Positions 1-64,000 of a stretch of DNA of 64,000 nt are shown piece after piece. The notes beneath the pieces were generated by a model. That model was given only the letters and a program-made list of their open reading frames with translations, had not been told where the DNA came from and made no database searches. This DNA is from Flavobacteriales bacterium. GTDB lineage: Bacteria > Bacteroidota > Bacteroidia > Flavobacteriales_F > PHOS-HE28. How positions within the stretch are numbered: the first letter of the stretch is position 1; the number at the start of each line of letters is the position of its first letter. The stretch spans positions 65,561 through 129,560 of the forward strand of contig JBGAGX010000003.1 of the NCBI GenBank assembly GCA_044226515.1. Direction: 5' to 3'. A program made the translations under genes and the position numbers.

Positions 1-1
1 G

Positions 2-595
2 AAGCTGAACGGCGGCTTCAACCAGGAACGCCTGAAGAAGGACCTCGGCATCAGCCTGGAGGACCAGCAGATGAACTCGGCCGACACCGCGAACATGCCG
101 CTCACCAACGACATGGTGGAGAAGTTCAAGGTGTTCCGCAACATCACCCGCATGGAACGCCAGAACAAGCCGCGCGGCAGTTACGGCGCCAAGGACGGCT
201 GGCCCATCTTCCCCAACGATGCACGCTACGACTGGAGCGAGGACAACTTCGGGCCCATCTGGGTGCCCAAGGCCGGCGCCACCGTGCAGCTCACCCTGGA
301 GAACCTGCCGCTGTACCGCCGTGCGATCGAAGCGTACGAGCACAACACGGTCGAGGTGAAGGATGGGGCCATCCTGATCAACGGCACCAAGGCCACGAGC
401 TACACCTTCCAGCAGGACTACTTCTGGATGATGGGCGACAACCGACACCGCTCACAGGACAGCCGGTACTGGGGCTTCGTACCGCACGACCACGTGGTGG
501 GCAAGGCGGTGCTCGTGTGGCTCACCGTGGACAAGGACAATGGCGGCTTCCCCATGGGCATCCGTTGGAGCCGGCTGTTCACGCTGGTGAAGTAG
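2..595 (+). CDS. lepB: Signal peptidase I (SPase I), 5'-partial (reading frame open to window start)
   Basis: C-terminal boxes D/E (GDNRHRSQDSRYWGFVP ... VLVWLTVDKDNGGFPMGIRWSRLF) typical of long Bacteroidota LepB; no stop upstream in frame back to nt 2. Confidence 0.8.
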   Translation, partial: KLNGGFNQERLKKDLGISLEDQQMNSADTANMPLTNDMVEKFKVFRNITRMERQNKPRGSYGAKDGWPIFPNDARYDWSEDNFGPIWVPKAGATVQLTLENLPLYRRAIEAYEHNTVEVKDGAILINGTKATSYTFQQDYFWMMGDNRHRSQDSRYWGFVPHDHVVGKAVLVWLTVDKDNGGFPMGIRWSRLFTLVK

Positions 596-708
596 GAGGC
601 GGCGCTGGGATCGCTGCGGTGATCGGCGAGCACCGAGAGGTGAGTTGCGCGTGAACGAGCCGTCATGCCGGCTCGTCACTCGCCACTCATCAGTAAGTTT
701 CCGCCTCC

Positions 709-1641
709 ATGAAGGACCGCCTCAAGCGCCTCCTCGCCAACGACTGGTTCCGGGCCGGGCTCCTGGCCGTGTGCGTGCTGCTGGCCGTCCACTTCTTCGT
801 GCTGCGCTGGGTCACTGTGCGGAGCACCAGCATGTACGCCACCCTGCTGCCCGGTGATCTGGTCGGTGTGGAACGCTGGCCGGTGTGGACCGGCTTCTCC
901 CGTGGTGACATCGCCGTGTTCCGCGATCCCTTGCAGGACCGCAAGGCCTTCGAACGACGGCAGCTTCTGGTGAAGCGCATCGTGGGCCGGCCCGGGGATG
1001 TGGTGCAACTGAAGGATGGCGTGCTCTTCGTGAACGGGGTGCGGACCTCCTACCCCGGCGAGACCCACAGCTACCTCGTGCGCCTGAAGAAGGGCACCGA
1101 CCCCACCAACGTGCTGCGCGACCTGGGCCTTCCGCCCGCCTTCGTGCCGCCGGGTCGCGCGTTCATCGAGCTGCCACTGAACGAGGCCATGGCCGACACC
1201 GTGGTGCGGCGGAGCGACGTGGTGAGCGCCGAACCCATGAGCTCCGCCACCGGCGCGCCCCGCCACATCTTCCCCTACAGCCCCTTCTACCGGTGGAACA
1301 GCGACGACTACGGTCCGGTGCGGATCCCCGCGAAGGGTGACACCGTGCGCATCGACGACACCACGATGCCGCTGTACGACCGCCTCATCAGCCGGTACGA
1401 GGGCAACAAGCTGGAGCACGATGGGCGCAGGGTGCTGCTGGACGGGAAGCCCCTGGAGCGCTACGTGATCGCGAAGGACTACTACTTCGTGCTCGGCGAC
1501 AGCCGCCACTACAGCGCCGACAGCCGGTACTGGGGATTCGTGCCGGCCGACCACCTGGTGGGCCGGGCCGGCTTCGTGCTCGTGTCGCAGGACCCGGACA
1601 ACGGCGGGCTGCGCCGGGGAAGGGCGCTGAAGGGCCTGTGA
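709..1641 (+). CDS. lepB: Signal peptidase I, second tandem paralog
   Basis: N-terminal TM anchor, catalytic Ser in RSTSMYATLLPGD, Lys box VKRIVGRPGD, box E GDSRHYSADSRYWGFVP. Confidence 0.85.
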   Translation: MKDRLKRLLANDWFRAGLLAVCVLLAVHFFVLRWVTVRSTSMYATLLPGDLVGVERWPVWTGFSRGDIAVFRDPLQDRKAFERRQLLVKRIVGRPGDVVQLKDGVLFVNGVRTSYPGETHSYLVRLKKGTDPTNVLRDLGLPPAFVPPGRAFIELPLNEAMADTVVRRSDVVSAEPMSSATGAPRHIFPYSPFYRWNSDDYGPVRIPAKGDTVRIDDTTMPLYDRLISRYEGNKLEHDGRRVLLDGKPLERYVIAKDYYFVLGDSRHYSADSRYWGFVPADHLVGRAGFVLVSQDPDNGGLRRGRALKGL

Positions 1642-1661
1642 CCGCGGGTTACCTTCGCGCC

Positions 1662-2150
1662 ATGCCAGTTCGACGTAACGGACCGATGCTGCTGCTGGCT
1701 CTGCTGCTGGCCGCCTGCGGGGTGAAGGACCCGTGCTCCACGTTCTTCGCTCCGTATCCGGACATGGTGTCGGACCGGTTGCGGACCGAGCGCAATGCCC
1801 AGCTGATCGACGGGATGACGGCCTACCGCCAGGGCGACCATGCCACTGCTGTCGAGCATTTGAAGCTCTACGTGGAGAACCGGCGTGATGACGATGCCGC
1901 CCGGCTCTACCTCGCCTGCGCCTACCTGGCCACCGGGCGACCCTACGATGCCGAACTGCAGCTCGACTTCTTGGAGAAGAGCACCCGGCGCGGTTTTCGC
2001 GATCAGGTGGACTGGTACAATGCGCTGTGCTGGACTTGCAGTGGGCAGTACCCGCGGGCCGTGGAGCAGTGCGACCTGATCCTGGCCGCCAAGGCCCATT
2101 CCTACAAGGCCGAGGCCGCGCGCTTGAAGGAGGCGTTGCAAGGCCGATGA
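1662..2150 (+). CDS. Hypothetical lipoprotein (signal peptide + Cys; helical/TPR-like)
   Basis: ATG at 1662 gives MPVRRNGPMLLLALLLAACG lipobox-like signal; track ORF 1638 (GTG) overlaps the lepB stop. Confidence 0.5.
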   Translation: MPVRRNGPMLLLALLLAACGVKDPCSTFFAPYPDMVSDRLRTERNAQLIDGMTAYRQGDHATAVEHLKLYVENRRDDDAARLYLACAYLATGRPYDAELQLDFLEKSTRRGFRDQVDWYNALCWTCSGQYPRAVEQCDLILAAKAHSYKAEAARLKEALQGR

Positions 2151-2791
2151 GCCCCGCCGACGCCCGCATGCTGGAGGACCTGCGCACCGCGTTGCGCGGC
2201 GAGCTGCCGGGTCACGACGCGTTCCTGCATCTGAGCGGGTACAAGCGTCACGATCTGGAGGACGCGCTGCGCCAGAACCCCGCCCCGCGCGAGAGCGCGG
2301 TGCTCGCTCTGATCTACCCGCGCGAGGGCCGGTTGCACACCCTGCTGATGCGACGGCCCGAGTACGATGGCGTGCACAGCGGGCAGGTGGCCTTCCCCGG
2401 TGGTCGCCGGGAAGAGCAGGACCGCGACCTGCGCGACACCGCGCTGCGCGAGTTCCAGGAGGAGACCGGTGCCTCCACCGCCCGGTTCGACGTGCTGGGG
2501 CCGTTGAGCCGCGTGTACATCCCGCCGAGCCGATCCCTCGTTACACCGTTCGTGGCCGCGGCCCCTGCCCTGCCGCCCACCGCGCCCGATCCACGCGAAG
2601 TGGCCGCCTTGATCGAAGCACCGCTCGAAGAACTGCTGCGACCGGACGTGGTGCAGGTGCGCAGGCAGTACATCCAGGTGCTGGGGCGCGAGGCCGAGAT
2701 CCCCTACTTCGACCTGCAGGGCCAGGTGGTGTGGGGCGCCACGGCGATGATGCTCGCTGAACTACGCGAGCTCCTGCACCGGCTCCGGTAG
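2147..2791 (+). CDS. NUDIX hydrolase, CoA pyrophosphatase-like
   Basis: Nudix box FPGGRREEQDRDLRDTALREFQEETG; ATGA overlap with upstream stop; the track ORF is 5'-extended. Confidence 0.75.
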   Translation: MSPADARMLEDLRTALRGELPGHDAFLHLSGYKRHDLEDALRQNPAPRESAVLALIYPREGRLHTLLMRRPEYDGVHSGQVAFPGGRREEQDRDLRDTALREFQEETGASTARFDVLGPLSRVYIPPSRSLVTPFVAAAPALPPTAPDPREVAALIEAPLEELLRPDVVQVRRQYIQVLGREAEIPYFDLQGQVVWGATAMMLAELRELLHRLR

Positions 2792-5700
2792 GCCGAAGAG
2801 CTTGCGGAAGCGGGCGTTGGGCACCACGCCCCGGGCGTCCTCGCTGTACTCGGGCTTCAAGCGCTTCACGAAGTACATGTCGATCCGCCCCTTGTTCTTG
2901 GCCTCCACCTGCCCGCGGTGCACGCACTCGAAGTGGTCCTTCAGCAGCGCGTAGGTCGCCCCGCTCACGTTCACCTCGCCGGGCTCGCCGCTGCTCTCCA
3001 TGCGGCTGGCGGTGTTCACCGCATCGCCCCAGATGTCGTAGGCGAACTTGCGCTTGCCCACCACACCGGCCACCACGGGGCCCGTGTGCAGGCCGATGCG
3101 CAGGATCCAGGGCTCCTTGCCCTTCGCCTCGTGCTCGCGGCGCCATTGGTCCATCATCTCGCGCACCTCCAGGGCGGCCATCGCCGACTTCACGGCGTGG
3201 TGCGGATCGCTCGAGGGCACACCGCTCGCGCACATGTAACTGTCGCCGATGGTCTTGATCTTCTCGATGCCGTAGCGCCCGATGATCTCGTCGAACTTGA
3301 TGAAGCACTCATCCAGCTCGTTCACCAGCTCCTCCGGGGTCATCTTCTCCGCCGCCTTGGTGAAGCCCTTCATGTCGGTGAACATCACCGTGACCTCATC
3401 GTGGCGGCGTGCGGTGGCCTTGCCCTTGTCCTTGAGCTCCTCGCTGATCTCCTTGGGCAGGATGTTCAGGAGCAGGTCCTCGATGCGCACCTTCTGCCCT
3501 TCGATCTCCTTGCTCTGGGCCACCACCTCGGCGGTGCGCTCCTCCACCTTGCGCTCCAGGATCTGGTTGCGCAGCCTCAGCTGGCGCTCGCGGAACTTGA
3601 TGTAGCTGAACACCCCGATGACGATGGCGGCGACAACGGTCGTATAGAACCACCAGCTCTGCCACCACGGCGGCAGGATGGTGAAGCGCAGTTCGGCGGG
3701 CTTCTCGCTCCACAGCCCCGCGCGGTTCATGCTCTTCACCTTGAAGGTGTAGGTGCCCGGTGTAAGGCCGGGGTAGTAGGCCTCGGCGGCGGAGGTGTGC
3801 GACCAATCGTTCTCCAGCCCCTCGAGCATGTAGGCGTACCGGACCGCCCCGGGGTCGCTCAGGCTCACCGATCCGAAGCGGAAGCGGATGCTGCGCTCAT
3901 CGTGCGAGAGGCTCACGCCCTGCTCAACGGGGCGGTCCTCCTTCTCCTGGTTGATGTTCCATGAACGGATGGCGATGATGGGCGGCTTCACGCTCAGCTT
4001 TCCCTTCTCGGGCACCACGCGTGTGGCTCCCTTGGCCGTGCCGAACCACAGGTCGCCGTTGCGGGTGATGCATACCGCGTTGGGCTTGGCCTCCACGCCG
4101 ATGAAGCCCGATGCCCCGGTGTAGGCGAGCAGCCCTTCCTGGCCGGGCCGCCAGCTGTTGAGGCCGTTCACCGTGCCGATCCAGATGGATCCGTCGCCGT
4201 CGCGGACCAGGGAGCGCACGCCATCGGCCAGCAGACCCTCCTTCTCGGCATAGGTGGCCAGCACCTTGCCGTCCTTCATCACCAGCACGCCTTTCTTGGC
4301 CGTGCCCACCCACAGGCGGCCCTCCCCGTCCTGCACGAAGCACGTGGGGGTGAGCGTGCCTTCCACCTCCACCCTGGTGGGCTTGCCGTTGTCGAGCCGG
4401 GTGATGCCCTGCTCCTTGCTGCCGACCCAGATGGTGCCCTTGTCGTCGCGGAAGAGAGCGGACACGGCGCTCGTGGGCACGCCGTCCTCCGGTCCGTACA
4501 CCATGGGCGGGGCACCAGCGGAATAGCGACGAAGCCCCGTGATGGTGCCCACCCACAGTTCGCCCGGCTGGCCCACGCAGAGGGCGGTGACCTTGTTGCG
4601 CGGGATCAGCTGGTCCAGGTCGGGGTGCGGGATCTGCTGGAACGCCACCGGGTCGAGCTCCAGCAGGCCGCCGGTCTCGGAGCCGATCCAGATGTTGCCT
4701 ATCGCGTCCTCCACGAGGCTCCGCACGCGGCTGGTGCGCACGGTCTGCAGCGTCTTGATCATGCCCGGTCCCTGCACCTTCGGGTCCAGGATGCTCACCC
4801 CGCCATCGGTGCCGAACCACAACCGGCCGTTGCGGTCCTCCATCACGGCCCACACCTGCTGGTCCAGGAGGCCGTCCTGTTCCATGAGATTGAGGAAGCG
4901 CTCCCCCTTGAAGATGATGAGCCCGTAATCGCTGGTGGCGAGCAGCATGTTGCCCTCGCTGTCCCGCGCGATCTTGCGGATCTGCAGGCTCTCCAGACCG
5001 TTGCCGGGATGGTAATGGCGACGCACGCCATTGAGGCCGATCACGGCCGCACCCCCACCCCAGGTTCCCACCCACACCTGTCCGGCGGCATCCTCGCCGA
5101 AACACGAGACGAGGTTGCTGGGCAGGCCATTGGCGGTGCTGTAGTTCACCACCTGGCCGGTCCGATGATCCAGCACGTAAGCGCCATTGGCAAGGGTGCC
5201 GAGCCACAGCCGGCCTTCCCCGTCCTCGTAAAGGGCGTTCACCCCGAGGACGTCCTGCAGGCCGTTCCATTCCAATGAACTGAAGCGCTTGGTGGAGGCG
5301 TCCCATTTCTTCAAGGTGCCGCCATCCTCGAGGAAGGCGATGGTGCCGTCCCTGAACCGTCGCACATCGAGCAGGTGGTCGAGCAGGCCCTGGTCGCCGC
5401 TGAAGCGCTGGCAGGTGAGCGCACCATCCTCGCCAACGGCCGTTACATGCAGCGCGCCCTGGCCCATGGTGGTGACCCAGAACGTACCGTCCGCGTCCTC
5501 GATGATGCCGGTGATGTCGGCCGTGAGCGCATCGCCCTCCGGCCTCGCCACTCGGAACTCGCGACCGGAGCGAAGGCTGATGCCACCACCGGAATGCCCC
5601 ACCCAGAAGCGCTGATGGGAGTCGATCAGCAGGCAACGCGCGCCCTTGGGAGCGAGGCCGTCGGTAACGCCATAGGCATGCACGCCATCGCGCTCGCGCC

Positions 5701-5881
5701 CGTCGAAGCTCACCAGGCCGTCCTCGGTGCCCAACCACACCAGGCCCGAGCTGTCCTGCAACACGCTGTACACGTTGCTGGTGGGGAGCCCGTTCTGCAC
5801 GTCGAGCCGTTCGAAGTAGAAACGCTGGGCGTGCAGGCCAAGGACGGCCGTGCAGGCAAACAGGAGAGCGGTGAGGCGCAT
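2762..5881 (-). CDS. Periplasmic two-component-regulator-propeller + Y_Y_Y sensor fused to a class III adenylate cyclase (membrane-bound)
   Basis: Signal peptide MRLTALLFACTAVLGLHAQ, about 700 aa of beta-propeller repeats, Y_Y_Y-like region, one TM helix (WWFYTTVVAAIVIGVFSYIKF), a coiled coil, then a cyclase homology domain (FTDMKGFT ... IKTIGDSYM ... YDIWGDAVNTASRMES). Alternative ATG at 5905. Confidence 0.8.
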   Translation of the reverse strand: MRLTALLFACTAVLGLHAQRFYFERLDVQNGLPTSNVYSVLQDSSGLVWLGTEDGLVSFDGRERDGVHAYGVTDGLAPKGARCLLIDSHQRFWVGHSGGGISLRSGREFRVARPEGDALTADITGIIEDADGTFWVTTMGQGALHVTAVGEDGALTCQRFSGDQGLLDHLLDVRRFRDGTIAFLEDGGTLKKWDASTKRFSSLEWNGLQDVLGVNALYEDGEGRLWLGTLANGAYVLDHRTGQVVNYSTANGLPSNLVSCFGEDAAGQVWVGTWGGGAAVIGLNGVRRHYHPGNGLESLQIRKIARDSEGNMLLATSDYGLIIFKGERFLNLMEQDGLLDQQVWAVMEDRNGRLWFGTDGGVSILDPKVQGPGMIKTLQTVRTSRVRSLVEDAIGNIWIGSETGGLLELDPVAFQQIPHPDLDQLIPRNKVTALCVGQPGELWVGTITGLRRYSAGAPPMVYGPEDGVPTSAVSALFRDDKGTIWVGSKEQGITRLDNGKPTRVEVEGTLTPTCFVQDGEGRLWVGTAKKGVLVMKDGKVLATYAEKEGLLADGVRSLVRDGDGSIWIGTVNGLNSWRPGQEGLLAYTGASGFIGVEAKPNAVCITRNGDLWFGTAKGATRVVPEKGKLSVKPPIIAIRSWNINQEKEDRPVEQGVSLSHDERSIRFRFGSVSLSDPGAVRYAYMLEGLENDWSHTSAAEAYYPGLTPGTYTFKVKSMNRAGLWSEKPAELRFTILPPWWQSWWFYTTVVAAIVIGVFSYIKFRERQLRLRNQILERKVEERTAEVVAQSKEIEGQKVRIEDLLLNILPKEISEELKDKGKATARRHDEVTVMFTDMKGFTKAAEKMTPEELVNELDECFIKFDEIIGRYGIEKIKTIGDSYMCASGVPSSDPHHAVKSAMAALEVREMMDQWRREHEAKGKEPWILRIGLHTGPVVAGVVGKRKFAYDIWGDAVNTASRMESSGEPGEVNVSGATYALLKDHFECVHRGQVEAKNKGRIDMYFVKRLKPEYSEDARGVVPNARFRKLFGLPEPVQELA

Positions 5882-5888
5882 CGGTGGA

Positions 5889-8093
5889 TCAGCGGGTAAG
5901 GTCATAGAAGCTGGCCTCGGAACCGGCGGCGTCGCTCACCACCAGGGTGTTGCTCACACTCTCGCTGTAGTTCTGGATGAGGTTCTTCAGCGGACCGTAG
6001 TTGTAGAAGGAGTAGATGTCGTCCTTCTTGGCGTCAACGGGGATCCAGAAGCTCTTGCCGCCCACTGTGCGCCCATGCCCGGCGTACCACACGAGCACGG
6101 TGTTCACCTTGTTGGAACGCACCAGGTCGCGCAGCTCGGTGCTGAAGAACCGATCGAGCTGCTGCTTGGTGAGGTTCTTCTTGGTGATGGTCTTCTGCAC
6201 GTTGTACTTGGCGAAGGCCTTCTGCATCTTGGCCGCATCGTTGCCCTGTCCCTGCAAGGCGGGGAAGCTCTTGTAGTCGCTGTTCTCGATGAACACCACC
6301 CAGGTGACGCCCGAGCTCACCGCGGTGCCGGCGGCAGGCTTCTCCACGGGCTTCTCCACCGGCCGGGTGCCCGTACCGGCGCCATTGCCCTCCGCCGGCT
6401 TCATCACCGCCACGGCTTCGGCCTTCCGCTGCAGCTGGTACACCACGTCGGTGCCGTTGCCGAACTGGTCCTCGGCGCGCACGGTGAACCGGTCCTTGCC
6501 GGCGATCACCAGCTTCATGCTGAAGTCGGTGCGGTTGGTGTCGGGCACGTAGCTGGCCAGGATGCCATCGATGGTGATGCTGCGGATGATGCTGGCATCG
6601 CTGGCCGTTCCCTCGATGAAGAGGTCCTCCTTGCCGGCCGCCACGCTGATGATGCGGTCCCCACCGGGTGAGGGGGAGGTCACCGCCACCACCGGGGGGA
6701 CGCCCTCGCTCCGTTCCACGTGCAGGGACAGGCTTGCCTCGTTGTCGTACAGGTCGATCGCGGTGACCAGGATCTCCTTGTCGGTCGCGGTGAGGGGCAC
6801 GGCGACGAAGAACTCGGGATCGCGCTCATCCTTGGCGAAGTCCGCGTCGAGGCCGTTCACCGTGATGCGCTTCAGCTTGTTGCGGTCGCGCACGTGGCCG
6901 TTCACCTTCACCTGCGCGAGCACGGAGCTCACCTGCGCCACACCACCGCGGTGGATCGGTTCCACCACCGTGATCACCGGCGGGTCGCTCTCGCGGTTCA
7001 GTTCAAAGAGCTGCTTGTCCACGCGGTCGCGCTGTTCCTGCACCTTGCGGCGGAAGTCCGTGTCGTACGCGTCGTTGCCCTCCATGGCCTTCTTCGCCGC
7101 GTCGAGGTCGGCGATGGCGCCCTCCAGGTCCACGTTGGCCTCGCGACAATCCGCGCGCAGCAGCAGCAGCTCCACGTTCTGGGGCTGGGCGAGCAGCACC
7201 TTGTTCAGGTCGTTGATGGCGTTCTGGTGCTGCCCGAAGCCATGGTAATAGCGCGCCCGCTGCACGTACACGGCATCATCTGTGCGGCCCAGCGCGATGC
7301 ACTTGCTCACGTCGTCGATGGCCTTGCTGTAGTCCTTCTGCAGGGCGAAGGCCTTGCTGCGGGTGAAGAGCGCGTCGGTGCTGGCGGGGTTGAGCTCCAG
7401 GGCCCGGGTGCATTTCTCGATGGCCTTCTCCAAGGTGCGCATCTGCATGGTGGGGCCGCTGTACATGCGGTACAGGTCGAGCTGCACTTCGGCCAGGGCC
7501 ACGTAGGCCGGCTCGTACTGGTAGTTCCACTCGATCACCTTGTCCAGGTCGAACTCGGCGGTCTTCAGGTCGCGGGTGGCGTGGCGGGTGATGCCGTGCA
7601 GGTAGTAGGTGTCGGTGGTGCCCTTCACGGCCAGGGCGGCGTCGGCCGCGGCACTGGCCTTGTCGAGGTCGCCGATGGCGAGGGCCGCGCGCACCTTGGT
7701 CTGCAGGGCCGCCATGTTCTTCGGTTCCACACGCAAGGCCTGTTCGCACAGCTGCAGCGCCTTCGCCTGGTCGCCGAGCTCGTAGTAGGCCTTGGCGGCC
7801 TCGGCCGCGAGGGCGGCGTCCTCGGGCGCGAGCTCGGCCACACGGGCCCGGTCGGCAGCGCATTCCGCCTTCTTCCCGAGCAGGTTGTACACGTCGGCCC
7901 GCGCCTGGTAGGCCTTCTGCATCTTCGGGTCCACCTGGATCGCCAGGTTGAACTTCTCCAAGGCCTGGTCGAGCTGCTGCTCCTGTACAAGCTTCTCCCC
8001 TTCCTTGAAGAACGACTTGCCGCCTTGGGCGGTGGCTGAGCCGAGCAGCAACACGAGGCCGGCCAGGGAGAGGATGGCGCGTAGGATGGTCAT
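5889..8093 (-). CDS. Secreted TPR-repeat protein with two Ig-like beta-sandwich domains and a C-terminal caspase-like (C14/CHAT-like) domain that lacks the catalytic Cys
   Basis: Signal peptide MTILRAILSLAGLVLLLGSATAQ, multiple TPR motifs, and a C-terminal WVVFIENSDY ... VLVWYAGHG ... LVVSDAAGSEASF region matching the caspase p20 His-Gly / D-A-C-x-S-G pattern with Cys replaced by Ala. Stop at 5889-5891 lies 7 nt from the ATG at 5881 and overlaps the alternative ATG at 5905. Confidence 0.7.
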   Translation of the reverse strand: MTILRAILSLAGLVLLLGSATAQGGKSFFKEGEKLVQEQQLDQALEKFNLAIQVDPKMQKAYQARADVYNLLGKKAECAADRARVAELAPEDAALAAEAAKAYYELGDQAKALQLCEQALRVEPKNMAALQTKVRAALAIGDLDKASAAADAALAVKGTTDTYYLHGITRHATRDLKTAEFDLDKVIEWNYQYEPAYVALAEVQLDLYRMYSGPTMQMRTLEKAIEKCTRALELNPASTDALFTRSKAFALQKDYSKAIDDVSKCIALGRTDDAVYVQRARYYHGFGQHQNAINDLNKVLLAQPQNVELLLLRADCREANVDLEGAIADLDAAKKAMEGNDAYDTDFRRKVQEQRDRVDKQLFELNRESDPPVITVVEPIHRGGVAQVSSVLAQVKVNGHVRDRNKLKRITVNGLDADFAKDERDPEFFVAVPLTATDKEILVTAIDLYDNEASLSLHVERSEGVPPVVAVTSPSPGGDRIISVAAGKEDLFIEGTASDASIIRSITIDGILASYVPDTNRTDFSMKLVIAGKDRFTVRAEDQFGNGTDVVYQLQRKAEAVAVMKPAEGNGAGTGTRPVEKPVEKPAAGTAVSSGVTWVVFIENSDYKSFPALQGQGNDAAKMQKAFAKYNVQKTITKKNLTKQQLDRFFSTELRDLVRSNKVNTVLVWYAGHGRTVGGKSFWIPVDAKKDDIYSFYNYGPLKNLIQNYSESVSNTLVVSDAAGSEASFYDLTR

Positions 8094-8221
8094 GACGGGT
8101 GCGGAGCGAAAATAGGGCCAAGGGACGGACCCGTCGATCATCGATGACGGCGGTGAGGCGCCACGAAAAAGGCCGCACCGATCACGGGGATCGATGAGGC
8201 CGGTCGTTTTCGTCCGGGAGC

Positions 8222-9037
8222 TTACTCCACCGTGAACTTGTCCATCACCTGCGGGGTGACGCCGCTGCTGCTGAAGCCCCCGTCATGGAAGAGGTTCTGC
8301 ATGGTGACGTAGCGGGTGAGGTCGCTGAAGAGGGTGAGGCAGTAGCGGGCGCAATCCTCGGCGGGGGCGTTGCCCAGCGGGCTCATCTCCTGCGCGAAGC
8401 CGAAGAAGCCGCCGAAGCCCTTGATGCCGCTGCCGGCCGTGGTCATGGTGGGGCTCTGGCTCACGGTGTTCACGCGGATCTTCTTCTTCATGCCCAGGTG
8501 GTAGCCCCAGCTGCGGCCGATGCTCTCCAACAGGGCCTTGGCGTCGGCCATGTCGCCGTAGCCGGGGAACACGCGCTGTGCGGCGATGTAGCTTAGGGCC
8601 ACCACGCTGCCCCAGTCGTTGATGGCATCGGTCTTGGCCGCGGCCTGCAGCATGCGGTGGAAGCTCATGGCGCTGATGTCCAGCGTCTGCTTGTACCACT
8701 CGTAGTTGAGGTCGTCGTAGGTGCGGCCCTTGCGCACGTTGGGGCTCATGCCGATGCTGTGCAGCACGAAGTCGGCCTTGCCGCCGAAGTGCTCCATGCT
8801 GCCGGTGAAGAGCTTCTCCAGGTCGGCGTCGTTGGTGGCGTCGGCGGGGATGATGGGGGCCTTGATGGCCTCGGCCAGCTTGTTGATCTCGCCCATGCGC
8901 ATGGCCACGGGGGCGTTGGTGAGCACGATCTGGGCGCCCTCGGCGTGGGCCAGCTCGGCCACCTTCCAAGCGATGCTCTGGTCGTTCAAGGCACCGGTGA
9001 TGATGCCGCGCTTCCCCTTCAACAGTCCGTGAGCCAT
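8222..9037 (-). CDS. fabI: Enoyl-[acyl-carrier-protein] reductase (NADH), FabI
   Basis: GLLKGKRGIITGALNDQSIAW N-terminus; SDR-like FabI signature throughout; the track ORF is 5'-extended by 16 codons. Confidence 0.85.
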   Translation of the reverse strand: MAHGLLKGKRGIITGALNDQSIAWKVAELAHAEGAQIVLTNAPVAMRMGEINKLAEAIKAPIIPADATNDADLEKLFTGSMEHFGGKADFVLHSIGMSPNVRKGRTYDDLNYEWYKQTLDISAMSFHRMLQAAAKTDAINDWGSVVALSYIAAQRVFPGYGDMADAKALLESIGRSWGYHLGMKKKIRVNTVSQSPTMTTAGSGIKGFGGFFGFAQEMSPLGNAPAEDCARYCLTLFSDLTRYVTMQNLFHDGGFSSSGVTPQVMDKFTVE

Positions 9038-9109
9038 GGTTCTTCGGTTGATGGGCCGAAAATAGCCGTTCGGGCCGGGTGGCAAGGGATGAAGAACGTG
9101 CCGGAAGGC

Positions 9110-10780
9110 CTACCTCCCCTTCAGCAGCTCCCTTGCGTTCTCCAGCGCGGCCTGCGTGGTCTTGCGCCCGCTGAGCATCTGGGCCAGCACCTGCACGCGC
9201 TCATCGGCGTTCACCGGACGGATGTGGGTGGTGACGACCTCGGCCGCGTGGTCCTTGCTCACGAGCAGGTGGACGTCGGCCTTGCTGGCGATCTGGGGCA
9301 GGTGCGTGATGGCGATCACCTGGCGCTTGCGGCCCATGGCGGCCATCAGCTCGCCCACGCGGTCGGCCACCTCCCCGCTCACGCCGGTGTCGATCTCGTC
9401 GAAGACCACCGTCGGCAAGCCGAGGCTCTCGGCGCTGAGACCGATGAGGGCGAGCATCACGCGGCTCAGTTCACCACCGCTGGCCACCTTGTCCAGGGGC
9501 TCGGGCGCACGGTCCTTGTTCGCGCTGAAGAGGGCGCGTACGGCATCGATGCCATCGGGCCCCGGCTCCGTGACCTGGTGGGCGATCTCGAAGCGGGCAT
9601 GCGGCATACCCAGCTTCTTCAGTTGCACCACCACCTCTTCGCCCAGACCGGGGATGGCCTTGCGGCGCGCGGTGCTGATGCGCTCCGCGGCCGCGCGCAC
9701 ATGTTGCCGCATGGCGCTCTCCTGCCCTTCCAGCTCGCCGATGCGGCCGGCCAGGGATCCCATGCGGGTGGTGCGCCCGCGCAGGTCCTCGCGCAAGGCC
9801 AGCAGTTCGGCGGTGTCCTTGGCGCGGTGCTTCTGCTGAAGGCGTAACAGGACATCCAGGCGTTCGCGCATGCGTTCGGCCTCGCGTGGCTCGAGCGTTA
9901 CGGCGGTGGCCATGCGTTCGGCCTCATTGCCGATGTCCTTCAGCTCGATGGACACGCTCTGCAGGCGTGTGAGCAGGTCGTTGGCGGCGGCATCATGGCG
10001 GGCGGCGCGGCCGAGCTGCTGGCGCAGTGCGGCGATGGCGTTCAGCAGCCCGTCGTCGCCGCCGATCCCGAGGTCGGTGGCCTGCAGCGCCTGCTGGATC
10101 TCCTCGGCGTGCTCGGCACGCTCCAGGGCTTCCTCCAGCTCCTCCTGCTCCCCTTCCTTCAGCTGGGCCTGGTCAAGCTCATCGAGCTGAAAGGTGAGAT
10201 AGTCCAGTTCGGCGCGGCCGCGGGCCTCCGCTTCGCGCGCACGGGCCAGCTCATCGCTCACGGCCCGCCACGCCCGGAAGTCGGTGCGATAAGCGGCCAC
10301 CGCCTTGGATTGCCCTGCGGCGTGGTCCACCAGTCCCAGCTGGAAGCGCGCATCGTTCAGGAGCAGCGTGTGGTGCTGGCTGTGCACATGGATCAGCCGT
10401 TCGCCGAGCTCGCGCAGTTGTTCGAGCCGCACGGGGGTGTCGTTCACGAAGGCCCGGCTCCGACCTCCGATCCCCGGGCTTGACCCGGGATCCAATTGCC
10501 GCCGGATGATCATCGGCTCCTCGAAGGGTACCCCGGCCGCCTCGCACCACGCCTCCAGAGCGAGGCCCTTGGTGGCCACCTCCAGTTCGATGATGCAGCG
10601 TTGCTGCGGGTCGCGTGCCAGGCCTGCATCGGCCCGCTCACCCATGGCCAGCCCGAGGGCCCCGATGAGGATGCTCTTGCCGCTGCCGGTCTCCCCGGTG
10701 ATGATCGTGAGCCCATCGCCCAGGTCCAGTTCCAGGCGGTCGATGAGCAGGTAGTTGGTGATCGAAAGGCGCTTCAGCAT
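9110..10780 (-). CDS. recN: DNA repair protein RecN
   Basis: MLKRLSITNYLLIDRLELDLGDGLTIITGETGSGKSILIGAL Walker A; SMC-like coiled coil; C-terminal signature. Confidence 0.9.
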   Translation of the reverse strand: MLKRLSITNYLLIDRLELDLGDGLTIITGETGSGKSILIGALGLAMGERADAGLARDPQQRCIIELEVATKGLALEAWCEAAGVPFEEPMIIRRQLDPGSSPGIGGRSRAFVNDTPVRLEQLRELGERLIHVHSQHHTLLLNDARFQLGLVDHAAGQSKAVAAYRTDFRAWRAVSDELARAREAEARGRAELDYLTFQLDELDQAQLKEGEQEELEEALERAEHAEEIQQALQATDLGIGGDDGLLNAIAALRQQLGRAARHDAAANDLLTRLQSVSIELKDIGNEAERMATAVTLEPREAERMRERLDVLLRLQQKHRAKDTAELLALREDLRGRTTRMGSLAGRIGELEGQESAMRQHVRAAAERISTARRKAIPGLGEEVVVQLKKLGMPHARFEIAHQVTEPGPDGIDAVRALFSANKDRAPEPLDKVASGGELSRVMLALIGLSAESLGLPTVVFDEIDTGVSGEVADRVGELMAAMGRKRQVIAITHLPQIASKADVHLLVSKDHAAEVVTTHIRPVNADERVQVLAQMLSGRKTTQAALENARELLKGR

Positions 10781-10863
10781 GTCGACTTCCCCGGCAAGCC
10801 GGTCCGCGCCAAGATAGCCGCGCCGGTGGATGCCTTGAACGAAGGTCGCGCGGAACGGCGGAC

Positions 10864-11760
10864 CTAGTTCGTCTTCATCATGTTCTGGTAGCGCGCGATG
10901 TTCCCCGGGTCGATGACCTGCAGGGTGTTCATCAGCTTCACCTTGTCGCCCGGGTCGGCCGGCTTGAAGACCTCCACGATCTCGTTGCCCTTGGCGTTGA
11001 ACAGCACCTGCATGTTGTAGCTGGCGGGCTTGGCCTGGTGCACGGTCTTCATCTTCTCGATGGCCGCGGTCATGTTCTTGCGGGCGTTGGCCGGGTCGGT
11101 GGCCAGGATGTCCATGCCGTTGATGTGGTAGTTGTAGAGGAACTCCCGGATGGGCCGGAACACGGCCTGCTGCTGGTTCTCCACCAGCCAGTACCGGTTG
11201 CGGGGCTCCTCCACCGAGCGCCAGCCCGGCTCGGCAGCGTTCTGGGCGTTGCTCACGATCTGGCGGGCCACGTTGTAGAACTCCGTACCGCCCATGTTGC
11301 TGTAGGTGTCGGCATCGGCGCCCAGGATGAAGTACGCATAGAAACCGATGATGCTCGCCAGGTTGTTCGTGTACCGGTCCGGCGAGAACTCGATCTGGGT
11401 GTTCTCAAGGAACTGGAACTCCACGAAGTTGTCGAGGATGTCGTAGACCGGGCTCAGGTAGTCGGTGCCGTACACCGGACGGCTGTAGCTCACCTGGAGC
11501 GTGCCCTTGAACCGGTCGGCCGCGGGCTGTTCATTGATGGTGAGCAGGAAGTTCACCTCGATCCGCTCCACCGGCGCGAAGTTCTGGTTGGTCCACCGGC
11601 GCGTGTTCATGAGCTGGGTGATGGCGGTCTCCATGCTCTGCCAGATGCGCTTGGGCGTGCTCTGGATCTGCGGGGCGATGACCTGCACCTTGGCGTTGAA
11701 CTCCTGGGCGAACAGGGGCGACAGGCCGAGGGCGAAGAGGAGGACGAGGGACTTACGCAT
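10864..11760 (-). CDS. DUF4835-family secreted protein (conserved partner of coaBC/recN in Bacteroidota)
   Basis: Signal peptide; about 300 aa; sits between coaBC and recN as in Flavobacteriia/Cytophagia; overlaps the coaBC stop by 8 nt. Confidence 0.55.
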   Translation of the reverse strand: MRKSLVLLFALGLSPLFAQEFNAKVQVIAPQIQSTPKRIWQSMETAITQLMNTRRWTNQNFAPVERIEVNFLLTINEQPAADRFKGTLQVSYSRPVYGTDYLSPVYDILDNFVEFQFLENTQIEFSPDRYTNNLASIIGFYAYFILGADADTYSNMGGTEFYNVARQIVSNAQNAAEPGWRSVEEPRNRYWLVENQQQAVFRPIREFLYNYHINGMDILATDPANARKNMTAAIEKMKTVHQAKPASYNMQVLFNAKGNEIVEVFKPADPGDKVKLMNTLQVIDPGNIARYQNMMKTN

Positions 11761-12967
11761 CGGGGATCAAGGCTTCAACACGGTCCAGGATGCGTTGGGC
11801 GACCTGGGCCTTGCTCATCAACGGCAGCGCTTCGGGATCCGTGTCCCGGCCTAGGAAGGTCACCTGGTTGGTGTCGTGCCCGAAGCCGGCCCCGGCATGG
11901 CGGAGGGAGTTCAGCACCAGCAGGTCCAGGTTCTTGCGCATGAGCTTGCCGCGGGCGTTCTCCAATTCGTTGTCGGTCTCCAGGGCGAACCCCACGAGCA
12001 CCTGGCGCGGGGCCTTGTTGGCGCCCATCCAGGCCAGGATGTCCTCCGTGGGTTCCAAGGTAAGCGCCTCAAGGGTCGTGCCTTTCTTCAGCTTGGCCCC
12101 CGAGGGTGCGGCGGGCCGCCAATCGGCCACCGCGGCGCTGGCGATGGCCATGTCGCAGGCCGGGAACAGCGACTTGCATGCTTCGGCCATCTGGGCGGCG
12201 CTCACCACGTCCGTACGCTGGATGCCAGCCCGGTCCGTGGTGAGGGTCACCGGACCGGTGACCAGTTCCACCCGCGCACCGCGCAGGGCGGCCTCCTCAG
12301 CGATGGCGAAGCCCATCTTCCCGGTGCTGCGGTTGCCGATGTACCGGACCGGATCGATGGCCTCCTGGGTTCCGCCGGCGGTGATCAGCACGGTTCGCCC
12401 GGCCAGTTTCGACGGGCCGATGAGCGCCTGCTGCAGGGCCGCGCAAATATCGTCCGGCTCGGTCATGCGCCCCTCGCCCACCAGACCGCTCGCCAGCTCG
12501 CCCGCGACCGGACCGATGGTGCGCACGCCCCGCTCCCGCAAGGCGGACAGGTTGCCCTGGACGCCGGCGTCGCGCCACATCTCCAGGTCCATGGCGGGGG
12601 CCACGAAGACCGGGCATTCGGCGCTGAGGTAGCAGGCCAGGAGCAGGTTGTCGCACAGCCCGCGGGCCATCTTGCCCAGGGTGTTCGCACTGGCGGGGGC
12701 CACCACCATCGCGTCGGCCCAGCGGGCCAGGTGCACATGGTCGTTCCAGCGGCCGCTGCCGTCGCGCGCGAAGAGGTCGGTGAGCACCGGCCTGCGGCTC
12801 ACGGTGCTCAAGGCCAGGGGCGTGACGAAGTCGTGCGCGGCGGGGGTCATCACCACCTGCACCTCGGCACCGGCCTTCACCAGGGCGCGCACCAAGGCAG
12901 GCGTCTTGTAGGCGGCAATGCCACCGGTCACTCCCAGCAGCACCTTGCGCGGCAGCGCGAAAGCCAT
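11753..12967 (-). CDS. coaBC: Bifunctional phosphopantothenoylcysteine decarboxylase / phosphopantothenate-cysteine ligase
   Basis: Flavoprotein N-domain (VLLGVTGGIAAYKTPALVRAL) plus a CoaB ligase C-domain; start at MAFALPRK. Confidence 0.85.
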   Translation of the reverse strand: MAFALPRKVLLGVTGGIAAYKTPALVRALVKAGAEVQVVMTPAAHDFVTPLALSTVSRRPVLTDLFARDGSGRWNDHVHLARWADAMVVAPASANTLGKMARGLCDNLLLACYLSAECPVFVAPAMDLEMWRDAGVQGNLSALRERGVRTIGPVAGELASGLVGEGRMTEPDDICAALQQALIGPSKLAGRTVLITAGGTQEAIDPVRYIGNRSTGKMGFAIAEEAALRGARVELVTGPVTLTTDRAGIQRTDVVSAAQMAEACKSLFPACDMAIASAAVADWRPAAPSGAKLKKGTTLEALTLEPTEDILAWMGANKAPRQVLVGFALETDNELENARGKLMRKNLDLLVLNSLRHAGAGFGHDTNQVTFLGRDTDPEALPLMSKAQVAQRILDRVEALIPDA

Positions 12968-12998
12968 GATCAGGACCGCGGGCGTCGGGGCCCGGGGA

Positions 12999-13349
12999 TC
13001 ACTTGGATTCGGGGAGCGCGGGGGCACCGCCGTCCTCCGGCCGGCGCAGCACGATGCGGCCTTCCTGGAGCTCCTGGATGGCCAGGGCGCTGGGCTTGGG
13101 CATGCGCTCGTAGTGCTTGCTCAGCTCGATCTGCTCGCGGTTCTCGTAGACCTCCTCGAGGTTCTCACCGGTCACGGCGAACTCCTCCAGCTTCGCGCTC
13201 AGCTCGGTCTTCACCTCGGTGGCGATCTGGTTGGCGCGCTTGCCCAGCAGGCTCACGGTCTCATACACGTTCCCGATCTCCTTGTCCAGTTCGTTCACGT
13301 CACGGGTCACCGTGGTCTTGGCTGCGTTCATGCTGCGTTGGGTGTTCAT
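12999..13349 (-). CDS. rpoZ: DNA-directed RNA polymerase subunit omega
   Basis: 116-aa protein in the conserved bamD-rpoZ-coaBC position; omega-like core (IVLRR near the C-terminus). Confidence 0.65.
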   Translation of the reverse strand: MNTQRSMNAAKTTVTRDVNELDKEIGNVYETVSLLGKRANQIATEVKTELSAKLEEFAVTGENLEEVYENREQIELSKHYERMPKPSALAIQELQEGRIVLRRPEDGGAPALPESK

Positions 13350-14404
13350 GGCGTCGAGGCTTTCTTGGCGTTCCTGGCCGCGATCAGTTCCCGCTTCGCC
13401 TGAAGCGCGTCCGGCATACGCGGACTATCAGGGAATTGGGCCGCAAAGGTATCAAAGAAACGTAGACCGTCCTCGATGGTCACCAGCCGGTTCTCGTTCC
13501 TGCCGTCCTTGGCCAACGGCACGCTCGCCAGCAGGGCGTCGAAGAGGTATTGCTCCCGCAGCCCCTGGAGCTCCTCGCGGTAGGCCTTCACCTGGCCTAC
13601 CGACCGGCTTTCGGGGAAGGCGTCCTCGAACAGGTAGGAGCTCTCCACGGCGGTCTCGGCCCGCTTGGGCCGGCGAATGGCCACACTGCGCATGGCCAGG
13701 TCGTGCTCGGCCTGCACCACCATGAACAACGCGTCCTCCCGATGGGTCGAATTGGGCCATTTCCGCACGAAGTTCTTCAGGGCCACACTGGCGCTCTCGT
13801 AGTTGCGCAGGCGGAAGTACTGCTTGGCGTTCTCGAAGTCCTTCCGCTCCAACTTGCCCCGCAGCCCGTCGATCAGCGCGTTGCAGGTGTCGCGCCGCTC
13901 GGTGTACGGGTAGTAGGCCAGGAACAGCTGGAACTGGTCGATGGCGAGCTCGGTGTCCGTCTGGTCCAGCTCCCACTCCGGGCTGTTCTTGAAGTAGCAC
14001 ATGGCGCTGAGGAAGGTGCACTCCTCGGCGTACTGGCTCGTGGGGAAGGTCTTGGCGTAGTTCTCGAGGTAGTAACCGGCCAGGATGAAGTCCTTCATGC
14101 CGTAGATGGTCATGGCCCTCAGGTAGTTCACCCGTTCGCTTTCGGACCGCCCCCGGGTGAACACCGCGAGCTCTTCCAACAGCGGCAGCGATCGGTCGTA
14201 GTCGTTCTTCGCGAAGTACTTCTCCGCCACCCGCAGCTTGTAGGCGATCACCGTATCGGTGCTGGAGTGGGTGTACTTCATCGCCCGGTTGAACTCGCTG
14301 CAGCCCGGCAGCGCCAGGCCGCCCAGCACCAGGAGAAGCGTCCACAGGCCGAGGAGCACCACCGGAGCGGACCGTCGCAACGGCCGGCCGGCAGGGGAAC
14401 GCAT
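13346..14404 (-). CDS. bamD: Outer membrane protein assembly factor BamD (TPR lipoprotein)
   Basis: Lipoprotein signal ending LALPGCSEF; TPR-like helical repeats; conserved synteny. The track ORF 13346..15850 extends antisense over the neighbouring gene and is trimmed to the in-frame ATG at 14404. Confidence 0.7.
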   Translation of the reverse strand: MRSPAGRPLRRSAPVVLLGLWTLLLVLGGLALPGCSEFNRAMKYTHSSTDTVIAYKLRVAEKYFAKNDYDRSLPLLEELAVFTRGRSESERVNYLRAMTIYGMKDFILAGYYLENYAKTFPTSQYAEECTFLSAMCYFKNSPEWELDQTDTELAIDQFQLFLAYYPYTERRDTCNALIDGLRGKLERKDFENAKQYFRLRNYESASVALKNFVRKWPNSTHREDALFMVVQAEHDLAMRSVAIRRPKRAETAVESSYLFEDAFPESRSVGQVKAYREELQGLREQYLFDALLASVPLAKDGRNENRLVTIEDGLRFFDTFAAQFPDSPRMPDALQAKRELIAARNAKKASTP

Positions 14405-14548
14405 CGGGATCAAGGTCATTTCGGCGGGGCGCAAAGTTATCAACATCCCGCGGGGTGAAGAACGGCGGCGGTCCCGGGCCTCGTATGGGCGGTTGGTTAC
14501 CTTTGCGGCCACCTGCAAGGGAGGCCTCCTCCCGCCATTCAAGCGACC

Positions 14549-15793
14549 ATGAACGACATATTCGACAAGCTCCGCAAGGACCTGGGCCACATCGGCCGCC
14601 ACGCCAAGAACAGCCACGGCTATTTCAGCTTCCCCAAGCTCGAGGGCGAGCTCGGCGCGCACATGACCTTCCGGGGCAAGCCCGTGCTGGTGTGGAGCCT
14701 GAACAACTACCTGGGCCTGGCCAACCACCCGGAAGTGCGGAAGGTGGACGCCGAGGCAGCCGCCGCCTGGGGCATGGCCTACCCCATGGGTGCCCGCATG
14801 ATGAGCGGCCAGACCAAGTACCATGAGGAGCTCGAGGACAAGCTGAGCGAGTTCATGGGCAAGGAGGACACCTTCCTGCTCAACTACGGCTACCAAGGGT
14901 GCATGAGCGCCATTGAGGCGCTCCTCGGCCGCCATGACGTACTGGTGTACGACAGCGAGTGCCACGCCTGCATGATCGACGGCGCCCGCCTGCACATGGG
15001 CAAGCGCTTCGTGTTCCAGCACAACGACATGGCCAGCCTGGACAACATGCTGGAGAAGGCCGCCAAGGTGACCAGGGAGACCGGCGGCGGGATCATGGTG
15101 ATGACCGAGGGCGTGTTCGGCATGGCCGGCGACCAGGGCAAGCTGAAGGAGATCGTGGAGCGCAAGGCGAAATACAACTTCCGGCTGTTCGTGGACGATG
15201 CCCATGGCTTCGGCATGATGGGCAAGGATGGCCGGGGCACCGCAGACGCCCAGGGCGTAATGGACCAGGTGGACGTGTACTTCGGCACCTTCGCCAAGGC
15301 CATGGCCACCATCGGCGCCTTCGTGAGCGGGCCCGAGGACGTGATCATGTACCTGCGCTACAACATGCGCAGCCAGACCTTCGCCAAGAGCCTGCCCATG
15401 CCCATCGTCATCGGCGCCCTCAAGCGCCTGGAGATGATCCGCACGCGCCCCGAGTTCAGCGAAAAGCTCTGGACCATCACCAAGGCCCTGCAGAGCGGCC
15501 TGAAGGAGGCCGGGCTGGACATCGGTGTCACCAACAGCTGCGTGACCCCCGTGATGATGCACGGCAGCATCCCCGAGGCCACCAACGTGGTGCTCGACCT
15601 CCGCGAGAACCACGGCATCTTCTGCAGCATCGTGGTGTACCCCGTGGTGCCGAAGGACACGATCCTGCTGCGCCTCATCCCCACCGCGGTGCACACCCTG
15701 GACGATGTGCAGCGCACCATCAACAGCTTCAAGGAGGTGAAGAAGAAGCTGGAGGCCGGCGCCTACAGGGCCGAACAGGTGGCCACCATCTGA
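14549..15793 (+). CDS. PLP-dependent alpha-oxoamine synthase family enzyme (KBL / BioF / serine-palmitoyltransferase-like)
   Basis: Class-II aminotransferase fold with the conserved PLP-Lys region GTFAKAMATIGAFVSG and full-length similarity to KBL/SPT. Confidence 0.8.
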   Translation: MNDIFDKLRKDLGHIGRHAKNSHGYFSFPKLEGELGAHMTFRGKPVLVWSLNNYLGLANHPEVRKVDAEAAAAWGMAYPMGARMMSGQTKYHEELEDKLSEFMGKEDTFLLNYGYQGCMSAIEALLGRHDVLVYDSECHACMIDGARLHMGKRFVFQHNDMASLDNMLEKAAKVTRETGGGIMVMTEGVFGMAGDQGKLKEIVERKAKYNFRLFVDDAHGFGMMGKDGRGTADAQGVMDQVDVYFGTFAKAMATIGAFVSGPEDVIMYLRYNMRSQTFAKSLPMPIVIGALKRLEMIRTRPEFSEKLWTITKALQSGLKEAGLDIGVTNSCVTPVMMHGSIPEATNVVLDLRENHGIFCSIVVYPVVPKDTILLRLIPTAVHTLDDVQRTINSFKEVKKKLEAGAYRAEQVATI

Positions 15794-15812
15794 TCCCATT
15801 GAACGAGCGGAA

Positions 15813-15841
15813 AGCCCCGGTGATGAGCCGGGGCTTTTCTT
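15813..15841 (+). terminator. Intrinsic terminator after the alpha-oxoamine synthase gene
   Basis: AGCCCCGG-tgatga-GCCGGGGCT hairpin followed by TTTTCTTGT. Confidence 0.6.
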
Positions 15842-15863
15842 GTCGTCCACCTAGCTTCGGGGC

Positions 15864-16181
15864 ATGCTCCTCGTGTTCCAAGGTCGCGGCCGGTTGGTGC
15901 CGGTCACAGGTTTCGCCGCCATCGCGGTGGCCGACCTCGCCGGCCTGCACGACCCGTGCGTGGTGCGGGACCGCTTCGCGCTGAGCGGTCCGGTGGACCG
16001 CTATCTTGGGAACCGGTGGAACAGCGCCGAAGGCCGGCCGCTCGAGGACCTTCTCACGGGCAAGGTGGTGGAGCACCGCAGCGTGCACTCCTTCTTTTGG
16101 GTGTCTATGCAGCATTGGCTTTGGGTGGAGGCGGGCATGGTCATGCTGTTCAACGTCGTGTTCCTGCGCCATGTGGAATGA
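15864..16181 (+). CDS. Hypothetical small protein (105 aa, hydrophobic C-terminus)
   Basis: ATG immediately after the terminator; no recognisable domain; overlaps the next ORF by 11 nt. Confidence 0.3.
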   Translation: MLLVFQGRGRLVPVTGFAAIAVADLAGLHDPCVVRDRFALSGPVDRYLGNRWNSAEGRPLEDLLTGKVVEHRSVHSFFWVSMQHWLWVEAGMVMLFNVVFLRHVE

Positions 16182-16623
16182 CCCCCGCCCCGTGGTTGCC
16201 GCACTGGGGATGCTGCTGTGGACCGGCACCCATGCCCAGATCACGCCCGAGGAGCGGCCGCAAGGGCCTCCGTGCACGCTCTTCGTGCATGGCACCTTCG
16301 ACCTGCGTGGGGACCGACCAGGAAAGGACATCCGCATCGTCCGCCGGGGCAGCAAGCAGATCGAGCATGCACCGGAGGGATACCGGAGCATCACCCGGGT
16401 GAAATGGTTGGACGATTGCACCTACCAACTGTACGATCGACGTGTGAAAGGCGGGTCCGACCCCCATACCGGTCACGTGACGGACACGCTTACCATCCGC
16501 ATCACCGACACCTGGTACCACGGGTACTCCTACCAGGCGACGAGCAACTTCAGCGACCTGGAGCTGATGGGCACCATGGAACTGGTTCAACCCAAGGCCG
16601 GCGGCTTCTCGATCGGGTTCTGA
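16171..16623 (+). CDS. Hypothetical secreted protein (150 aa)
   Basis: In-frame ATG giving MWNDPRPVVAALGMLLWTGTHAQ signal-like N-terminus; the upstream part of track ORF 16006 is Cys/Ser-rich junk. Confidence 0.4.
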   Translation: MWNDPRPVVAALGMLLWTGTHAQITPEERPQGPPCTLFVHGTFDLRGDRPGKDIRIVRRGSKQIEHAPEGYRSITRVKWLDDCTYQLYDRRVKGGSDPHTGHVTDTLTIRITDTWYHGYSYQATSNFSDLELMGTMELVQPKAGGFSIGF

Positions 16624-17642
16624 GGCGAGGAGGTGCGCACACGCAACCGTTGCGACCACTGCAGGGCGGGGCGCTCCACCCAGCGGTTGAACAGGTCGGC
16701 CACGATCAAGGCGAGCGCCACATACACCACGAGCATCACATACTTCCCCCACGCCTCGGTGTGGATGGGCAGCACGCGCTTCAGCACCGCCTCGCTGAAA
16801 TACGCCGTGGGCACATGCGTGATGTACAGGCTGAAGGAGACCTTGCCCAACCAGCGCAGCGGTGCCGCGTGGATCGGTGGCCGGAAGTGGATCGCTCCTG
16901 CGGTGAGCACCGCCGGAAGCACGAAGATGGGGTCGTGTTCGTACCAGGCCGCCGTACAGGCCGCCGCGCTCACCACCAGGTGTCCGGCACGGTCCAGGTA
17001 TCCCCCATGATACAGGAACAGGGCCAGGCCCAGGGTGAAGTAGCAGCCGTAGCGGAAATAGGAATAGGTCGGAAGGAGCCCGATGGCCAAGGCGCTCAAC
17101 AGGAGCGCCACGTTGAGCCAGGGGCTTCGCCGCGCAACGAGCAAGGGGAGCAACAGCCCGATGAAGAAGTAGAACTGGAACTCCAGCCCCAGTGTCCAAT
17201 ACACGAAGTTGTAGTAAAGGGAGTCCAGGTATTCCGCGCAGAAGAAGATGTTCCCCACCCAGGCCTCGATCCCCAGTCCGGGCCAATCCACACTGCCGAT
17301 CACCGGATGCCCACGGGTGATGATGCTGATCCCTTGGTACAGCACGCAGGCCAGCATGGCCACGTAGGCCGGCGGAGCGATGCGCACATACCGCCGCAGC
17401 ATGAAGTCGGGAAGGTCGTTCCATCCGTAGCCACGCCGCACCATGGCGAACGGGATCACGAAGCCGGAGATCACGAAGAAGATCTGCACACCGCTCTTGC
17501 CGATGGAGAGCGGGGCGGCCAGTGCGTTGGGAAGCACCGTGGGCAGCACGGAACCGCTGTAATGGAAGAGCATCACCAGCAGGGCGGCGATGCCCCGCAG
17601 CGGGTCCAGGATGTCGATGTGCCGGAGGCTCTTGTTCTGCAC
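16587..17642 (-). CDS. Acyltransferase family 3 membrane protein (OafA/NolL-like O-acyltransferase)
   Basis: About 10 predicted TM helices; DPLRGIAALLV ... FFVISGF motifs of acyltransferase_3. Confidence 0.75.
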   Translation of the reverse strand: MQNKSLRHIDILDPLRGIAALLVMLFHYSGSVLPTVLPNALAAPLSIGKSGVQIFFVISGFVIPFAMVRRGYGWNDLPDFMLRRYVRIAPPAYVAMLACVLYQGISIITRGHPVIGSVDWPGLGIEAWVGNIFFCAEYLDSLYYNFVYWTLGLEFQFYFFIGLLLPLLVARRSPWLNVALLLSALAIGLLPTYSYFRYGCYFTLGLALFLYHGGYLDRAGHLVVSAAACTAAWYEHDPIFVLPAVLTAGAIHFRPPIHAAPLRWLGKVSFSLYITHVPTAYFSEAVLKRVLPIHTEAWGKYVMLVVYVALALIVADLFNRWVERPALQWSQRLRVRTSSPQNPIEKPPALG

Positions 17643-17956
17643 GGCTTAGGCGCGGCGAAGATGACCAACTTCCGCATCACCTTCGAGCTCCGATCCGCTC
17701 CCACGGCCCGTTCCCACCGGTGAACCTGCTTGCCAAGGAGACGCACGGTGCTGTGCATGGTTGCGGGTGCGTTCCACTTCGGACCTCAGCTTCCGGCGAC
17801 ATATGCGATGCCGTTGCATGGTGCTTATCAGTGCGCTCACGGCCAACGGGGCTTTCGGCACATCACAGCCCGGGCTCACCTGCCCTGGTGGGCGCTGGGG
17901 CGACCCTTTGGTGGTTCGCCCCCACCCCGTTGCTGAACGCCACTGCACCGCGGTGA

Positions 17957-19162
17957 TCACCCCAGCATACCAGCGATCCGCCCGGTGGTCCAGGCCGCCT
18001 GGAAGTTGAAGCCCCCTGTGATGCCGTCGATGTCGAGCACTTCGCCTGCGAAATAGAGCCCGGGTACCAGCCGGCTCCGCATGGTCGAAGGGTCCACCTC
18101 CTCCAGGGACACACCTCCGGCCGTGACGAACTCGTCCTTGAAGGTGGTCTTGCCGCGGGCCTCATAGGCGTCGTTCACCAAGGTGTTCACCAGGCGGTTC
18201 AGGCCCTTGCGGTCCATTGTGCCGCAGGTCGCCCCGGGTCCGATCCCCGCCCTGGCCAGCAGGAATTCCCAGAGGCGGGCCGGCAGCAGGTAGGGACAGG
18301 CGTTCTTCATCTTCCGCTCGGCATGGTGATCCCGCAGGTCGCGGAGCTGTTCGCGAACCGCTTCCTCGCCCGCCCCGCCGGTCCAGTTCACGTTGACGGT
18401 GAAGTGGTACGCGCGGTCGTGCAGGGCGCGTGCACCCCAAGCGCTGAGGCGGAGCACGGCGGGGCCACTGAACCCCCAATGCGTTACCAGCAGCGGTCCG
18501 GTGCTCTCAAGCTTGCTTCCCGCGATGCGCACATGGACCCGCTCGGCCACCACCCCCATCAGCTCCCGCACGGGATCACCCGGCAGGTTGAAGGTGAACA
18601 GGGAGGGGACCGGCTCCACGATCGTATGCCCGAGCCCGGCCAGCCATTGGAACCCTTCGCGCTTGGGACTCCCCCCGGTGGCCACGATCACCCGGTCGGC
18701 ACGTTCATGGCCGCCTGTGGTGCGCAGGCCGAGCCCTTGTTCCATCCGCTCCATGGCCAGCACGCCCATCCTTGTCCGCACCTGCACCCCGCTGCGCTGG
18801 GCGGCACCCAACAGGGCATCGATGATGGTGGCGGATGAATCGGAGGCCGGGAACATGCGGCCATCGGGCTCGGTCTTCAGCGCTACACCCTCCTCGGCGA
18901 ACCAACGCACCGTGTCGGCCACGGTCCATAGCCCGAAGGCTTTCCGCAGGAACCGCTCGCCGCGCGGGTAGTGCCGGGCCAGCTCCTTGTTGTTGGTGCA
19001 GGCATGGGTCACGTTGCAGCGCCCTCCCCCGCTGATCCGCACCTTGGCCAGAAGCTTGTCGCTCTTCTCCAACACCGTGACCCTGGCCGCGGGGTGGTGC
19101 TCCTTCGCGCTGATGGCCGCGAAGAAACCCGCCGCGCCGCCGCCGATCACCACCACGTGCAT
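17957..19162 (-). CDS. NAD(P)/FAD-dependent oxidoreductase, BaiN/HI0933 family
   Basis: MHVVVIGGGAAGFFAAI dinucleotide-binding motif; RISGGGRCNVTH signature of HI0933-like flavoproteins. Confidence 0.75.
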   Translation of the reverse strand: MHVVVIGGGAAGFFAAISAKEHHPAARVTVLEKSDKLLAKVRISGGGRCNVTHACTNNKELARHYPRGERFLRKAFGLWTVADTVRWFAEEGVALKTEPDGRMFPASDSSATIIDALLGAAQRSGVQVRTRMGVLAMERMEQGLGLRTTGGHERADRVIVATGGSPKREGFQWLAGLGHTIVEPVPSLFTFNLPGDPVRELMGVVAERVHVRIAGSKLESTGPLLVTHWGFSGPAVLRLSAWGARALHDRAYHFTVNVNWTGGAGEEAVREQLRDLRDHHAERKMKNACPYLLPARLWEFLLARAGIGPGATCGTMDRKGLNRLVNTLVNDAYEARGKTTFKDEFVTAGGVSLEEVDPSTMRSRLVPGLYFAGEVLDIDGITGGFNFQAAWTTGRIAGMLG

Positions 19163-19193
19163 GGTGCAAAGGTGGTGGTCTACCTTTGACGCG

Positions 19194-20210
19194 ATGAACT
19201 TCCGTGCCTGCCTCGCGGCCCTGACCACCGCACCGCTCCTTGCCTTCGGCCAGCCCCCGCCTGGTTATTACGACGGTGCCATGGGCCTTTCAGGCCAACC
19301 GCTCAGGCTCGCGCTGTACAACATCATCAAGGACCATACGGTGCAGCAGTACAGCCAGTTGTGGGGCTTCTTCCCAACCACCGACGACCGGCCTGATGGG
19401 TATGTATGGGACATCTACAGCGATGCGCCCGGCGGATCCGCGCCCTACCTCTACACCTTCATCACCGACCAGTGCGGTTCCTACAACAGCGAGGGCGATT
19501 GCTACAACCGCGAGCACAGCTTCCCGCAGAACTGGTTCAACAGCGCGGCCCCGATGAACTCGGACCTCTTCCACATCTACCCCACGGACGGGTTCGTGAA
19601 CAATCACCGGGGCGACCTGCCTTACGGACGTGTGGGCAGCGCGGACTGGACCTCGCAGAACGGCACCAAGGTGGGCTCCAGCAATTGGCCGGGCTACACC
19701 AACACCGTGTGCGAGCCCATCGATGCCTACAAGGGCGATGTGGCACGGAGCTATTTCTACATGATGACGCGCTACATGCCGCTGGTGGGCGGATGGACGA
19801 GCGACATGCTCGCCGCGGGCGACCTGAACATCTGGGCCACGACCTTGCTGATGCAATGGCATGACCAGGACCCGGTGAGCCCGAAGGAGGTGGACCGCAA
19901 CAATGCCATCTATGGGATCCAGGCCAATCGCAACCCCTTCATCGACCATCCGGAATGGGTGGCGTACATCTGGGGCCCTACGGCGGGCGTGGTGGACCTT
20001 GATGCACCTGTGATGCGGATCTGGTGCGCGGGCCACGAGCTGCATCTGGACGGTGTCAGGCCCGACGGGTCATCGGTGACGATCACGGACATGCTTGGCC
20101 GCACGACATGGGCGGGGAACTTCCGCTCCAACGTGATCGAGCTCCCGACCATGCCCGAGGGGACCTATGTGGTGCGCACCGGCCGGCAGGCGGTGAGGAT
20201 CGTGCGCTGA
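19194..20210 (+). CDS. Extracellular endonuclease I-family nuclease with a T9SS C-terminal sorting domain
   Basis: Signal peptide; conserved endonuclease-I blocks (EHSFPQNWF, DLFHIYPTDGFVN, NRNPFIDHPEW); last ~80 aa form a Por_Secre_tail-like beta-sandwich ending YVVRTGRQAVRIVR. Confidence 0.75.
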   Translation: MNFRACLAALTTAPLLAFGQPPPGYYDGAMGLSGQPLRLALYNIIKDHTVQQYSQLWGFFPTTDDRPDGYVWDIYSDAPGGSAPYLYTFITDQCGSYNSEGDCYNREHSFPQNWFNSAAPMNSDLFHIYPTDGFVNNHRGDLPYGRVGSADWTSQNGTKVGSSNWPGYTNTVCEPIDAYKGDVARSYFYMMTRYMPLVGGWTSDMLAAGDLNIWATTLLMQWHDQDPVSPKEVDRNNAIYGIQANRNPFIDHPEWVAYIWGPTAGVVDLDAPVMRIWCAGHELHLDGVRPDGSSVTITDMLGRTTWAGNFRSNVIELPTMPEGTYVVRTGRQAVRIVR

Positions 20211-20213
20211 GCC

Positions 20214-21305
20214 ATGGGCGCGGGTATGGTGCGCGCGCTCGTCCGTTCGTTCTCCGCATGTGCCGCAGCGCTGGTCATGGGCCACGCCCATGCCCAGTTC
20301 ATGGACAAGGTGAAGGGCCTGTTGATCGGGGATACGATGGCCCCGCCGAAATACGACTCCACCTATGTGCTCCGCTTCCCCAACTCCTTGGTGCTCAGCG
20401 GTGTCATTTTCAGTCAGACCTCGAGCGTGGATATCGCGGACAAGGCGGGGCGCAGCCTCACCTATTCCACCAACAATGCCGCCCAGTACGGCTTCGCGGT
20501 CGATCTGAACTGGCTCTCGGTGGAAGCCACCTTCGCGGCCCCGCAACTCGACCCGGTGGACCCATCCAAGGGAACGACCGAATCGCACACCATCGGTCTG
20601 GGCGCCACCACCCGCCACCTATGGGCCCGTGCCTTTTGGAACACCAGCAAGGGCTTCTATGCGGAGGACCCTTTGAAGGTCGACAGTACGTGGGTCCCTG
20701 GCGAGCCCTATCCCACCCGCACCGACCTGGAGAGCCGCACCTTCCTGGCCTCGGCGAACTACGGCTTCAACAAGCGGCATCGCTATTCGCAGGTGGCTGC
20801 CGTGAGCCAGATGGAACGACAACGGCGCAGTGCGGGCACGGGCGTGGTGGGTGCGAGCTTCTGGTATTCGCGCATCACGGCCGATGGCAGCGTGGTGCCC
20901 ACCATGGAGCAGTACGACTTCGCTCCGGACGTCCAGTTCGACCGGTTGCAGCGGTACATCCTGGCGGTGAAGGGCGGCTACACGCACACCTTCACCTTCT
21001 GGGGCAAGGGCTACATCAATGTGCTTCTGTTGCCGGGCTTCGGGGTGCAGCGGTTGGCGATCAGGCCCGTGGGGGTGAGCGAGCGGAGCACCGACTGGCA
21101 GGGCTGCACGGTATCAGAGGGGCGCTTCGGCTTCGGGTACAACGGCACCAGATGGTACACCGGGTTCACCCTGACCTCCTATGTGAATTCGGGTGATGTG
21201 AGCCCTTCGATCACCCTGGGCACCAGCTACACCACGGTGCGCTTCGCGGTCGGCATCCGCGTCAAGCCGCCGAAGAGCGGCCTCCTCCGCAGCGTAGGGC
21301 TCTGA
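20214..21305 (+). CDS. Hypothetical outer-membrane protein (beta-strand rich; DUF4421/PorP-SprF-like position after a T9SS cargo gene)
   Basis: Signal peptide; alternating aromatic/hydrophobic beta-strand pattern; 4-nt gap after the nuclease gene. Confidence 0.45.
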   Translation: MGAGMVRALVRSFSACAAALVMGHAHAQFMDKVKGLLIGDTMAPPKYDSTYVLRFPNSLVLSGVIFSQTSSVDIADKAGRSLTYSTNNAAQYGFAVDLNWLSVEATFAAPQLDPVDPSKGTTESHTIGLGATTRHLWARAFWNTSKGFYAEDPLKVDSTWVPGEPYPTRTDLESRTFLASANYGFNKRHRYSQVAAVSQMERQRRSAGTGVVGASFWYSRITADGSVVPTMEQYDFAPDVQFDRLQRYILAVKGGYTHTFTFWGKGYINVLLLPGFGVQRLAIRPVGVSERSTDWQGCTVSEGRFGFGYNGTRWYTGFTLTSYVNSGDVSPSITLGTSYTTVRFAVGIRVKPPKSGLLRSVGL

Positions 21306-21365
21306 CCAACGACAAGGACCCGGCACGCCGGAAGGTCTACCTTTCCGCCCTCATTCCGGAACCGT

Positions 21366-23594
21366 ATGAGGAACCTCTTTTTCCTGCTCCTGATCGCATC
21401 CGCCACGACATCCGTTCGTGGACAGGACCTATGGCCCATGGTCTTCGAGACCAACGGCTACACGGCCACCGTGTACACGCCGCAGCCGGAGTCGTACAAG
21501 GACGGCCGGTTCACTGCGCGGGCGGCCGTGTCGGTGAAGACCGCGAAGGACAAGAACCCCGTTTTCGGGGCCATTTGGGCGTCGGGCTTTCTGGAAGTGG
21601 ACCGTTCCACGCGCATGGGGGTGTTGAAGCAGTTCGCCGTGACCGATGTGCGCTTCCCCACGGTCACCGACACCGCCAAGGTGCGGCAGTTCAAGGAGTA
21701 CCTCACCGCCGAGATCCCCAAACGGACGGCGCCGGTCTCCATCGACATGATCGTGGCGGCCTTGGAGAATGATGTGCAACAGGACGGGGATTATGTGAAC
21801 AACCCACCGGAGATCATCTACCGCGACAAGCCGGCCCTGCTGCTCTTCATCGACGGGGAGCCGATCTACGACCCCGTCCCGAACACCGGCTACGAACGCG
21901 TGCTGAACAGTGCCTTGGTGTTGGTGAAGGCCAAGAACGGCTCCCACTACCTCTATGCCTCACCAAGCTGGTACACAGCCCCGGCCGCCAAAGGCCCCTA
22001 CCAACCAACGACCACGGTGCCCCAAGACCTGTTGCAGGTGAGCCAGAAGGTCGACAGTGCCATGAAGGCCAACGGCGAATACGAGGCCCCCAATGGCAAG
22101 GTGCCCGAGATCGTGGTGCGCACCACACCAGCCGAACTGATCCAGACCGACGGTGCCGCGGACATGAAGCCGATATCGGGCACGGACCTGCTGAGCGCCC
22201 GCAATGCCGGAAGCCCCGTGTTCCTGGACCTGTCCTCCCAGCAGTACTATGTGCTCCTGAGCGGCCGCTGGTTCACCAGCGCGGACCTGAAGAACGGACC
22301 ATGGCGCTACGTCAAGGGCGCCGACCTGCCGGCCGATTTCGCGAAGATCCCCGAGGGCAGCGAGGAGGACGAGGTGCTCGCCAGCGTGCCCGGCACCAAG
22401 GCGGCCACCGAGGCCACGCGCGATGCCATGATCCCCCAGACCGCGTCGGTCGACCGGAAGAACGTTACCCTGAAGGTGACCTACAAGGGGGAGCCGGAAT
22501 GGAAGAAGGTCGATGGCACCAACATGAGCTACGCCATCAACGCCAGCACCACGGTGTTGAAGGTGGGCGAGCGGTATCACGTCTGCGACAATGCGGTCTG
22601 GTACGACGGTCCATCACCCAACGGGCCTTGGGCGGTGAGCACCAGCGCCCCGGAGGCCGTAAAGGACATCGAGCCCAGCAGCCCGGTGTACAACGTGAAG
22701 TACGTGCAGGTGTACGACAGCACCCCGGATGTGGTCTACGTCGGCTACACGCCGGGCTACACGGGTTGCTATGTGTACGGCGGCACGGTGATCTACGGCA
22801 CCGGCTGGTACTATCCACCTCCCCCGCCGATCTACTACTACCCGCGTCCTTGCACCTACGGGTTCAGCGTGCATTACAACCCATGGACCGGTTGGAGCAT
22901 GGGCTTCCACTACAGCGCGGGTTGGTTCCATTTCAGCGTCTATGGCGGCTGGCGTGCACCCTATCACTGCGGTGGATGGTGGGGCCCTCCGGTGTACCAT
23001 CCCCCTTATCCACCGCATCATCCGCCTGGCGGGTACTACGGTCACCGTCCTGCCTACGGTGGCGGTGGGAATACCATCAACATCGACAACGACATCAACA
23101 TCGGGAACGGCAACGGGAACATCTATGGGCGCAACGATCGGCCGGGCGTGAAACCGTCGCAACCCATTGCCGGACGAGGGCAAGGCGGCACCACGCGTCC
23201 TTCGACACAACCCGCCGGCGGCGCCGGCAAGGGCAATGCCACCCGACCTTCGACGCAACCGGCCGGCGGAGGGCGCGATGTGTACGCCGACCCGAAAGGC
23301 AATGTGTACCGCGGCGATGGCAGGAACACCCAGCAGTACAACAACGGGAAGTGGGACAACGTGTCCCAGAACAAGGGTGGTGGCCAGGGCGCTGCGAAGC
23401 CTTCCGCCCAGCCTTCGCAACCGCAGGCACGACCTTCCACCGGTGACCCCTACCGCATGCAACAGGACCGGGCCCGTGGGCAGGACCGCAGCAACAATTT
23501 CAACCAGTACCAGCGCAGCGCGCCCTCCTCGCGTGGCAGCTATGGCGGTGGTGGTGGACGCAGTGGTGGTGGTGGCCGCGGCGGTCGGCGCTGA
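21366..23594 (+). CDS. Hypothetical secreted protein with a globular N-terminal ~470 aa and an extreme low-complexity C-terminal region (Tyr/Trp/Pro-rich, then Gly/Gln/Arg-rich with a terminal RGG-like tract)
   Basis: Signal peptide MRNLFFLLLIASATTSVRGQ; the C-terminal 270 aa contain YYPPPPPIYYYP, GWWGPPVYHPPYPPHHPPGGYYG, NIGNGNGNIYG and end GGGGRSGGGGRGGRR. Confidence 0.55.
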   Translation: MRNLFFLLLIASATTSVRGQDLWPMVFETNGYTATVYTPQPESYKDGRFTARAAVSVKTAKDKNPVFGAIWASGFLEVDRSTRMGVLKQFAVTDVRFPTVTDTAKVRQFKEYLTAEIPKRTAPVSIDMIVAALENDVQQDGDYVNNPPEIIYRDKPALLLFIDGEPIYDPVPNTGYERVLNSALVLVKAKNGSHYLYASPSWYTAPAAKGPYQPTTTVPQDLLQVSQKVDSAMKANGEYEAPNGKVPEIVVRTTPAELIQTDGAADMKPISGTDLLSARNAGSPVFLDLSSQQYYVLLSGRWFTSADLKNGPWRYVKGADLPADFAKIPEGSEEDEVLASVPGTKAATEATRDAMIPQTASVDRKNVTLKVTYKGEPEWKKVDGTNMSYAINASTTVLKVGERYHVCDNAVWYDGPSPNGPWAVSTSAPEAVKDIEPSSPVYNVKYVQVYDSTPDVVYVGYTPGYTGCYVYGGTVIYGTGWYYPPPPPIYYYPRPCTYGFSVHYNPWTGWSMGFHYSAGWFHFSVYGGWRAPYHCGGWWGPPVYHPPYPPHHPPGGYYGHRPAYGGGGNTINIDNDINIGNGNGNIYGRNDRPGVKPSQPIAGRGQGGTTRPSTQPAGGAGKGNATRPSTQPAGGGRDVYADPKGNVYRGDGRNTQQYNNGKWDNVSQNKGGGQGAAKPSAQPSQPQARPSTGDPYRMQQDRARGQDRSNNFNQYQRSAPSSRGSYGGGGGRSGGGGRGGRR

Positions 23595-23610
23595 GCATCG
23601 CACGCACGAA

Positions 23611-23638
23611 GAAGCCCTCGCACATGGAGGGCTTTTTC
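23611..23638 (+). terminator. Intrinsic terminator (AAGCCCTC-gcacatg-GAGGGCTT + TTTTT)
   Basis: Hairpin plus T-tract 17 nt after the stop at 23594. Confidence 0.5.
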
Positions 23639-23653
23639 GTGGGTTCGAATTTG

Positions 23654-24871
23654 TCAGAAGGGAGCCCGAACGATGCGTACGGTGGGCCCTGTGCCGGCGA
23701 TCAAGGAGTACATCCCGACCGGGAGCGCGGTGAGGTCGATGGAGGAAGTGCCGGCAGGGACACGCGTGGTCAGGACCATGCGGCCATCCGCGGTCAGAAC
23801 GCGCACCACGCACGCCTCCTGCACCTTCAGGTTCAGGATCCCGTCGGTCGGGTTCGGATAGGCCATCACGGGGCCGGCCTCGCGCTGTTCGGCGATGGTG
23901 GCGTAGAGCGTGCCGCAGCCGGGGTCCAGCCCGCACACGACCCTGGCACAGAAATCGGCCACCAGTCCGAAGCTCACCTCCGGGTCGTTGGTGAGGTACC
24001 CAACATGGTCGGTACCGGGGTAGCTGAGGAAACAGTTCGGCACCTCGATGTTATCGCAGCGGAGATGGATGTCATGGCTTCCACTGGCCTGCAGTCCGGT
24101 GGGAATGCCCAGCACGCTCACCATCTGGGTACCATAAGGCACCACCTGGTCACCCACTTCATGAACGCTGCAGAGCGGCTGGTCGCCGGCCGAGATCCAG
24201 ATCGTATCGCCGATGGCCCCGCTGAAACTGTAGCAGGCGAGCACATCGCTGCTGTAACCGGGGGTTCCGCTGATGCCCTCCACCCCTCCGATGGAGGCGG
24301 TGTCCGCATAAAGGATCGCCGGGATCTCCGAGGACTGGTCCAAATAGGTGGCGTGCAGCCCTCCGATGGCCCCGGCGCTCACCCCCCCCATGATGATGCG
24401 GTCCGGATCGATGCCGAACGGATCACCGTCCTCCGCCACGCTCTTGCGCAGGAACCGGACACAGGCCTTGAGGTCGTGCATGCTGCGGACCACTGCGCGC
24501 GTGGTGGTGGCCTCGGATGGAAGAAAGAAGCCCACCCGGTAGTCGGGGGCCACGGCCACATAGCCCAGGCGGGCGAAGCGTCTGCAAAGTTCGGCCACGT
24601 CCTGGCGCGCCCCGGTCACGAACGAGCCACCGAAGGCCACGATCACCACCGGCCTGTCCGTGAACGGATCGCCTGCGGGAGCGTACACGTCGAGGTAGAG
24701 GTCCTGCGGTGCACCGAGCACGCTCAGGTTGTTGCCGAAGAGGACCGCGCTCTGCACCACGACGCTGTCGAAGTACAGGGGATCGGTGTAGCGGCCGGTC
24801 CCACAATCCGATTGGGCATGAACGGAGGCAACGGAAGCGAGGGCGAGCGCAAGGGTCAGGTTCCTGGTCAT
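23654..24871 (-). CDS. Secreted alpha/beta-hydrolase (esterase/lipase-like) with a T9SS C-terminal sorting domain
   Basis: Signal peptide MTRNLTLALALASVASVHAQ; GGSAGA nucleophile-elbow motif (GGVSAGAIGG); C-terminal Por_Secre_tail-like ~80 aa. Confidence 0.65.
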   Translation of the reverse strand: MTRNLTLALALASVASVHAQSDCGTGRYTDPLYFDSVVVQSAVLFGNNLSVLGAPQDLYLDVYAPAGDPFTDRPVVIVAFGGSFVTGARQDVAELCRRFARLGYVAVAPDYRVGFFLPSEATTTRAVVRSMHDLKACVRFLRKSVAEDGDPFGIDPDRIIMGGVSAGAIGGLHATYLDQSSEIPAILYADTASIGGVEGISGTPGYSSDVLACYSFSGAIGDTIWISAGDQPLCSVHEVGDQVVPYGTQMVSVLGIPTGLQASGSHDIHLRCDNIEVPNCFLSYPGTDHVGYLTNDPEVSFGLVADFCARVVCGLDPGCGTLYATIAEQREAGPVMAYPNPTDGILNLKVQEACVVRVLTADGRMVLTTRVPAGTSSIDLTALPVGMYSLIAGTGPTVRIVRAPF

Positions 24872-25022
24872 GGGGATGCGTTGACCGACGCAAGCTAACC
24901 GGCCGCCGCATCGCCTCCTAGCGAAAGCCCTTTTCCACGGAAAGCGGATGACTTGTACCTCAGCGTGTTGAGCGAATGGCACGGGGATTGGAACTTCGCG
25001 CCCGGATCAACCGATCGAAACC

Positions 25023-25634
25023 ATGAAGAAGCTAATGATCACCTTGCTCGTGGGCGGCGCGTTCGCAACGGGCGCCAAGGCCCAGTTCCAGGTGAACCCC
25101 CAGGCCGGCCTGACCTTTCAGAACCTGACCAATGCCTCCCCTGGCGTGGAGTTCAGGGCTGCGGCCGGCTGGCAGATGGGTGCCGACCTGCGGTTCGGCG
25201 ACCGCCTCTACCTGCAACCCGGTGCGTTCTTCGGAAGCTATAAGACCTATGTGACGAGCTCCAGCGGCGACACCATCAGCACGGAGGACAACCTGATCCG
25301 TCAGAACCTGAGGCTGAAGGCCATGGTCGGCTACCGCATCATCGACTCCTACCAGTTCGACATGCGTTTCGCCATGGGTCCGACGTACGACGTGCTGCTC
25401 AACATCAAGGACAAGGAGGGGCATTTCGTCTCGAACGAAGGCTACTTCAACAAGGGCCTGCTGAACATCGATGCCGCGCTGGGCTTCGACATGGGCCTGG
25501 TGACGCTGGAACCGAGCGTGAGCTTCGGCATCAGCCGGGTCTTCGACCAGGACGAGATCGTAGTGAAGGATATCGATAGTCGCTACCTTACCTACGGATT
25601 GACGCTCGGCATCAACCTCGGTAACGACGACTGA
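25023..25634 (+). CDS. Outer-membrane beta-barrel protein (porin-family OMP_b-brl-like, 203 aa)
   Basis: Signal peptide MKKLMITLLVGGAFATGAKAQ; alternating beta-strand pattern. Confidence 0.55.
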   Translation: MKKLMITLLVGGAFATGAKAQFQVNPQAGLTFQNLTNASPGVEFRAAAGWQMGADLRFGDRLYLQPGAFFGSYKTYVTSSSGDTISTEDNLIRQNLRLKAMVGYRIIDSYQFDMRFAMGPTYDVLLNIKDKEGHFVSNEGYFNKGLLNIDAALGFDMGLVTLEPSVSFGISRVFDQDEIVVKDIDSRYLTYGLTLGINLGNDD

Positions 25635-25799
25635 GCTTGGGATCCGACCGTACCGGAGATACACGGATCCATCCCGAACGCCTCGCCCGAAAGGGCGGGG
25701 CGTTCACGTTCAGCGACCGGCTCGACCGCCCGACACCGGCCGGCGGCCGTTCCTCCCGAAGGTTCCCCCGCCGCCTCTCGAAGTCCGCAACTTTCGGTC

Positions 25800-26189
25800 A
25801 TGAAACACCATCTATCGGTCCTGAGCGTGCTTCACTATGTGTTCGGCGCGCTGCAATGCATGGGCGGCCTGGCCGTGCTGCTCCTGGTGGTCTTCGGCGG
25901 CTTCCTGAACAGTGATTGGCTTGTCCAACAGGCGGAGGAACCACCGCCGGCCTTCCTCGGTGGCCTGCTGCAATGGATCGGCTGGTCGCTCTTCGTGTTC
26001 ATCGAGGTTTGGGGTATCCTCAACATCATCAGCGCCGGGAGCATCGCCCGGGCGCGGAACCGGGGTCTCAGTCTTGTCACCGCGGCACTCAACTGCCTCA
26101 CCATCCCCTTCGGCCTGGGCCTGGCCATCTACACCTTCGTCGTTCTCGGAGACCGGGATGTGCGGGCCGCTTACGGCTTGCCGTCGTGA
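25800..26189 (+). CDS. Hypothetical small integral membrane protein (129 aa, 3-4 TM)
   Basis: Hydrophobic segments only; no domain recognised. Confidence 0.4.
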   Translation: MKHHLSVLSVLHYVFGALQCMGGLAVLLLVVFGGFLNSDWLVQQAEEPPPAFLGGLLQWIGWSLFVFIEVWGILNIISAGSIARARNRGLSLVTAALNCLTIPFGLGLAIYTFVVLGDRDVRAAYGLPS

Positions 26190-26221
26190 ACGGAGCAGGG
26201 CACTATATTCGCGGCCTGATC

Positions 26222-26295
26222 GGGGCGGTAGCTCAGCTGGCCAGAGCGCGTCGTTCGCAATGACGAGGTCGAGGGTTCGACTCCCTTTCGCTCCA
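26222..26295 (+). tRNA. tRNA-Ala (anticodon CGC)
   Basis: Cloverleaf folds by hand: acceptor GGGGCGG with the G3:U70 Ala identity pair, D-arm GCTC/GAGC, anticodon loop TTCGCAA, T-arm GAGGG-TTCGACT-CCCTT; CCA not encoded. Confidence 0.85.
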
Positions 26296-26303
26296 CGATG
26301 ATC

Positions 26304-26331
26304 GAGGCCCTCCACCGGAGGGCCTTTTTCA
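26304..26331 (+). terminator. Intrinsic terminator after tRNA-Ala, 2 nt from the convergent TPR gene stop
   Basis: GGCCCTCC-acc-GGAGGGCC followed by TTTTTC; an A/T tract on the other side allows bidirectional use. Confidence 0.6.
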
Positions 26332-26332
26332 T

Positions 26333-27385
26333 TCAGCGACCGCCCTTCTCCCGAAGCTTGATCCTCACCCCCTTGGCCGCAAGCCGGTCGAGCGCTTTCG
26401 CGGCATCCAGGAAGCCGGGTTGGATGACCAGGGCCATCTGGTAGTTCGCCGCGGCACTGTCCAACTGACCGGACCGTTCCATGGCCACCCCCCGGTTGTA
26501 CCAGGCTTGGAAATAGTTCGTGTTCAACGCGATGGCCTTGGAGAAATCCCGCTTGGCGCCCTCCAGGTCGCGGAGGTACTCCATGCGCACGAAGCCACTG
26601 TTGTACGGAGCCAGTGCGTTGGTACTGTCCACGGCCATGATCCGAGCGTAGGTCTCCAGCGCAGCACTGTCCTTGCCCGTCTCCTGCAGGAACATCGCCT
26701 TGCCGTATAATGCCTCCACGCTGTGGGGCCGAAGCGCGATCGCCGAGTTGAAGTAGTCCAGAGCGAGCGGATCGTTCCTTCTGGCGCTCAGCAAGCCGAG
26801 CTGCATGAAGCTCCGGTAGTCCTGGGGATCCTGCTCCACCGCTGTACGGAAGCTGCTGATGGCCAGGTTCGTGTCCCCCAGCTCCATGTACACGAACCCT
26901 TTGAGGTAGTAGGCCATGGCCTGGTTCGGATCCTTGCGAAGGGCCTTGTTCACCAGATCGATGGCCGCCATGTGGTCCCGAAGCACCAGCTTGATCTCTG
27001 CCAGCTTCAGCAGGGCCTCGATGTTCTCCGCATCGATGGTCAATGCGCGCTCGAACTGCACGGTGGCCTTGTCCACCTGCACGGTCGAATAGTACAGTCC
27101 GCCCAAGCTGTTCCGATAGCTCACGTTGGCACTATCGAGCACAACAGCGCGCTCCATGTCCTTGATGGCGGGCCTCAGACTGTCGATGCGCTGGTACAAG
27201 GCCGCCCGTTCCGCATAAAGGGACGCGTTACCCGGGTCCTTCACCATGCGTTGTTCCACCTCCCGTATGGCCTGCCCGAGATCGGACGGCGGGGTGACCG
27301 GACCGGTGGTGTTCGAGGCCTTCGGGTCCTCCCCACAGCCGGTCAGGAGCGATGCACCAAGAAGAATGAGCAACAGCGGTCGCAT
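26333..27385 (-). CDS. TPR-repeat lipoprotein
   Basis: Lipobox LLTGCGED; about 8 TPR units (AxxxYxxG periodicity). Confidence 0.7.
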   Translation of the reverse strand: MRPLLLILLGASLLTGCGEDPKASNTTGPVTPPSDLGQAIREVEQRMVKDPGNASLYAERAALYQRIDSLRPAIKDMERAVVLDSANVSYRNSLGGLYYSTVQVDKATVQFERALTIDAENIEALLKLAEIKLVLRDHMAAIDLVNKALRKDPNQAMAYYLKGFVYMELGDTNLAISSFRTAVEQDPQDYRSFMQLGLLSARRNDPLALDYFNSAIALRPHSVEALYGKAMFLQETGKDSAALETYARIMAVDSTNALAPYNSGFVRMEYLRDLEGAKRDFSKAIALNTNYFQAWYNRGVAMERSGQLDSAAANYQMALVIQPGFLDAAKALDRLAAKGVRIKLREKGGR

Positions 27386-27472
27386 GTGCGGAATGGACGG
27401 AAAAGCAGGAGCCCCAGTGCTCCAGACACCAGGGCTCCAAGGTAAACGGTAGTCGAAAGCTGCGTATTACCG

Positions 27473-28498
27473 TTACTCGGTCGGGACCGACTCCAGCTTG
27501 GAAGCCGACTCCTTGATCTTCGTTTCAAGTTCCTCGCAGAGCTCGATGTTGTCATCGAGAAGCTGGCGCACCATGTCACGGCCCTGGCCCAGCTTGTTGT
27601 CCTGATAGGAGAACCAGCTACCGCTCTTCTTGATGATGCCCAGTTCAACACCCATGTCGATGATCTCTCCGGTCTTGCTGATGCCCTTGCCGTAGAGGAT
27701 GTCGAACTCAGCCTTGCGGAAGGGCGGGGCCACCTTGTTCTTCACCACCTTCACCTTTACGCGGTTGCCCACGGCCGTCTCTCCTTCCTTCAGCTGGGTG
27801 GAGCGGCGGATATCGAGGCGGATGCTGGCATAGAACTTCAGGGCGTTGCCGCCCGTGGTGGTCTCGGGGTTCCCGAACATCACCCCGATCTTCTCGCGCA
27901 GTTGGTTGATGAAGATGCAGCAGCAGCCGGTCTTGCCGATCGTACCGGTCAGCTTGCGCAAGGCCTTGCTCATTAGGCGGGCCTGCATGCCCACCGCGCT
28001 GTCCCCCATCTCACCCTCGATCTCCGCGCGTGGCGTGAGCGCGGCAACGCTGTCCACCACCAACAGGTCGATGGCACCGGAACGGATGAGGTTATCGGCG
28101 ATCTCAAGGGCCTGCTCGCCGTTGTCGGGCTGGCTGATCAATAGGTTCTCGGTGTCCACGCCCAGCGCTTCGGCATAGAACCGGTCGAAGGCATGCTCCG
28201 CATCGATGATCGCGGCGATGCCACCCTTCTTCTGCACCTCGGCGATCGCATGGATGGCCAAGGTGGTCTTACCCGAGGATTCGGGTCCGAAGATCTCGAT
28301 GATGCGCCCTTTGGGATAGCCACCAACGCCAAGTGCGGTATCCAGGCCGATCGATCCCGTGGGGATCACCTCCACCTGCTCCACCGCCTCATCCCCCAGC
28401 TTCATGATCGCCCCCTTGCCGAAGGTCTTCTCCAGCTTGTCCATCGTCAGCTGAAGGGCCTTCAGCTTCTCCTTGTTCACCTCGTTGGCCATGGTCAT
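27473..28498 (-). CDS. recA: Recombinase RecA
   Basis: Full-length canonical RecA (Walker [10 protein letters not shown]; L1/L2 loops). Confidence 0.95.
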
Positions 28499-28514
28499 TG
28501 CGTGTTAGCGTGAT

Positions 28515-28544
28515 TACTGTCGGTCCCCGTACCGTCTGACAGTA
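28515..28544. promoter_or_regulatory. Palindrome TACTGTC-N16-GACAGTA in the recA leader/promoter (candidate operator or 5'-UTR stem-loop)
   Basis: Perfect 7-bp inverted repeat 17 nt upstream of the recA ATG. Half-sites equal the E. coli SOS-box half-sites (TACTGT / ACAGTA) but the spacer is 16-18 nt rather than 8. Confidence 0.3.
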
Positions 28545-29085
28545 TTTCCGTCAGATCGGCGACGGACAATTAAGCATCAGGACCCTGTGATCGCCAAATT
28601 TTTCGACGTCAAGTTTTCAACGATCAGGCTCCGATGCCTCCCGCGCTCCGCGATCAGGCCGCTTCTCCGCCCGCGAGGCTAATGCGTTGCCGACCGGCCC
28701 GCGACGGACGGCAGTTCGGCAAATGGGTCCAATTTCTCGATGAACACTGGCTATTCGTCGATGAAACTTGACAACCGATGCGCGTTCAGCCTTGCTTTGT
28801 GTTCCTCTCGCTGGCTGACCGGGCTACTTGGACAGATGCCTGAAGCCATGAACATTGGGAGATCTTCGAACCGACTGCAACGGCAGGTGCGTTGGTTCCC
28901 ACCCCACCTTCAACGTGAACTGGTCGACCCGGAGCTGTGGTGCCTCATCCTCATCGCGCTGATCATCATCGTCTTCACGCATTGACGTGCACCTGTACCG
29001 GGAGGCCCTTGGTGCGGGGCGTTCCTCGTTCACGGCCGTTGTGGTAGAGCGCGTGCGGCAGTCCTAGCTCAGGTACCTTCGCGGC

Positions 29086-30360
29086 ATGGAGCATGTGCCC
29101 CTGGCCGAACGGATGCGCCCGAACGACCTGGACCAGGTCGTTGGCCAGGAGCACCTCGTAGGTCCCGACGGCATCCTGCGCAAGGCGCTCACCCGGGGCA
29201 TGCTGCCGAGCATCATCCTTTGGGGACCTCCCGGCGTGGGCAAGACCACCTTGGCCCGGTTGATCGCCGAGCGTCTCGGTCGCCCCTTCTTCACCCTCAG
29301 CGCCATCAGCAGCGGCGTCAAGGAGGTGCGGGAGGTGATCGAGCAGGCCGGTGGGAAAGGGCTTTTCGCGCGCAGCGCGGTGCTCTTCATCGACGAGATC
29401 CACCGGTTCAGCAAGGCCCAACAGGACAGCCTGCTCGGCGCAGTGGAGAAAGGGACCATCACCCTCATCGGGGCCACCACCGAGAACCCCAGCTTCGAAG
29501 TGATCGGCGCGCTCCTCTCCCGCTGCCAGGTTTACACCCTGAGCCCCTTGAGCGAGCACGACCTGCTGGCCTTGTTGCGCCGCGCCATGGAGGGGGACGA
29601 GGAGCTTGCCGGCCGCCGCATCGACCTGCTCGAAACGGCGGCCCTGATGCGCGCCAGCGGCGGCGATGCCAGGCGATTGCTGAACACGTTCGAGGTGTGC
29701 GTGAAGGCCGCTCCAGGCGATCCCGTCGTGATCACCGACGCGCTCGTGAAGGAGGTGGTGCAGACCCAGGCCGCCCGCTACGACAAGCAGGGCGAACAGC
29801 ACTACGACATCGTCAGCGCCTTCATCAAGAGCATCCGCGGCAGCGACCCCAACGCCGCGGTTTACTGGCTGGCGCGCATGGTGGAGGGCGGCGAGGATCC
29901 GCTCTTCATCGCCCGTCGGATGGTGATCCTTGCGAGCGAGGACATCGGCAACGCCGACCCGAATGCCCTGCTGATGGCCACCACCACCATGCAGGCCGTG
30001 CAGATGATCGGATGGCCCGAGGGCCGCATCATCCTGAGCCAATGCGCCATCTTCCTGGCCTGTGCGCCCAAGAGCAACGCCAGCTACATGGCCATCGGGG
30101 CCGCTCAGGCCAAGGTGCAGGAGACCGGCGACCTGCCTGTGCCCATACACCTGCGCAACGCGCCCACCAAGCTGATGAAGGAGCTCGGATACGGACGCCA
30201 CTACCAGTACAGCCACGAAGGCGAAGGCCACTTCATCGAACAGGAGTTCCTGCCGGAGGCCATCAGCGGCACAGCGTTCTACAAGCCCGGCGACAGCCAG
30301 CGCGAACAGGCGCACGCCGCCCTTCTCCAACGGCTCTGGAAGGAGCGTTACGGAAGCTGA
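29086..30360 (+). CDS. rarA: Replication-associated recombination protein A (AAA+ ATPase MgsA/RarA)
   Basis: Walker A GPPGVGKTT; sensor and arginine-finger regions; C-terminal MgsA domain. Confidence 0.9.
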   Translation: MEHVPLAERMRPNDLDQVVGQEHLVGPDGILRKALTRGMLPSIILWGPPGVGKTTLARLIAERLGRPFFTLSAISSGVKEVREVIEQAGGKGLFARSAVLFIDEIHRFSKAQQDSLLGAVEKGTITLIGATTENPSFEVIGALLSRCQVYTLSPLSEHDLLALLRRAMEGDEELAGRRIDLLETAALMRASGGDARRLLNTFEVCVKAAPGDPVVITDALVKEVVQTQAARYDKQGEQHYDIVSAFIKSIRGSDPNAAVYWLARMVEGGEDPLFIARRMVILASEDIGNADPNALLMATTTMQAVQMIGWPEGRIILSQCAIFLACAPKSNASYMAIGAAQAKVQETGDLPVPIHLRNAPTKLMKELGYGRHYQYSHEGEGHFIEQEFLPEAISGTAFYKPGDSQREQAHAALLQRLWKERYGS

Positions 30361-30364
30361 ACAC

Positions 30365-30811
30365 TCAGTTCGCTCGTTCCGCCTCGAGGAAGCTGCGGTG
30401 CATGTCGTAGATGATGCCCAAGCTCACCATGAGCCCCCCCATGGCCTGCTCCACCATCTGCCAGAGGATGTCCACCACGATGTGCAACATCTGGTGACCG
30501 GCGAACGACATCCCGAGGATGAAGACCAACAGGTACACGATGAAACCCACGACCGCGCCCAGCAGCATGCTCATGAGCGGGAACGCCCGTTTCAGGCTGA
30601 TCCATTCATGGATCACGCACTGGTGCACCGCCACGGTCAGGCCAAGTCCGATGAGCAGGTAGACCAGCCCGCTGAGCACGAAATAGAGCGCATGCGGAAT
30701 GCGCAATTCCTGAAGGTCCGTGAGGGCGAGGCCGTGCCACACGTACGACAGCCCGTACATCACGATGGCCGAAAGCAGCCAAGGCACCAGTATCCTGCGT
30801 CTCTTCCACAT
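30365..30811 (-). CDS. Hypothetical 4-TM membrane protein (149 aa)
   Basis: In-frame ATG at MWKRRRILVPWLLSAIVMYG. The upstream 83 codons of the track ORF lie antisense to the neighbouring lipoprotein gene start and look non-coding. Confidence 0.45.
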   Translation of the reverse strand: MWKRRRILVPWLLSAIVMYGLSYVWHGLALTDLQELRIPHALYFVLSGLVYLLIGLGLTVAVHQCVIHEWISLKRAFPLMSMLLGAVVGFIVYLLVFILGMSFAGHQMLHIVVDILWQMVEQAMGGLMVSLGIIYDMHRSFLEAERAN

Positions 30812-30869
30812 GGGTCTCCCGCCGGTCTTCCCGCCTACCCCGAACGATGTGGCTAATTTACCGCCCCAC

Positions 30870-32474
30870 ATGAAGAACGCAGCGATGAGGGGGCTGGTTG
30901 CCTCCTGCCTGGGCCTCCTCGCGCTCACCGCCTGCCGGCGCGACCCTGCCGGACCACGCTGGGATGTGGACCTGGTGGGTCCCTTGGTGCACACCACCTT
31001 CACCATCGGTGACATCGTGGCCGACTCCCTGTTGCAGGTGGACGCGGATGGCGACATCACCCTCGTCTACCGGAGCGAACTCTTCGCCTTGAAGCTTGAC
31101 ACCGTGCTGCAGGCCCCGGATACCAACTTCGCCTACCCCTTCGTGATGCCCGTTAGCGGCAACCTGCCCGCCGGTTTCACCTTCCCCACCACCAACGACA
31201 TCGCCCGTTTCGACCTGGATGACCTTGAGCTCAGGTTCCTGCGGATCCGTTCAGGTATGCTCAATGTGCGCATCCGCAATCAGGTGCCCGGCGTGGTGCT
31301 GGGCACCTACGCCTTGCCGGGGGCCATCGACCCCCAGGGCAATGCGCTGAGCCAGGATTGCGTGGTACCGGCCGCTTCCGGCTCCACCACCGCTGTATAC
31401 AGCACCTCCACCGACCTTTCCGGATACCGCTTCGACCTGCGCGGCCCGGGCTATGACGATGTGAACACCCTCGCCACCGAGCTGGGCTATCAATTGGACC
31501 CGAACGGGCCCGCGAACGTGCCGGTGGACCAGGGGGACAGCCTCACGGCCGTGGTGGGCTACAACGACATCGTGCCCGCCTACGCCCAGGGGTATTTCGG
31601 CAACAGGCTCATCGACATCGTCTCCACCGGTAGCGCCCTCGACCTTTTCAGGAACATCACCGCCGGAAGCCTCGATCTCGACGCGGTCTCCGCCGACCTG
31701 GTGGTGACCAACAGCATCGGGGTCGACGTGCAGGTGGAACTGGACCACTTGCGCGCCCTCAACAGCCGTACCGGAACCACGGTGGACCTGGTGCACCCGA
31801 TCGTTCAGGGCCCCATCAACCTGAACCGCGCCGTGGACCTGGGGAACGCACCGCAGGCCTCGGTGCTCACGCGCCACCTCGATCAGGACAACTCCAACAT
31901 CGATGCGCTGCTCGAGACCCTGCCCGACAGCATCCTTTATGCTGGGCACGTGCGGGTGAACCCGCTGGGGGACGTGAGCAACGGCAACGACTTCCTGTAC
32001 TACGAAAGCCGCCTGCAGGCCGAACTTGAACTGCGCGTTCCATTGCGCCTGATCGCCACCGGGCTCGTGCTGCAACAGGTCGCCACGCCCGACCTACCTG
32101 GTACCGCCGAGGGCCATGCCATCCAAGGCGGAACGCTGCACCTCTTCGCCACCAACGGATTCCCGTTCTCGGCCGGCTTCGTGCTGGAGGTGATCGACGT
32201 GAACGACCAGGTCACGGCCACCATACCAGTGAACGGTACGATCGCCAGCGGGGTGCTGGGTACGAACGGCCTGGTGAGCACCGCGGTCAGCTCGCGCATT
32301 GATGTGCCGGTGGCCGCGGCGGCCCTGGACCGGCTCTATGCCGGCGACCGCCTGCGCATCTCCACGGTGTTCAACACGGCCGATCAAACCCAGCACGTGC
32401 AATTGCTCGATCGCTACCGGTTGGAGCTGCAGCTCACCGTGGACCTGAACTATGTTGTGAACGGGGATGAGTGA
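30870..32474 (+). CDS. Hypothetical lipoprotein (534 aa)
   Basis: Start MKNAAMRGLVASCLGLLALTACRRD (lipobox); no recognised domain; 8-nt overlap with the downstream gene. Confidence 0.55.
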   Translation: MKNAAMRGLVASCLGLLALTACRRDPAGPRWDVDLVGPLVHTTFTIGDIVADSLLQVDADGDITLVYRSELFALKLDTVLQAPDTNFAYPFVMPVSGNLPAGFTFPTTNDIARFDLDDLELRFLRIRSGMLNVRIRNQVPGVVLGTYALPGAIDPQGNALSQDCVVPAASGSTTAVYSTSTDLSGYRFDLRGPGYDDVNTLATELGYQLDPNGPANVPVDQGDSLTAVVGYNDIVPAYAQGYFGNRLIDIVSTGSALDLFRNITAGSLDLDAVSADLVVTNSIGVDVQVELDHLRALNSRTGTTVDLVHPIVQGPINLNRAVDLGNAPQASVLTRHLDQDNSNIDALLETLPDSILYAGHVRVNPLGDVSNGNDFLYYESRLQAELELRVPLRLIATGLVLQQVATPDLPGTAEGHAIQGGTLHLFATNGFPFSAGFVLEVIDVNDQVTATIPVNGTIASGVLGTNGLVSTAVSSRIDVPVAAAALDRLYAGDRLRISTVFNTADQTQHVQLLDRYRLELQLTVDLNYVVNGDE

Positions 32475-33783
32475 CCAGCGGGCGCTCCTGGTGGGATCGG
32501 TATTCTCCCTCGCCTTGGGCATGCATGCCCAGGTGCGGGACACCACCGCGTTGCGACAACTGGTGCGGGAGACCGATGCCATCGGAGCCTTGCAGGGCCT
32601 TCACCCCTACGAGGAACCCGGTGCGATGGGCGTGCCCTTCGGACGCAGTACCACGGTGGTGCGCGTCGACGCGTCGGGCCAATACGACAGCAACGCCCTG
32701 CGGAACGACCTTGTTTCCGCGCTGTGGAAGGGTGGCGAGGTGAGCCGGGAGGTCCGCGAGGCGAGTCGGGATGAGCTGAAGGGCGACAACCGCGCCGGGT
32801 ACGACCTGCATTTCGCGCTCAGCGTCCGCTACGGCGAGAGCTTCCTGGGCAGCAAGCGTCTGCGACCGGTGATCGGGCTCGGCCACCGGGATGTGCTGGG
32901 CATGCGGTTCACGGACGCGGTGTACGACCTCACCTTCTTCGGCAATGCGGGCTACGAGGGCGATGCCGCCATCATCGCCCCCACCCGGGTGGAGGAACAG
33001 CGATACCAGCAGCTTTCCTTCGGGTTCGAGCGGATCGACCGCGCCGATCACCTGCACCTCGCCCTGGTCAACGGACAGTACCTGAACGCGGTGCGACTGG
33101 ACCGCGGCTACCTCTACACCGCCCCCGATGGTCGTTACATCGACGCCGATCTGCAGGGCAGTTGGCACACCAGCGACACCGCGGGGCAGGCGATGGGCCG
33201 CAGCAACGGGCTCGGCCTTGCGCTGAGCGGGGGCATCGAACTGCGTTCCGCCCGGTTCGCGTTCAAGCTTTCCGCGGAGGACGTGGGCTTCATCGTCTGG
33301 AACAGCGCATCCCAGCAGCTGCATCAGGACGGGGTGATCCACTATGACGGCCTTTACGTGGACGATATCATCGACCTGGACGGCACCATCCTCGGGGATG
33401 CCCAATTGCGGGATACTCTCGGGCTCAACACCACGGCAGGGAGCTTCACCCGGTTCCTGCCGGCCCGGTTCAGGGCCGGTGTGGCGCCTTTCCAACGGGG
33501 TGCGAAAGCGCGGCGCAGGCCCGACCTCCTCGTGCTCGAGCATGTCATGGTCCCTGGATACCTGCCGCATCTGGTGTACACGCGTTCGATCAACCTGTCA
33601 CGTGCGTGGTCGGGGCACGCCAGCCTGGGTTGGGGAGGCTTCGGCGGCGTGCGTGTTGGTGTCGGTGCGTGGTGCGAAGCGCCCTGGGGGCAGCTGCGGA
33701 TGGAGGTGCCCAACGTGATCGGCATGTTTTCCGGCGCGGCCAAGGGCCGGGCCATTCAGGTGGGCCTGGACATCGCCTTCTAG
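32467..33783 (+). CDS. Hypothetical outer-membrane beta-barrel-like protein (438 aa, C-terminal Phe)
   Basis: Signal peptide; beta-rich; ends ...QVGLDIAF (OMP-type terminal aromatic); translationally coupled to the upstream lipoprotein. Confidence 0.5.
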   Translation: MSDQRALLVGSVFSLALGMHAQVRDTTALRQLVRETDAIGALQGLHPYEEPGAMGVPFGRSTTVVRVDASGQYDSNALRNDLVSALWKGGEVSREVREASRDELKGDNRAGYDLHFALSVRYGESFLGSKRLRPVIGLGHRDVLGMRFTDAVYDLTFFGNAGYEGDAAIIAPTRVEEQRYQQLSFGFERIDRADHLHLALVNGQYLNAVRLDRGYLYTAPDGRYIDADLQGSWHTSDTAGQAMGRSNGLGLALSGGIELRSARFAFKLSAEDVGFIVWNSASQQLHQDGVIHYDGLYVDDIIDLDGTILGDAQLRDTLGLNTTAGSFTRFLPARFRAGVAPFQRGAKARRRPDLLVLEHVMVPGYLPHLVYTRSINLSRAWSGHASLGWGGFGGVRVGVGAWCEAPWGQLRMEVPNVIGMFSGAAKGRAIQVGLDIAF

Positions 33784-33788
33784 GCGGC

Positions 33789-34982
33789 TCAGCGATCGGC
33801 CAGGGCCTCGCTCTCGTAGATCAGCTGGCTGCAGGGCTGGCCGTTCTTGAAGTAGAACGTGCCGCCGTACTTGCGCACCACCTTCCGGTATTCGTTCTTC
33901 TGCGCATCGGTGGCCAGGGTGATGAGCGTGACGACCTGGCCGGGTTCCACAATGAGCTCCTCGTCGCGCACCACCTCCACCTTCGCCTCCACCTCCTCCG
34001 GACGCTGCTCCGAGCGCTCCACGGCGGCCGCCTTGCGCACCGGGCTCTCCTCCTCTTCCATGCGTGGCGCCACCGGTCGGCGTTCATCGGCACCGGTGTT
34101 CGCCTTCACACGTGATGTGCTCACGTGTACGGACGGCGGAGGCGGGGGCTTCGGCGCCTCGGCCTTCACCACGGGTGCGGGCCTGGGCTTGGGTGGTTCC
34201 GCCTTGGCCACAGGCGCCGGCTCTGGTGGCTTGGCCGACAGTTGCTCCTCGCGTGCCTTCCGCGCTTCCGCGGAGGCCTTCTCCTGTTCGGCCTTCTTGG
34301 CGGCTTGTGCGGCCTTCACCCGCTCGGCCTCGGCCTTTCGGGCGGCCTCCTCCGCTTCCCTTTGCTGTCGGGCGAGCGCCTTCTCGTCCTCGGCCGCCTT
34401 GCGCTTCGCCTCGGCCTCGGCCTTCAGCCTGGCCTTCTCCGCCTCGGCATTGCGCTTGGCGTCCTCCTCGGCCTTGGCCGTCTCCTCCTGCTGCTTCTGT
34501 TGCACCTGCTGCTGCGCCAGCTGCAACTGCGATTGGATGGATTTCGTGTAGTCGGTATCGTAATCGAAGTCGCCCACCGCGGGATCGAAGCGGATCATGC
34601 CCACCGGCTGGTTGAAGACCACCGTGTTCACATCGTCGTACTGCTTGAAGAGGGAAACGGCGAACTCGAACGGGGTGAAGCCGTTGCTGACGGCATCGGC
34701 CGGTGCGTGCGTGTCGAAGCTGAGTTTCTTGGTGACGAAGCCCTCCTTCTCGAAACTGAGCACATAGCTCTGGTTGAGGTCGAGCTCCAGGGAGAACTTG
34801 CTCAGGTTGTTGGTGACCACGCGGTCCTTGGTGCCGTTGCGGTACACCACCACCCGCGTGCCATCAAGGCCGCCGCCTTCGATCTTGGCCCGGCCGTTGA
34901 TCGTGAAGGTGCCCTGGGCAAAGGCCGGCGCCGCCATCGTGAGGACCACGATGGCGGCGCTGAAGAGTCGTCGGAGCTGCAT
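33789..34982 (-). CDS. Secreted protein: carboxypeptidase-regulatory-like N-domain + Lys/Ala/Glu-rich coiled coil + proline-rich linker + conserved C-terminal FYFxNGQ domain (short paralog of 51840..55688)
   Basis: Signal peptide MQLRRLFSAAIVVLTMAAPAFAQ. The C-terminal YRKVVRKYGGTFYFKNGQ aligns with YSKVIAKWGTFYFRNGQ of the large paralog. Confidence 0.65.
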   Translation of the reverse strand: MQLRRLFSAAIVVLTMAAPAFAQGTFTINGRAKIEGGGLDGTRVVVYRNGTKDRVVTNNLSKFSLELDLNQSYVLSFEKEGFVTKKLSFDTHAPADAVSNGFTPFEFAVSLFKQYDDVNTVVFNQPVGMIRFDPAVGDFDYDTDYTKSIQSQLQLAQQQVQQKQQEETAKAEEDAKRNAEAEKARLKAEAEAKRKAAEDEKALARQQREAEEAARKAEAERVKAAQAAKKAEQEKASAEARKAREEQLSAKPPEPAPVAKAEPPKPRPAPVVKAEAPKPPPPPSVHVSTSRVKANTGADERRPVAPRMEEEESPVRKAAAVERSEQRPEEVEAKVEVVRDEELIVEPGQVVTLITLATDAQKNEYRKVVRKYGGTFYFKNGQPCSQLIYESEALADR

Positions 34983-35331
34983 GGGCGTCACGGCATGATG
35001 GTCGGCACGGCTGCGGCCTTCACGGCCATGGCCGCAATGATCGCGGCGATCAGCACGCTCGCCATCAGCAGGGTCCGCTTGGCAACGGTGTTGGTGGTAT
35101 CCATGGTGGAACTCGTTGACCGTTCCTACGCAACGGGGCGTCGATGGGTTTCATCCAAGGCCGTTCACCTGCCACCGGTGCGAACGCCTTGAACAGCCCG
35201 GCCTTCGAGCAGGCCGCGGTCCGTGACACCGCGCGGCCCGCCGCACAGCCCGTCGATGAGACGATCGATGCGGCCGACCTGCAACCAAGTGGGCCCGGTC
35301 GCGTATGAACCCGCACACCCGCACCACCACC

Positions 35332-35871
35332 ATGCGCAACCTGCGAACATTCCTGCTCTCCGCGCTGCTCCTGCCCTTCGCCACGGACGCCCAGGACCTG
35401 GCCGCCGTGAACAAGCCCGATGATGAGCTGGAGAAGCTCTTCCACGAGGGTGAGAAGGCCTACAACAGCGGCAGCTATGCCAAGGCCATCGGCTTCTTCG
35501 ACCAAGTGATCCAGCGCGATCCGGGCCACCTCAACGCACACCTTCAGCGTGGCTTCTGCCACAGTCTCCAGTTCAACTACGAGCTCGCCGTGGCCGATTT
35601 CACCGCCGTGATCGAACAGAAGGGCGACCACCTGTGGGCCTACACCAGCCGTGGAAGCGCCTACAACAAGCTGGGCAGGTACGAACTGGCCATGCGCGAT
35701 TTCGACACGGTGCTCACCCTGGACCCCAAGAACCAGGAAGCCTACAACAACCGGGGCTGGGCCAGGAAGGGCCTCGGTGATATGGACGGCGCCTGTCAGG
35801 ACTGGAAGGCGAGCAAGAAGATGGGGAACGGGGAGGCCAAGATCATCCTCGGCAATAACCGCTGTAAATGA
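35332..35871 (+). CDS. Secreted TPR-repeat protein (~180 aa)
   Basis: Signal peptide MRNLRTFLLSALLLPFATDAQ; 3-4 TPR units. Confidence 0.65.
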   Translation: MRNLRTFLLSALLLPFATDAQDLAAVNKPDDELEKLFHEGEKAYNSGSYAKAIGFFDQVIQRDPGHLNAHLQRGFCHSLQFNYELAVADFTAVIEQKGDHLWAYTSRGSAYNKLGRYELAMRDFDTVLTLDPKNQEAYNNRGWARKGLGDMDGACQDWKASKKMGNGEAKIILGNNRCK

Positions 35872-36278
35872 CCATGATCCGAACGAGCATCCTTGCGATG
35901 GCCTTGTGCGCCACCCTGGTGGCCGGTGCGCAGGACCGCAACTACGACGAATGCGTCGTGAAGGCCTCCAGCGATTGGGGCAAGCCCTGTGAGAAGTGCG
36001 AGAGCTACCGCGACGGCTACAAGCGTGATCACAGCGGCACCTACCAGGTGACCCTCCGGAACACCTGCAGCGAGACCGTGGAACTGAAGGTGGCGGTGCA
36101 GGAGATGAACGGGGTATGGCGCACCTTCCCGGTGAAGGCGCTTGCCGCCAACGAGAGCATGACCGCCTTCGCCTGCCAGGGCACCGGCAAGTACCTGTAC
36201 TGGGTGCGCCGGCTGAACGACACCGAACTGCTGCTGCCCAGCGACCAGGAGATCATCACCGAGTACCGAGGGCGCTGA
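35868..36278 (+). CDS. Hypothetical small secreted Cys-containing protein (136 aa)
   Basis: ATGA start/stop overlap with the upstream TPR gene; signal peptide; 8 Cys. Confidence 0.5.
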   Translation: MTMIRTSILAMALCATLVAGAQDRNYDECVVKASSDWGKPCEKCESYRDGYKRDHSGTYQVTLRNTCSETVELKVAVQEMNGVWRTFPVKALAANESMTAFACQGTGKYLYWVRRLNDTELLLPSDQEIITEYRGR

Positions 36279-36294
36279 GCCCCCGCATCCAACC

Positions 36295-36327
36295 GAACGA
36301 GAGGCCGGCTTGTCCGGCCTTCGTTCA
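36295..36327 (+). terminator. Stem-loop after the small secreted protein gene (GAACGAGAGGCCGG-cttgt-CCGGCCTTCGTTC), weak U-tract
   Basis: 13-14 bp GC-rich stem 17 nt after the stop; no strong T run. Confidence 0.35.
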
Positions 36328-36418
36328 TTAACCGGGTGCTGTGGACAGCCGGGGTCGACAGGGATGAAGCCCGCATCGGCGCGGGACTAGCTTCGGACCG
36401 AGCTACGAACCCACGGCC

Positions 36419-36805
36419 ATGAAGCATCTGCATATCGACCGCACCGAGACCTCGCCCGAGATCGACATGGACCTGGAGCATGGCGTGATCGAGTTCATCG
36501 GGCGCAGCCTGCCCGCCAACAGCGAGGAATTCTACGGCCGGGTGTACCGGTGGCTGGACGAGTACGTGCGCCGCCCGCAACCCGAGACCACGGTGAACAT
36601 GCGCATGGACTACCTCGACACCAGCTCAAGCAAGCACTTCTTCAACATCTTCGACAAGCTCAACGCCGTGAGCGAGCGCGGCCAGAAGGTTTGCGTGCGG
36701 TGGCACTACGAGACAGGCGACGAGGAGATGGCCGAGGCCGGAAAGGATTATCAGAGCTTCTTCGCCATCGATTTCGATTTCGTGGAGGTGAAGGAGCTGT
36801 TCTGA
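36419..36805 (+). CDS. DUF1987-family protein (SiaC-like)
   Basis: 128 aa; N-terminal MKHLHIDRTETSPEIDMDLEHGVIEFIGRSLPANSEEFYGRVYRWLDEY matches the DUF1987/SiaC pattern. Confidence 0.55.
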   Translation: MKHLHIDRTETSPEIDMDLEHGVIEFIGRSLPANSEEFYGRVYRWLDEYVRRPQPETTVNMRMDYLDTSSSKHFFNIFDKLNAVSERGQKVCVRWHYETGDEEMAEAGKDYQSFFAIDFDFVEVKELF

Positions 36806-36825
36806 GCGCCTCGACCACCAGCGGA

Positions 36826-36853
36826 AGGCCCCGGCGATACCGGGGCTTTTTCT
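36826..36853 (+). terminator. Intrinsic terminator after the DUF1987 gene
   Basis: GGCCCCGG-cgata-CCGGGGC followed by TTTTTCTTG. Confidence 0.6.
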
Positions 36854-36918
36854 TGCGGTCCTGCACGGAACGCGGAACGCGGCCCAAGGGACCGCGCTCC
36901 GTGTGTTCCAGCACCGGA

Positions 36919-38253
36919 TCAGAGCAGGTCGTTCGCCAGGTTGGCCAGCGCGCTGCGCTCTCCCTTCTCCAGGGTGATGTGCGCGAAGAGGGGATCGCCC
37001 TTCGCCTTGTCGATGAGGTAGCTGAGCCCGTTCGACTCCGTATCCAGATAGGGCGTATCGATCTGGTGGATATCCCCGGTGAAGACGATCTTGGTGCCTT
37101 CACCGGCGCGGCTGATCACGGTCTTGATCTCGAGCGGCGTGAGGTTCTGCGCCTCGTCCACGATAAAGAAGATGTTGCTGAGGCTGCGGCCGCGGATGTA
37201 GGCCAGCGGTGCGATCGCGATCTTCTCGTTCTCGAGCATCTCGTCGATGCGCTTCGGCGTGTTGTCGTGCTTCTCGAACTGCCCCTTGATCAGCTTCAGG
37301 TTGTCCCACAGCGGCTGCATGTAGGGGTCCAGCTTGCTCTGGATGTCGCCTGGCAGGTAGCCGATGTCCTTGTTGCTGAGCGGCACCACCGGACGCGTCA
37401 CGTAGATCTGGCGGTACAGGCGGCGCTGTTCGAGGGCACAGGCCAGTGCAAGGAGGGTCTTGCCCGTTCCAGCCGCGCCCTGCAGCGTCACCAGCTTGAT
37501 CTCGGGGTCCAGCAGGGCGCTCATGGCCAGTGCCTGCTCGGCGTTCTTCGGCCCGATACCGAAGACGTTGTGCTTCTCCACGCGGTCCACCTGGTCGGTG
37601 CGCGGATCGTACTTGGCCAGGATGCTCTTCTTCTTGTGCCGGAGGATGTAGAAGTGGTTGCCCTTGGGCCGCTTGATGCCCATGTCCTCCACCGGCATCG
37701 TGCCCTTCTCGAAGAGCTCATCGATCCGTTCCTCGCTGAACTCGTCCTGCACCGTGCGGCCCGTGTAAAGCTTGTCCTGCACGTCCTTCACCTTGCCGGT
37801 GAGGTAGTCCTCCGCGAGGATGTTCAGGCTCTTCGCCTTCAGGCGCAGCGCCACGTCCTTGGTGACGAGCACCACCTTGCGGTCCTTGTTCTGCCGCTGC
37901 AGCGTGAGCGCGGCGTTCAGGATCTGGTGGTCGTTCTTTCCGTCCTGGAAGACCTTGGTGGCATCGACCCCGTTGAGGTCATGCTTCGCCACCACCTTGA
38001 ACTTGCCCTTGGTGGGGCCGTTCAGCGGCGTCCAGTCGGTGATGACATCCCGCGCCGCGATCCCATCCAGATGGCGGATGAACTCGCGGGCTTCGAAATT
38101 GATGGTGTCATTGCCTTTCTTGAACGTGTCGAGCTCTTCGAGGACTTGTATGGGGATGGCCACGTCGTGCTCCTCAAAGCAGTCGATGGCCGAGTGGTCG
38201 TACAGGATCACTGAGGTATCGAGTACGAAGATCTTCCGGTCTTTCTTCTTCAT
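36919..38253 (-). CDS. PhoH-family ATPase with N-terminal PIN domain (YlaK/PhoH2-like)
   Basis: PIN-like N-terminus (FVLDTSVIL ... D residues) plus a PhoH P-loop (GAAGTGKT) C-domain. Confidence 0.85.
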   Translation of the reverse strand: MKKKDRKIFVLDTSVILYDHSAIDCFEEHDVAIPIQVLEELDTFKKGNDTINFEAREFIRHLDGIAARDVITDWTPLNGPTKGKFKVVAKHDLNGVDATKVFQDGKNDHQILNAALTLQRQNKDRKVVLVTKDVALRLKAKSLNILAEDYLTGKVKDVQDKLYTGRTVQDEFSEERIDELFEKGTMPVEDMGIKRPKGNHFYILRHKKKSILAKYDPRTDQVDRVEKHNVFGIGPKNAEQALAMSALLDPEIKLVTLQGAAGTGKTLLALACALEQRRLYRQIYVTRPVVPLSNKDIGYLPGDIQSKLDPYMQPLWDNLKLIKGQFEKHDNTPKRIDEMLENEKIAIAPLAYIRGRSLSNIFFIVDEAQNLTPLEIKTVISRAGEGTKIVFTGDIHQIDTPYLDTESNGLSYLIDKAKGDPLFAHITLEKGERSALANLANDLL

Positions 38254-38389
38254 CCGATCAAGGAACGGTCTTGTCCAAAGCTCGGTGACCCGGCATCGGA
38301 TGTCGCCCGTGGGGCACTTTCACTTTTCCACGATCGATCGTGCGGTGATCGCGGAAAGCCTTGTAGGACGCGGGAAGCAGCCCCTTCGC

Positions 38390-40606
38390 TCAGGGCCGCA
38401 TCAGCCTCAGCGCCAATGCGCCTTCCCCATCGTGGACCCGCAGCACGTAGTATCCGGCCGGCTCAGCGGACAGGTCGACCTCGATCGTGGTGCCCGTTGC
38501 GCGCAACTTCCCGGCGCGACGGCCGAGCATGTCGAACACGAACAGTCCCTTCGCCGCGTGATCCGTGCGGATGACATAGCGGCCTTCCCCATCGTTTCGC
38601 AGGATCGTGAGCGCGCCGTCCACGAAGGGATCGGCGATGCCCGTGCAGGGATCGACGGTCACGGTGACCACCGCTTCATCATCAGGACATGGAACTGTTC
38701 CCGCCACCTGGTAGATGTAGGGCCCTGCGCCGTTCACCAGCGGGTCGAAGATGCCGCTGAAGGGTGCCCCACCGAAGGTGAGCCAGGTGCCGCCGGTGGC
38801 CGGTGAACCGCCAAGACCATCGAACAGATCATACGGCCCACCGTCCGCACAGATCACGATGCTGCTGTCCGATCCTGCATCGGAAGGCGCCACCACACCG
38901 GTAATGCACAACACCGATGTCGCATTGGCGCAGGGTGCGTTCCCCTGAACGGTGTAGGTGTAGCAGCCCAATGGATCGACACCCGGAACGAAGAAAGGGC
39001 CGTGTGGCGCTCCACCCATGGCCCATGTTCCGCCAGGCTGCGGTGCACCACCGAGCTGGTCGTACATCAGGATGGGACCTCCGGTGCTACAGGCCGGCCC
39101 CGTGTAGCTGAGCCCCGCATCCGGCGCTGTGTTCACGGCAATGCACAAGGTGCTGCTGGCGTCGTTGCAGGCCGCGGTCCCGCTCACGGTGTACGTGTAG
39201 CAGCCGGGCAGCGAGGTGCCGGGGATGAAGGGGCCGGTGAACGGGTTGCCCTGCGGGTCCGTCCAGGTGCCGCCTGGATCGGGGGAGCCGCCGAGGTAGG
39301 TCGGCAGATTCAGCGGTGGCGCGTTCGAACAGAGCGTGACGAAAGAACTGGCCCCCGCGTTGGGCGCCTGCTCCACAGTGATGCACACCGTGCTGCTGGT
39401 CGGCGCGCAACCACCGGAGCCTGGAACCGTGTAGGTGTAGCAGCCGGATGCGGAAACACCGGGAATGAAGACACCATTGGATGGTGCACCGTTCGGATCG
39501 GTCCACGAACCGAACAGGTCCGGGCTGCCGCCCAACAGGGAGATGAGCGTGAAGGGCGGCGCGTTCGAACAGATAGTGTCGGTCGAACTGAGGCCCGCCT
39601 CGGGTGCGATGGTGATGACGATGGGGAGCGCCGATTGCGAGCCAGCGGTCGTCGGTGCGGATCCGTTGACCCGCACCCGGTAACCGGCACCGGACGGAGT
39701 ACCGGGCGGTATGGTGCCGATGATGATGCCGGCGGTGGTGCTGGTGACCGAACCGATGTCCACCGGGGCGGCGAAGCTGCCGAACGCATCGCTCAGCTGT
39801 AGTGTGAACACGTTCCCTGCGGTGAACGCGCCCTGGATGCTGTACTGCACTTGAAGGAGGCTTCCTGCGCAGACCTGGCTACCGTTGGGCTGGCAGGCGA
39901 TGCTATTGCCGCCTCCCATCGTGCCGGATATCGTGATATCATCCACTCCGAACCCCGGATCGTTCCCCCCGAGCAAGGAGCTGCCGTTGTGGAAGCGGAA
40001 ACCGAAGCGCAGGGTGGCGAGGCCGTCGAAGGCGGCGAGCGCGATCGTCTGTTGCGTCCAAGAGCCCTGGTTGCGGTACTGCGAGATCGGCGTGGTGAGC
40101 TGAATCCAGGTTGCGCCGCCATCGGTGCTGTAGTACACCTCGCCGTAGTTCTGGTTGCCGCCGTTGCACAACCACCAGAAGGAAAGGGTCACCCCTGTCA
40201 TCCCCACGGTGCTCACGTCGCCGTTCATGCGCGCGAAGTGGTCATCGGGAAGGGTGCAGAACCCATCGGCCGCGGCGAAGGAGCAAGAGAGGATGCCATC
40301 CGCCACCGCCTCGCTGCTGGCGATGTGCAGGTAGCCGCCGTTGGGGTTGGCAATGCCCGCGGGCTGGGCCGGCACGGACGGGATGGTGTAGTTCAGCGGT
40401 ATCCCGCTGCACAACACATCCCCGGTGCCTCCGGCATACACGTTGTTGATGAGCCAGGTGTTCGCCCCGCTGGACTGGCTTCCCGCATCGGTGGTGTTCA
40501 GGTCGAAGGCCTGGGGCGCACCATCGAAGCCGGTCTGGAAAATGGTGACCTGGGCATGAAGCAGGCCTGTGATGACCACAAGGACCGAAAGAGCGAAGGT
40601 GCGCAT
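38390..40606 (-). CDS. Secreted protein with N-terminal jelly-roll domain, 5 tandem ~80-aa Cys-containing SprB-repeat-like domains and a T9SS C-terminal sorting domain
   Basis: Signal peptide MRTFALSVLVVITGLLHAQ; repeated C..APP..L...LGGSPD.GG.W.DP.G......G.YTYTV units; C-terminal ...YYVLRVHDGEGALALRLMRP. Confidence 0.7.
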   Translation of the reverse strand: MRTFALSVLVVITGLLHAQVTIFQTGFDGAPQAFDLNTTDAGSQSSGANTWLINNVYAGGTGDVLCSGIPLNYTIPSVPAQPAGIANPNGGYLHIASSEAVADGILSCSFAAADGFCTLPDDHFARMNGDVSTVGMTGVTLSFWWLCNGGNQNYGEVYYSTDGGATWIQLTTPISQYRNQGSWTQQTIALAAFDGLATLRFGFRFHNGSSLLGGNDPGFGVDDITISGTMGGGNSIACQPNGSQVCAGSLLQVQYSIQGAFTAGNVFTLQLSDAFGSFAAPVDIGSVTSTTAGIIIGTIPPGTPSGAGYRVRVNGSAPTTAGSQSALPIVITIAPEAGLSSTDTICSNAPPFTLISLLGGSPDLFGSWTDPNGAPSNGVFIPGVSASGCYTYTVPGSGGCAPTSSTVCITVEQAPNAGASSFVTLCSNAPPLNLPTYLGGSPDPGGTWTDPQGNPFTGPFIPGTSLPGCYTYTVSGTAACNDASSTLCIAVNTAPDAGLSYTGPACSTGGPILMYDQLGGAPQPGGTWAMGGAPHGPFFVPGVDPLGCYTYTVQGNAPCANATSVLCITGVVAPSDAGSDSSIVICADGGPYDLFDGLGGSPATGGTWLTFGGAPFSGIFDPLVNGAGPYIYQVAGTVPCPDDEAVVTVTVDPCTGIADPFVDGALTILRNDGEGRYVIRTDHAAKGLFVFDMLGRRAGKLRATGTTIEVDLSAEPAGYYVLRVHDGEGALALRLMRP

Positions 40607-40661
40607 GGTGGCAGCGGCTGGTTCCGGTAAGGTAGGAGGTTCGCCTGTTCGGAGCGGCAGG

Positions 40662-40702
40662 CGGGAAAAAACGAAGCGGGGAGCAACGTTGGCTGCTCCC
40701 CG
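40662..40702 (-). terminator. Strong orphan intrinsic terminator on the minus strand inside the 645-bp divergent intergenic region, about 60-100 nt upstream of the 38390..40606 start codon
   Basis: Minus strand reads GCGGGGAGCA-gccaacgt-TGCTCCCCGC followed by TTCGTTTTTTCC (10-bp GC stem plus U-tract). Confidence 0.55.
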
Positions 40703-41202
40703 CCTCCATCGGGATCCCGACCTGGGCCGGTCCCCCATGACACGCCTTCCGATCCGGTGCCAACGCGGGTCCGTGGACCCCCGCTGACCTGCTTCCGCTA
40801 CCGCCATCCCGGTATCTGGCGACCGGGGTGGGCGATCCTCCTGCTTCTTACCAAGCCCCACCCCCACCTTGCGGCGGGCATGGGTGGAGGGACCCGTGGC
40901 GCAAGCGGCCGAGCGGCCTGCATGCGGGCCGAAATTCCCGCATCGGACCGTTCTCCTCCAATTTCCACAACCCTTCGCTTATTCACATTTTCTCCACAGC
41001 GATGAACGATCGACCTGGCCTGCCCGGCTGGCACACAGGCCATGACCATACCGATATCTTCCTGTTCGTGTGGTGGTTAGCCGCGTTCGGACCAGTCCAT
41101 TCCGCAGGGGTCCGGAACATCGGCATCCATCTCGACAAGGATGCGAGGAGGGCGAAGTTGTCCGCGGCGGAGATCTAACCCAAGCGTAACATCCAAGGGC
41201 TG

Positions 41203-41231
41203 GCGTTGCGCTGTGCAATACCCCACTTTTG
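41203..41231 (+). promoter_or_regulatory. Candidate Bacteroidota sigma-A promoter for the giant adhesin gene (TTG ... 17 nt ... CAcTTTTG near-match to the -33 TTG / -7 TAnnTTTG consensus)
   Basis: TTG at about 41205-41207, then CACTTTTG ending at 41231, 20 nt before the ATG at 41252. Confidence 0.25.
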
Positions 41232-41251
41232 CAGCGTAACCCCAACGCATC

Positions 41252-44200
41252 ATGAACAGTCGTACCCTGGCCAGACGAGTTCCATCCCGAACCGCGCTAT
41301 CGCTTGCTTCTTTGCTGCTTGTCGGCTCCGTGAAGTCCCAGATCGCTGCCTGGGACTTCACAGGTGAATCCAGCCCGGCCACATCGGCCGCGGATGTGTA
41401 CAATGCCAACCTGGATGCCTCCAACCTGCTCACCCGGGGATCAGGTGCGGCTGCGAGCACCGCTTCGAATTCCTTCCGGACAGTGGGATTCCAGAACAAC
41501 GGCATCAGCACGGCCAATACCGATTACTTCGAGTTCACGCTCTCGGCCACCGTTGGGTATTCGTTGAACCTATCGACGCTCGATGCCCGGGTGAATGGTA
41601 CAGGTTCATTCACCGCTGCTCCCGGCGCTTCCCAGCAGTTCGCATACAGCCTTGACGGGGTGAACTTCACCCTGATCGGATCGCCGATGATCACGCTGTC
41701 GGGTCCTGTGAACCTGCCGCAAACTGACCTGACGGGCATCCCGGCCTTGCAAGGGATCACGGACGGTACCACGGTGACCTTCCGGTTCTATGCATCGGGC
41801 CAGACCACCACGGGCGGCTGGGGCTTCACCTCCAACGCCGTCGGCCAGTATGGCCTCGCTGTTGGGGGCTCCGTTGTGAACAACAGCACCTCGCTCGCCT
41901 TCGCCGCCGCTTCCGCTACGGTGGCCGAGAACGTAGGTACCACGCCCATCGCGGTGAACATCACCAACCCCAGCCCCGGCATCGCCACCACCGCCGATCT
42001 GGTACTCACAAGCGGTAGCGCCGCACGCATCGGCAACTACACCACTCAGCAGCTGGTGTTCCCCGCCAACAGCAACGCCAGCCAGTCGGTCACCATCACC
42101 GTTACCGACAACGGCGTGAGCGATGGCAACGCCGTCCTGATGTTCCAGCTCCAGAACCTGACCGGAGGCCTCGGTACGCCCACGGTCACTCCGCCCAACA
42201 CCTATACGCTCACCGTGCTCGACAACGATGCCCCGCCCACGGTGAGCATCGGAAGCGCATCCATCGCGGAGGGCAACTCCGGAACCACCAACGTGCAAGT
42301 GGCGGTCACCATGGCCACGCAGCCGGGTGCGGACGTGAACGTGCAGGTGACGGATGCCCTCACGGGCTCGGCCCTGAGCGGCACGGACTACATCACCGTC
42401 AGCCCGGCCACGATCACCTTCACGTCGGCCGATACCTACCCGAACACCCAATACGTCACCGTGGCCATCGCAGGCGACACGGACGTGGAGCCGAACGAGA
42501 CCATTGACCTGATGCTCGGCATCACCTCGGGGTCCGCCACGCTGGGCACCAGCACCGGTACCGTCACCATCACCAACGATGACCTGCCCACCGTGTACAT
42601 CAACGAGGTGGACGCCGACAACCCGGGTACGGACAACCTGGAGTTCGTGGAGCTCTACGGCGCGCCCAACCTCTCCCTCACCGGCACGGTGCTGGTGTTC
42701 TTCAACGGCAGCAACGACCTCTCCTACACCTCCTTCGACCTGGACGGTTACAGCCTCGACGCCAATGGCTTCTTCGTGGTGGGCAACGCTGCGGTGCCTG
42801 GCGTTGACCTGACCTTCCCGGACAATATCCTCCAGAACGGTGCGGACGCTGTTGCGATCTACTACGCCGACGGCAGCTCCTTCCCCACCAACACCCCGGT
42901 CACCACTACCAACCTGATCGATGCACTGGTGTATGACACCGATGACGCGGATGATGTGGGCCTGCTCGTGCTGCTGAATCCCTCCCAGCCGCAGATCAAT
43001 GAGAACGGGAGCGCGCTGAGCGCCTCACAGAGCATGAGCCGGGTGCCCGATGGTGGTACGCTCCGGAACACGGACACTTACGTATTGCAGACGCCCACAC
43101 CCGGCGCCACGAACACCAACACCTGCGACTTGGTGCTGGGCAGCGAGAGCGTGGCGTGCGCGACCGTGACCCCCGGTCCGGGCGACACCTACTCCGTGAG
43201 CATCCCCTACACCGGCAGTGAGCCCGGCGTCACCGTGGTGAACAACAGCGGTTCCGGTACCGTGGGCGGGGACGACCCGGCCGTGTTGGTGAACGGGACC
43301 ATCGTGGTGAGCGGGATCACCGAGGGCACCCCGTACAGCATCACCTTCACGGCTCCCTGCGGTGCCCTGGTGAAGAGCGGCAGTGCCCCGGCCTGCGAGC
43401 CCTTGCCCCTCATCGTCATCAACGAAGTGGACTACGACAACCCCGGCACGGACAACGCCGAGTGGATCGAGCTCCGCAACAACGGCAGCATCGCCTACGA
43501 CCTGAACGGGTACAAGGTGGAACTGGTGAACGGCAGCGCCGGTGGTGCCGCAGTGTACAAGACCATCGTCCTTCCCACGTTCAGCCTCGCTCCTGGCGCT
43601 TACTACGTGATCGGCAACAACGCCACCATCCCCAACATCAACCTGGTTGAAACGCCCGCCACGGACATGATCCAGAACGGAGCGCCCGATGCCATCGGCC
43701 TTCGTGATGCCAGCAACAACCTGCTCGACGCCATCAGCTACGAGGGGACCAGCGGCGCGCCCTATCAGGAAGGCGGCGGCACCACCCTGGCGGATCCCGG
43801 CACCACGGCAGCCGCCTCCGCGAGCATCGGCCGCTATCCTGACGGTGCCGACACCAACGACAACACGGCCGACTGGGCCCTGGCCTGCGTGAGCACGCCC
43901 GGTGCCGCGAACACGCTGGGCGTCGACACCGACGGAGACACTTTCCTTGACTGCCTGGATGGCTGCCCGAACGATCCGAACAAGCAGGCCCCGGGCCAGT
44001 GCGGTTGCGGCGTATCCGACGTGGATACGGACCTGGACTTCATCGCTGACTGCCTGGACGGCTGCCCGAACGACCCGTTCAAGGTGACCCCCGGCGATTG
44101 TGGCTGCGGCAATCCGGACACGGACGCGGATGGCGACCTGGTCTCCGACTGCATCGATGGCTGTCCCAACGATCCGCTGAAGACCAGCCCCGGCCAGTGC

Positions 44201-45970
44201 GGCTGCGGCGTGCCGGAGAGCGGCGACACCGATGGCGATGGACTTGCCGACTGTGTTGACAGCTGCCCCTTGGTGGCCGGCCAGATCGGTAGCGCCTGCG
44301 ACGATGGAAATGCCTGCACCACCGGTGATGTGCTCGACGCCAACTGCGTCTGCACCGGCACCTTCCAGGACACCGACGGCGACGGCGTGTGCGATGCCAG
44401 CGACAGCTGCCCCTTGGTGGCCGGCCAGATCGGTGCCGCCTGCGACGATGGAAATGCCTGCACCACCGGTGATGTGCTCGACGCCAACTGCGTCTGCACC
44501 GGCACCTTCCAGGACACCGACGGCGACGGCGTGTGCGATGCCAGCGACAATTGCCCCTTGGTGGCCGGCCAGATCGGTGACGCCTGCGACGATGGCAACG
44601 CGGCCACGATCAATGACGTGCTCACGGCAACCTGCACTTGCGAAGGAACCGTGGTGGCCTGCACGCAGAACGAAGTGACTCTGGAACTCACCACGGACAA
44701 CAATGGAGCACAGACCAGCTGGGAGATCGTCCCCTCCGGCGGTGGCGCTCCCGCCTGCTCCGGCAGCGGTCTGGCCAGCAACACCACCATTTCCGTCACC
44801 TGCTGCCTGGCCGATGGCTGCTACCAACTGCGCGTGCTTGACAGCTTCGGTGACGGGATGAGCGCTGGCGGCTGGGTGTTGCGCGATGCCAGCAACCGCC
44901 GGATCCTGGATAACGCGGGCGATGCGAACTGGACGGGCTCCTCCGTGCAGGCCCCCGACGTGTTCTGCCTGCCCATGGGTACCGACGGCCTCACCGCCGC
45001 CACCTGCGATCAGGAAACGGCGACCGGATCCTTCACCCTACAGACCGAGGAGAACCCTGCAGTGACCGCACAGTTCGGTGTGAGCAACAGCACCAGCGGC
45101 TATCAGTTCTGGATCTACAACCCCGACGGATCCTATAGCCGCCGCGTGTTCTTCAGCCACCAGAGCCCCGGCAGCAGTGCTCCCTCCGGTACGCCCGCTC
45201 CGTTGAAGGCCTCCTTCCTTCGGCTGAACACCCTCACCACCAACCCCGTACCCAGCTTCACCCTGCTGAACGTGAAGGTGCGGGGCCGCGTGGCCAACGT
45301 GAACCTGGAATGGGGCGCCGCCTGCCGCTTGAAGGTGGACCCCACCGCCAACTGCCAGCTCACGCAGCTCACCACCACGGCCGACCCCGTGATCTCCTGC
45401 GGTGCCTCGGGCCTGCTGATCAACGGTGCGGACAAGATCTATGCGGTGATGGTGCCCGGAGCCAACAAGTACCAGTTCCGCTTCACCCGTCCGGGCTACA
45501 CCCGCAACATCGCCACCACCACCCGCGCACTCACCCTCAGCGAATGGAACACCAACCCGCTTCAACCGGGCCTGTGCTATGATGTGGTGGTGCGCGTGAG
45601 CTTCGATGCGGGCACCACGTGGTGCGCCTATGGCAGCAGCTGCCAGATCTGCACCACCCCGCCCCCGCCCGTCAATGGCGGCAACGACCGCGCCCTGAGC
45701 GCCAACACCGCCAGCGGCCTGGTGATCTACCCCAACCCCAACCGCGACGGGCTCCTGCAGTTGCGCGTGGCCGATCTGGGATCCGATCAGCAGACCGTGA
45801 CCGTGGACGTGGTGGATGTGCTCGGCAAGCGGGTGATCGCCCTGGTGATCCCCGCGCAGGGCAGTTCGCTCAACGCCACCCTCCAGCTCAACGGCATCAA
45901 CGCCGGCCTGTACACGGTCAACGTTTCCGCAGGGGACAAGGTCTTCACCCAGCGCCTGGTCATCCAGTAA
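41252..45970 (+). CDS. Giant cell-surface adhesin-like protein (1572 aa): Calx-beta domains, two lamin-tail domains (LTD), thrombospondin type-3-like Ca-binding repeats, T9SS C-terminal sorting domain
   Basis: Signal peptide; Calx-beta motifs (GDTDVEPNETI); LTD motifs (INEVDADNPGTDNLEFVELYG and INEVDYDNPGTDNAEWIELRNNG); DTDGDGVCDASDSCP-type TSP3 repeats; C-terminal LYTVNVSAGDKVFTQRLVIQ. Confidence 0.85.
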   Translation: MNSRTLARRVPSRTALSLASLLLVGSVKSQIAAWDFTGESSPATSAADVYNANLDASNLLTRGSGAAASTASNSFRTVGFQNNGISTANTDYFEFTLSATVGYSLNLSTLDARVNGTGSFTAAPGASQQFAYSLDGVNFTLIGSPMITLSGPVNLPQTDLTGIPALQGITDGTTVTFRFYASGQTTTGGWGFTSNAVGQYGLAVGGSVVNNSTSLAFAAASATVAENVGTTPIAVNITNPSPGIATTADLVLTSGSAARIGNYTTQQLVFPANSNASQSVTITVTDNGVSDGNAVLMFQLQNLTGGLGTPTVTPPNTYTLTVLDNDAPPTVSIGSASIAEGNSGTTNVQVAVTMATQPGADVNVQVTDALTGSALSGTDYITVSPATITFTSADTYPNTQYVTVAIAGDTDVEPNETIDLMLGITSGSATLGTSTGTVTITNDDLPTVYINEVDADNPGTDNLEFVELYGAPNLSLTGTVLVFFNGSNDLSYTSFDLDGYSLDANGFFVVGNAAVPGVDLTFPDNILQNGADAVAIYYADGSSFPTNTPVTTTNLIDALVYDTDDADDVGLLVLLNPSQPQINENGSALSASQSMSRVPDGGTLRNTDTYVLQTPTPGATNTNTCDLVLGSESVACATVTPGPGDTYSVSIPYTGSEPGVTVVNNSGSGTVGGDDPAVLVNGTIVVSGITEGTPYSITFTAPCGALVKSGSAPACEPLPLIVINEVDYDNPGTDNAEWIELRNNGSIAYDLNGYKVELVNGSAGGAAVYKTIVLPTFSLAPGAYYVIGNNATIPNINLVETPATDMIQNGAPDAIGLRDASNNLLDAISYEGTSGAPYQEGGGTTLADPGTTAAASASIGRYPDGADTNDNTADWALACVSTPGAANTLGVDTDGDTFLDCLDGCPNDPNKQAPGQCGCGVSDVDTDLDFIADCLDGCPNDPFKVTPGDCGCGNPDTDADGDLVSDCIDGCPNDPLKTSPGQCGCGVPESGDTDGDGLADCVDSCPLVAGQIGSACDDGNACTTGDVLDANCVCTGTFQDTDGDGVCDASDSCPLVAGQIGAACDDGNACTTGDVLDANCVCTGTFQDTDGDGVCDASDNCPLVAGQIGDACDDGNAATINDVLTATCTCEGTVVACTQNEVTLELTTDNNGAQTSWEIVPSGGGAPACSGSGLASNTTISVTCCLADGCYQLRVLDSFGDGMSAGGWVLRDASNRRILDNAGDANWTGSSVQAPDVFCLPMGTDGLTAATCDQETATGSFTLQTEENPAVTAQFGVSNSTSGYQFWIYNPDGSYSRRVFFSHQSPGSSAPSGTPAPLKASFLRLNTLTTNPVPSFTLLNVKVRGRVANVNLEWGAACRLKVDPTANCQLTQLTTTADPVISCGASGLLINGADKIYAVMVPGANKYQFRFTRPGYTRNIATTTRALTLSEWNTNPLQPGLCYDVVVRVSFDAGTTWCAYGSSCQICTTPPPPVNGGNDRALSANTASGLVIYPNPNRDGLLQLRVADLGSDQQTVTVDVVDVLGKRVIALVIPAQGSSLNATLQLNGINAGLYTVNVSAGDKVFTQRLVIQ
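44261..44652 (+). repeat. 144-nt (48-codon) in-frame tandem repeat, 2.6 copies, the first two near-identical
   Basis: AGCTGCCCCTTGGTGGCCGGCCAGATCGGT... recurs at 44261, 44405 and 44549; it encodes SCPLVAGQIG(S/A)ACDDGNACTTGDVLDANCVCTGTFQDTDGDGVCDASD. Confidence 0.8.
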
Positions 45971-45990
45971 CGCCATCCCCCGTTCCAACC

Positions 45991-46019
45991 GAACGCCCTG
46001 GCCATCGGCCGGGGCGTTC
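45991..46019 (+). terminator. GC-rich stem-loop 21 nt after the adhesin stop (GAACGCCCTGGCC-atc-GGCCGGGGCGTTC), no U-tract
   Basis: About 12-bp stem with one mismatch; terminator-like but lacks a T run. Confidence 0.3.
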
Positions 46020-46320
46020 GGCGTTCAGGCCCCTGGCAGCAGTTGCCAGAGCCGTGGCGCCTCAGTGCGGCGCCGCTCCACGGGATCGACCGAGGACCGG
46101 GTCTCCCTGGCGATGCTGGCTCTCCGATTAGTTCTCGAGGGCGGCGCAGCATTCCTTAGCCCGGCCCATGAGGGACACCATCGGCACGGGTGGCGAACGT
46201 TGACCCCATCGCTGCATGCCATCGCGTGCGCCCTTGTTCCGCAGGGAGGGACTTCCTGGAATGGAGCGGCCCCCTCCATCGTTCGCACAGGAACCAGGAG
46301 GGGGCCGGCGACCAGCGCGC

Positions 46321-47943
46321 TCAGCGCACCACGAAACGGGTGGCCCCTTCGGTGGCGCCCGAATCGTCCATCAGGATCACGCTGTACATACCCGCCGGAA
46401 GGGCCGATACATCCAGGCGCTGCTGGGCGGCGCCGGTGGGCCAGGTGCGGCTCAGCATCACGCGTCCGGTGGCATCGACCACCTGCAACCGTGCATCGGA
46501 GACGACATGCCCACGCTCAAGGACCACTTCGTCCGTGGCCGGTACCGGGAAGACCCGCACCTCCTGCACATCCACCGCGCCGATGCCCGTGGCGATGAAT
46601 TGCACCGTGTCGCTGTACAGCGCACAGCCCCCGGCATAGGTCCCCAGCACGTAGTAATCACCACTTACCAGGGGCTGGTAGGTCTGTGCGATAGCTCCCG
46701 GGATGGCCGCCCCATTGAGGTACCACTGGTATGCGTTCGCGACCGTGGACGACAGCTCGTACCCGTCGTTGCTCAAGGCCGGCGCGGGCATCGGGCACTT
46801 GTCCACGATCTTGGAAACCACCCCGGTGGCCTGGTTGCAGGCGTACAGGGTACCGTCGTACCCCTCGGCGATGCACACATAGCCCTGCACTCCGGAGGAG
46901 AGCAGGTTCTGGTCCACCCAGCCGCCTTGCCCATCGGGCGTGAGCGACCAGAATTGACCGGCGCAATAATCGGTGTAGATGTAGCGGCCGTAAAGGCGTG
47001 GGAAAGTGGTTCCCCGGTACACGCGCCCGCCGATGCTGGAGCACCACGCCCCGCCGATGGCCACGTTCTGGTGCACCGTAACAGGCGGGGTGTAGTAGGA
47101 CTGCGGCTGGCACCCGTTCGTGTTGTAGCTCACATCGCCCTCGTAGCACCGCCAGCCGAAGTTGGGGGAGCCGATGGTGCCGGCCGGCCAGAAGTCCACT
47201 TCCTCCCAGGCGTTCTGCCCCACATCGCCGATCCACACATCACCCGTCAACCGGTCGAAGCCGAACCGGAAGGGATTGCGCAGGCCGCTCGCCCAGATCT
47301 CGGGCAGCGTGTCGCCACCGGCGTTGGCCCACGGGTTGTCCGACGGAATGGAATACGTGCTGTCCGGCTCGGGATGGATCCGCAGGATGTTGCCGAGCGG
47401 GTCCGTGGGGTCCTGGGCGTTGCCGTAGGGGTCGCCACCGCTTCCACCATCGCCCAAGGAGATGTACAGGTTGCCGTCCGGACCGAAATCGAGGTCGCCG
47501 CCGTTGTGGTTCTCGAACGGCTGGGTCCAGGTGAAGAGGATCTGCTCGCTGTTCGGATCGGCCACATTGCTGTCGGCGCTCACGCTGAAACGGGACACCA
47601 CGCTGTATCCAATGCCCGTTCCACCCGTGTAGTGCACATAGAAGAAGCCGTTGTTGGCGTAGTCCGGATCGAAGGCCATGCCCAGCAGCCCTTGCTCGTT
47701 GTACGTGTCGTTCACGATGCTCTGGATGTTCAGGAAGGGGGTGGTGAGCACCGTGTTGCTGTCCGTGATGATGCGGATGACGCCCGGTTGGCGCACAACG
47801 AAGAGGCGGCTGTCGCCGCAGTGCGCGATGTCCACCGGCTTGGTGAGGCCCGTGGCCCAGGTGTTCAGCTTGAGCTCCACCGGGTTCTGGGCGTTCAGCG
47901 CCAGCACACTCGGAAGAGCGAGCAGGAGGAGGTTCCTTTTCAT
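46321..47943 (-). CDS. PQQ-dependent sugar dehydrogenase (glucose/sorbosone dehydrogenase family beta-propeller) with a T9SS C-terminal sorting domain
   Basis: Signal peptide [19 protein letters not shown]; GSDH-family blocks ([44 protein letters not shown]); C-terminal ...[23 protein letters not shown]. The track ORF runs on antisense through prfC and is trimmed. Confidence 0.75.
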
Positions 47944-48051
47944 GGAGGTCCGTGCAGGTTGATGATGGCCGAATGTACCCTGCCGCCCGCACTTCGGGCC
48001 ATTGGTTCCGATGGGGCGGTGCGGCCCGTCCCCGGGCGCGGCACCCCGGCC

Positions 48052-48059
48052 TACATTTG
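48052..48059 (+). promoter_or_regulatory. Candidate -7 element TACATTTG (Bacteroidota TAnnTTTG) 34 nt upstream of prfC
   Basis: Exact match to the -7 consensus; no convincing -33 TTG at canonical spacing. Confidence 0.25.
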
Positions 48060-48093
48060 CGGCCCCGTTCGCGCCAACGGGGATCGACGAACC

Positions 48094-49692
48094 ATGGGCC
48101 TCAAGGAAGAGATCGCACGCCGCCGCACTTTCGCCATCATCAGTCACCCGGATGCCGGCAAGACCACCCTGACGGAGAAGTTCCTTCTCTACGGTGGGGC
48201 CATCCAGACCGCCGGTGCGGTGAAGAGCAACAAGATCCGCAAGGGCGCCACCAGCGACTTCATGGAGATCGAACGCCAGCGCGGCATCTCGGTGAGCACC
48301 AGCGTCATGACCTTCGAGTACGGCGGATGCCTCATCAACCTGCTCGACACCCCGGGTCACAAGGATTTCGCCGAGGACACCTACCGCACCCTCACCGCGG
48401 TGGACAGCGTGGTGCTCGTGGTGGACTGTGTGAAGGGCGTGGAGGAGCAGACCCGCCGGCTGATGGAGGTATGCCGCATGCGCAACACCCCGGTGATGGT
48501 CTTCATCAACAAGCTCGACCTCGAAGGCCGGGACCCCTTCGACCTGCTCGACGAACTTGAGAAGGAGCTTTCCATCAACGTAACGCCGCTGAGCTGGCCG
48601 ATCGGCATCGGGGCCACGTTCAAGGGGGTGTACGACCTGTACGACAAGGACCTGCGGCTCTTCGAGGAGGTGAAGACCAAGGTGGAGGGCAGTGCGGTGC
48701 ACATCGACGACCTCGCTGACCCGCGGCTGGATGCCGAGATCGGGGGCGATGCGGCAAGCCAGCTCCGCCATGATGTGGAACTGGTGGACGGCGTGTACGG
48801 CGAGCTCGAGCTGAAGCGATACCTCGCCGGTCGCACGGCGCCCGTGTTCTTCGGCAGTGCGTTCAACAATTTCGGGGTGAAGGAGGTGCTCGACACCTTC
48901 GTGCGCATCGCCCCTCCCCCGGGCCCCCGTCCCACCGACCAGGGCGAGGTGCTCCCGGACGAGCCCAAGTTCAGCGGCTTCCTTTTCAAGATCCACGCGA
49001 ACCTCGATCCCAACCACCGCGACCGCATCGCCTTCCTCCGCGTGTGCAGCGGACGCTTCGCCCGCAACACCTATTACCACCACGTGCGCCTCGACAAGGA
49101 TGTGCGCTTCTCCACGCCAACCACCTTCCTGGCGGCGCAGAAGACCATTGTGGACGAGGCCTGGCCCGGTGACGTGATCGGCCTGTTCGATACCGGGCAG
49201 TTCAAGATCGGGGACACCTTCACGGAGGGTGCCGTCTTCAACTTCCGCGGCATCCCCGAGTTCAGCCCCGAGCTTTTCCGTGAGCTCATCAACAAGGACC
49301 CCATGCGCAGCAAGCAGCTGGAGAAGGGCATCCGGCAGCTTACCGATGAGGGGGTGGCCCAGCTCTTCACCCAGCAGCCCGGCAACAAGAAGATCGTGGG
49401 GTGCGTGGGCGACCTGCAGTTCGATGTGATCCGTTACCGGTTGGAGCACGAGTATGGTGCCGCCTGCGAGTTCCAGACCATCCAGGCGCACAAAGCCTGC
49501 TGGCTCACCAGTCCGGACAAGGAGGCGTTGGACCGGTTTGTCCGGATGAAGGCGCTGCAGATCGTGCAGGACAAGGATGGAAATCCCGTGTTCATGGCGC
49601 CATCGGCGTACATGCTCGATCTGGAGCGGAAGGGCAATCCGGAGATCACCTTCCACACCACCAGCGAGTTCAAGACCCTGGCATCCGTATAG
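48094..49692 (+). CDS. prfC: Peptide chain release factor 3 (GTPase)
   Basis: [17 protein letters not shown]1 motif, DTPGH G3, NKLD G4; full-length RF3. The upstream 626 codons of the track ORF are antisense to the PQQ-dehydrogenase gene. Confidence 0.9.
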
Positions 49693-49704
49693 CCGGCACC
49701 AAAG

Positions 49705-49733
49705 GAAAAAGCCGCCCGAAGGCGGCCTTTTCG
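49705..49733. terminator. Bidirectional intrinsic terminator between prfC (+) and the convergent LTXXQ gene (-)
   Basis: AAAAA-GCCGCC-cgaa-GGCGGC-CTTTTCG. Confidence 0.65.
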
Positions 49734-49746
49734 AAGGTGTTGATGG

Positions 49747-50106
49747 TCACTTGCTGTCCTCCCGCCAACGCGAGAGCTGATCCGCCGTGAGGATCTTGGC
49801 CAGTTCGCGGTCGACGTATTCATCCATGATCTGGTACTGGCCGCGCATGTCCGCCTCGACATCCTCCTTGGGTTGCCCTTGCATGCGGTACTCCAGTGCC
49901 TTGATCTGGCGCTCCACCTGCATGTACACCTCCTGAACACGCGGTTTCTGTTCGGCGGTGAGCTTGGCGGAACGGTCCACCATCTGGGTGTGCTTGGTGG
50001 CGTTCGCCGTCATCTCCGGCGTATCCACGCTCTGGAAGTCGGGTCGTTGGGCGGACACCGTGAAGGCGGCCGCGGCCAGCAGGACGGTAAGGAAATTGCG
50101 TACCAT
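49747..50106 (-). CDS. Periplasmic LTXXQ-motif protein (Spy/CpxP-like family)
   Basis: Signal peptide MVRNFLTVLLAAAAFTVSAQ; two LTxxQ motifs (KLTAEQ, ILTADQ) in a helical ~100-aa mature protein. Confidence 0.5.
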   Translation of the reverse strand: MVRNFLTVLLAAAAFTVSAQRPDFQSVDTPEMTANATKHTQMVDRSAKLTAEQKPRVQEVYMQVERQIKALEYRMQGQPKEDVEADMRGQYQIMDEYVDRELAKILTADQLSRWREDSK

Positions 50107-50251
50107 GTGCCTGTTCGGTTGGTCGTTCAAAGGTAAGTGATGGGATGACGGTGGCGCCAGTGATTAGTTGCCTGTACCCACGGCGACCTGTTGATGGGAA
50201 GGCGTCAAAAGATCGTTAACGGCCGTCACCCCCCTGCAGCCCCGTCTATTT

Positions 50252-51760
50252 TTGGCTTCCATGTTGAACCGTTCAACCCTGCTCGGCGCAGCCCTGCTGG
50301 CCCTGCCCACCTTCGCCCAGGACACCCAACGCCGCCTTGAGTTCACCATCGGAGGCGCGGGAAAGGACACCGTTTACCTGGCCAACTACTACGGCAAGAA
50401 GCTCTTCTACAACGACACCGCCGTGGCCGACGCGAAGGGCAAGGTGGTGTTCCAGCGGAAGAAGGGCTACAAGGCCGGCGTGTACGCCGTGGTGGTGCCC
50501 GGACCACGCTATTTCGAGATCCTGGTGAACGAACCGGAGGTGGTGATGGAGACGGACACGCTCGACCTTCTCGGCCATCTGAAGGTGAAGAAGAGCCCCG
50601 AGAACCAGATCTTCCTGGATTACGTCAACTTCCTGAACGGGAAGAAGAAGGAGGGCGATGCCGTGCGCCAGCGCATGGAGGCCACCCGGGACCCCATCAT
50701 GAAGGGACGGGAGAAGGCGCGGCTCGAGGAGCTGGACAAGGAGGTGAAGGCCTACATGCTCGCCGCCGTGGAAAAGGACCCCAAGACCTATGCGGCCAGC
50801 ATCATCCGCATGAGCATGGATCCCGAGCGCGTGGAGATCAGGCGCGCCGATGGCACGGTTGACAGCCTGGCCACCTACTACCACTACCGCGCCCACTATT
50901 GGGACAATACGGACCTCAGCGACGAACGGATCCTGCGCACCCCGGTCTTCGAGAACAAGTTCGAGGAGTACATCGGCAAGGTGGTGCCCCAGATCCCAGA
51001 CACCATCAACAAGTTCGCCGACGACCTCATCAAGCGGATGGACCACGGCGAGGAGCTCTTCAAGTACGCCGTGCACGCCATCACCTACAAGTACGAGACC
51101 AGCGAGATCATGGGTATGGACGCCGTGTTCGTGCACATGGCCCAGACCTATTACTGCGTGAACCCCACCCGGGCCACCTGGATGCCCAAGGAGAAACTGG
51201 AGAAGCTCTGCGAGCGGGCGCGCAAGCAGGCCCCGTTGATCATCGGTGCCAAAGCCAAGAACATCATCCTTCCGGACAGCACCGAGCAACGCTGGGTGGA
51301 CATGTACAAGGTTCCCAGCGAATACGTCTTCATCGTGTTCTGGGATCCCCACTGCGGCCACTGCAAGAAGGCCCTGCCCGACCTCTACACGCAATACAAA
51401 GAACTGCTGAAGCCCGCCGGCATCGAGGTGTACGCCGTTGCCAAGGCCACCGACAGCACGCTCTTCGCCGATTGGAAGGCCTACATCCGCGAGCACGACA
51501 TGCGCTGGATCAACGTGGGCCTCACCTGGCATGTGTACGAGGAAGCGCGCCGGAACAGCGCCAAGTTCATCCCCTCGCTCACCACCATCGAGAGCCTGAA
51601 CTACAGCGACGCATGGGACATCTTCGCCACACCGCGCTATTTCCTGGTGGATGCGGACCGCAAGATCGTGGGCAAGCAGATCGAGCCCGATCAGGTGGTG
51701 AAACTGGTGGAGCAGCTGAGGCGGATGAAGGCGAAGAAGGAGAGCGACCCGAAGCCCTGA
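50252..51760 (+). CDS. Thioredoxin-fold TlpA/ResA-like thiol-disulfide oxidoreductase with a long N-terminal extension (DUF5106-like)
   Basis: Signal peptide; CxxC motif WDPHCGHCKK in a C-terminal thioredoxin-like domain. Confidence 0.65.
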   Translation: MASMLNRSTLLGAALLALPTFAQDTQRRLEFTIGGAGKDTVYLANYYGKKLFYNDTAVADAKGKVVFQRKKGYKAGVYAVVVPGPRYFEILVNEPEVVMETDTLDLLGHLKVKKSPENQIFLDYVNFLNGKKKEGDAVRQRMEATRDPIMKGREKARLEELDKEVKAYMLAAVEKDPKTYAASIIRMSMDPERVEIRRADGTVDSLATYYHYRAHYWDNTDLSDERILRTPVFENKFEEYIGKVVPQIPDTINKFADDLIKRMDHGEELFKYAVHAITYKYETSEIMGMDAVFVHMAQTYYCVNPTRATWMPKEKLEKLCERARKQAPLIIGAKAKNIILPDSTEQRWVDMYKVPSEYVFIVFWDPHCGHCKKALPDLYTQYKELLKPAGIEVYAVAKATDSTLFADWKAYIREHDMRWINVGLTWHVYEEARRNSAKFIPSLTTIESLNYSDAWDIFATPRYFLVDADRKIVGKQIEPDQVVKLVEQLRRMKAKKESDPKP

Positions 51761-51782
51761 CCACCTCTCTCCGGATGCAAGG

Positions 51783-51813
51783 AAAAGGCCCCGCCATGGC
51801 GGGGCCTTTTCCT
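51783..51813. terminator. Bidirectional intrinsic terminator (GGCCCCGCC-atg-GGCGGGGCC flanked by AAAA / TTTTC)
   Basis: Sits between the convergent stops at 51760 (+) and 51840 (-). Confidence 0.65.
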
Positions 51814-51839
51814 TGCCGAGCGCGGGCTGTGGCCCTCGG

Positions 51840-54800
51840 TCACTGTTGCGTATCCCGGGTCCACACCTGCTCGGTGATGGACTGGCCATTGCGGAAGTAG
51901 AAGGTGCCCCACTTGGCGATCACCTTGCTGTACTCATCGGCCTTGTTGCCGTTCACCACCACACGGCGGATGATGACCTTGTTGCCTTCGGTGTAGCTCT
52001 CCTCGGTAACCCCCTGGGGGTACTCGGTGGCGAGCTTGCTGCGGTTGTAGTCGGCATAGCTCTTGGGCTGGTTGAGCGGGCTACGGTCCAGTTGTTCCTT
52101 CTGTGCCAGGCGCTGGTCCTGGCTACGGTTCACGAGCTGTGCCTCGCGATCGGCCAGGCGTTGCTTCTCGTTCGCCACATGCTCGCTCTGCTCCTGCTGC
52201 AGCTGGTCGCCGCGTTCCTTCATACGGGCCTGCTCAGCGGCAAGGGCGTCGGCATTCGCCTTGGCCTGCGCGGTGCGGTCCTGTCCGGCGCCGGCCACGT
52301 CGGCCATGCGGTCGCGGTAGGCGGCGACCTCCTGCTGGGCGCCCTCCACGCTCCGCGCATGCCGTTCGTTCCACGTGGTGTTGCGGTCGGCGATGGCCAC
52401 CTCGGTACCGACCTTCCCCTCATAGGCCTGGCCACGCGCGGCATCGGCCCGCTCCCGGCGGAGGCGCTCCTGCTCGGCCTGCTGCTCCTTCTGTGCCTCC
52501 ACCTCATCCAGGTAGCTCTGGCGCATGCCATCGCGACCCTGGTACAATCCGGCACCTTCCTCGTAGGCATGCTTCTGGGTCATGCCCCCTTCGCGCCGCT
52601 GACCGGCGGCTGTGGTGTTGTTCACCTCGGTCTCGTTCACGTCGGACTTCAACTTCTTGATGCGCTCGTACTTCTCGGCCTCCTCGCGCGCGCGCGCCTC
52701 GCGCATGAACTCAATGGCCTCCTGCTCCTTGCTGGCGTCCACCGTGCTGCCCTTGCGCTTCGGAGGCGGTGGAGGCTCATCCTGCTTGGCGGTGGCCTGC
52801 TCCGCCTCGCGCCGCTTGCGCTCGATCTCGGCCAGCAGCTTGTCGATCTGCTCGATCTTGGCCTGCGGGTAGGTCTCCTTCGGCTTGATGTCGAGCGCCT
52901 GGGTGTAAAGCGAGCGCGCCTCGGTGTACTGCGTGGTGCCGAAGGCGGCATCGGCCTCGGCGATGACACGCTCGTACTCGGCCTCGCGGGCCTTGTCCGC
53001 ATCGAGGCGGCGACGCTCCTCCTCGGCGGCCAGGCGCGCGGCCTCGGCATCGGCGGCCTCCTTGCGGCGGCGCTCCTCCTCCAGCCGGCGCTGTTCCTCC
53101 GCCTGGCGGGCCGCATCATCCATGGCCTTGGCCCGCTCCGCAAGCTCGGTCTCGATCCGCGCCAGCTGGTCCTTCGGATACTTCTCCTCAGGCTTGATGG
53201 CGAGCGCAGCGGTGTACCGTTCACGGGCCACATCGTAGTTCTTCTGCCCGAAGGCGAGGTCGGCCGCAGCGACCGCATCGCGGTAGCTCTGCTCCACGGC
53301 GTCCACCTCGGCCTGCTTGCGGCGGCGTTCCTCCTCCAACCGGGCGCGCTCTGCGGCATCCTGCTCCGCCTTCAGGCGGGCCGCCTCATCCGCGGCGGCC
53401 TGGTCCGCCAGGATCCGATCGATCTCCACGAGCCGGTCCGTCGGGTGTTTCTCTCCCGCCTTGATCGTGAGCGCATCCTGGTAACTGAGCTTCGCGTTGG
53501 CGTACTGCTTCGCATTGAACGCGGCATCGGCCTTGGCCACCGCGTCCGCATAGCGCTTCTCCAGGTCGGCCTTCTCCCGTTCCAGACGCTCCTTCTCCGC
53601 CTTCTCCCGCGCGGCCGCATCCAGGCGTTGCTCAATGGACCCGATACGGTCCTTGGGATGCTGCTCGTTGGGCTTCAGCTGCAGCGCGTCCTTGTAGTCC
53701 TTCAAGGCCTCGGCCAGCTTCTCGCCGTCGAAGCTCTTGTCGGCGCGGGCGATGAGCTCATTGTACTTGGCATCAAGCTCCTGGCGCTTCTTCTCTTCCG
53801 CGGCCAGGCGTGCGAGCTCGGCCATCCGTGCGTCGCATTCGGCCATCTTATCCTTCGGGAAACGCTCCTCCGGGCTCACTGAGGAAGCCTCCTGGTACTT
53901 GGCCTTGGCGGCCTCGTAGTTCTCGTTCTTGAAGAGCTCGTTGGCGTTGTCCACGAGCTTCTGGTAGCGGGCCTCTTTCTCCTGTCGCGCCTTTTCCTCC
54001 TCGGCTTTCCGCTTCTCTTCAGCGATGGCGGCATCGATGGCCGTCAGTTGGTCCTTCGGGTACTTCTCCGCGGCCTTCAGCTTCAGGGCCTCGTTATAGC
54101 CGGCCTTGGCCTCGTCCCACCCCTTGCTCCTGAACGCCGCGTCGGCCTTCGCAAGCGCGGCGGTATAAGCCTCGTCCAGTTCCTTCTGTTCACGGTCGGC
54201 CTCGGCCTTCGCGGCCTCATCGGCGATCGCCTTGTCAATGGCCGCGAGCTGGTCCTTCGGATACTTCTCGGCCGCCTTCAGACCGAGCGCTTCGTTGTAC
54301 CCGGCCTTCGCATCGTCCCACTTCTTCGCCTTGAACGCGCCATCGGCCTTGGCCAGGGCCGCGGCATAGGCCTCGTCGAGCTCCTTCTTCCTGCGCTCCT
54401 CATCCGCCTTCTTCGCCAGGTCGGCCAGGGTCTTGTCGATGGCGACCAGCTGGTCCGTCGGATACTTCTCACCCGCCTTGATGGTGAGGGCCTGGCCGTA
54501 CTTGGCCTTGGCCTGCTCCCAGTTCTGCGCCTTGAAGGCCGCATCGGCCGCCGCGATGGCCGCGGTGTAATTGGCCTCCTTCTCCTTGGCGAGCTTCTCC
54601 TCCTCGGCCTTCTTGGCCTCGGCCGCCACGGCGATGTCGATGGCCGCGAGCTGGTCCTTGGGATACTTCTCCGCGGCCTTGAGGCCGAGCGCCTCGTTGT
54701 AGCCGGCCTTGGCCGCGTCCCACTTCTTCTCCTTGAACGCCGCGTCGCCCTTGGCGATGGCGGCCTTGTACTTCTCCTCCAGCTCCTTGGCCTTGCGCTC

Positions 54801-55688
54801 CTCCTCGGCCTTCTTGGCCAGCTCATCCAGGAAGGCCTGGCATTCCTTGATCTTGCCCTTGGGATAGGCCTCCTGGTCCTTGATGTCGCTGGCCGCCGCG
54901 TACTTGGCCTTGGCCCCCTCGTAGTCCTTCTTGCCGAAGAGCCCGTCGGCCTCCTTGATGAGGGCGGCGTATTGTGCGTCGCGCTGCTTGTTGCCCTCGG
55001 CCTCCTCCAACTTCATCTTGGCATCGCTCAGGCGGGCGGTGGCCTTGGGGTCGCTGGGCTTCAACGCCAGTGCACCGTTGAAGGACTCAACGGCCTTCTT
55101 GTAGTCGGCGGCGGTCATGGCCTGTTCGCCTGCGGCCATGGCCTTGGCATAGTCGGCATCCGCGTTGGCCTCGCGCTTCTTCTTCTCGTCGTATTCCTTC
55201 ATCAGGCGGGCGATCTCGCTGCGGATCTGCTCGGTGTACTGCAGGTCCCACGTGACCTCGTTGGTGGCGGGGTCGAACTTGGCCTTGCCGATCGGCTGCT
55301 GCAGCACGCTGAAGTCCATGCCGGGCAGCTCGTTGAACAGGGTCATCTCCACGTTCATGCCGTGGCCGCCCACACGCTCCTCCTCGGGAATGTTGCGGGT
55401 GTCGATGGTGATGTTCTTCGCCACCATGCCGCCCTTGCCGTACACGATCTTGTAATCGCTGCCGTAATCGAGGTTGAACTCGTACTTGCCGCTGGCATTG
55501 GTGGTGGTCTCGGCCAGCTTTGCGCCGTTCTTGTAGACGCTCACCACCACGCCATCGAGCTTCTTGGCACTGATGTAGTCCTTCACCGTGCCGTACACGT
55601 ACACGTTGTCCACACCTCCGCCCTGCCCGAAAAGCAGGGTGGACATGGCGACGGCCAGCACCGTCCAGAGCAGGCGGCTTCGTAGCAT
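51840..55688 (-). CDS. Giant secreted repeat protein (1282 aa): carboxypeptidase-regulatory-like N-domain, about 10 x 67-69-aa TPR-like/coiled-coil repeats, long charged coiled coil, conserved C-terminal FYFxNGQ domain
   Basis: Signal peptide MLRSRLLWTVLAVAMSTLLFGQ; the repeat unit contains ...AKAGYNEALGLKAAEKYPKDQLAAID...; the C-terminus is homologous to 33789..34982. Confidence 0.7.
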   Translation of the reverse strand: MLRSRLLWTVLAVAMSTLLFGQGGGVDNVYVYGTVKDYISAKKLDGVVVSVYKNGAKLAETTTNASGKYEFNLDYGSDYKIVYGKGGMVAKNITIDTRNIPEEERVGGHGMNVEMTLFNELPGMDFSVLQQPIGKAKFDPATNEVTWDLQYTEQIRSEIARLMKEYDEKKKREANADADYAKAMAAGEQAMTAADYKKAVESFNGALALKPSDPKATARLSDAKMKLEEAEGNKQRDAQYAALIKEADGLFGKKDYEGAKAKYAAASDIKDQEAYPKGKIKECQAFLDELAKKAEEERKAKELEEKYKAAIAKGDAAFKEKKWDAAKAGYNEALGLKAAEKYPKDQLAAIDIAVAAEAKKAEEEKLAKEKEANYTAAIAAADAAFKAQNWEQAKAKYGQALTIKAGEKYPTDQLVAIDKTLADLAKKADEERRKKELDEAYAAALAKADGAFKAKKWDDAKAGYNEALGLKAAEKYPKDQLAAIDKAIADEAAKAEADREQKELDEAYTAALAKADAAFRSKGWDEAKAGYNEALKLKAAEKYPKDQLTAIDAAIAEEKRKAEEEKARQEKEARYQKLVDNANELFKNENYEAAKAKYQEASSVSPEERFPKDKMAECDARMAELARLAAEEKKRQELDAKYNELIARADKSFDGEKLAEALKDYKDALQLKPNEQHPKDRIGSIEQRLDAAAREKAEKERLEREKADLEKRYADAVAKADAAFNAKQYANAKLSYQDALTIKAGEKHPTDRLVEIDRILADQAAADEAARLKAEQDAAERARLEEERRRKQAEVDAVEQSYRDAVAAADLAFGQKNYDVARERYTAALAIKPEEKYPKDQLARIETELAERAKAMDDAARQAEEQRRLEEERRRKEAADAEAARLAAEEERRRLDADKAREAEYERVIAEADAAFGTTQYTEARSLYTQALDIKPKETYPQAKIEQIDKLLAEIERKRREAEQATAKQDEPPPPPKRKGSTVDASKEQEAIEFMREARAREEAEKYERIKKLKSDVNETEVNNTTAAGQRREGGMTQKHAYEEGAGLYQGRDGMRQSYLDEVEAQKEQQAEQERLRRERADAARGQAYEGKVGTEVAIADRNTTWNERHARSVEGAQQEVAAYRDRMADVAGAGQDRTAQAKANADALAAEQARMKERGDQLQQEQSEHVANEKQRLADREAQLVNRSQDQRLAQKEQLDRSPLNQPKSYADYNRSKLATEYPQGVTEESYTEGNKVIIRRVVVNGNKADEYSKVIAKWGTFYFRNGQSITEQVWTRDTQQ
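52860..54900 (-). repeat. About 10 diverged tandem copies of a ~200-207-nt in-frame repeat inside the giant coiled-coil gene
   Basis: CTGGTCCTTCGG(G/A)TACTTCTC recurs on the plus strand at 53165, about 53432, 53646, 53851, 54049, 54249, 54450, 54650 and 54855. Confidence 0.6.
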
Positions 55689-55796
55689 CTTCCCTCGTTG
55701 CAGGTCCCCTCGCGGAACACCTGATGCACAAGCGGTTCCGGACGGCCAATTTAAGCCAATTTTGGTGCCCTTGGCCAGTGGGCCGCACCGCACGGC

Positions 55797-56918
55797 ATGA
55801 TCAGCATCTGGGAACAGCGCTCCTTCAGCGCCAGGCCTCACCTGGTCGTGGTAGGATCGGGCATCGTGGGGCTCTTCACCGCCCTCCACCACAAGCGCGC
55901 CCACCCGCACCACCGCGTGCTCGTGCTGGAACGTGGCCCGCACCCCAGCGGAGCCAGCGTGCGCAATGCAGGCTTCGCGTGTTTCGGCAGCCCCAGCGAA
56001 CTGCTCGCCGACATCGCCGCCGAGGGCGAGCAACGCGCGCTTCACCGGGTGGAGGAGCGCTGGAGGGGCCTGCGTGAGCTGCGCGCCGAGCTGGGCGACG
56101 CGGCCATCGGGTTCGAGGCTTCGGGTGGACATGAGCTGTTCGCGCACGACCCGCTGTACACGCGCGTGGCCGAAGGGTTCGATGCGTTGAACCGTTCGCT
56201 CCACGGCATCTTCGGACGCCGCGTGTATGAATGGGCCGATGGACGGAAAGGTGACCACGGTCTTCGCACCGACCACCTTGCCTTCACCGAGCTGGAGGGC
56301 CCGGTGGACAGCGGGAAGCTGATGCACGCCCTGCTGCGGAAGGCGCAGGAGAACGGTGTGGAGCTGCAATTCAATACGACGGTGACCGCCGTTGACGAGG
56401 AGGCCGACGGCGTGCGGCTGTCGCTGGTGGTGGGCGGTCCCATCCTGGCCGAACGCGTGGCCGTGTGCACCAACGGCTACACCCGGGCGCTCTTCCCGCA
56501 CCTGGACGTGCTGCCGGCCCGGGGCCAGGTGCTCCTCACCGCCCCCATCCCCGGCCTGAAGCTTAGGGGCACCTTCCACGCCAACGAGGGCTACGTGTAT
56601 TTCCGCGACCTCGAGGGCGCGGTGCTGCTGGGCGGCGGTCGCGACCTCGACAAGGAGAGCGAGACCACCACGGAGCACGGGGTGACGCCCTTGATCCAGG
56701 ACCACCTGGAGCACCTGCTCCGCACCGTGATCGTTCCCGGTGTGCCGTACACCATCGTGCGGCGCTGGAGCGGCGTGATGGCCTTCGGCAGCGCGGGCAA
56801 GGAGCCCTTGGTGGAGCACATCTCGCCCCGCGTGGTGGTGGCGGTGCGCCTGAGCGGCATGGGCGTGGCCATCGGCATCCGCGTGGCACGCAGGGCGGCG
56901 GATCTCATCAGCCTTTGA
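55797..56918 (+). CDS. FAD-dependent oxidoreductase (DAO family, glycine/D-amino-acid-oxidase-like)
   Basis: VVVGSGIVGLFTA dinucleotide fold; DAO-family similarity along the full length. Confidence 0.8.
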   Translation: MISIWEQRSFSARPHLVVVGSGIVGLFTALHHKRAHPHHRVLVLERGPHPSGASVRNAGFACFGSPSELLADIAAEGEQRALHRVEERWRGLRELRAELGDAAIGFEASGGHELFAHDPLYTRVAEGFDALNRSLHGIFGRRVYEWADGRKGDHGLRTDHLAFTELEGPVDSGKLMHALLRKAQENGVELQFNTTVTAVDEEADGVRLSLVVGGPILAERVAVCTNGYTRALFPHLDVLPARGQVLLTAPIPGLKLRGTFHANEGYVYFRDLEGAVLLGGGRDLDKESETTTEHGVTPLIQDHLEHLLRTVIVPGVPYTIVRRWSGVMAFGSAGKEPLVEHISPRVVVAVRLSGMGVAIGIRVARRAADLISL

Positions 56919-56955
56919 ACGAAAAAGGGACCGCCTGCGCGATCCCTTTCCTGGG

Positions 56956-57027
56956 AGCCTCCTGTCAGATTTGAACTGACGACCTGCTCATTACGAATGA
57001 GCTGCTCTACCGCTGAGCTAAGGAGGC
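56956..57027 (-). tRNA. tRNA-Thr (anticodon CGT)
   Basis: Reverse complement folds as acceptor GCCTCCT/AGGAGGC, D-arm GCTC-AGCGGTA-GAGC, anticodon arm GCTCA-TTCGTAA-TGAGC, T-arm GTCAG-TTCAAAT-CTGAC; 72 nt. Confidence 0.8.
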
Positions 57028-57137
57028 CTTGCCCTCCCAGCCGACCGGGGTGTGCCCAGGGCGACAGCGAGGGGCGGCAAATGTAGGCAGCGCGGTCCAA
57101 TGCGCGTCAAGTGCCGCGCACCGATCACGCACGCGAC

Positions 57138-58406
57138 CTACTGCCGCGCGAAGCGGGCCACGCGGCGACCTTGGACGCACACCGTGTAAACCCCGGGCTG
57201 CAGGTGTTCCACGGACAGGCTGGTGCGCAGGGCCGAGGCCCTCCCGGCCAGCACCTGGCGGCCGCTCGCGTCCACTACGGTGTACGCAGCGCCCACCGGC
57301 AGTGAAACGTGTACCACTTCGGTGGCCGGGTTGGGGAACACCGCCAGCTCCTCCTCCTGCACGGTGCTGATGGAGGTTGGTGCACGCAGGTCGAGCGCCA
57401 GGCGGCCGGGCGCGACCCCCACGGGGACGGAGGCCAGTTCGGCGCCATTGTGGTCGAGCACGTGCAGCGTACCGGAGGAGACGAAATCGGTGGTGGTGGC
57501 GTAGAGCACCTGGTCCACGGGATCGTCCAGCAGGCCGTACACGAAGGGCGTGCCCGGAAGGGTGTCGGCCACGGCACCGGTGGTGATGTCGAAGCGTGCC
57601 AGGGAGCCCTGGGCGTACTCCAGGTACCACACCTTGCCGTCAGCCAATGCGCTGGCGGCGCAACCGCTGTTCACCGCCACGTTGCTGGTGTAGGTGAGCG
57701 TGCCGCTGCCGCGGGCGATGCGGCTGATGCTGCTTCCGCTGAAATCCTTGTTGTTGAAGGCGTAGATGGCATCGTCGGTCACCATGAGGTTCTCGGGGTT
57801 CACCCCGTCGGGCCCCAGGTCGATGGTGCCTTCCCAGGTGCCGCTGGCCGGGTCGAGCACGCCCACCAAGCCGACCGCATTTCCCCATTCGAAGCCGTTG
57901 TTCACAGCGATCCAGGCCTTGCCATCGGCCACCTCCACATCCTCGCAGCTGTATGGCAAGGTGGCGGGGTCGATGGTGTAGAGCTGGTCGAGCGTGGCCT
58001 TGTCCAGCACCTCCACGTAGGAGGGCAGTCCGCCCACCTCGCCCTTGGTGCACACGATGCGGTCATCGGCGATGGCGAACCGACGGATGCCTTGGACCAC
58101 CGCCTGGTCGAGGACCTGCCAGCTGTCGGCATCGACCTTGAGCAGCAGGGAATCCGCGGCCACGTAAGCGATGGCGTTCTCCACGACCACGTGGTTGCCC
58201 CAGCGCACGCCGGGGATGGTGAGCACGGGCTGGTAGCTGCCTGTGGCCGGGTCGTAGCTGCCGAGCGAAACGGGCACGAGCTGGGTCTGTGTGCCCATGT
58301 CGTAGTGCCCCTCGTTGAGCACGAGCACCTGGTGCACGGTGGATTGGGCGCTTGCGCCAAGGGTCAGGGCCAGAAGCCCAACGGACAGGAAGGGACGGTA
58401 CATCGA
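57138..58406 (-). CDS. Secreted beta-propeller (YncE/YVTN-like) protein with a T9SS C-terminal sorting domain
   Basis: Signal peptide MYRPFLSVGLLALTLGASAQS; repeated beta-propeller blades; C-terminal ...LQPGVYTVCVQGRRVARFARQ. Confidence 0.6.
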   Translation of the reverse strand, partial: SMYRPFLSVGLLALTLGASAQSTVHQVLVLNEGHYDMGTQTQLVPVSLGSYDPATGSYQPVLTIPGVRWGNHVVVENAIAYVAADSLLLKVDADSWQVLDQAVVQGIRRFAIADDRIVCTKGEVGGLPSYVEVLDKATLDQLYTIDPATLPYSCEDVEVADGKAWIAVNNGFEWGNAVGLVGVLDPASGTWEGTIDLGPDGVNPENLMVTDDAIYAFNNKDFSGSSISRIARGSGTLTYTSNVAVNSGCAASALADGKVWYLEYAQGSLARFDITTGAVADTLPGTPFVYGLLDDPVDQVLYATTTDFVSSGTLHVLDHNGAELASVPVGVAPGRLALDLRAPTSISTVQEEELAVFPNPATEVVHVSLPVGAAYTVVDASGRQVLAGRASALRTSLSVEHLQPGVYTVCVQGRRVARFARQ

Positions 58407-58756
58407 GTTGGAGGAATAAGCTGCCGTGTTCACCGCACGGCGTTCTCGGTGGTGAAACCCCGGGCAAGGAGCGGCGGCCTGTACCGCAAGCTGCCGGCCC
58501 TGGTCCCGGGGCCGTGATCTCGCGGACCCTTGCGGGCCCGGCGCGTGGCAGGTCTTCTGGCTCACCCCCCTACCCGCCGCGCCTTCCCCCGTGTAGCGGA
58601 GTGGCGTTGTGCAACGGGCGTCAGGGGTTCACAGCTGCGGGAACAGCTCCCGGTTCTCACGGGATTCCCTTTTCATCCGGTGGGCCTTGCGGCTTCCCGG
58701 AACCACGACGCGGGGCGAATGTAGCGCTGCCCGGCCGCGCTTCTATCTTGCCCCCG

Positions 58757-59614
58757 ATGAGCGCCTACGACCTGCGCCTGCTCGACCTCTCCCCTGCGGG
58801 CATCGCCTCGATCACGGCGTTGCTGCGGCAGGTGTTCCCCGATGCCCGGCATTTCACCGAGGCGGTGGTGCGCTGGGAATACGTGGACAACCCGGACGGC
58901 GCGGCCGTCGGTTTCAACGCCTGGATGGGCGAGGAACTGGCGGCCCACTATGTCGCCATCCCGCTCCTGGCGCGGGTGAGCGGCCGGGAAGAGAAGGGCC
59001 TGCTCTCACTGAACACGGCCACGGCCCCGGCGCACCAGGGCAAGGGGCTCTTCACCAAGCTCGCGGACAGTACGTACAGCTACGCGTCCAAGCATGGCTT
59101 CAGCTTCGTGATCGGGGTGGCCAATGCCAACAGCACCCACGGCTTCGTGAAGAAGCTCGGTTTCCAACTGGTAAGCCCGCTGCGCGCCATGGTGGGCGTT
59201 GGATCGCTGCCTGCATCGCGCAGCGCATCGCTGCAGTACGAACGCCTGTGGCACACCGAAGCCCTGCGGTGGCGCCTGGCCCATCCGCTGTACCGATACA
59301 CGGTGAAGCGTGAAGGCGCACGGCGGTTGCTGCTGAGCGAGCGTTCGCAGTTCGGCGCACGGTTGCTGCTGGGCGCTCTGGACCACGCGGCGCTTACGGG
59401 GATCGACCTTCCCGCTCACCAAGGCCCGTTGCCCTTCCGGATCTGGGTGGGCCTCGATCCCGGCATGCGATGGTCCCTGCGCCCGTTCGTGAACATCCCT
59501 GTGGGGCTGCGTCCCAGTCCGCTCAACCTCATCTTCAAGGACCTCACCGGACAAGGGCGCACCTTGGATCCGCGGCAGGTGCGTTTCCAGGCCTTGGATT
59601 TCGACACGCTCTAG
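58757..59614 (+). CDS. GNAT-family N-acetyltransferase
   Basis: Acetyl-CoA motif region (LNTATAPAHQGKGLFTKL); the track ORF is 5'-extended by 135 codons. Confidence 0.6.
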   Translation: MSAYDLRLLDLSPAGIASITALLRQVFPDARHFTEAVVRWEYVDNPDGAAVGFNAWMGEELAAHYVAIPLLARVSGREEKGLLSLNTATAPAHQGKGLFTKLADSTYSYASKHGFSFVIGVANANSTHGFVKKLGFQLVSPLRAMVGVGSLPASRSASLQYERLWHTEALRWRLAHPLYRYTVKREGARRLLLSERSQFGARLLLGALDHAALTGIDLPAHQGPLPFRIWVGLDPGMRWSLRPFVNIPVGLRPSPLNLIFKDLTGQGRTLDPRQVRFQALDFDTL

Positions 59615-60276
59615 AAGCGGTACGCCACCCCGGCCTGGAGCGCCATGCCCGTGGTGTTGAGCTCGGCCGAGAAGCCCGAAAGCGCTACCGATCCGCCGTT
59701 GCTGGCGTACTCCTTCAGCTGAAGCGCCGAACCCATGTAGCGAAGGTGACCTTGTAGTCCGAAGTGCTCACCGAGCATGAAGGTGACCCCGCTCCCAAGG
59801 CCGAAGAACGGCCCGCTGTAGGTGGACTCGGTGCGTGCACCGCCATCGTTGTCGGTGATCTTCAAGGTGGAGCTGCCGATCTGCAGGGAGGCGAACCAGC
59901 AGAACCGATCATGGTTGATGATGTAACCCCGGGGCTGGACGCCGAAGAGGACCAGGCTGTTACTGCGGGTATTGTTGGAATCGAGGTAGGACCCCGGCTC
60001 CAGGAACAGTCCGATGCTCACGGGCTTGGCCAGGCCATATTGGACTTCGATGGGAAAGAGCAGCGTGGCCGCACCATCGTCATTCTCCTGTTTCACGTCA
60101 TAGGTGCCGCCCAGGATGGGTATGGCCACCGTTTGTGTGGAGATGTACTGGGTGTGGTGCGCGCCGATGGCCGTTCCCAGCGAGATCTGAAAGGCTCCTT
60201 TCCGGTTCACCTGCCCAACCAGTGCCGCAGGAAGAACCAGGAGGGCGATGACGAGGATGTGGTGCCGCATGGACAT
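59611..60276 (-). CDS. Outer-membrane beta-barrel protein (C-terminal ...AGVAYRF)
   Basis: Signal peptide MSMRHHILVIALLVLPAALVGQ; beta-strand periodicity; terminal Phe. Confidence 0.55.
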   Translation of the reverse strand: MSMRHHILVIALLVLPAALVGQVNRKGAFQISLGTAIGAHHTQYISTQTVAIPILGGTYDVKQENDDGAATLLFPIEVQYGLAKPVSIGLFLEPGSYLDSNNTRSNSLVLFGVQPRGYIINHDRFCWFASLQIGSSTLKITDNDGGARTESTYSGPFFGLGSGVTFMLGEHFGLQGHLRYMGSALQLKEYASNGGSVALSGFSAELNTTGMALQAGVAYRF

Positions 60277-60617
60277 GTGATCGCGATGCGAAGGTGCAGG
60301 GCGAAGGGGTTTCGGGAGCGATGGGGCCCAGGTCCATTCTTCAACAGCCGGTTGTGGCCCGCAGCACCAGGGAAGGGCGCACTCTTGGGTTCCCATGCCG
60401 GCCTTTCATCGGAGCCGACCCGCGCCGGACCATGATCCACGCGGACTTTCAGCTGTGGCTGAACGTGGACGGCCGCTTCGGCCCTGTAGTTGCGCGACCA
60501 CTGGCGCTCGGCTCCGGCTTACCCTAGATTTGGGCCGAGCCGGTGGATGGTGAGATCCTCCGGCACGAACCAAAGACCAGCGGGAACGAACGACCTGCAA
60601 CGTTCCCCGCCCCACCG

Positions 60618-60818
60618 ATGGAGAACCAGAAGAAGATGGACGAGACCGGTAAGCCCGTTGCGACCGACATGGACCAGCGCACCTACGCTGGCTATTCTGG
60701 CGGCGGAGACCTGACGTTCGACCCCCAGAAGGACCTGAACCTGCCGGGCAGCTACGACGAGGTGCTGGTGCGCTTCAGGAAACTACAGGGTGATCGCGCC
60801 GTGGAGGTGCTGAACTGA
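60618..60818 (+). CDS. Hypothetical small acidic protein (66 aa)
   Basis: Internal ATG of the track ORF; no domain; followed by a perfect 8-bp hairpin at 60841..60866. Confidence 0.3.
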   Translation: MENQKKMDETGKPVATDMDQRTYAGYSGGGDLTFDPQKDLNLPGSYDEVLVRFRKLQGDRAVEVLN

Positions 60819-60879
60819 AACAGGCCCAACGATCCTGTGGCAGGGCCGTCCGCAAGGGCGGCCCTGTCGCGTTGCGGGC

Positions 60880-61878
60880 TCAGCCTTGCTGGACCCAGAA
60901 GGGCGGCAGCTTCTCGCTGATCTCGATGTGGCCGAAGCTCTTGCTCTGGCGGGCACCGGTGCGCTTCGCCCAAGCGGCCATGCGCGTAAGCCCCTCCACC
61001 AAGGGGGTGTTGGGCTGCGCACCGAACACGCGCTCCAGCTTGCCGTGGTCGCTCCAGGCGTGCACCACCTCGTTGCGGGCCTCCACGTGCTTCACCGCTC
61101 CCTTCACCCCCATCGCTTCCATCACGGCCTGCGCCAGTTGCAGCACCGTGCAGGGCGTGTCAGCCCCGATGTTGAACACCTCGCCATAGGCCTCGGGCAC
61201 GTCCACGCAACGCGCCATCACCGGGGCGATGTCGCCCACATAGCTGAAGGCACGCTGCTGCAGGCCGTCGCCGAACACGCTGAGCGGGATCCCCTGCATC
61301 AACTGGTTCATGAAGATGCCCACCACGTTGCGGTACCGGTCGCCGATGTTCTGGTACTCGCCGTACACGTTGTGCGGGCGGAACACCACGTAGTTGAGGC
61401 CGAACATGTGGCGTGCGGCGTACAGGTCCAGCTCCACCGCGTACTTGGCAACGCCATACGGGTCCTCCGGACGCGGCTGCATGTCCTCGCGCATGGGCGG
61501 ATGCAGCGCGCCGTACACCGCGATGCTGCTGGTGAACACGAAGCACTTCACCTTGTGGCGCACACTGGCGTTGATGAGGTTGATGCTGCCGATGAGGTTG
61601 TTCTGGTAGTTGAAGCCGCGGATGAAGTGGCTGAGACCTTCCGCTGCGTACGCCGCCAGATGGTAGACGTGGTCGAAGTGGTGCTGCGCGAAGAGCGCAT
61701 CGATCAGGGCGTAGTCGTTGATGCTGCCCTGCACGAACGTGGCGCGCGGGTCCACCTGGTCGCGGAAACCGCCGCTGAGGTCGTCGAGCGCCACCACCGT
61801 GTGGCCCATGTTCAGGAGCTCCTTCACCAGGTGGGCTCCCATGAAGCCGGCGCCGCCGGTGACGAGGGAAACAGGCAT
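60880..61878 (-). CDS. NAD-dependent epimerase/dehydratase (UDP-sugar 4-epimerase-like SDR)
   Basis: VTGGAGFMGAHLVKEL Rossmann motif; YxxxK catalytic dyad region. Confidence 0.85.
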   Translation of the reverse strand: MPVSLVTGGAGFMGAHLVKELLNMGHTVVALDDLSGGFRDQVDPRATFVQGSINDYALIDALFAQHHFDHVYHLAAYAAEGLSHFIRGFNYQNNLIGSINLINASVRHKVKCFVFTSSIAVYGALHPPMREDMQPRPEDPYGVAKYAVELDLYAARHMFGLNYVVFRPHNVYGEYQNIGDRYRNVVGIFMNQLMQGIPLSVFGDGLQQRAFSYVGDIAPVMARCVDVPEAYGEVFNIGADTPCTVLQLAQAVMEAMGVKGAVKHVEARNEVVHAWSDHGKLERVFGAQPNTPLVEGLTRMAAWAKRTGARQSKSFGHIEISEKLPPFWVQQG

Positions 61879-61966
61879 ACTGGACAGTGGGGATAAGGAT
61901 GCGGGACGAAGGAACGTGTTCCGGGCGAAAGACGGACGGGATACCGGGCAGTTGCCGCCTCGCCGT

Positions 61967-62365
61967 TCACTGGAACGTGAGGCGGTCGAGGCTGTAGCGG
62001 CCGCTGCCGGTGAGGAAAATGCCCAGGTAGGCGGCCAGGTACACCAAGGCCAGTTCGCGCTCGCCGAAGGGAGCCCCGCTCTTGAGCACGAAGGCGATCA
62101 CCGCCATGCCGATGATGAGCGGGATGGTGGTGAACCGCGTCCACAGTCCCAAGGCCACCAGCAGGGCACAGGCCGTTTCGGCCAGGGTGATGAGCACAAG
62201 GGAGATGGTGCTGCCGAGCCCGATGGGGTCCGCGAACGAGTCCATCCGCTCGGTGAAGTTCATGAGCTTGGGCCAGCCGTGCTGCCACAGCATCATCCCA
62301 CCCGCACTGGCCCGCACCACCAGGATGCCCAGGTCCACATTGATCTCGTCCGACTTGAAGAGCAT
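61967..62365 (-). CDS. DoxX-family membrane protein
   Basis: 132 aa, 4 TM helices, DoxX-like GLPKL/LLR pattern. Confidence 0.7.
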   Translation of the reverse strand: MLFKSDEINVDLGILVVRASAGGMMLWQHGWPKLMNFTERMDSFADPIGLGSTISLVLITLAETACALLVALGLWTRFTTIPLIIGMAVIAFVLKSGAPFGERELALVYLAAYLGIFLTGSGRYSLDRLTFQ

Positions 62366-62484
62366 GGGGCGAAGTTGGACCGGCCCTGACGGACGCCTCG
62401 ACCTGGTGTTCCATCATTTTTCCACCATGACCGGCCGATCGTTCGAGGGAACCCGGTGTCGGCAAAGCGCGTACAACGGTCGCC

Positions 62485-63225
62485 ATGAAGCAGCTGCTCA
62501 CCATCGTTCTGGGTCTTTCGCTCCTTTCCGCCACGGCCCAGGAGCTCGCGTTGGCCGCCCCGGCGAACTCCACCTGCTCGCCCTACCAGCAGGGGCTTGC
62601 AGCGCTGCGCGCGCAACGCTACCAGGAGGCCTTCGACCTGCTCACCGGTGAGGTGAGCGCCCATCCTGAACATGCCAAGGCCTGGTACCACCGCGGGGAG
62701 GCCCAGCAGGCCTTGGGACGTTCCGAAGGCGCCCTGAGCGACATGGACCGCGCGCTGGCCCTGCGACCACAGGATACCCATGCCCGCCTTCGCCGGGCCG
62801 ATCTGCTCATCGCCGGTGGCCGTGCTTCCGAGGCCCGTGCGGACCTGGAGCAGGTGATCGCCACCTACCCCGACAGTCCCATCACCGTGCACGCCTTGTT
62901 CAGCCTGGGCAGTGCCTGCATGGCCGACAACGACGCCCAGGGTGCACTGACCGCCTATGACCGTCTGGTGGTGCTCGCACCCGCCGACGCCCATGCCTGG
63001 TACGACCGGGGCCTGGCGCGCAGCGAGGCCGGTGATGCGCATGGTGCCGTGGCCGATCTGACCGAAGCGTTGAAGCTCGAACCCGGCATGGCGCAGGCCT
63101 ACGCGGCGCGCGCCATCGCCCAGGTGCACGCCGATCACAGGGCCGAGGCCTGCGGCGATGCGCAACGCGCGAAGGAACTCGGCGAACAGCGCGTGGACGA
63201 CCTCGTCCTCATCTATTGCAAGTAA
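62485..63225 (+). CDS. Secreted TPR-repeat protein
   Basis: Signal peptide MKQLLTIVLGLSLLSATAQ; 5-6 TPR units. Confidence 0.7.
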   Translation: MKQLLTIVLGLSLLSATAQELALAAPANSTCSPYQQGLAALRAQRYQEAFDLLTGEVSAHPEHAKAWYHRGEAQQALGRSEGALSDMDRALALRPQDTHARLRRADLLIAGGRASEARADLEQVIATYPDSPITVHALFSLGSACMADNDAQGALTAYDRLVVLAPADAHAWYDRGLARSEAGDAHGAVADLTEALKLEPGMAQAYAARAIAQVHADHRAEACGDAQRAKELGEQRVDDLVLIYCK

Positions 63226-63269
63226 GCGGTACAGCTGCCCGCAGCGGCTGAATTGCCTTACTTGGCGGC

Positions 63270-64000
63270 ATGTTCGGAACGCGGCCGTCGAAGGCGGAGC
63301 TGCTGCTCCTGGCCGTGCTCGTGTTCCAGCTGGTGACCGCGGTGCTCGCGCTCGGCAACCGCAACGACCTCGACATCTTCCTGGCCGCTTCACGCGACCT
63401 GCTCGCCGGGGGCGACATCTACCGCACCCTTTACAACCAGGACTACGCCTACTTCTACAGCCTGGCCTTCGCCCTGCTGGTGGTGCCCTTGACCTGGGTG
63501 CCGGTGGTGGTGGCCAAGCTCCTGTGGAGCCTCGCCATGCTGGCCGCCGGCTGGCGCTGCCTGGTGATCACGGGCCACTGGCTGGGTCTGGACCGGCTTC
63601 CGTTGCAACGGCGGCGCCTCATCGAAGGCCTCGCGGCGCTCATGCTGCTGCAGGCGGTGCGCGACAACCTCAACGCCGGGCAGACCACGCTCCTGCTCTG
63701 TTGGATCGGCCTGGAGGGCATCCGTCTGGCGCAGCACGACCGTCCCGTGCCGGCGGCCCTGCTCCTCGCCTTCGGCATCGACCTGAAGCTGCTGCCCTTG
63801 GTGGTGGTGCCCTACCTGGTGTACCGCGCACAATGGCGCACCCTGGCCTGGCTCCCGGTGTGGCTGGCGGTGTGGGTGCTGGCCCCGCTCCCCCTGGTCC
63901 CCAACGGCCAGGGGACCGCGCTCCTGCAGGAGCGCTGGCAGCTGATCGACCCTGGCGGTGCCCGCCACACCCTTGACAACGAGGAGCCCGACTTCATCGC
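63270..64000 (+). CDS. Polytopic membrane protein, DUF2029 / glycosyltransferase-family-87-like, 3'-partial (open to window end)
   Basis: Own translation from the ATG at 63270 gives MFGTRPSKAELLLLAVLVFQ ... NDLDIFLAASRDLLAGGDIYRTLY ..., multiple TM helices, no stop before nt 64000. It is absent from the ORF track because it has no stop in the window. Confidence 0.45.
   Translation, partial: MFGTRPSKAELLLLAVLVFQLVTAVLALGNRNDLDIFLAASRDLLAGGDIYRTLYNQDYAYFYSLAFALLVVPLTWVPVVVAKLLWSLAMLAAGWRCLVITGHWLGLDRLPLQRRRLIEGLAALMLLQAVRDNLNAGQTTLLLCWIGLEGIRLAQHDRPVPAALLLAFGIDLKLLPLVVVPYLVYRAQWRTLAWLPVWLAVWVLAPLPLVPNGQGTALLQERWQLIDPGGARHTLDNEEPDFI

Follow-up and report, generated by a model that had tools for sequence, protein, structure and literature searches.

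A half-length, cysteine-less caspase-like protein and a propeller-sensor adenylate cyclase are encoded as a conserved gene pair in Flavobacteriales

Two adjacent minus-strand genes in a 64,000-nt stretch of contig JBGAGX010000003.1 from a Flavobacteriales bacterium (the window, to which all positions refer) encode an exported protein ending in a caspase-derived domain (gene 1) and a membrane receptor with a cyclase output (gene 2), and the pair points to an undescribed envelope-signalling module. The leading reading, held with moderate confidence, is that a non-catalytic periplasmic co-sensor or scaffold controls a receptor cyclase, as a derived branch of a wider Bacteroidota module. A literature search did not find a paper describing a caspase-like/sensor-cyclase pair. 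The combination, for which the first-pass annotation of this DNA knew of no described system, does not stand alone: the common form of the wider module joins an intact caspase to a PP2C (SpoIIE) output.

An ORF check of the window confirmed reading frames at 5889..8141(-) and 2762..5905(-). Gene 1 occupies 5889..8093(-) (734 aa, stop codon counted in the coordinates), and its start at 8093 is backed by the N-termini of orthologs, which thereby support a signal peptide, MTILRAILSLAGLVLLLGSATA|Q. Gene 2 lies at 2762..5881(-) and encodes 1039 aa from the ATG at 5881, or 1047 aa from an alternative ATG at 5905. Direct reading of the junction (5879..5907, minus strand) gives ...CGC TGA tccaccg ATG, where the gene 1 stop (TGA, 5891-5889) is separated from the ATG at 5881 by a 7-nt spacer; the ATG at 5905 would give a 17-nt overlap with gene 1. 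The two-gene arrangement read earlier from this strand is thus borne out by both the ORFs and the junction sequence, and the genes are probably co-transcribed and translationally coupled. Terminator scanning and inspection of the intergenic region upstream of gene 1 (8094..8221, minus strand) showed, after fabI, a terminator-like hairpin and its T-run (8196-8166), and also the motif TATTTTCG at 8113-8106, which we take to be a putative promoter, resembling the Bacteroidota -7 element (consensus TAnnTTTG). Housekeeping genes flank the pair, and the 64-kb window yielded no gene for a cAMP receptor.

Gene 1 has more than 100 orthologs (59-87% identity) in Flavobacteriales MAGs, annotated as 'caspase family protein' or 'TPR repeat protein'. 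The predicted export of its product is supported by a Sec-type signal peptide (8028..8093(-), aa 1-22, MTILRAILSLAGLVLLLGSATA|QGG), which is the sole hydrophobic segment of the whole protein by hydropathy and has no lipobox Cys; the N-terminus and an A-x-[AG]-Q-[GS]-GK site are conserved among orthologs. It is followed by a TPR solenoid (7044..8027(-), approximately aa 23-350) matched by multiple Pfam TPR families (E 1e-12 to 1e-8). Of the whole protein, it is the region least conserved between the two partner clades, at 23-34% identity. Modelling of aa 360-734 with AlphaFold2 (mean pLDDT 82) gave a pair of beta-sandwiches followed by a disordered linker and an alpha/beta domain. Both beta-sandwiches are Ig-like: the first (6708..6977(-), aa 373-462; model strands 14-103) and the second (6426..6692(-), aa 468-556; model strands 109-197) have pLDDT of about 90 and give Foldseek matches to tandem Ig domains, and the first also to SGBP-B of B. 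ovatus. The Pro/Ala/Glu/Lys-rich linker (6315..6407(-), aa 563-593) has pLDDT below 50 at model residues 204-234, and its length and sequence differ between orthologs. Together, Pfam, AlphaFold2 and Foldseek bear out the proposed make-up of TPR, two Ig-like and caspase-like domains.

The C-terminal domain of gene 1 (5892..6314(-), aa 594-734) is a paracaspase-like Peptidase_C14 pseudo-enzyme that consists of the p20 part only. The Pfam match to Peptidase_C14 is clear (E 7e-10; 39.4 bits, with the cutoff at 21.4) but covers only profile positions 3-108 of 233, whereas positions 2-223 are matched in an intact relative (P0391). The best PDB match by phmmer is MALT1, and Foldseek places the alpha/beta domain with the MALT1 caspase domain and with caspase-1 p20 chains. 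The His motif, YAGHG, is present at 6072-6086, but the active-site loop SDAAGS (5919-5936) has Ala where Cys is expected, and the protein ends 9 residues past this loop (11 past the Ala). Across 43 loci the Cys-less motif, the early stop and the His are invariant; in the truncated clade the nucleophile position is Ala or Thr, with Ala in most. The first-pass annotation had described a caspase/CHAT-like fold, of which the caspase-like part stands, while CHAT was not among the Pfam families returned for gene 1 at E<=0.01. A competent caspase or CHAT protease was accordingly rejected, the domain being C14, Cys-less and p20-only. Without its nucleophile and the C-terminal half of its fold, the domain can have no protease activity, and its action must be through binding.

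MALT1 and bacterial C14 proteins share with gene 1 the p20 fold and its motifs (YAGHG, F/W-x-P-V-D-A), and MALT1 also has a scaffold build with Ig-like domains. TPR fusions are common in bacterial C14 proteins (PMC3501461). Gene 1 differs from MALT1 and from C14 metacaspases and orthocaspases in its periplasmic export, in the missing catalytic Cys and in the missing p10-like half. The cyanobacterial pseudo-orthocaspases described to date (PMC6426788) have His/Cys changed to Tyr/Ser and keep the whole domain; relative to these, gene 1 has kept its His, changed Cys to Ala and halved the fold.

The gene 2 product begins with a signal peptide (5825-5881, minus strand, MRLTALLFACTAVLGLHA|Q) and a periplasmic sensor (3647..5821(-)) made up of a double beta-propeller of Reg_prop repeats and a Y_Y_Y beta-sandwich (approximately 3674-3859). 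Pfam scores are 5.7e-57 for Reg_prop, 3.5e-16 for Y_Y_Y and 1.1e-58 for Guanylate_cyc. In phmmer, an end-to-end alignment joins the periplasmic part to the sensor of BT4663 (4a2l, E 1.6e-51), with further PDB matches to 3v9f and 3ott, and there is a sub-threshold NCBIfam match to PorZ (1e-20). A single transmembrane helix (3593..3667(-), aa 739-763, WWQSWWFYTTVVAAIVIGVFSYIKF) is the only internal hydropathy peak. These Pfam, alignment and hydropathy results uphold the earlier description of an HTCS-type propeller and Y_Y_Y module joined by one helix to a class III cyclase. The Reg_prop-Y_Y_Y-cyclase architecture is already annotated in public databases (e.g., in Winogradskyella aurantiaca), and a protein on a 205,798-bp NCBI contig (P0121) is 100% identical to the gene 2 product.

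On the cytoplasmic side, a helical linker (3413..3592(-)) ends in a cyclase-transducer-like motif, LLLNILPKEISEEL (3434-3475), a segment that we take to be the 'transducer element'; the linker aligns with the helical segment preceding the catalytic domain in mycobacterial Cya (5o5k, 4p2f). The class III catalytic domain (2864..3412(-)) was defined by Guanylate_cyc and by alignment to AC5 and AC8, and its residues were assigned by residue-by-residue alignment to C1 and C2 of these two enzymes. The metal-binding Asp residues fall in MFTDMKG (3365-3385) and IKTIGDS (3239-3259), the substrate Lys in IKTIGD, and the substrate Asp, Asn and Arg in YDIWGDAVNTASRM (2999-3040), so that all six catalytic residues are in one chain. 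Adenylate specificity had been predicted from this Lys and from the Asp of WGDAVN. The conclusion holds, as both a Lys and an Asp are present, but the D of WGD was rejected as the specificity residue, since the substrate Asp is the D of YDIWG, aligned to 'YDIWGN' in C2 of mammalian AC5. Judged from these residues, the gene 2 product is a class IIIa adenylate cyclase that should make cAMP. Its best PDB sequence matches are AC5 (1e-56) and M. intracellulare Cya (about 2e-47). Receptor-type class IIIa cyclases (mycobacterial Rv1625c/Cya and the mammalian membrane ACs) have the same catalytic residues, and Cya the same helical segment ahead of the catalytic domain; however, Rv1625c/Cya and the mammalian ACs have 6-TM anchors and little extracytoplasmic mass, where gene 2 has a 720-aa periplasmic propeller and a single TM helix.

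A co-occurrence survey, as the first-pass annotation had proposed, found the gene pair conserved in related genomes. Of 576 candidate loci it covered the best 80, and mixed forms that join an intact caspase to a cyclase, or a truncated one to SpoIIE, may therefore exist; all members of the pair come from uncultured genomes. Caspase-gene/sensor pairs occur in dozens of species-level genomes, mostly at a spacing of -4 to +20 nt. In the truncated clade the sensor follows the caspase gene at 41 of 42 GTDB species loci, and at the remaining one the contig stops 181 nt past the caspase gene; the Cys-less truncated gene is followed by a sensor-cyclase at all 35 species-level loci with enough downstream sequence. 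The pair is also carried by a locus with a cyclase identity of 51% (L001). Among the closest relatives, synteny extends over the whole block coaBC-DUF4835-recN-fabI-gene1-gene2-NUDIX-signal peptidases, so conservation there is by itself weak evidence, and the argument for pairing rests on distant SpoIIE-type loci.

These loci belong to a sister family (hosts include Bacteroidales, Vicingaceae and Lentimicrobium) in which an intact His/Cys caspase, with the motif DACES and a tail of about 105 aa, lies ahead of a homologous sensor whose output is SpoIIE/PP2C. Such a caspase is followed by a sensor at 31 of 36 informative loci, and by a sensor-SpoIIE at every one of the 24 with enough sequence. 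The other five (L064, L070, L073, L086, L087) have no sensor within 6.7 kb, and a caspase partner can thus exist without an adjacent sensor. Distant pairs share 30-40% protein identity and have entirely different flanking genes (ribD is upstream in L003 and L007, fabI in the window). In a neighbour-joining tree of the sensor domains, drawn without support values, the two caspase-linked groups are sisters and lie apart from other Reg_prop-cyclases, which have no caspase neighbour; a distant SpoIIE-type sensor also lacks one. From the sister relationship and the caspase-less state of other propeller-cyclases it follows that the partner tracks the periplasmic sensor, while the output domain is exchangeable. 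A neighbouring sensor subclade has a different conserved, exported upstream partner (340-380 aa) that is homologous between one cyclase-type and one SpoIIE-type locus (E 3e-26). Partnership between the TPR/caspase-like protein and the sensor, as suggested earlier, therefore gains strong indirect support: the pair is kept in different genomic contexts, and the caspase gene stays with the sensor clade when the output is a different one.

The gene 1 product, composed of the TPR solenoid, the Ig-like pair and the caspase-derived domain, would be a soluble protein of the periplasm, and gene 2 an inner-membrane receptor in which the propeller and Y_Y_Y act, via the TM helix and helical transducer, on a homodimeric cyclase. 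As a dedicated co-sensor or scaffold, the gene 1 protein may dock on the propeller domain, or alternatively may present a ligand to it; candidates are a glycan, or else a peptide or protein bound in the TPR or pseudo-active-site. By changing how the receptor dimer is arranged, docking would switch cytoplasmic cAMP synthesis. The direct contact, the direction of regulation and the ligand are inferred. In the Flavobacteriales lineage, the output would have been swapped to a cyclase and the caspase would have decayed to a p20-only pseudo-enzyme, with the pairing kept.

Parts of this scheme have parallels. In LuxP-LuxQ, TorT-TorS and ChvE-VirA, a soluble periplasmic protein, often encoded beside the sensor, binds the periplasmic domain of that sensor and controls a cytoplasmic output. 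The logic is that proposed for genes 1 and 2, but those proteins belong to unrelated families, with small-molecule binding proteins as partners and kinases as outputs. PorU, of the type IX secretion attachment complex, is related to gingipain-type (clan CD) peptidases. PorZ, which has the two-propeller and beta-domain architecture of BT4663 (PMC5121618), is a binding partner of PorU, a sortase that forms a thioester intermediate, and a glycan ligand of PorZ strengthens the binding (PMC8545088). This is a precedent for a Bacteroidota double-propeller protein contacting a peptidase, although PorZ and PorU are at the cell surface, do not signal and are not encoded as such a pair. The HTCS sensors of Bacteroides (BT4663, PDB 4a2l/4a2m; BT4673; BT3049) have the same Reg_prop double propeller and Y_Y_Y followed by a TM helix. 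The BT4663 sensor domain is dimeric, and ligand-induced closing of such a dimer would suit the gene 2 output, which must dimerise. HTCS outputs are histidine kinase/response regulator/AraC rather than a class III adenylate cyclase; unlike them, the present locus is not in a polysaccharide-utilisation locus, and a dedicated exported upstream partner gene is not a described HTCS feature.

A possible, clearly less probable reading places both products in one pathway without contact. The task of gene 1 would be to bind, sequester or chaperone some component of the envelope (a peptide, lipoprotein or glycan-decorated protein), intact-caspase relatives would cleave it, and the propeller would detect the freed ligand or product and not the gene 1 protein. 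HTCS-type propellers do bind small glycans directly (disaccharides in BT4663; PMC5121618), five partner genes stand without an adjacent sensor, and the ancestral partner, with its His/Cys dyad intact and its C14 domain complete, suggests that most of the family are genuine proteases. Were a proteolytic product the signal, however, loss of the nucleophile and half of the fold should uncouple the pair, yet pair and tight spacing are kept in every truncated-clade locus, and no other part of the protein is as well conserved as the pseudo-caspase domain.

It is improbable that gene 1 takes part in proteolysis gating the receptor, through a non-canonical nucleophile or as a decoy or regulatory subunit for a separate caspase or p10-like protein. 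Pseudo-caspases of the cFLIP type regulate caspases. The His motif and the Asp residues of GND and SDAAG show 90% or more conservation over both clades, the two Asp presumably corresponding to the S1-pocket residues D365 and D462 of MALT1, and Thr or Ser at the Cys position arose independently in some full-length relatives. Pseudo-caspases acting on active caspases are also recorded in the literature (PMC3501461). Against this, no p10-like tail was found in the window or within 7 kb on either side of the 43 related loci, the window showed no second C14 gene, and the nucleophile position, mostly Ala in the truncated clade, has no conserved Cys, Ser or Thr.

Mere inherited gene order, with unrelated functions and a short spacing due to compact genomes, is strongly disfavoured: it would account for the syntenic block of the closest relatives but not for pairs at 30-40% identity amid different flanking genes, for a partner that follows sensor phylogeny, or for the parallel pairing in the neighbouring subclade. 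The TPR-CHAT (Csx29) Craspase and Pycsar systems are alike only superficially (a TPR and caspase-fold protein; a class III-like cyclase), as the present genes are without CRISPR context or effector, are C14 and not CHAT, are exported and have a purine-specific cyclase; the weak PycC homology in PADLOC, the housekeeping flanks and the export of both sensing parts uphold the earlier view that there is no link. An anti-phage or conflict role, by Pycsar-like signalling or caspase-based abortive infection, is the least likely reading of all: caspase-like domains are common in conflict systems (PMC8195603) and the cyclase does match PycC models (best E 6e-18), but far below its general class III score (Pfam 1e-58), its Lys/Asp specify a purine substrate, an effector gene is absent, sensing is periplasmic amid housekeeping genes, and, unlike mobile defence islands, the pair holds a fixed chromosomal position across the clade.

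The two genes lie on the minus strand of a region of about 65% G+C, within long ORFs at 5889-8141 and 2762-5905. ATG 8093 is taken as the start of the upstream gene (gene 1, 734 aa) because the N-termini of its orthologs support it, and its stop codon is at 5891-5889. The junction with the downstream gene (gene 2) reads ...ACC CGC TGA tccaccg ATG CGC..., and gene 2 has two candidate starts, the ATG at 5881, which is 7 nt 3′ of the gene 1 stop, and an in-frame ATG at 5905, which would give a 17 nt overlap with gene 1. No terminator was predicted between the two genes by a terminator scan. A sigma-70 promoter scan, which does not cover Bacteroidota promoters, returned one match, inside gene 2 and at chance level. 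Housekeeping genes flank the pair on both sides: upstream are fabI, recN, a DUF4835 gene and coaBC; downstream are a NUDIX gene, which is convergent, and two signal peptidase genes. The 3′ end of the NUDIX gene (longest ORF 2027-2791, plus strand) overlaps the 3′ end of the gene 2 by 30 nt (2762-2791), and the same convergent overlap is seen at 11079-11108 of L001, a locus from a related genome. Also in L001, a DUF5723 gene (4319-5782) sits between fabI and the caspase-like gene; the DUF5723 protein of the window is encoded about 25 kb away (32467-33783, plus strand). Pattern matching alone places a T-run hairpin (8196-8166) in the gap between fabI and gene 1 (8094-8221), together with a TATTTTCG motif (8113-8106) just 13 nt from the ATG; if this motif is a Bacteroidota -7 element, the 5′ end of the gene 1 mRNA would be almost leaderless.

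The product of gene 1 is exported and has a TPR-Ig-Ig architecture, with a Cys-less, p20-only pseudo-caspase at its C-terminus. Its N-terminus is a typical Sec signal peptide (MTILRAILSLAGLVLLLGSATA, with cleavage before QGG) without a lipobox Cys. Pfam searches placed many TPR families at aa 40-360 and Peptidase_C14 at the C-terminus (E 7.2e-10; 39.4 bits against a cutoff of 21.4), the latter match covering only profile positions 3-108 of 233. CHAT (PF12770) gave no Pfam match in gene 1 at E<=0.01. In an AlphaFold2 model of aa 360-734 (34 sequences, mean pLDDT 82), two beta-sandwich domains are followed by a disordered linker and then by an alpha/beta domain, whose elements run b1-a1-b2-a2-b3-hairpin-a3-b4 up to the end of the chain. 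By Foldseek, the sandwiches of this model resemble tandem Ig domains, and the last domain resembles the MALT1 caspase domain (E 6.6e-7) and isolated caspase-1 p20 chains (TM 0.59-0.65 relative to target). MALT1 is likewise the best PDB sequence match of the caspase-like domain, with YAGHG...F-x-P-V-D-A aligned. The first-pass annotation had called this C-terminus caspase/CHAT-like; the C14 fold is borne out by Pfam and by the Foldseek matches to MALT1 and caspase-1 p20, while the CHAT assignment falls away and both the Cys and the p10 half are missing.

The catalytic His is present (YAGHG), and the G-H-G motif is kept in 10/10 aligned orthologs. At the position of the catalytic Cys, gene 1 reads SDAAGS where intact relatives read TDACES, and each of the clade's 43 loci has either Ala or Thr there; two loci with Thr (DATG) are L018 and L038. 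The protein ends 11 residues past the D-A-A triplet (9 past SDAAGS), matching the end of the model after strand 4. The p10-like strands 5-6 and helices are absent, relatives being about 105 residues longer with a Pfam coverage of 2-223 of 233. Since it is Cys-less and p20-only, the gene 1 product is predicted to be a binding module, not a protease, and from its sequence it cannot be a canonical cysteine protease. A truncated pseudogene or an assembly artefact was rejected as an explanation, because the stop position and the terminal SFY(D/E)LTR are kept in all orthologs and no part of the protein is better conserved than the pseudo-caspase domain. All 41 intact-type loci have a detectable p10-like tail; tblastn with this tail found nothing in the window or in any of 43 truncated-type loci, so separate encoding of the missing half was rejected, as was its fusion to gene 2, which begins directly with a signal peptide and Reg_prop.

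Gene 2 (2762-5881) matches Reg_prop (5.7e-57), Y_Y_Y (3.5e-16) and Guanylate_cyc (PF00211; 1.1e-58) in Pfam, the last at 198 bits against a cutoff of 21.9 and over profile positions 3-182 of 183. It starts with a short signal peptide, and a single internal TM helix spans aa 739-763. The periplasmic part (725 aa) aligns end to end with 4a2l, the structure of BT4663, the periplasmic sensor of a hybrid two-component system (HTCS) of Bacteroides, with an E value of 1.6e-51 (residues 3-722 against 31-787). Gene 2 is thus predicted to carry the features of an HTCS-type sensor: a double seven-bladed propeller plus Y_Y_Y, exported and followed by a TM helix. No HisKA/HATPase, receiver or AraC-type DNA-binding domain was found in the Pfam scan of gene 2, and because its cytoplasmic part is a cyclase, it is an HTCS-like sensor and not an HTCS. 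The cytoplasmic part opens with a helical linker that ends in LLLNILPKEISEEL.

The cyclase domain is nearest to mammalian AC5, AC8 and AC9 and to mycobacterial Cya/Rv1625c, and is for this reason assigned to class IIIa. Alignment to AC5 C1 and C2 places all six canonical cyclase residues in the one gene 2 chain. The two metal-binding Asp residues (MFTDMKG and TIGDSYM) align with those of AC5 C1; the substrate Lys in IKTIGD and Asp in YDIWG align with EKIKTIG and YDIWGN of C2, indicating ATP and not the Glu/Cys of GTP enzymes; and the transition-state Asn and Arg in VNTASRM align with NVASRM of C2. With the six residues in a single chain, gene 2 is predicted to be a homodimeric, ATP-specific cyclase. 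The fusion of propeller and Y_Y_Y through a single TM helix to a class III cyclase, as first annotated, is upheld by Pfam, the 4a2l alignment and the topology, and the proposed adenylate specificity agrees with the Lys and Asp that align with AC5 C2; the specificity Asp had been placed in WGD, which is another position, the AC5 alignment locating it in YDIWG. A 205,798-bp NCBI contig encodes a protein with 100% identity to the gene 2 product, and the nearest named relatives are without exception 'Flavobacteriales bacterium' MAGs. Database entries already annotate the Reg_prop-Y_Y_Y-cyclase architecture (JGI: 'ligand-binding sensor domain-containing protein/class 3 adenylate cyclase'). Among the approximately 40 ORFs of the window that were scanned, no cAMP receptor or phosphodiesterase was detected.

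Linkage of the two genes was hinted at by contigs apparently common to the homolog lists of gene 1 and gene 2, and one homolog pair has adjacent locus tags (JNL05_15760 and JNL05_15755). In L001, where the cyclase is 51% identical, the pair overlaps by 4 nt and the whole neighbourhood is syntenic with the window. The deciding evidence is from distant sensors (30-37% sensor identity), which carry a SpoIIE/PP2C output in place of the cyclase, and in 4/4 of those examined (L003, L007, L008 and P0188) a TPR, Ig and caspase gene of 777-801 aa is found directly upstream of the sensor, separated by 2-22 nt and surrounded by unrelated flanking genes. Over its full length, the L003 caspase protein shares 31% identity with gene 1; it has TDACES followed by about 105 extra residues, and matches Peptidase_C14 over profile positions 2-223 of 233. 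Searching exhaustively with HMMER for the Ig-caspase part gave 89 cluster representatives at E<=1e-30. In most, which are about 780 aa long, YAGHG...DAC(E/Q)(S/T) is followed by a further 102 residues or so; the truncated, Cys-less kind accounts for only a handful.

When one genome was scanned for each GTDB species, 576 contigs proved to encode a relative, and the best 80 of them were inspected by tblastn using a separate query for each domain. These fall into a Flavobacteriales clade of 42 loci (53-62% identity over the Ig-caspase region) and a second family of 38 loci (36-40% identity) labelled Bacteroidales, Vicingaceae, Flavobacteriales, 'Chlorobiota' and others. All 42 members of the clade lack the Cys (DAAG/DAAS/DAAA/DATG) and end 11 residues later. 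A sensor lies downstream in 41, the remaining contig stopping 181 nt past the gene, and the output is a cyclase in 35 of the 35 loci with enough sequence. In the second family, the 37 members that could be read (all but L057) have DACE(S/T) plus about 105 residues, a sensor is downstream in 31 of the 36 informative loci, and the output is SpoIIE in all 24 with enough sequence. In five loci of this family with an intact caspase (L064, L070, L073, L086 and L087), the 6.7 kb downstream contains no propeller sensor; the caspase gene of L086 is succeeded by ORFs of 408 aa (minus strand) and 445 aa (plus strand). In related loci, the two genes are usually spaced by -4 to +20 nt. P0246, a truncated form of greater divergence, has DAVGT and the same short tail; 3 nt after it comes a sensor that shares 38% identity with that of gene 2. 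The pair picked out in the first-pass annotation is therefore a conserved one, its adjacency being kept over distant lineages with different flanking genes.

Two acidic residues of gene 1, the D of GND and the D of SDAAG, are at least 90% conserved over both clades. We take these to be the equivalents of the MALT1 S1 residues D365 and D462, and given this match a remnant basic-residue pocket is possible. Thr or Ser in place of Cys is also found in full-length relatives with an intact tail of about 102 residues, namely P0289, P0298 and P0304 (DATET) and P0328 (DASEA); these swaps arose independently, indicating that the nucleophile was lost more than once in this family.

The pairing is not only conserved but specific to a clade of sensors. 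No caspase neighbour occurs at the Reg_prop-cyclases P0153, P0154, P0166 and P0182 (Winogradskyella aurantiaca), which show 24-29% sensor identity, and with four such loci lacking it, a caspase partner as a general trait of Reg_prop-cyclases was rejected. It is likewise absent from two SpoIIE-type sensors, P0199 and the distant P0204, so it is not a general trait of that type either. In a neighbour-joining tree of 39 sensor domains, which is rough and without support values, the caspase-linked cyclase and caspase-linked SpoIIE groups are sisters. An adjacent sensor subclade has another upstream partner, that of P0153 (381 aa, cyclase-type locus) being homologous to that of P0199 (339 aa, SpoIIE-type locus) at 30% identity (E 3e-26). 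These second partner genes (L002:6852-7997 and L090:2985-4004) have no Pfam match; their products have an N-terminal hydrophobic segment, read from the sequence as a putative signal peptide. The N-terminal part is rich in beta structure, and a long K/E-rich region resembles a coiled coil. Because the second subclade repeats the pattern with a different partner, these receptors come as a sensor-plus-periplasmic-partner chassis, the cytoplasmic output of which was exchanged at least twice. Directly downstream of the P0153 cyclase are tandem HD-domain genes (L002 11168-11761 and 11815-12420), which may be cyclic-nucleotide phosphodiesterases tied to it. In L004, from W. aurantiaca, a MASE7-cyclase (6622-7848) lies directly upstream of the Reg_prop-Y_Y_Y-cyclase (8001-11483), giving a cultured flavobacterium with two membrane cyclases in tandem.

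Both sensing parts of the pair are exported. Most likely, the gene 1 protein would act as a co-sensor or scaffold, either binding the gene 2 propeller domain or bringing a ligand to it, which would alter the geometry of the receptor dimer; the TM helix and helical linker would then pass this change on to the cyclase dimer. BT4663 is reported to be dimeric and to alternate between unbound and ligand-bound conformations (PMC5121618). PorZ, which has a BT4663-like architecture, binds the PorU sortase, and more tightly when glycan-loaded (PMC5121618, PMC8545088), offering, by analogy, a same-phylum precedent for contact between a propeller protein and a peptidase. The two genes have stayed paired although the nucleophile and half the fold are completely gone, and what is left of the domain is better conserved than the rest of the protein, which argues that the conserved function, at least in the window's lineage, would be binding rather than cleavage. 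We rate the pair as a putative accessory-protein-dependent transmembrane receptor.

An indirect link is a plausible alternative, with the partner handling the ligand and the sensor seeing only the product; this fits both the relatives with an active caspase and the five partner genes unlinked to a sensor. A residual or regulatory proteolytic role of gene 1 is unlikely for a Cys-less protein with a p20 half only. A defence role (Pycsar or anti-phage) is contradicted by the exported parts, the housekeeping context and fixed chromosomal position, the purine specificity (Lys/Asp) and the absence of an effector gene. It was rejected together with Pycsar membership, PADLOC reporting only weak PycC similarity (6e-18) and nothing for gene 1, and the neighbours being fabI, recN, NUDIX and signal peptidase genes. 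A CHAT/Craspase reading was also rejected, there being no CHAT profile match and no CRISPR context, so that the original distinction of this locus from both Craspase and Pycsar holds. Chance adjacency of the two genes is contradicted by their retention in different genomic contexts.

The components are members or derivatives of known families (HTCS-type sensor, class IIIa adenylate cyclase, C14 caspase fold). Neither a full-text search nor a 2012 survey of prokaryotic caspase homologs and operons gave a description of the pairing of gene 1 and gene 2, of a receptor-linked exported caspase homolog, or of a p20-only pseudo-caspase that retains the His; the full-text search likewise returned no description of a Reg_prop-cyclase. 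Bacterial caspase homologs are numerous and very few have a known role, and next to nothing has been established about cAMP signalling in Bacteroidota or about what non-kinase Reg_prop/Y_Y_Y receptors take as input. One testable hypothesis that the locus provides is control of a propeller receptor by a (pseudo)caspase partner. It also provides a natural experiment, as comparing the active-caspase/PP2C form with the dead half-caspase/cyclase form would tell binding apart from proteolysis. The evolutionary pattern is a clean one and opens the role of a bacterial caspase homolog to testing; most of the carriers are uncultured. Extending the accessory-protein receptor to a widespread Bacteroidota module is a tentative step that we hold to be somewhat improbable: a periplasmic caspase homolog would be the obligate partner of an HTCS-like double-propeller receptor, binding or proteolytically priming it, with interchangeable outputs (cAMP synthesis or PP2C partner-switching), the caspase being active in most lineages and a p20-only pseudo-enzyme in that of the window. 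If true, this would represent a bacterial, extracytoplasmic counterpart of paracaspase scaffolds and the first assigned signal-input role for an exported caspase-fold protein.

Several other features of the window were recorded. A cobalamin riboswitch (106 bits; 58530-58722, minus strand) is directly upstream of a 475-aa ORF (57138-58565, minus strand) and overlaps its annotated start; the ORF has a T9SS C-terminal sorting domain and no other Pfam match, and may encode a B12-regulated secreted or surface protein. The 1572-aa product of 41252-45970 (plus strand) has Calx-beta, Lamin-tail and T9SS sorting domains and represents a large T9SS cargo. An ORF of 1659 aa (51840-56819, minus strand) has high GC3 and a single TPR_2 match, with otherwise no Pfam match. 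Three more ORFs of high GC3 have essentially no Pfam match: 38390-40867 (minus strand, 825 aa), 21366-23594 (plus strand, 742 aa) and 30720-32474 (plus strand, 584 aa). The 834-aa ORF at 13346-15850 (minus strand) was rejected as a high-G+C artefact, only its 3′ part (approximately 13346-14300) being similar to BamD/YfiO; across the remainder, the plus strand encodes a class I/II aminotransferase (14549-15793; E 9.5e-33).

Follow-up and report, generated by a model that had tools for sequence, protein, structure and literature searches.

A predicted exported, p20-only pseudo-orthocaspase encoded beside a sensor adenylate cyclase gene in Flavobacteriales

Two adjoining genes on the reverse strand

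The stretch of Flavobacteriales DNA that we analysed as a whole (64,000 nucleotides; hereafter the window) carries two adjoining genes on its reverse strand. The first, at 5889..8093 (-), encodes a protein with TPR repeats, β-sandwich domains and a p20-only pseudo-caspase domain, as delimited by the list of open reading frames, comparison with orthologues and a full-length AlphaFold model (pLDDT 90.6). Counted from the conserved start MTILRAIL…, this protein has 734 amino acids, its orthologues having 713-769; the longest reading frame in the list opens at 8141, giving 5889..8141 (-). The N-terminus, read directly off the sequence, resembles a signal peptide (MTILRAILSLAGLVLLLGSATA, followed by Q; 8028..8093 (-)), which would direct the protein to the periplasm, and the proteins of a Cys-bearing sister family have comparable hydrophobic N-termini. 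It is followed by a TPR superhelix of about 8 repeats (aa 25-337; 7083..8021 (-)), recognized by Pfam TPR families and modelled by AlphaFold as all-helical with pLDDT ~98. Two β-sandwich (Ig-like) domains, at aa 373-462 and 468-557 (6423..6977 (-)), were delimited from AlphaFold strands and Pfam, where two stretches match Glucodextran_B (28.5 bits) and a weak match to Big_7 was seen. The Pfam search found no match to PF00047, PF13895 or PF13927 in this region, and the protein accordingly lacks the Ig, Ig_2 or Ig_3 domain before p20 that marks paracaspases (Klemenčič et al. 2019, PMC6426788).

The remainder of the protein comprises a disordered low-complexity linker (aa 560-591; 6321..6416 (-); AlphaFold pLDDT <50), a p20-like caspase half-domain with strands β1-β4 (5925..6311 (-); Pfam PF00656, AlphaFold, Foldseek and alignments), which we refer to as the stub, and a short C-terminal tail (5892..5924 (-)). 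In the clade alignment the tail reads G-[ST]-[ED]-[AP]-S-F-Y-[DE]-L-[TS]-R and is near-invariant across 128 members; it is predicted to be disordered in the monomer, with pLDDT <50 in both the C-terminal and the full-length AlphaFold models. Docking of the tail in the protein's own TPR groove was considered and is unsupported, as the full-length model leaves it disordered. The gene closes with a TGA stop codon at 5889..5891 (-), placed by sequence and orthologues.

The second gene, at 2762..5881 (-), encodes in Pfam terms a sensor with a signal peptide, Reg_prop β-propellers (183 bits), a Y_Y_Y domain (59 bits), one transmembrane helix and a class III adenylate cyclase (Guanylate_cyc, 198 bits). 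The Reg_prop repeats, the Y_Y_Y domain and the Guanylate_cyc domain are thus all present, the propellers precede the single transmembrane helix, and the metal-binding, Lys/Asp and Asn/Arg motifs of the cyclase were read by eye. According to a preliminary description of this DNA, the stop of the first gene overlaps the start of the second. Orthologues do not bear this out: conservation among them does not extend to the overlapping ATG at 5905, and the conserved start is the ATG at 5881 (MRLTALLF…, beginning the signal peptide), 7 nt past the pseudo-caspase stop.

A caspase half-domain without its Cys and p10 half

The C-terminal part of the first protein contains, in order, WVVFIENSDY, VLVWYAGHG and LVVSDAAGSEASFYDLTR, the last directly before the stop, and had been described as following the caspase p20 layout. 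We found that profile and structure comparisons agree with this. The last ~140 residues match Pfam Peptidase_C14 (PF00656) over profile positions 3-126 of 233 only, with E=7e-10 and 39.4 bits for the whole protein and E=6e-11 and 42.8 bits for the last 186 aa (cut-off 21.4 in both cases). AlphaFold modelled the last 146 aa as β1-α1-β2-α2-β3-hairpin-α3-β4 (pLDDT 79), and a Foldseek comparison with this model, the kind of structure-based check that had been proposed, retrieved the MALT1 paracaspase (E 1e-6, TMq up to 0.67) and the p20 chains of caspase-1, -11, -3 and -2, all top 50 matches belonging to the caspase family. The match of the stub to the caspase fold is therefore far beyond chance. 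The confidence of the stub models (pLDDT 79-90) could in part be learned from full caspase folds, and we know of no case in which a four-stranded half caspase fold is stable alone.

In the active site, the His codon lies at 6075-6077 and aligns with H415 of MALT1 in the YAGHG motif, while the codon in the Cys column, at 5925-5927, encodes Ala. Because the sequence and family-profile searches of solved structures reached only MALT1 (E ~0.01-0.06), with the alignment ending before the Cys, the assignment of this column rests on the fold and on a gapless alignment with the closest full-length relatives, where the column holds the Cys of DAC[EQ][ST]G (DACESG). The replacement of the nucleophile by Ala, noted earlier from the window sequence, is upheld by this alignment. 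Both motifs are also where they had been placed, with corrected distances: His and Ala are 50 residues apart (not 47), and the stop follows 11 residues past Ala (not 15). There are no Cys residues anywhere in the caspase domain, and the His-Cys dyad of Peptidase C14 is here a His-Ala pair.

We then turned to the orthologues, in which it had been suggested to look for Cys or Ala. The position is Ala in all 120 protein orthologues and in 127 of 128 clade proteins; in the 55 clade genome loci, each from a species-level genome, it is A, V, T or S and never Cys. The His is replaced by L or Q in 4/128 clade proteins and is also missing from some clade genome loci; over the whole clade, its substitutes are L, Q and A. 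The Asp equivalent to D462 of MALT1 has become K in 21/128 clade proteins, and the Asp equivalent to D365 is fixed in the clade together with the PVDA motif. Judged from these substitutions, catalytic constraint on the stub is relaxed.

The second half of the domain is missing as well. Compared with profile coverage of 3-222/233 in the sister family, the window protein reaches 3-126/233 and lacks the p10-equivalent half with β5 and β6. All 120 protein orthologues and all 55 clade genome loci terminate 11 residues past the Cys position, sharing the end motif …SFY[DE]L[TS]R before a TGA, TAG or TAA stop codon. A profile HMM of the missing tail, built from 66 sister tails, found no match in the six frames of the 64 kb window or in any clade locus, in keeping with the earlier remark that no p10-like region is present, and it detected no p10-like sequence in the ±8 kb flanks of 60 loci. 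Since it matched sister genes alone, a split gene with a separate p10 was rejected. These results bear on whether the protein might still be a protease, with dimerisation or a p10-like protein providing the missing half in trans and a different residue serving as nucleophile. The retained His, the D365-equivalent Asp and, in most members, the D462-equivalent Asp speak for this, as does the assembly of animal caspases from separate p20 and p10 chains. Nevertheless, we regard it as very unlikely, given a domain devoid of Cys, the variety of residues at both dyad positions across the clade and the lack of any p10-like sequence in the window and the flanks searched.

A stop right past the active site is also the outcome expected of a nonsense mutation, and among the database copies there is one with a frameshift (P0134). 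Both observations would fit a pseudogene in decay or an artefact of assembly, such as a premature stop in one genome. The comparative data refute this explanation, leaving it next to no probability. Three different stop codons mark the identical end across 120 proteins and 55 genomes, and the C-terminal tail before it does not vary. Of four protein regions, the stub shows the lowest dN/dS (0.07-0.24) in all 12 closest comparisons; in one example, dN/dS is 0.031/0.42 in the stub against 0.084/0.47 in the TPR part. The linker has the highest dN in the protein, and identity to the sister family is ~54% in the stub compared with 25-32% in the rest of the protein. The preliminary description had doubted that the gene is a decayed fragment, and here the common end point and the selection on the stub lead to the same view. 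Furthermore, the truncated clade is monophyletic in 57/60 neighbour-joining bootstraps. Taken together, the sequences indicate that the truncation is real, ancestral and of single origin. Strong purifying selection on the p20 half-domain argues that it works by binding and not by cutting, and the stub is thus most likely a non-cutting binding module, not a broken gene.

Pairing with a sensor gene and a possible role

The pairing of the two genes extends to relatives. Every one of the 53 clade loci that extend far enough downstream has a Reg_prop/Y_Y_Y adenylate-cyclase sensor gene as the next gene on the same strand, the gap between the two genes being 3-45 nt wherever the junction was measured. 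In the Cys-bearing sister family, a homologous sensor gene with a SpoIIE/PP2C output follows in 24/25 genome-scan loci and in one further locus (L005), and in another relative (P0148) the downstream sensor carries histidine kinase and receiver domains. The FabI, RecN and NUDIX genes flanking the pair are common to the truncated clade only; therefore, the caspase-sensor pair is the sole unit conserved across contexts. The association of the truncated form with a cyclase and of the full-length form with PP2C represents one evolutionary event, not many independent ones. We found no description of a pairing between a caspase and a Y_Y_Y sensor in the literature, where only general papers on pseudo-orthocaspases were relevant.

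Five distant full-length relatives (P0170, P0194, P0177, P0153 and P0162) have no sensor gene immediately downstream. As these make up five of the six informative distant relatives (the contig of P0186 ends just past the gene), the idea that the sensor is adjacent throughout the wider family was dropped. It follows that the caspase-like protein does not need a neighbouring sensor gene to work. This leaves room for a stand-alone periplasmic scaffold, in which the TPR and β-sandwich parts would carry the function (for example, the handling of envelope or outer-membrane proteins), the stub would be a structural remnant binding another client and the adjacency of the sensor would reflect shared transcription only. 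TPR proteins are common envelope scaffolds, and the protein has weak NCBIfam matches to PilW-, GltE- and LapB-like families. However, the most constrained region is the stub and not the TPR part, and the caspase-sensor pair is kept across three outputs and unrelated flanks; we consider such a scaffold a possible but doubtful reading.

A caspase-like protein beside a nucleotide cyclase also recalls anti-phage or conflict systems, with a caspase-like effector and Pycsar- or CBASS-like signalling. Two matches point that way: a generic cyclase-domain match to PycC of PADLOC (63 bits) and a weak NCBIfam match to 'caspase, EACC1-associated type' (26 bits against a cut-off of 140). On the other hand, each protein begins with a signal sequence, the caspase domain is a dead one, and the whole clade keeps the locus among housekeeping genes in stable synteny (RecN, FabI, NUDIX and signal peptidases), unlike a variable island. 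Among the PADLOC models, none matched the pseudo-caspase apart from two TPR-level matches near E 3e-4. With nothing relevant in PADLOC, a defence system was rejected as the main reading, and its chances appear minimal.

We therefore lean, with somewhat better than even confidence, towards a periplasmic p20-only pseudo-orthocaspase that tunes cAMP as a binding accessory to the neighbouring sensor adenylate cyclase. According to this proposal, an active-looking periplasmic caspase-like protease of the same architecture would have been the ancestor. Its descendant is a putatively exported protein in which the signal peptide, TPR superhelix, two β-sandwich domains and flexible linker lead to a caspase-fold stub, a catalytically dead pseudo-orthocaspase cut down to the p20 half (β1-β4) with its nucleophile Cys changed to Ala; the β5 and β6 strands of the p10-equivalent half, with the loops closing the substrate cleft, are gone. 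The likeliest partner of the protein would be the sensor's periplasmic β-propeller/Y_Y_Y domain, or a ligand presented to that domain, and its role that of an accessory or co-sensor tuning cAMP output. Contact could be made through the exposed edge of β4 and through the invariant tail …SFY[DE]LTR, which is disordered in the models. The earlier suggestion that the pseudo-protease is an interaction or sensor module gains strength from the conserved pairing with a gene for a putatively periplasmic sensor. In a bolder and distinctly improbable version, the two proteins would form an obligate periplasmic receptor pair, in which the sensor ectodomain completes the stub's open β4 edge and tail to give a split-caspase-fold co-receptor gating cAMP synthesis. 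For the Cys-bearing sister pair, this version has the same contact acting as an on/off switch by proteolysis.

Selection has constrained a natural p20-only half-domain more strongly than the remainder of the protein, which shows that this part of the caspase fold is sufficient for a non-catalytic job, and the active-looking sister of the same architecture provides a built-in comparison. Truncated and sister forms are each encoded with a homologous periplasmic sensor, and the outputs of these sensors have been exchanged (cAMP, PP2C partner-switching and histidine kinase). This suggests that periplasmic caspase-like proteins and transmembrane signalling are connected in Bacteroidota, a link that can be tested. 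Dead caspase homologues have been described in bacteria, mostly without an assigned role to our knowledge; if the link is true, it would be among the first concrete functions for a bacterial pseudo-caspase.

Comparison with known systems

Bacterial pseudo-orthocaspases have been described as p20 proteins that lack the His-Cys dyad, have no p10 HMM match and are often fused to TPR or other domains (Klemenčič et al. 2019, PMC6426788). They retain acidic residues of the specificity pocket despite the dead dyad, and in modelled cyanobacterial variants the overall p20 fold and the binding pocket are the same in true and pseudo-variants (PMC6426788). Most come from Alphaproteobacteria and Cyanobacteria and typically have Tyr-Ser dyads; His-Ala variants are mentioned for Rhizobiales, and only 10 of 1078 Bacteroidetes sequences are pseudo-variants (PMC6426788). 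As a prokaryotic p20 homologue with a His-Ala dyad and no p10 part, the window protein falls within the definition given there. It differs from the described proteins in that its polypeptide ends 11 residues past the active-site position, the second half of the fold being physically absent. Its predicted export and the sensor gene paired with its own set it apart as well.

The Cys-bearing sister family of Bacteroidota (~780 aa; for example, P0126 and P0130) shares the signal peptide, TPR, two β-sandwich domains and linker. It keeps H…DAC[EQ][ST]G and ~95 further residues completing the caspase fold, which the window protein lacks, and its genes are likewise followed by a homologous Reg_prop/Y_Y_Y sensor gene, with a SpoIIE/PP2C output instead of the cyclase. 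The best structural matches are MALT1 and the caspase p20 chains: the YAGHG and …PVDA motifs are common to MALT1 and the window domain, and in Foldseek the domain is co-extensive with the p20 chain of caspase-1 over 145 aligned columns. Cys285 of caspase-1 likewise lies ~12 residues from the p20 C-terminus. Unlike the window protein, MALT1 and caspases have the Cys, complete a six-stranded sheet with p10 or an equivalent half and are cytosolic.

The neighbouring gene has its own counterpart in the hybrid two-component systems of Bacteroides (for example, BT4663), which have the same Reg_prop/Y_Y_Y sensor module before a single transmembrane helix. The sensor module of BT4663 binds a glycan-derived signal made by enzymes encoded nearby. 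In BT4663-type systems the output consists of a histidine kinase, a response regulator and an AraC domain, whereas here it is a class III adenylate cyclase; and where those systems have a glycoside hydrolase as the adjacent enzyme, the window has a dead protease homologue.

Half caspase domain and the position of the missing cysteine

The pseudo-caspase is encoded by a minus-strand ORF (5889..8141, 750 codons), with the p20-like half caspase domain (the stub) at its 3' end. Comparison with orthologues indicates that translation actually begins at the ATG at 8093 (MTILRAILSLAGLVLLLGSATA|Q…), which yields a protein of 734 aa whose N-terminus resembles a signal peptide. Pfam detected TPR repeats at aa ~40-360 and Peptidase_C14 (PF00656) at the C-terminus (E=7e-10 with the whole protein). 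The full-length AlphaFold model (95-sequence alignment, mean pLDDT 90.6, numbered from the MTILRA start) comprises a TPR superhelix (aa 25-337), a long helix (aa 345-365), two β-sandwich domains (aa 373-462 and 468-557; Glucodextran_B in Pfam), a disordered linker (aa 560-591), a compact α/β domain (aa 597-720) and a disordered 11-residue tail (aa 724-734).

Taken alone, the last 186 aa matched PF00656 with E 6e-11 (42.8 bits, cut-off 21.4), and covered only profile positions 3-126 of 233. An AlphaFold model of the last 146 aa (pLDDT 79, pTM 0.75) showed the order β1-α1-β2-α2-β3-hairpin-α3-β4. When this model was compared with the PDB by Foldseek, hits 1-34 were all MALT1 paracaspase (best E 9.5e-7, TMq up to 0.67), followed by p20 (large-subunit) chains of caspase-1, -11, -3 and -2, with ~145 of 146 columns aligned. 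A sequence search of the PDB paired VLVWYAGHG…FWIPVDA with LLYYAGHG…FMVPVDA of MALT1, so the histidine corresponds to MALT1 H415. Because this alignment ended short of the cysteine, even with the family profile included, we set the cysteine position by the closest full-length relatives: L-V-V-S-D-A-A-G-S-E lies without gaps over their L-V-V-[ST]-D-A-C-E-S-G in both alignments (A1, A3). The alanine codon is at 5925-5927 and the histidine codon at 6075-6077; the stub contains no cysteine anywhere. The preliminary description had reported a caspase-like domain with Ala for Cys and proposed structure comparison as a check; Pfam C14, the MALT1 and p20 matches and the gapless DACESG alignments all bear it out, and its interpretation as a non-proteolytic module was right in substance. 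Two of its distances are revised: histidine and alanine are 50 residues apart, and the stop lies 11 rather than 15 residues past the alanine.

Truncation, selection and the full-length sister family

A search of 5.8 billion proteins returned 389 matches. The best 120, at 59-87% identity, all had Ala at the Cys position and came without exception from metagenome-assembled genomes of Flavobacteriales/Bacteroidota; every C-terminally complete protein among them ended in …SFY[DE]L[TS]R. In 55 species-level genomes of this truncated clade (GTDB), the protein stopped at that same residue whichever stop codon was used (TGA, TAG or TAA), and the Cys position was occupied by A, V, T or S but in no case by C, which answers the earlier question of whether orthologues carry Cys or Ala. 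The clade was monophyletic in 57 of 60 neighbour-joining bootstraps, which indicates a single origin of the truncation.

When 1.84 billion cluster representatives were searched exhaustively by HMMER, the last 186 aa gave 984 relatives. Nearest was the truncated clade; next came the sister family, ~90 clusters of ~780-aa proteins with a signal peptide and the same TPR, β-sandwich and caspase architecture. Among 73 full-length proteins compared at the catalytic positions, His was kept in 65 and Cys in 66, and all 73 ran ~95 residues further, ending …ENGTFFFIKK. The sister domain alone covered positions 3-222 of 233 of Pfam C14 (E 2e-17), so the extra residues are the second (p10-equivalent) half of the fold, which the window protein lacks, as had been claimed. 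An HMM of 66 sister tails had no match in the 64-kb window, all frames included, or within the ±8 kb flanks of 60 truncated-clade loci; the missing half is therefore not separately encoded nearby.

Members scattered through the full-length sister family (P0131, P0159, P0170, P0171, P0181, P0183, P0189, P0191, P0193, P0194, P0198, P0202 and P0223) retain the complete domain but have independently replaced Cys by T, S, G or A, or His by L, Q, K, N or R, so loss of catalysis recurs in this family. The unrelated, EAD11-containing P0236 (1851 aa) has one caspase domain with DSAHSG and, at the C-terminus, a further caspase-like domain. The latter has Ala at the Cys position and stops 10 residues beyond it (…IISDAAYSGSFFTTHR); either a contig end has cut the protein short or this is another case of p20-only truncation.

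Across 128 clade proteins, the Asp equivalent to MALT1 D365 was D in 124, the PVDA aspartate was D in all 128 and the C-terminal tail S-F-Y-[DE]-L-[TS]-R was nearly invariant. The His was L or Q in 4 of 128, and was absent from some clade genome loci too; the Asp equivalent to MALT1 D462 was K in 21. Such a pattern would be expected of a binding module freed from the need for catalysis. A protease completed in trans is very unlikely, since Cys is absent, active-site residues vary and a p10-like partner was not found in the window or in the locus flanks searched. Nei-Gojobori dN/dS against the 12 closest genomes was 0.07-0.24 in the stub; the TPR part gave 0.17-0.71, the β-sandwiches 0.19-0.59 and the linker higher values still, making the stub the most constrained region in all 12 comparisons. 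Identity to the sister family was ~54% in the stub and 25-32% in the remaining protein. The stub is thus not a decayed fragment, a possibility that the preliminary description had also judged unlikely; a pseudogene or artefact has a negligible chance of being the explanation, and we are highly confident that this is a pseudo-protease kept by selection.

Pairing with a membrane sensor and proposed role

The adjacent minus-strand gene (2762-5881) encodes a sensor cyclase with a signal peptide, Reg_prop β-propellers, Y_Y_Y, one transmembrane helix and a class III adenylate/guanylate cyclase (Pfam scores: Reg_prop 183, Y_Y_Y 59, cyclase domain 198 bits). The conserved signal peptide MRLTALLF… begins with the ATG at 5881, and a gap of 7 nt separates this start from the TGA stop, so that, contrary to the earlier description, the two genes do not overlap; an alternative ATG at 5905, with a 17-nt overlap with the upstream stop, is not conserved in orthologues. 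The sensor-cyclase gene came next on the same strand in all 53 truncated-clade loci with enough downstream sequence, and every junction that was measured had a gap of 3-45 nt. Sister genes were followed by a homologous propeller/Y_Y_Y sensor with a SpoIIE/PP2C output in 24 of 25 genome-scan loci and also in L005, where DUF6272 and SiaC genes come after the sensor gene. Downstream of P0148, another relative, whose dyad is intact, comes a propeller/Y_Y_Y sensor that carries HisKA, HATPase and receiver domains. The FabI, RecN and NUDIX flanks of the window recur in the truncated clade and in no sister locus, so across these contexts only the caspase-sensor pair is conserved as a unit. Pairing is not universal: five more distant full-length relatives had no sensor directly downstream. 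That the protein is a TPR scaffold standing alone, unrelated to the sensor, is possible, if rather unlikely.

Extra Y_Y_Y/SpoIIE-type genes without a caspase partner were seen in several sister loci, in L085 (1-3376; one such gene precedes DUF6272 and SiaC genes) and in L067, L069 and L070 (~12000-16300), so such sensors occur unpaired too. In the window, ~30 kb from the pseudo-caspase, a plus-strand ORF (36368-36799) encodes a SiaC-family regulatory phosphoprotein (PF09345, E 2e-36); given the sensor-DUF6272-SiaC order in L005, a partner-switching module may exist here too. Further along the plus strand, 41252-45967 encodes a protein of 1572 aa in which LTD and Calx-beta occur together with a domain for T9SS sorting (Por_Secre_tail); adjoining it is an RF3-type GTPase (46216-49689) whose longest ORF, with ~630 extra N-terminal codons, is probably over-extended in GC-rich sequence.

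The pseudo-caspase and the sensor both apparently put their relevant parts in the periplasm. We therefore propose that the window protein is a pseudo-orthocaspase that works there and assists the neighbouring sensor cyclase without catalysis of its own. Its binding target would be the ectodomain of the sensor, or a ligand with which that ectodomain is presented; the exposed edge of β4 and the disordered, invariant tail are candidate contact elements, and cAMP might thereby be affected. The data show the fold, the dead site, the truncation, the selection, the single origin and the pairing of the genes, while the location, a physical contact and any influence on cAMP are inferred. We favour this reading as a whole, with moderate confidence. 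A role in a defence system is highly improbable given the export signals on both proteins, the housekeeping synteny and a PADLOC run without a relevant match.

Comparison with known pseudo-orthocaspases

It has been reported that 8.6% of bacterial orthocaspases are pseudo-orthocaspases, that most of these come from Alphaproteobacteria and Cyanobacteria and usually carry a Tyr-Ser dyad, that a His-Ala dyad occurs in Rhizobiales, and that pseudo-variants account for only 10 of 1078 Bacteroidetes sequences (PMC6426788). Our literature search found no paper describing a caspase-like/Reg_prop-Y_Y_Y sensor pair, an absence that is not proof of novelty. By the definition of PMC6426788, the window protein qualifies as a pseudo-orthocaspase. 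It departs from those known, however, in that the second half of the fold is physically missing, beyond the mere absence of a p10 HMM match, and in that it is predicted to be exported. Furthermore, its sister, identical in architecture, looks active, and the pseudo-caspase gene is paired with a Reg_prop/Y_Y_Y sensor whose output domain is swapped.
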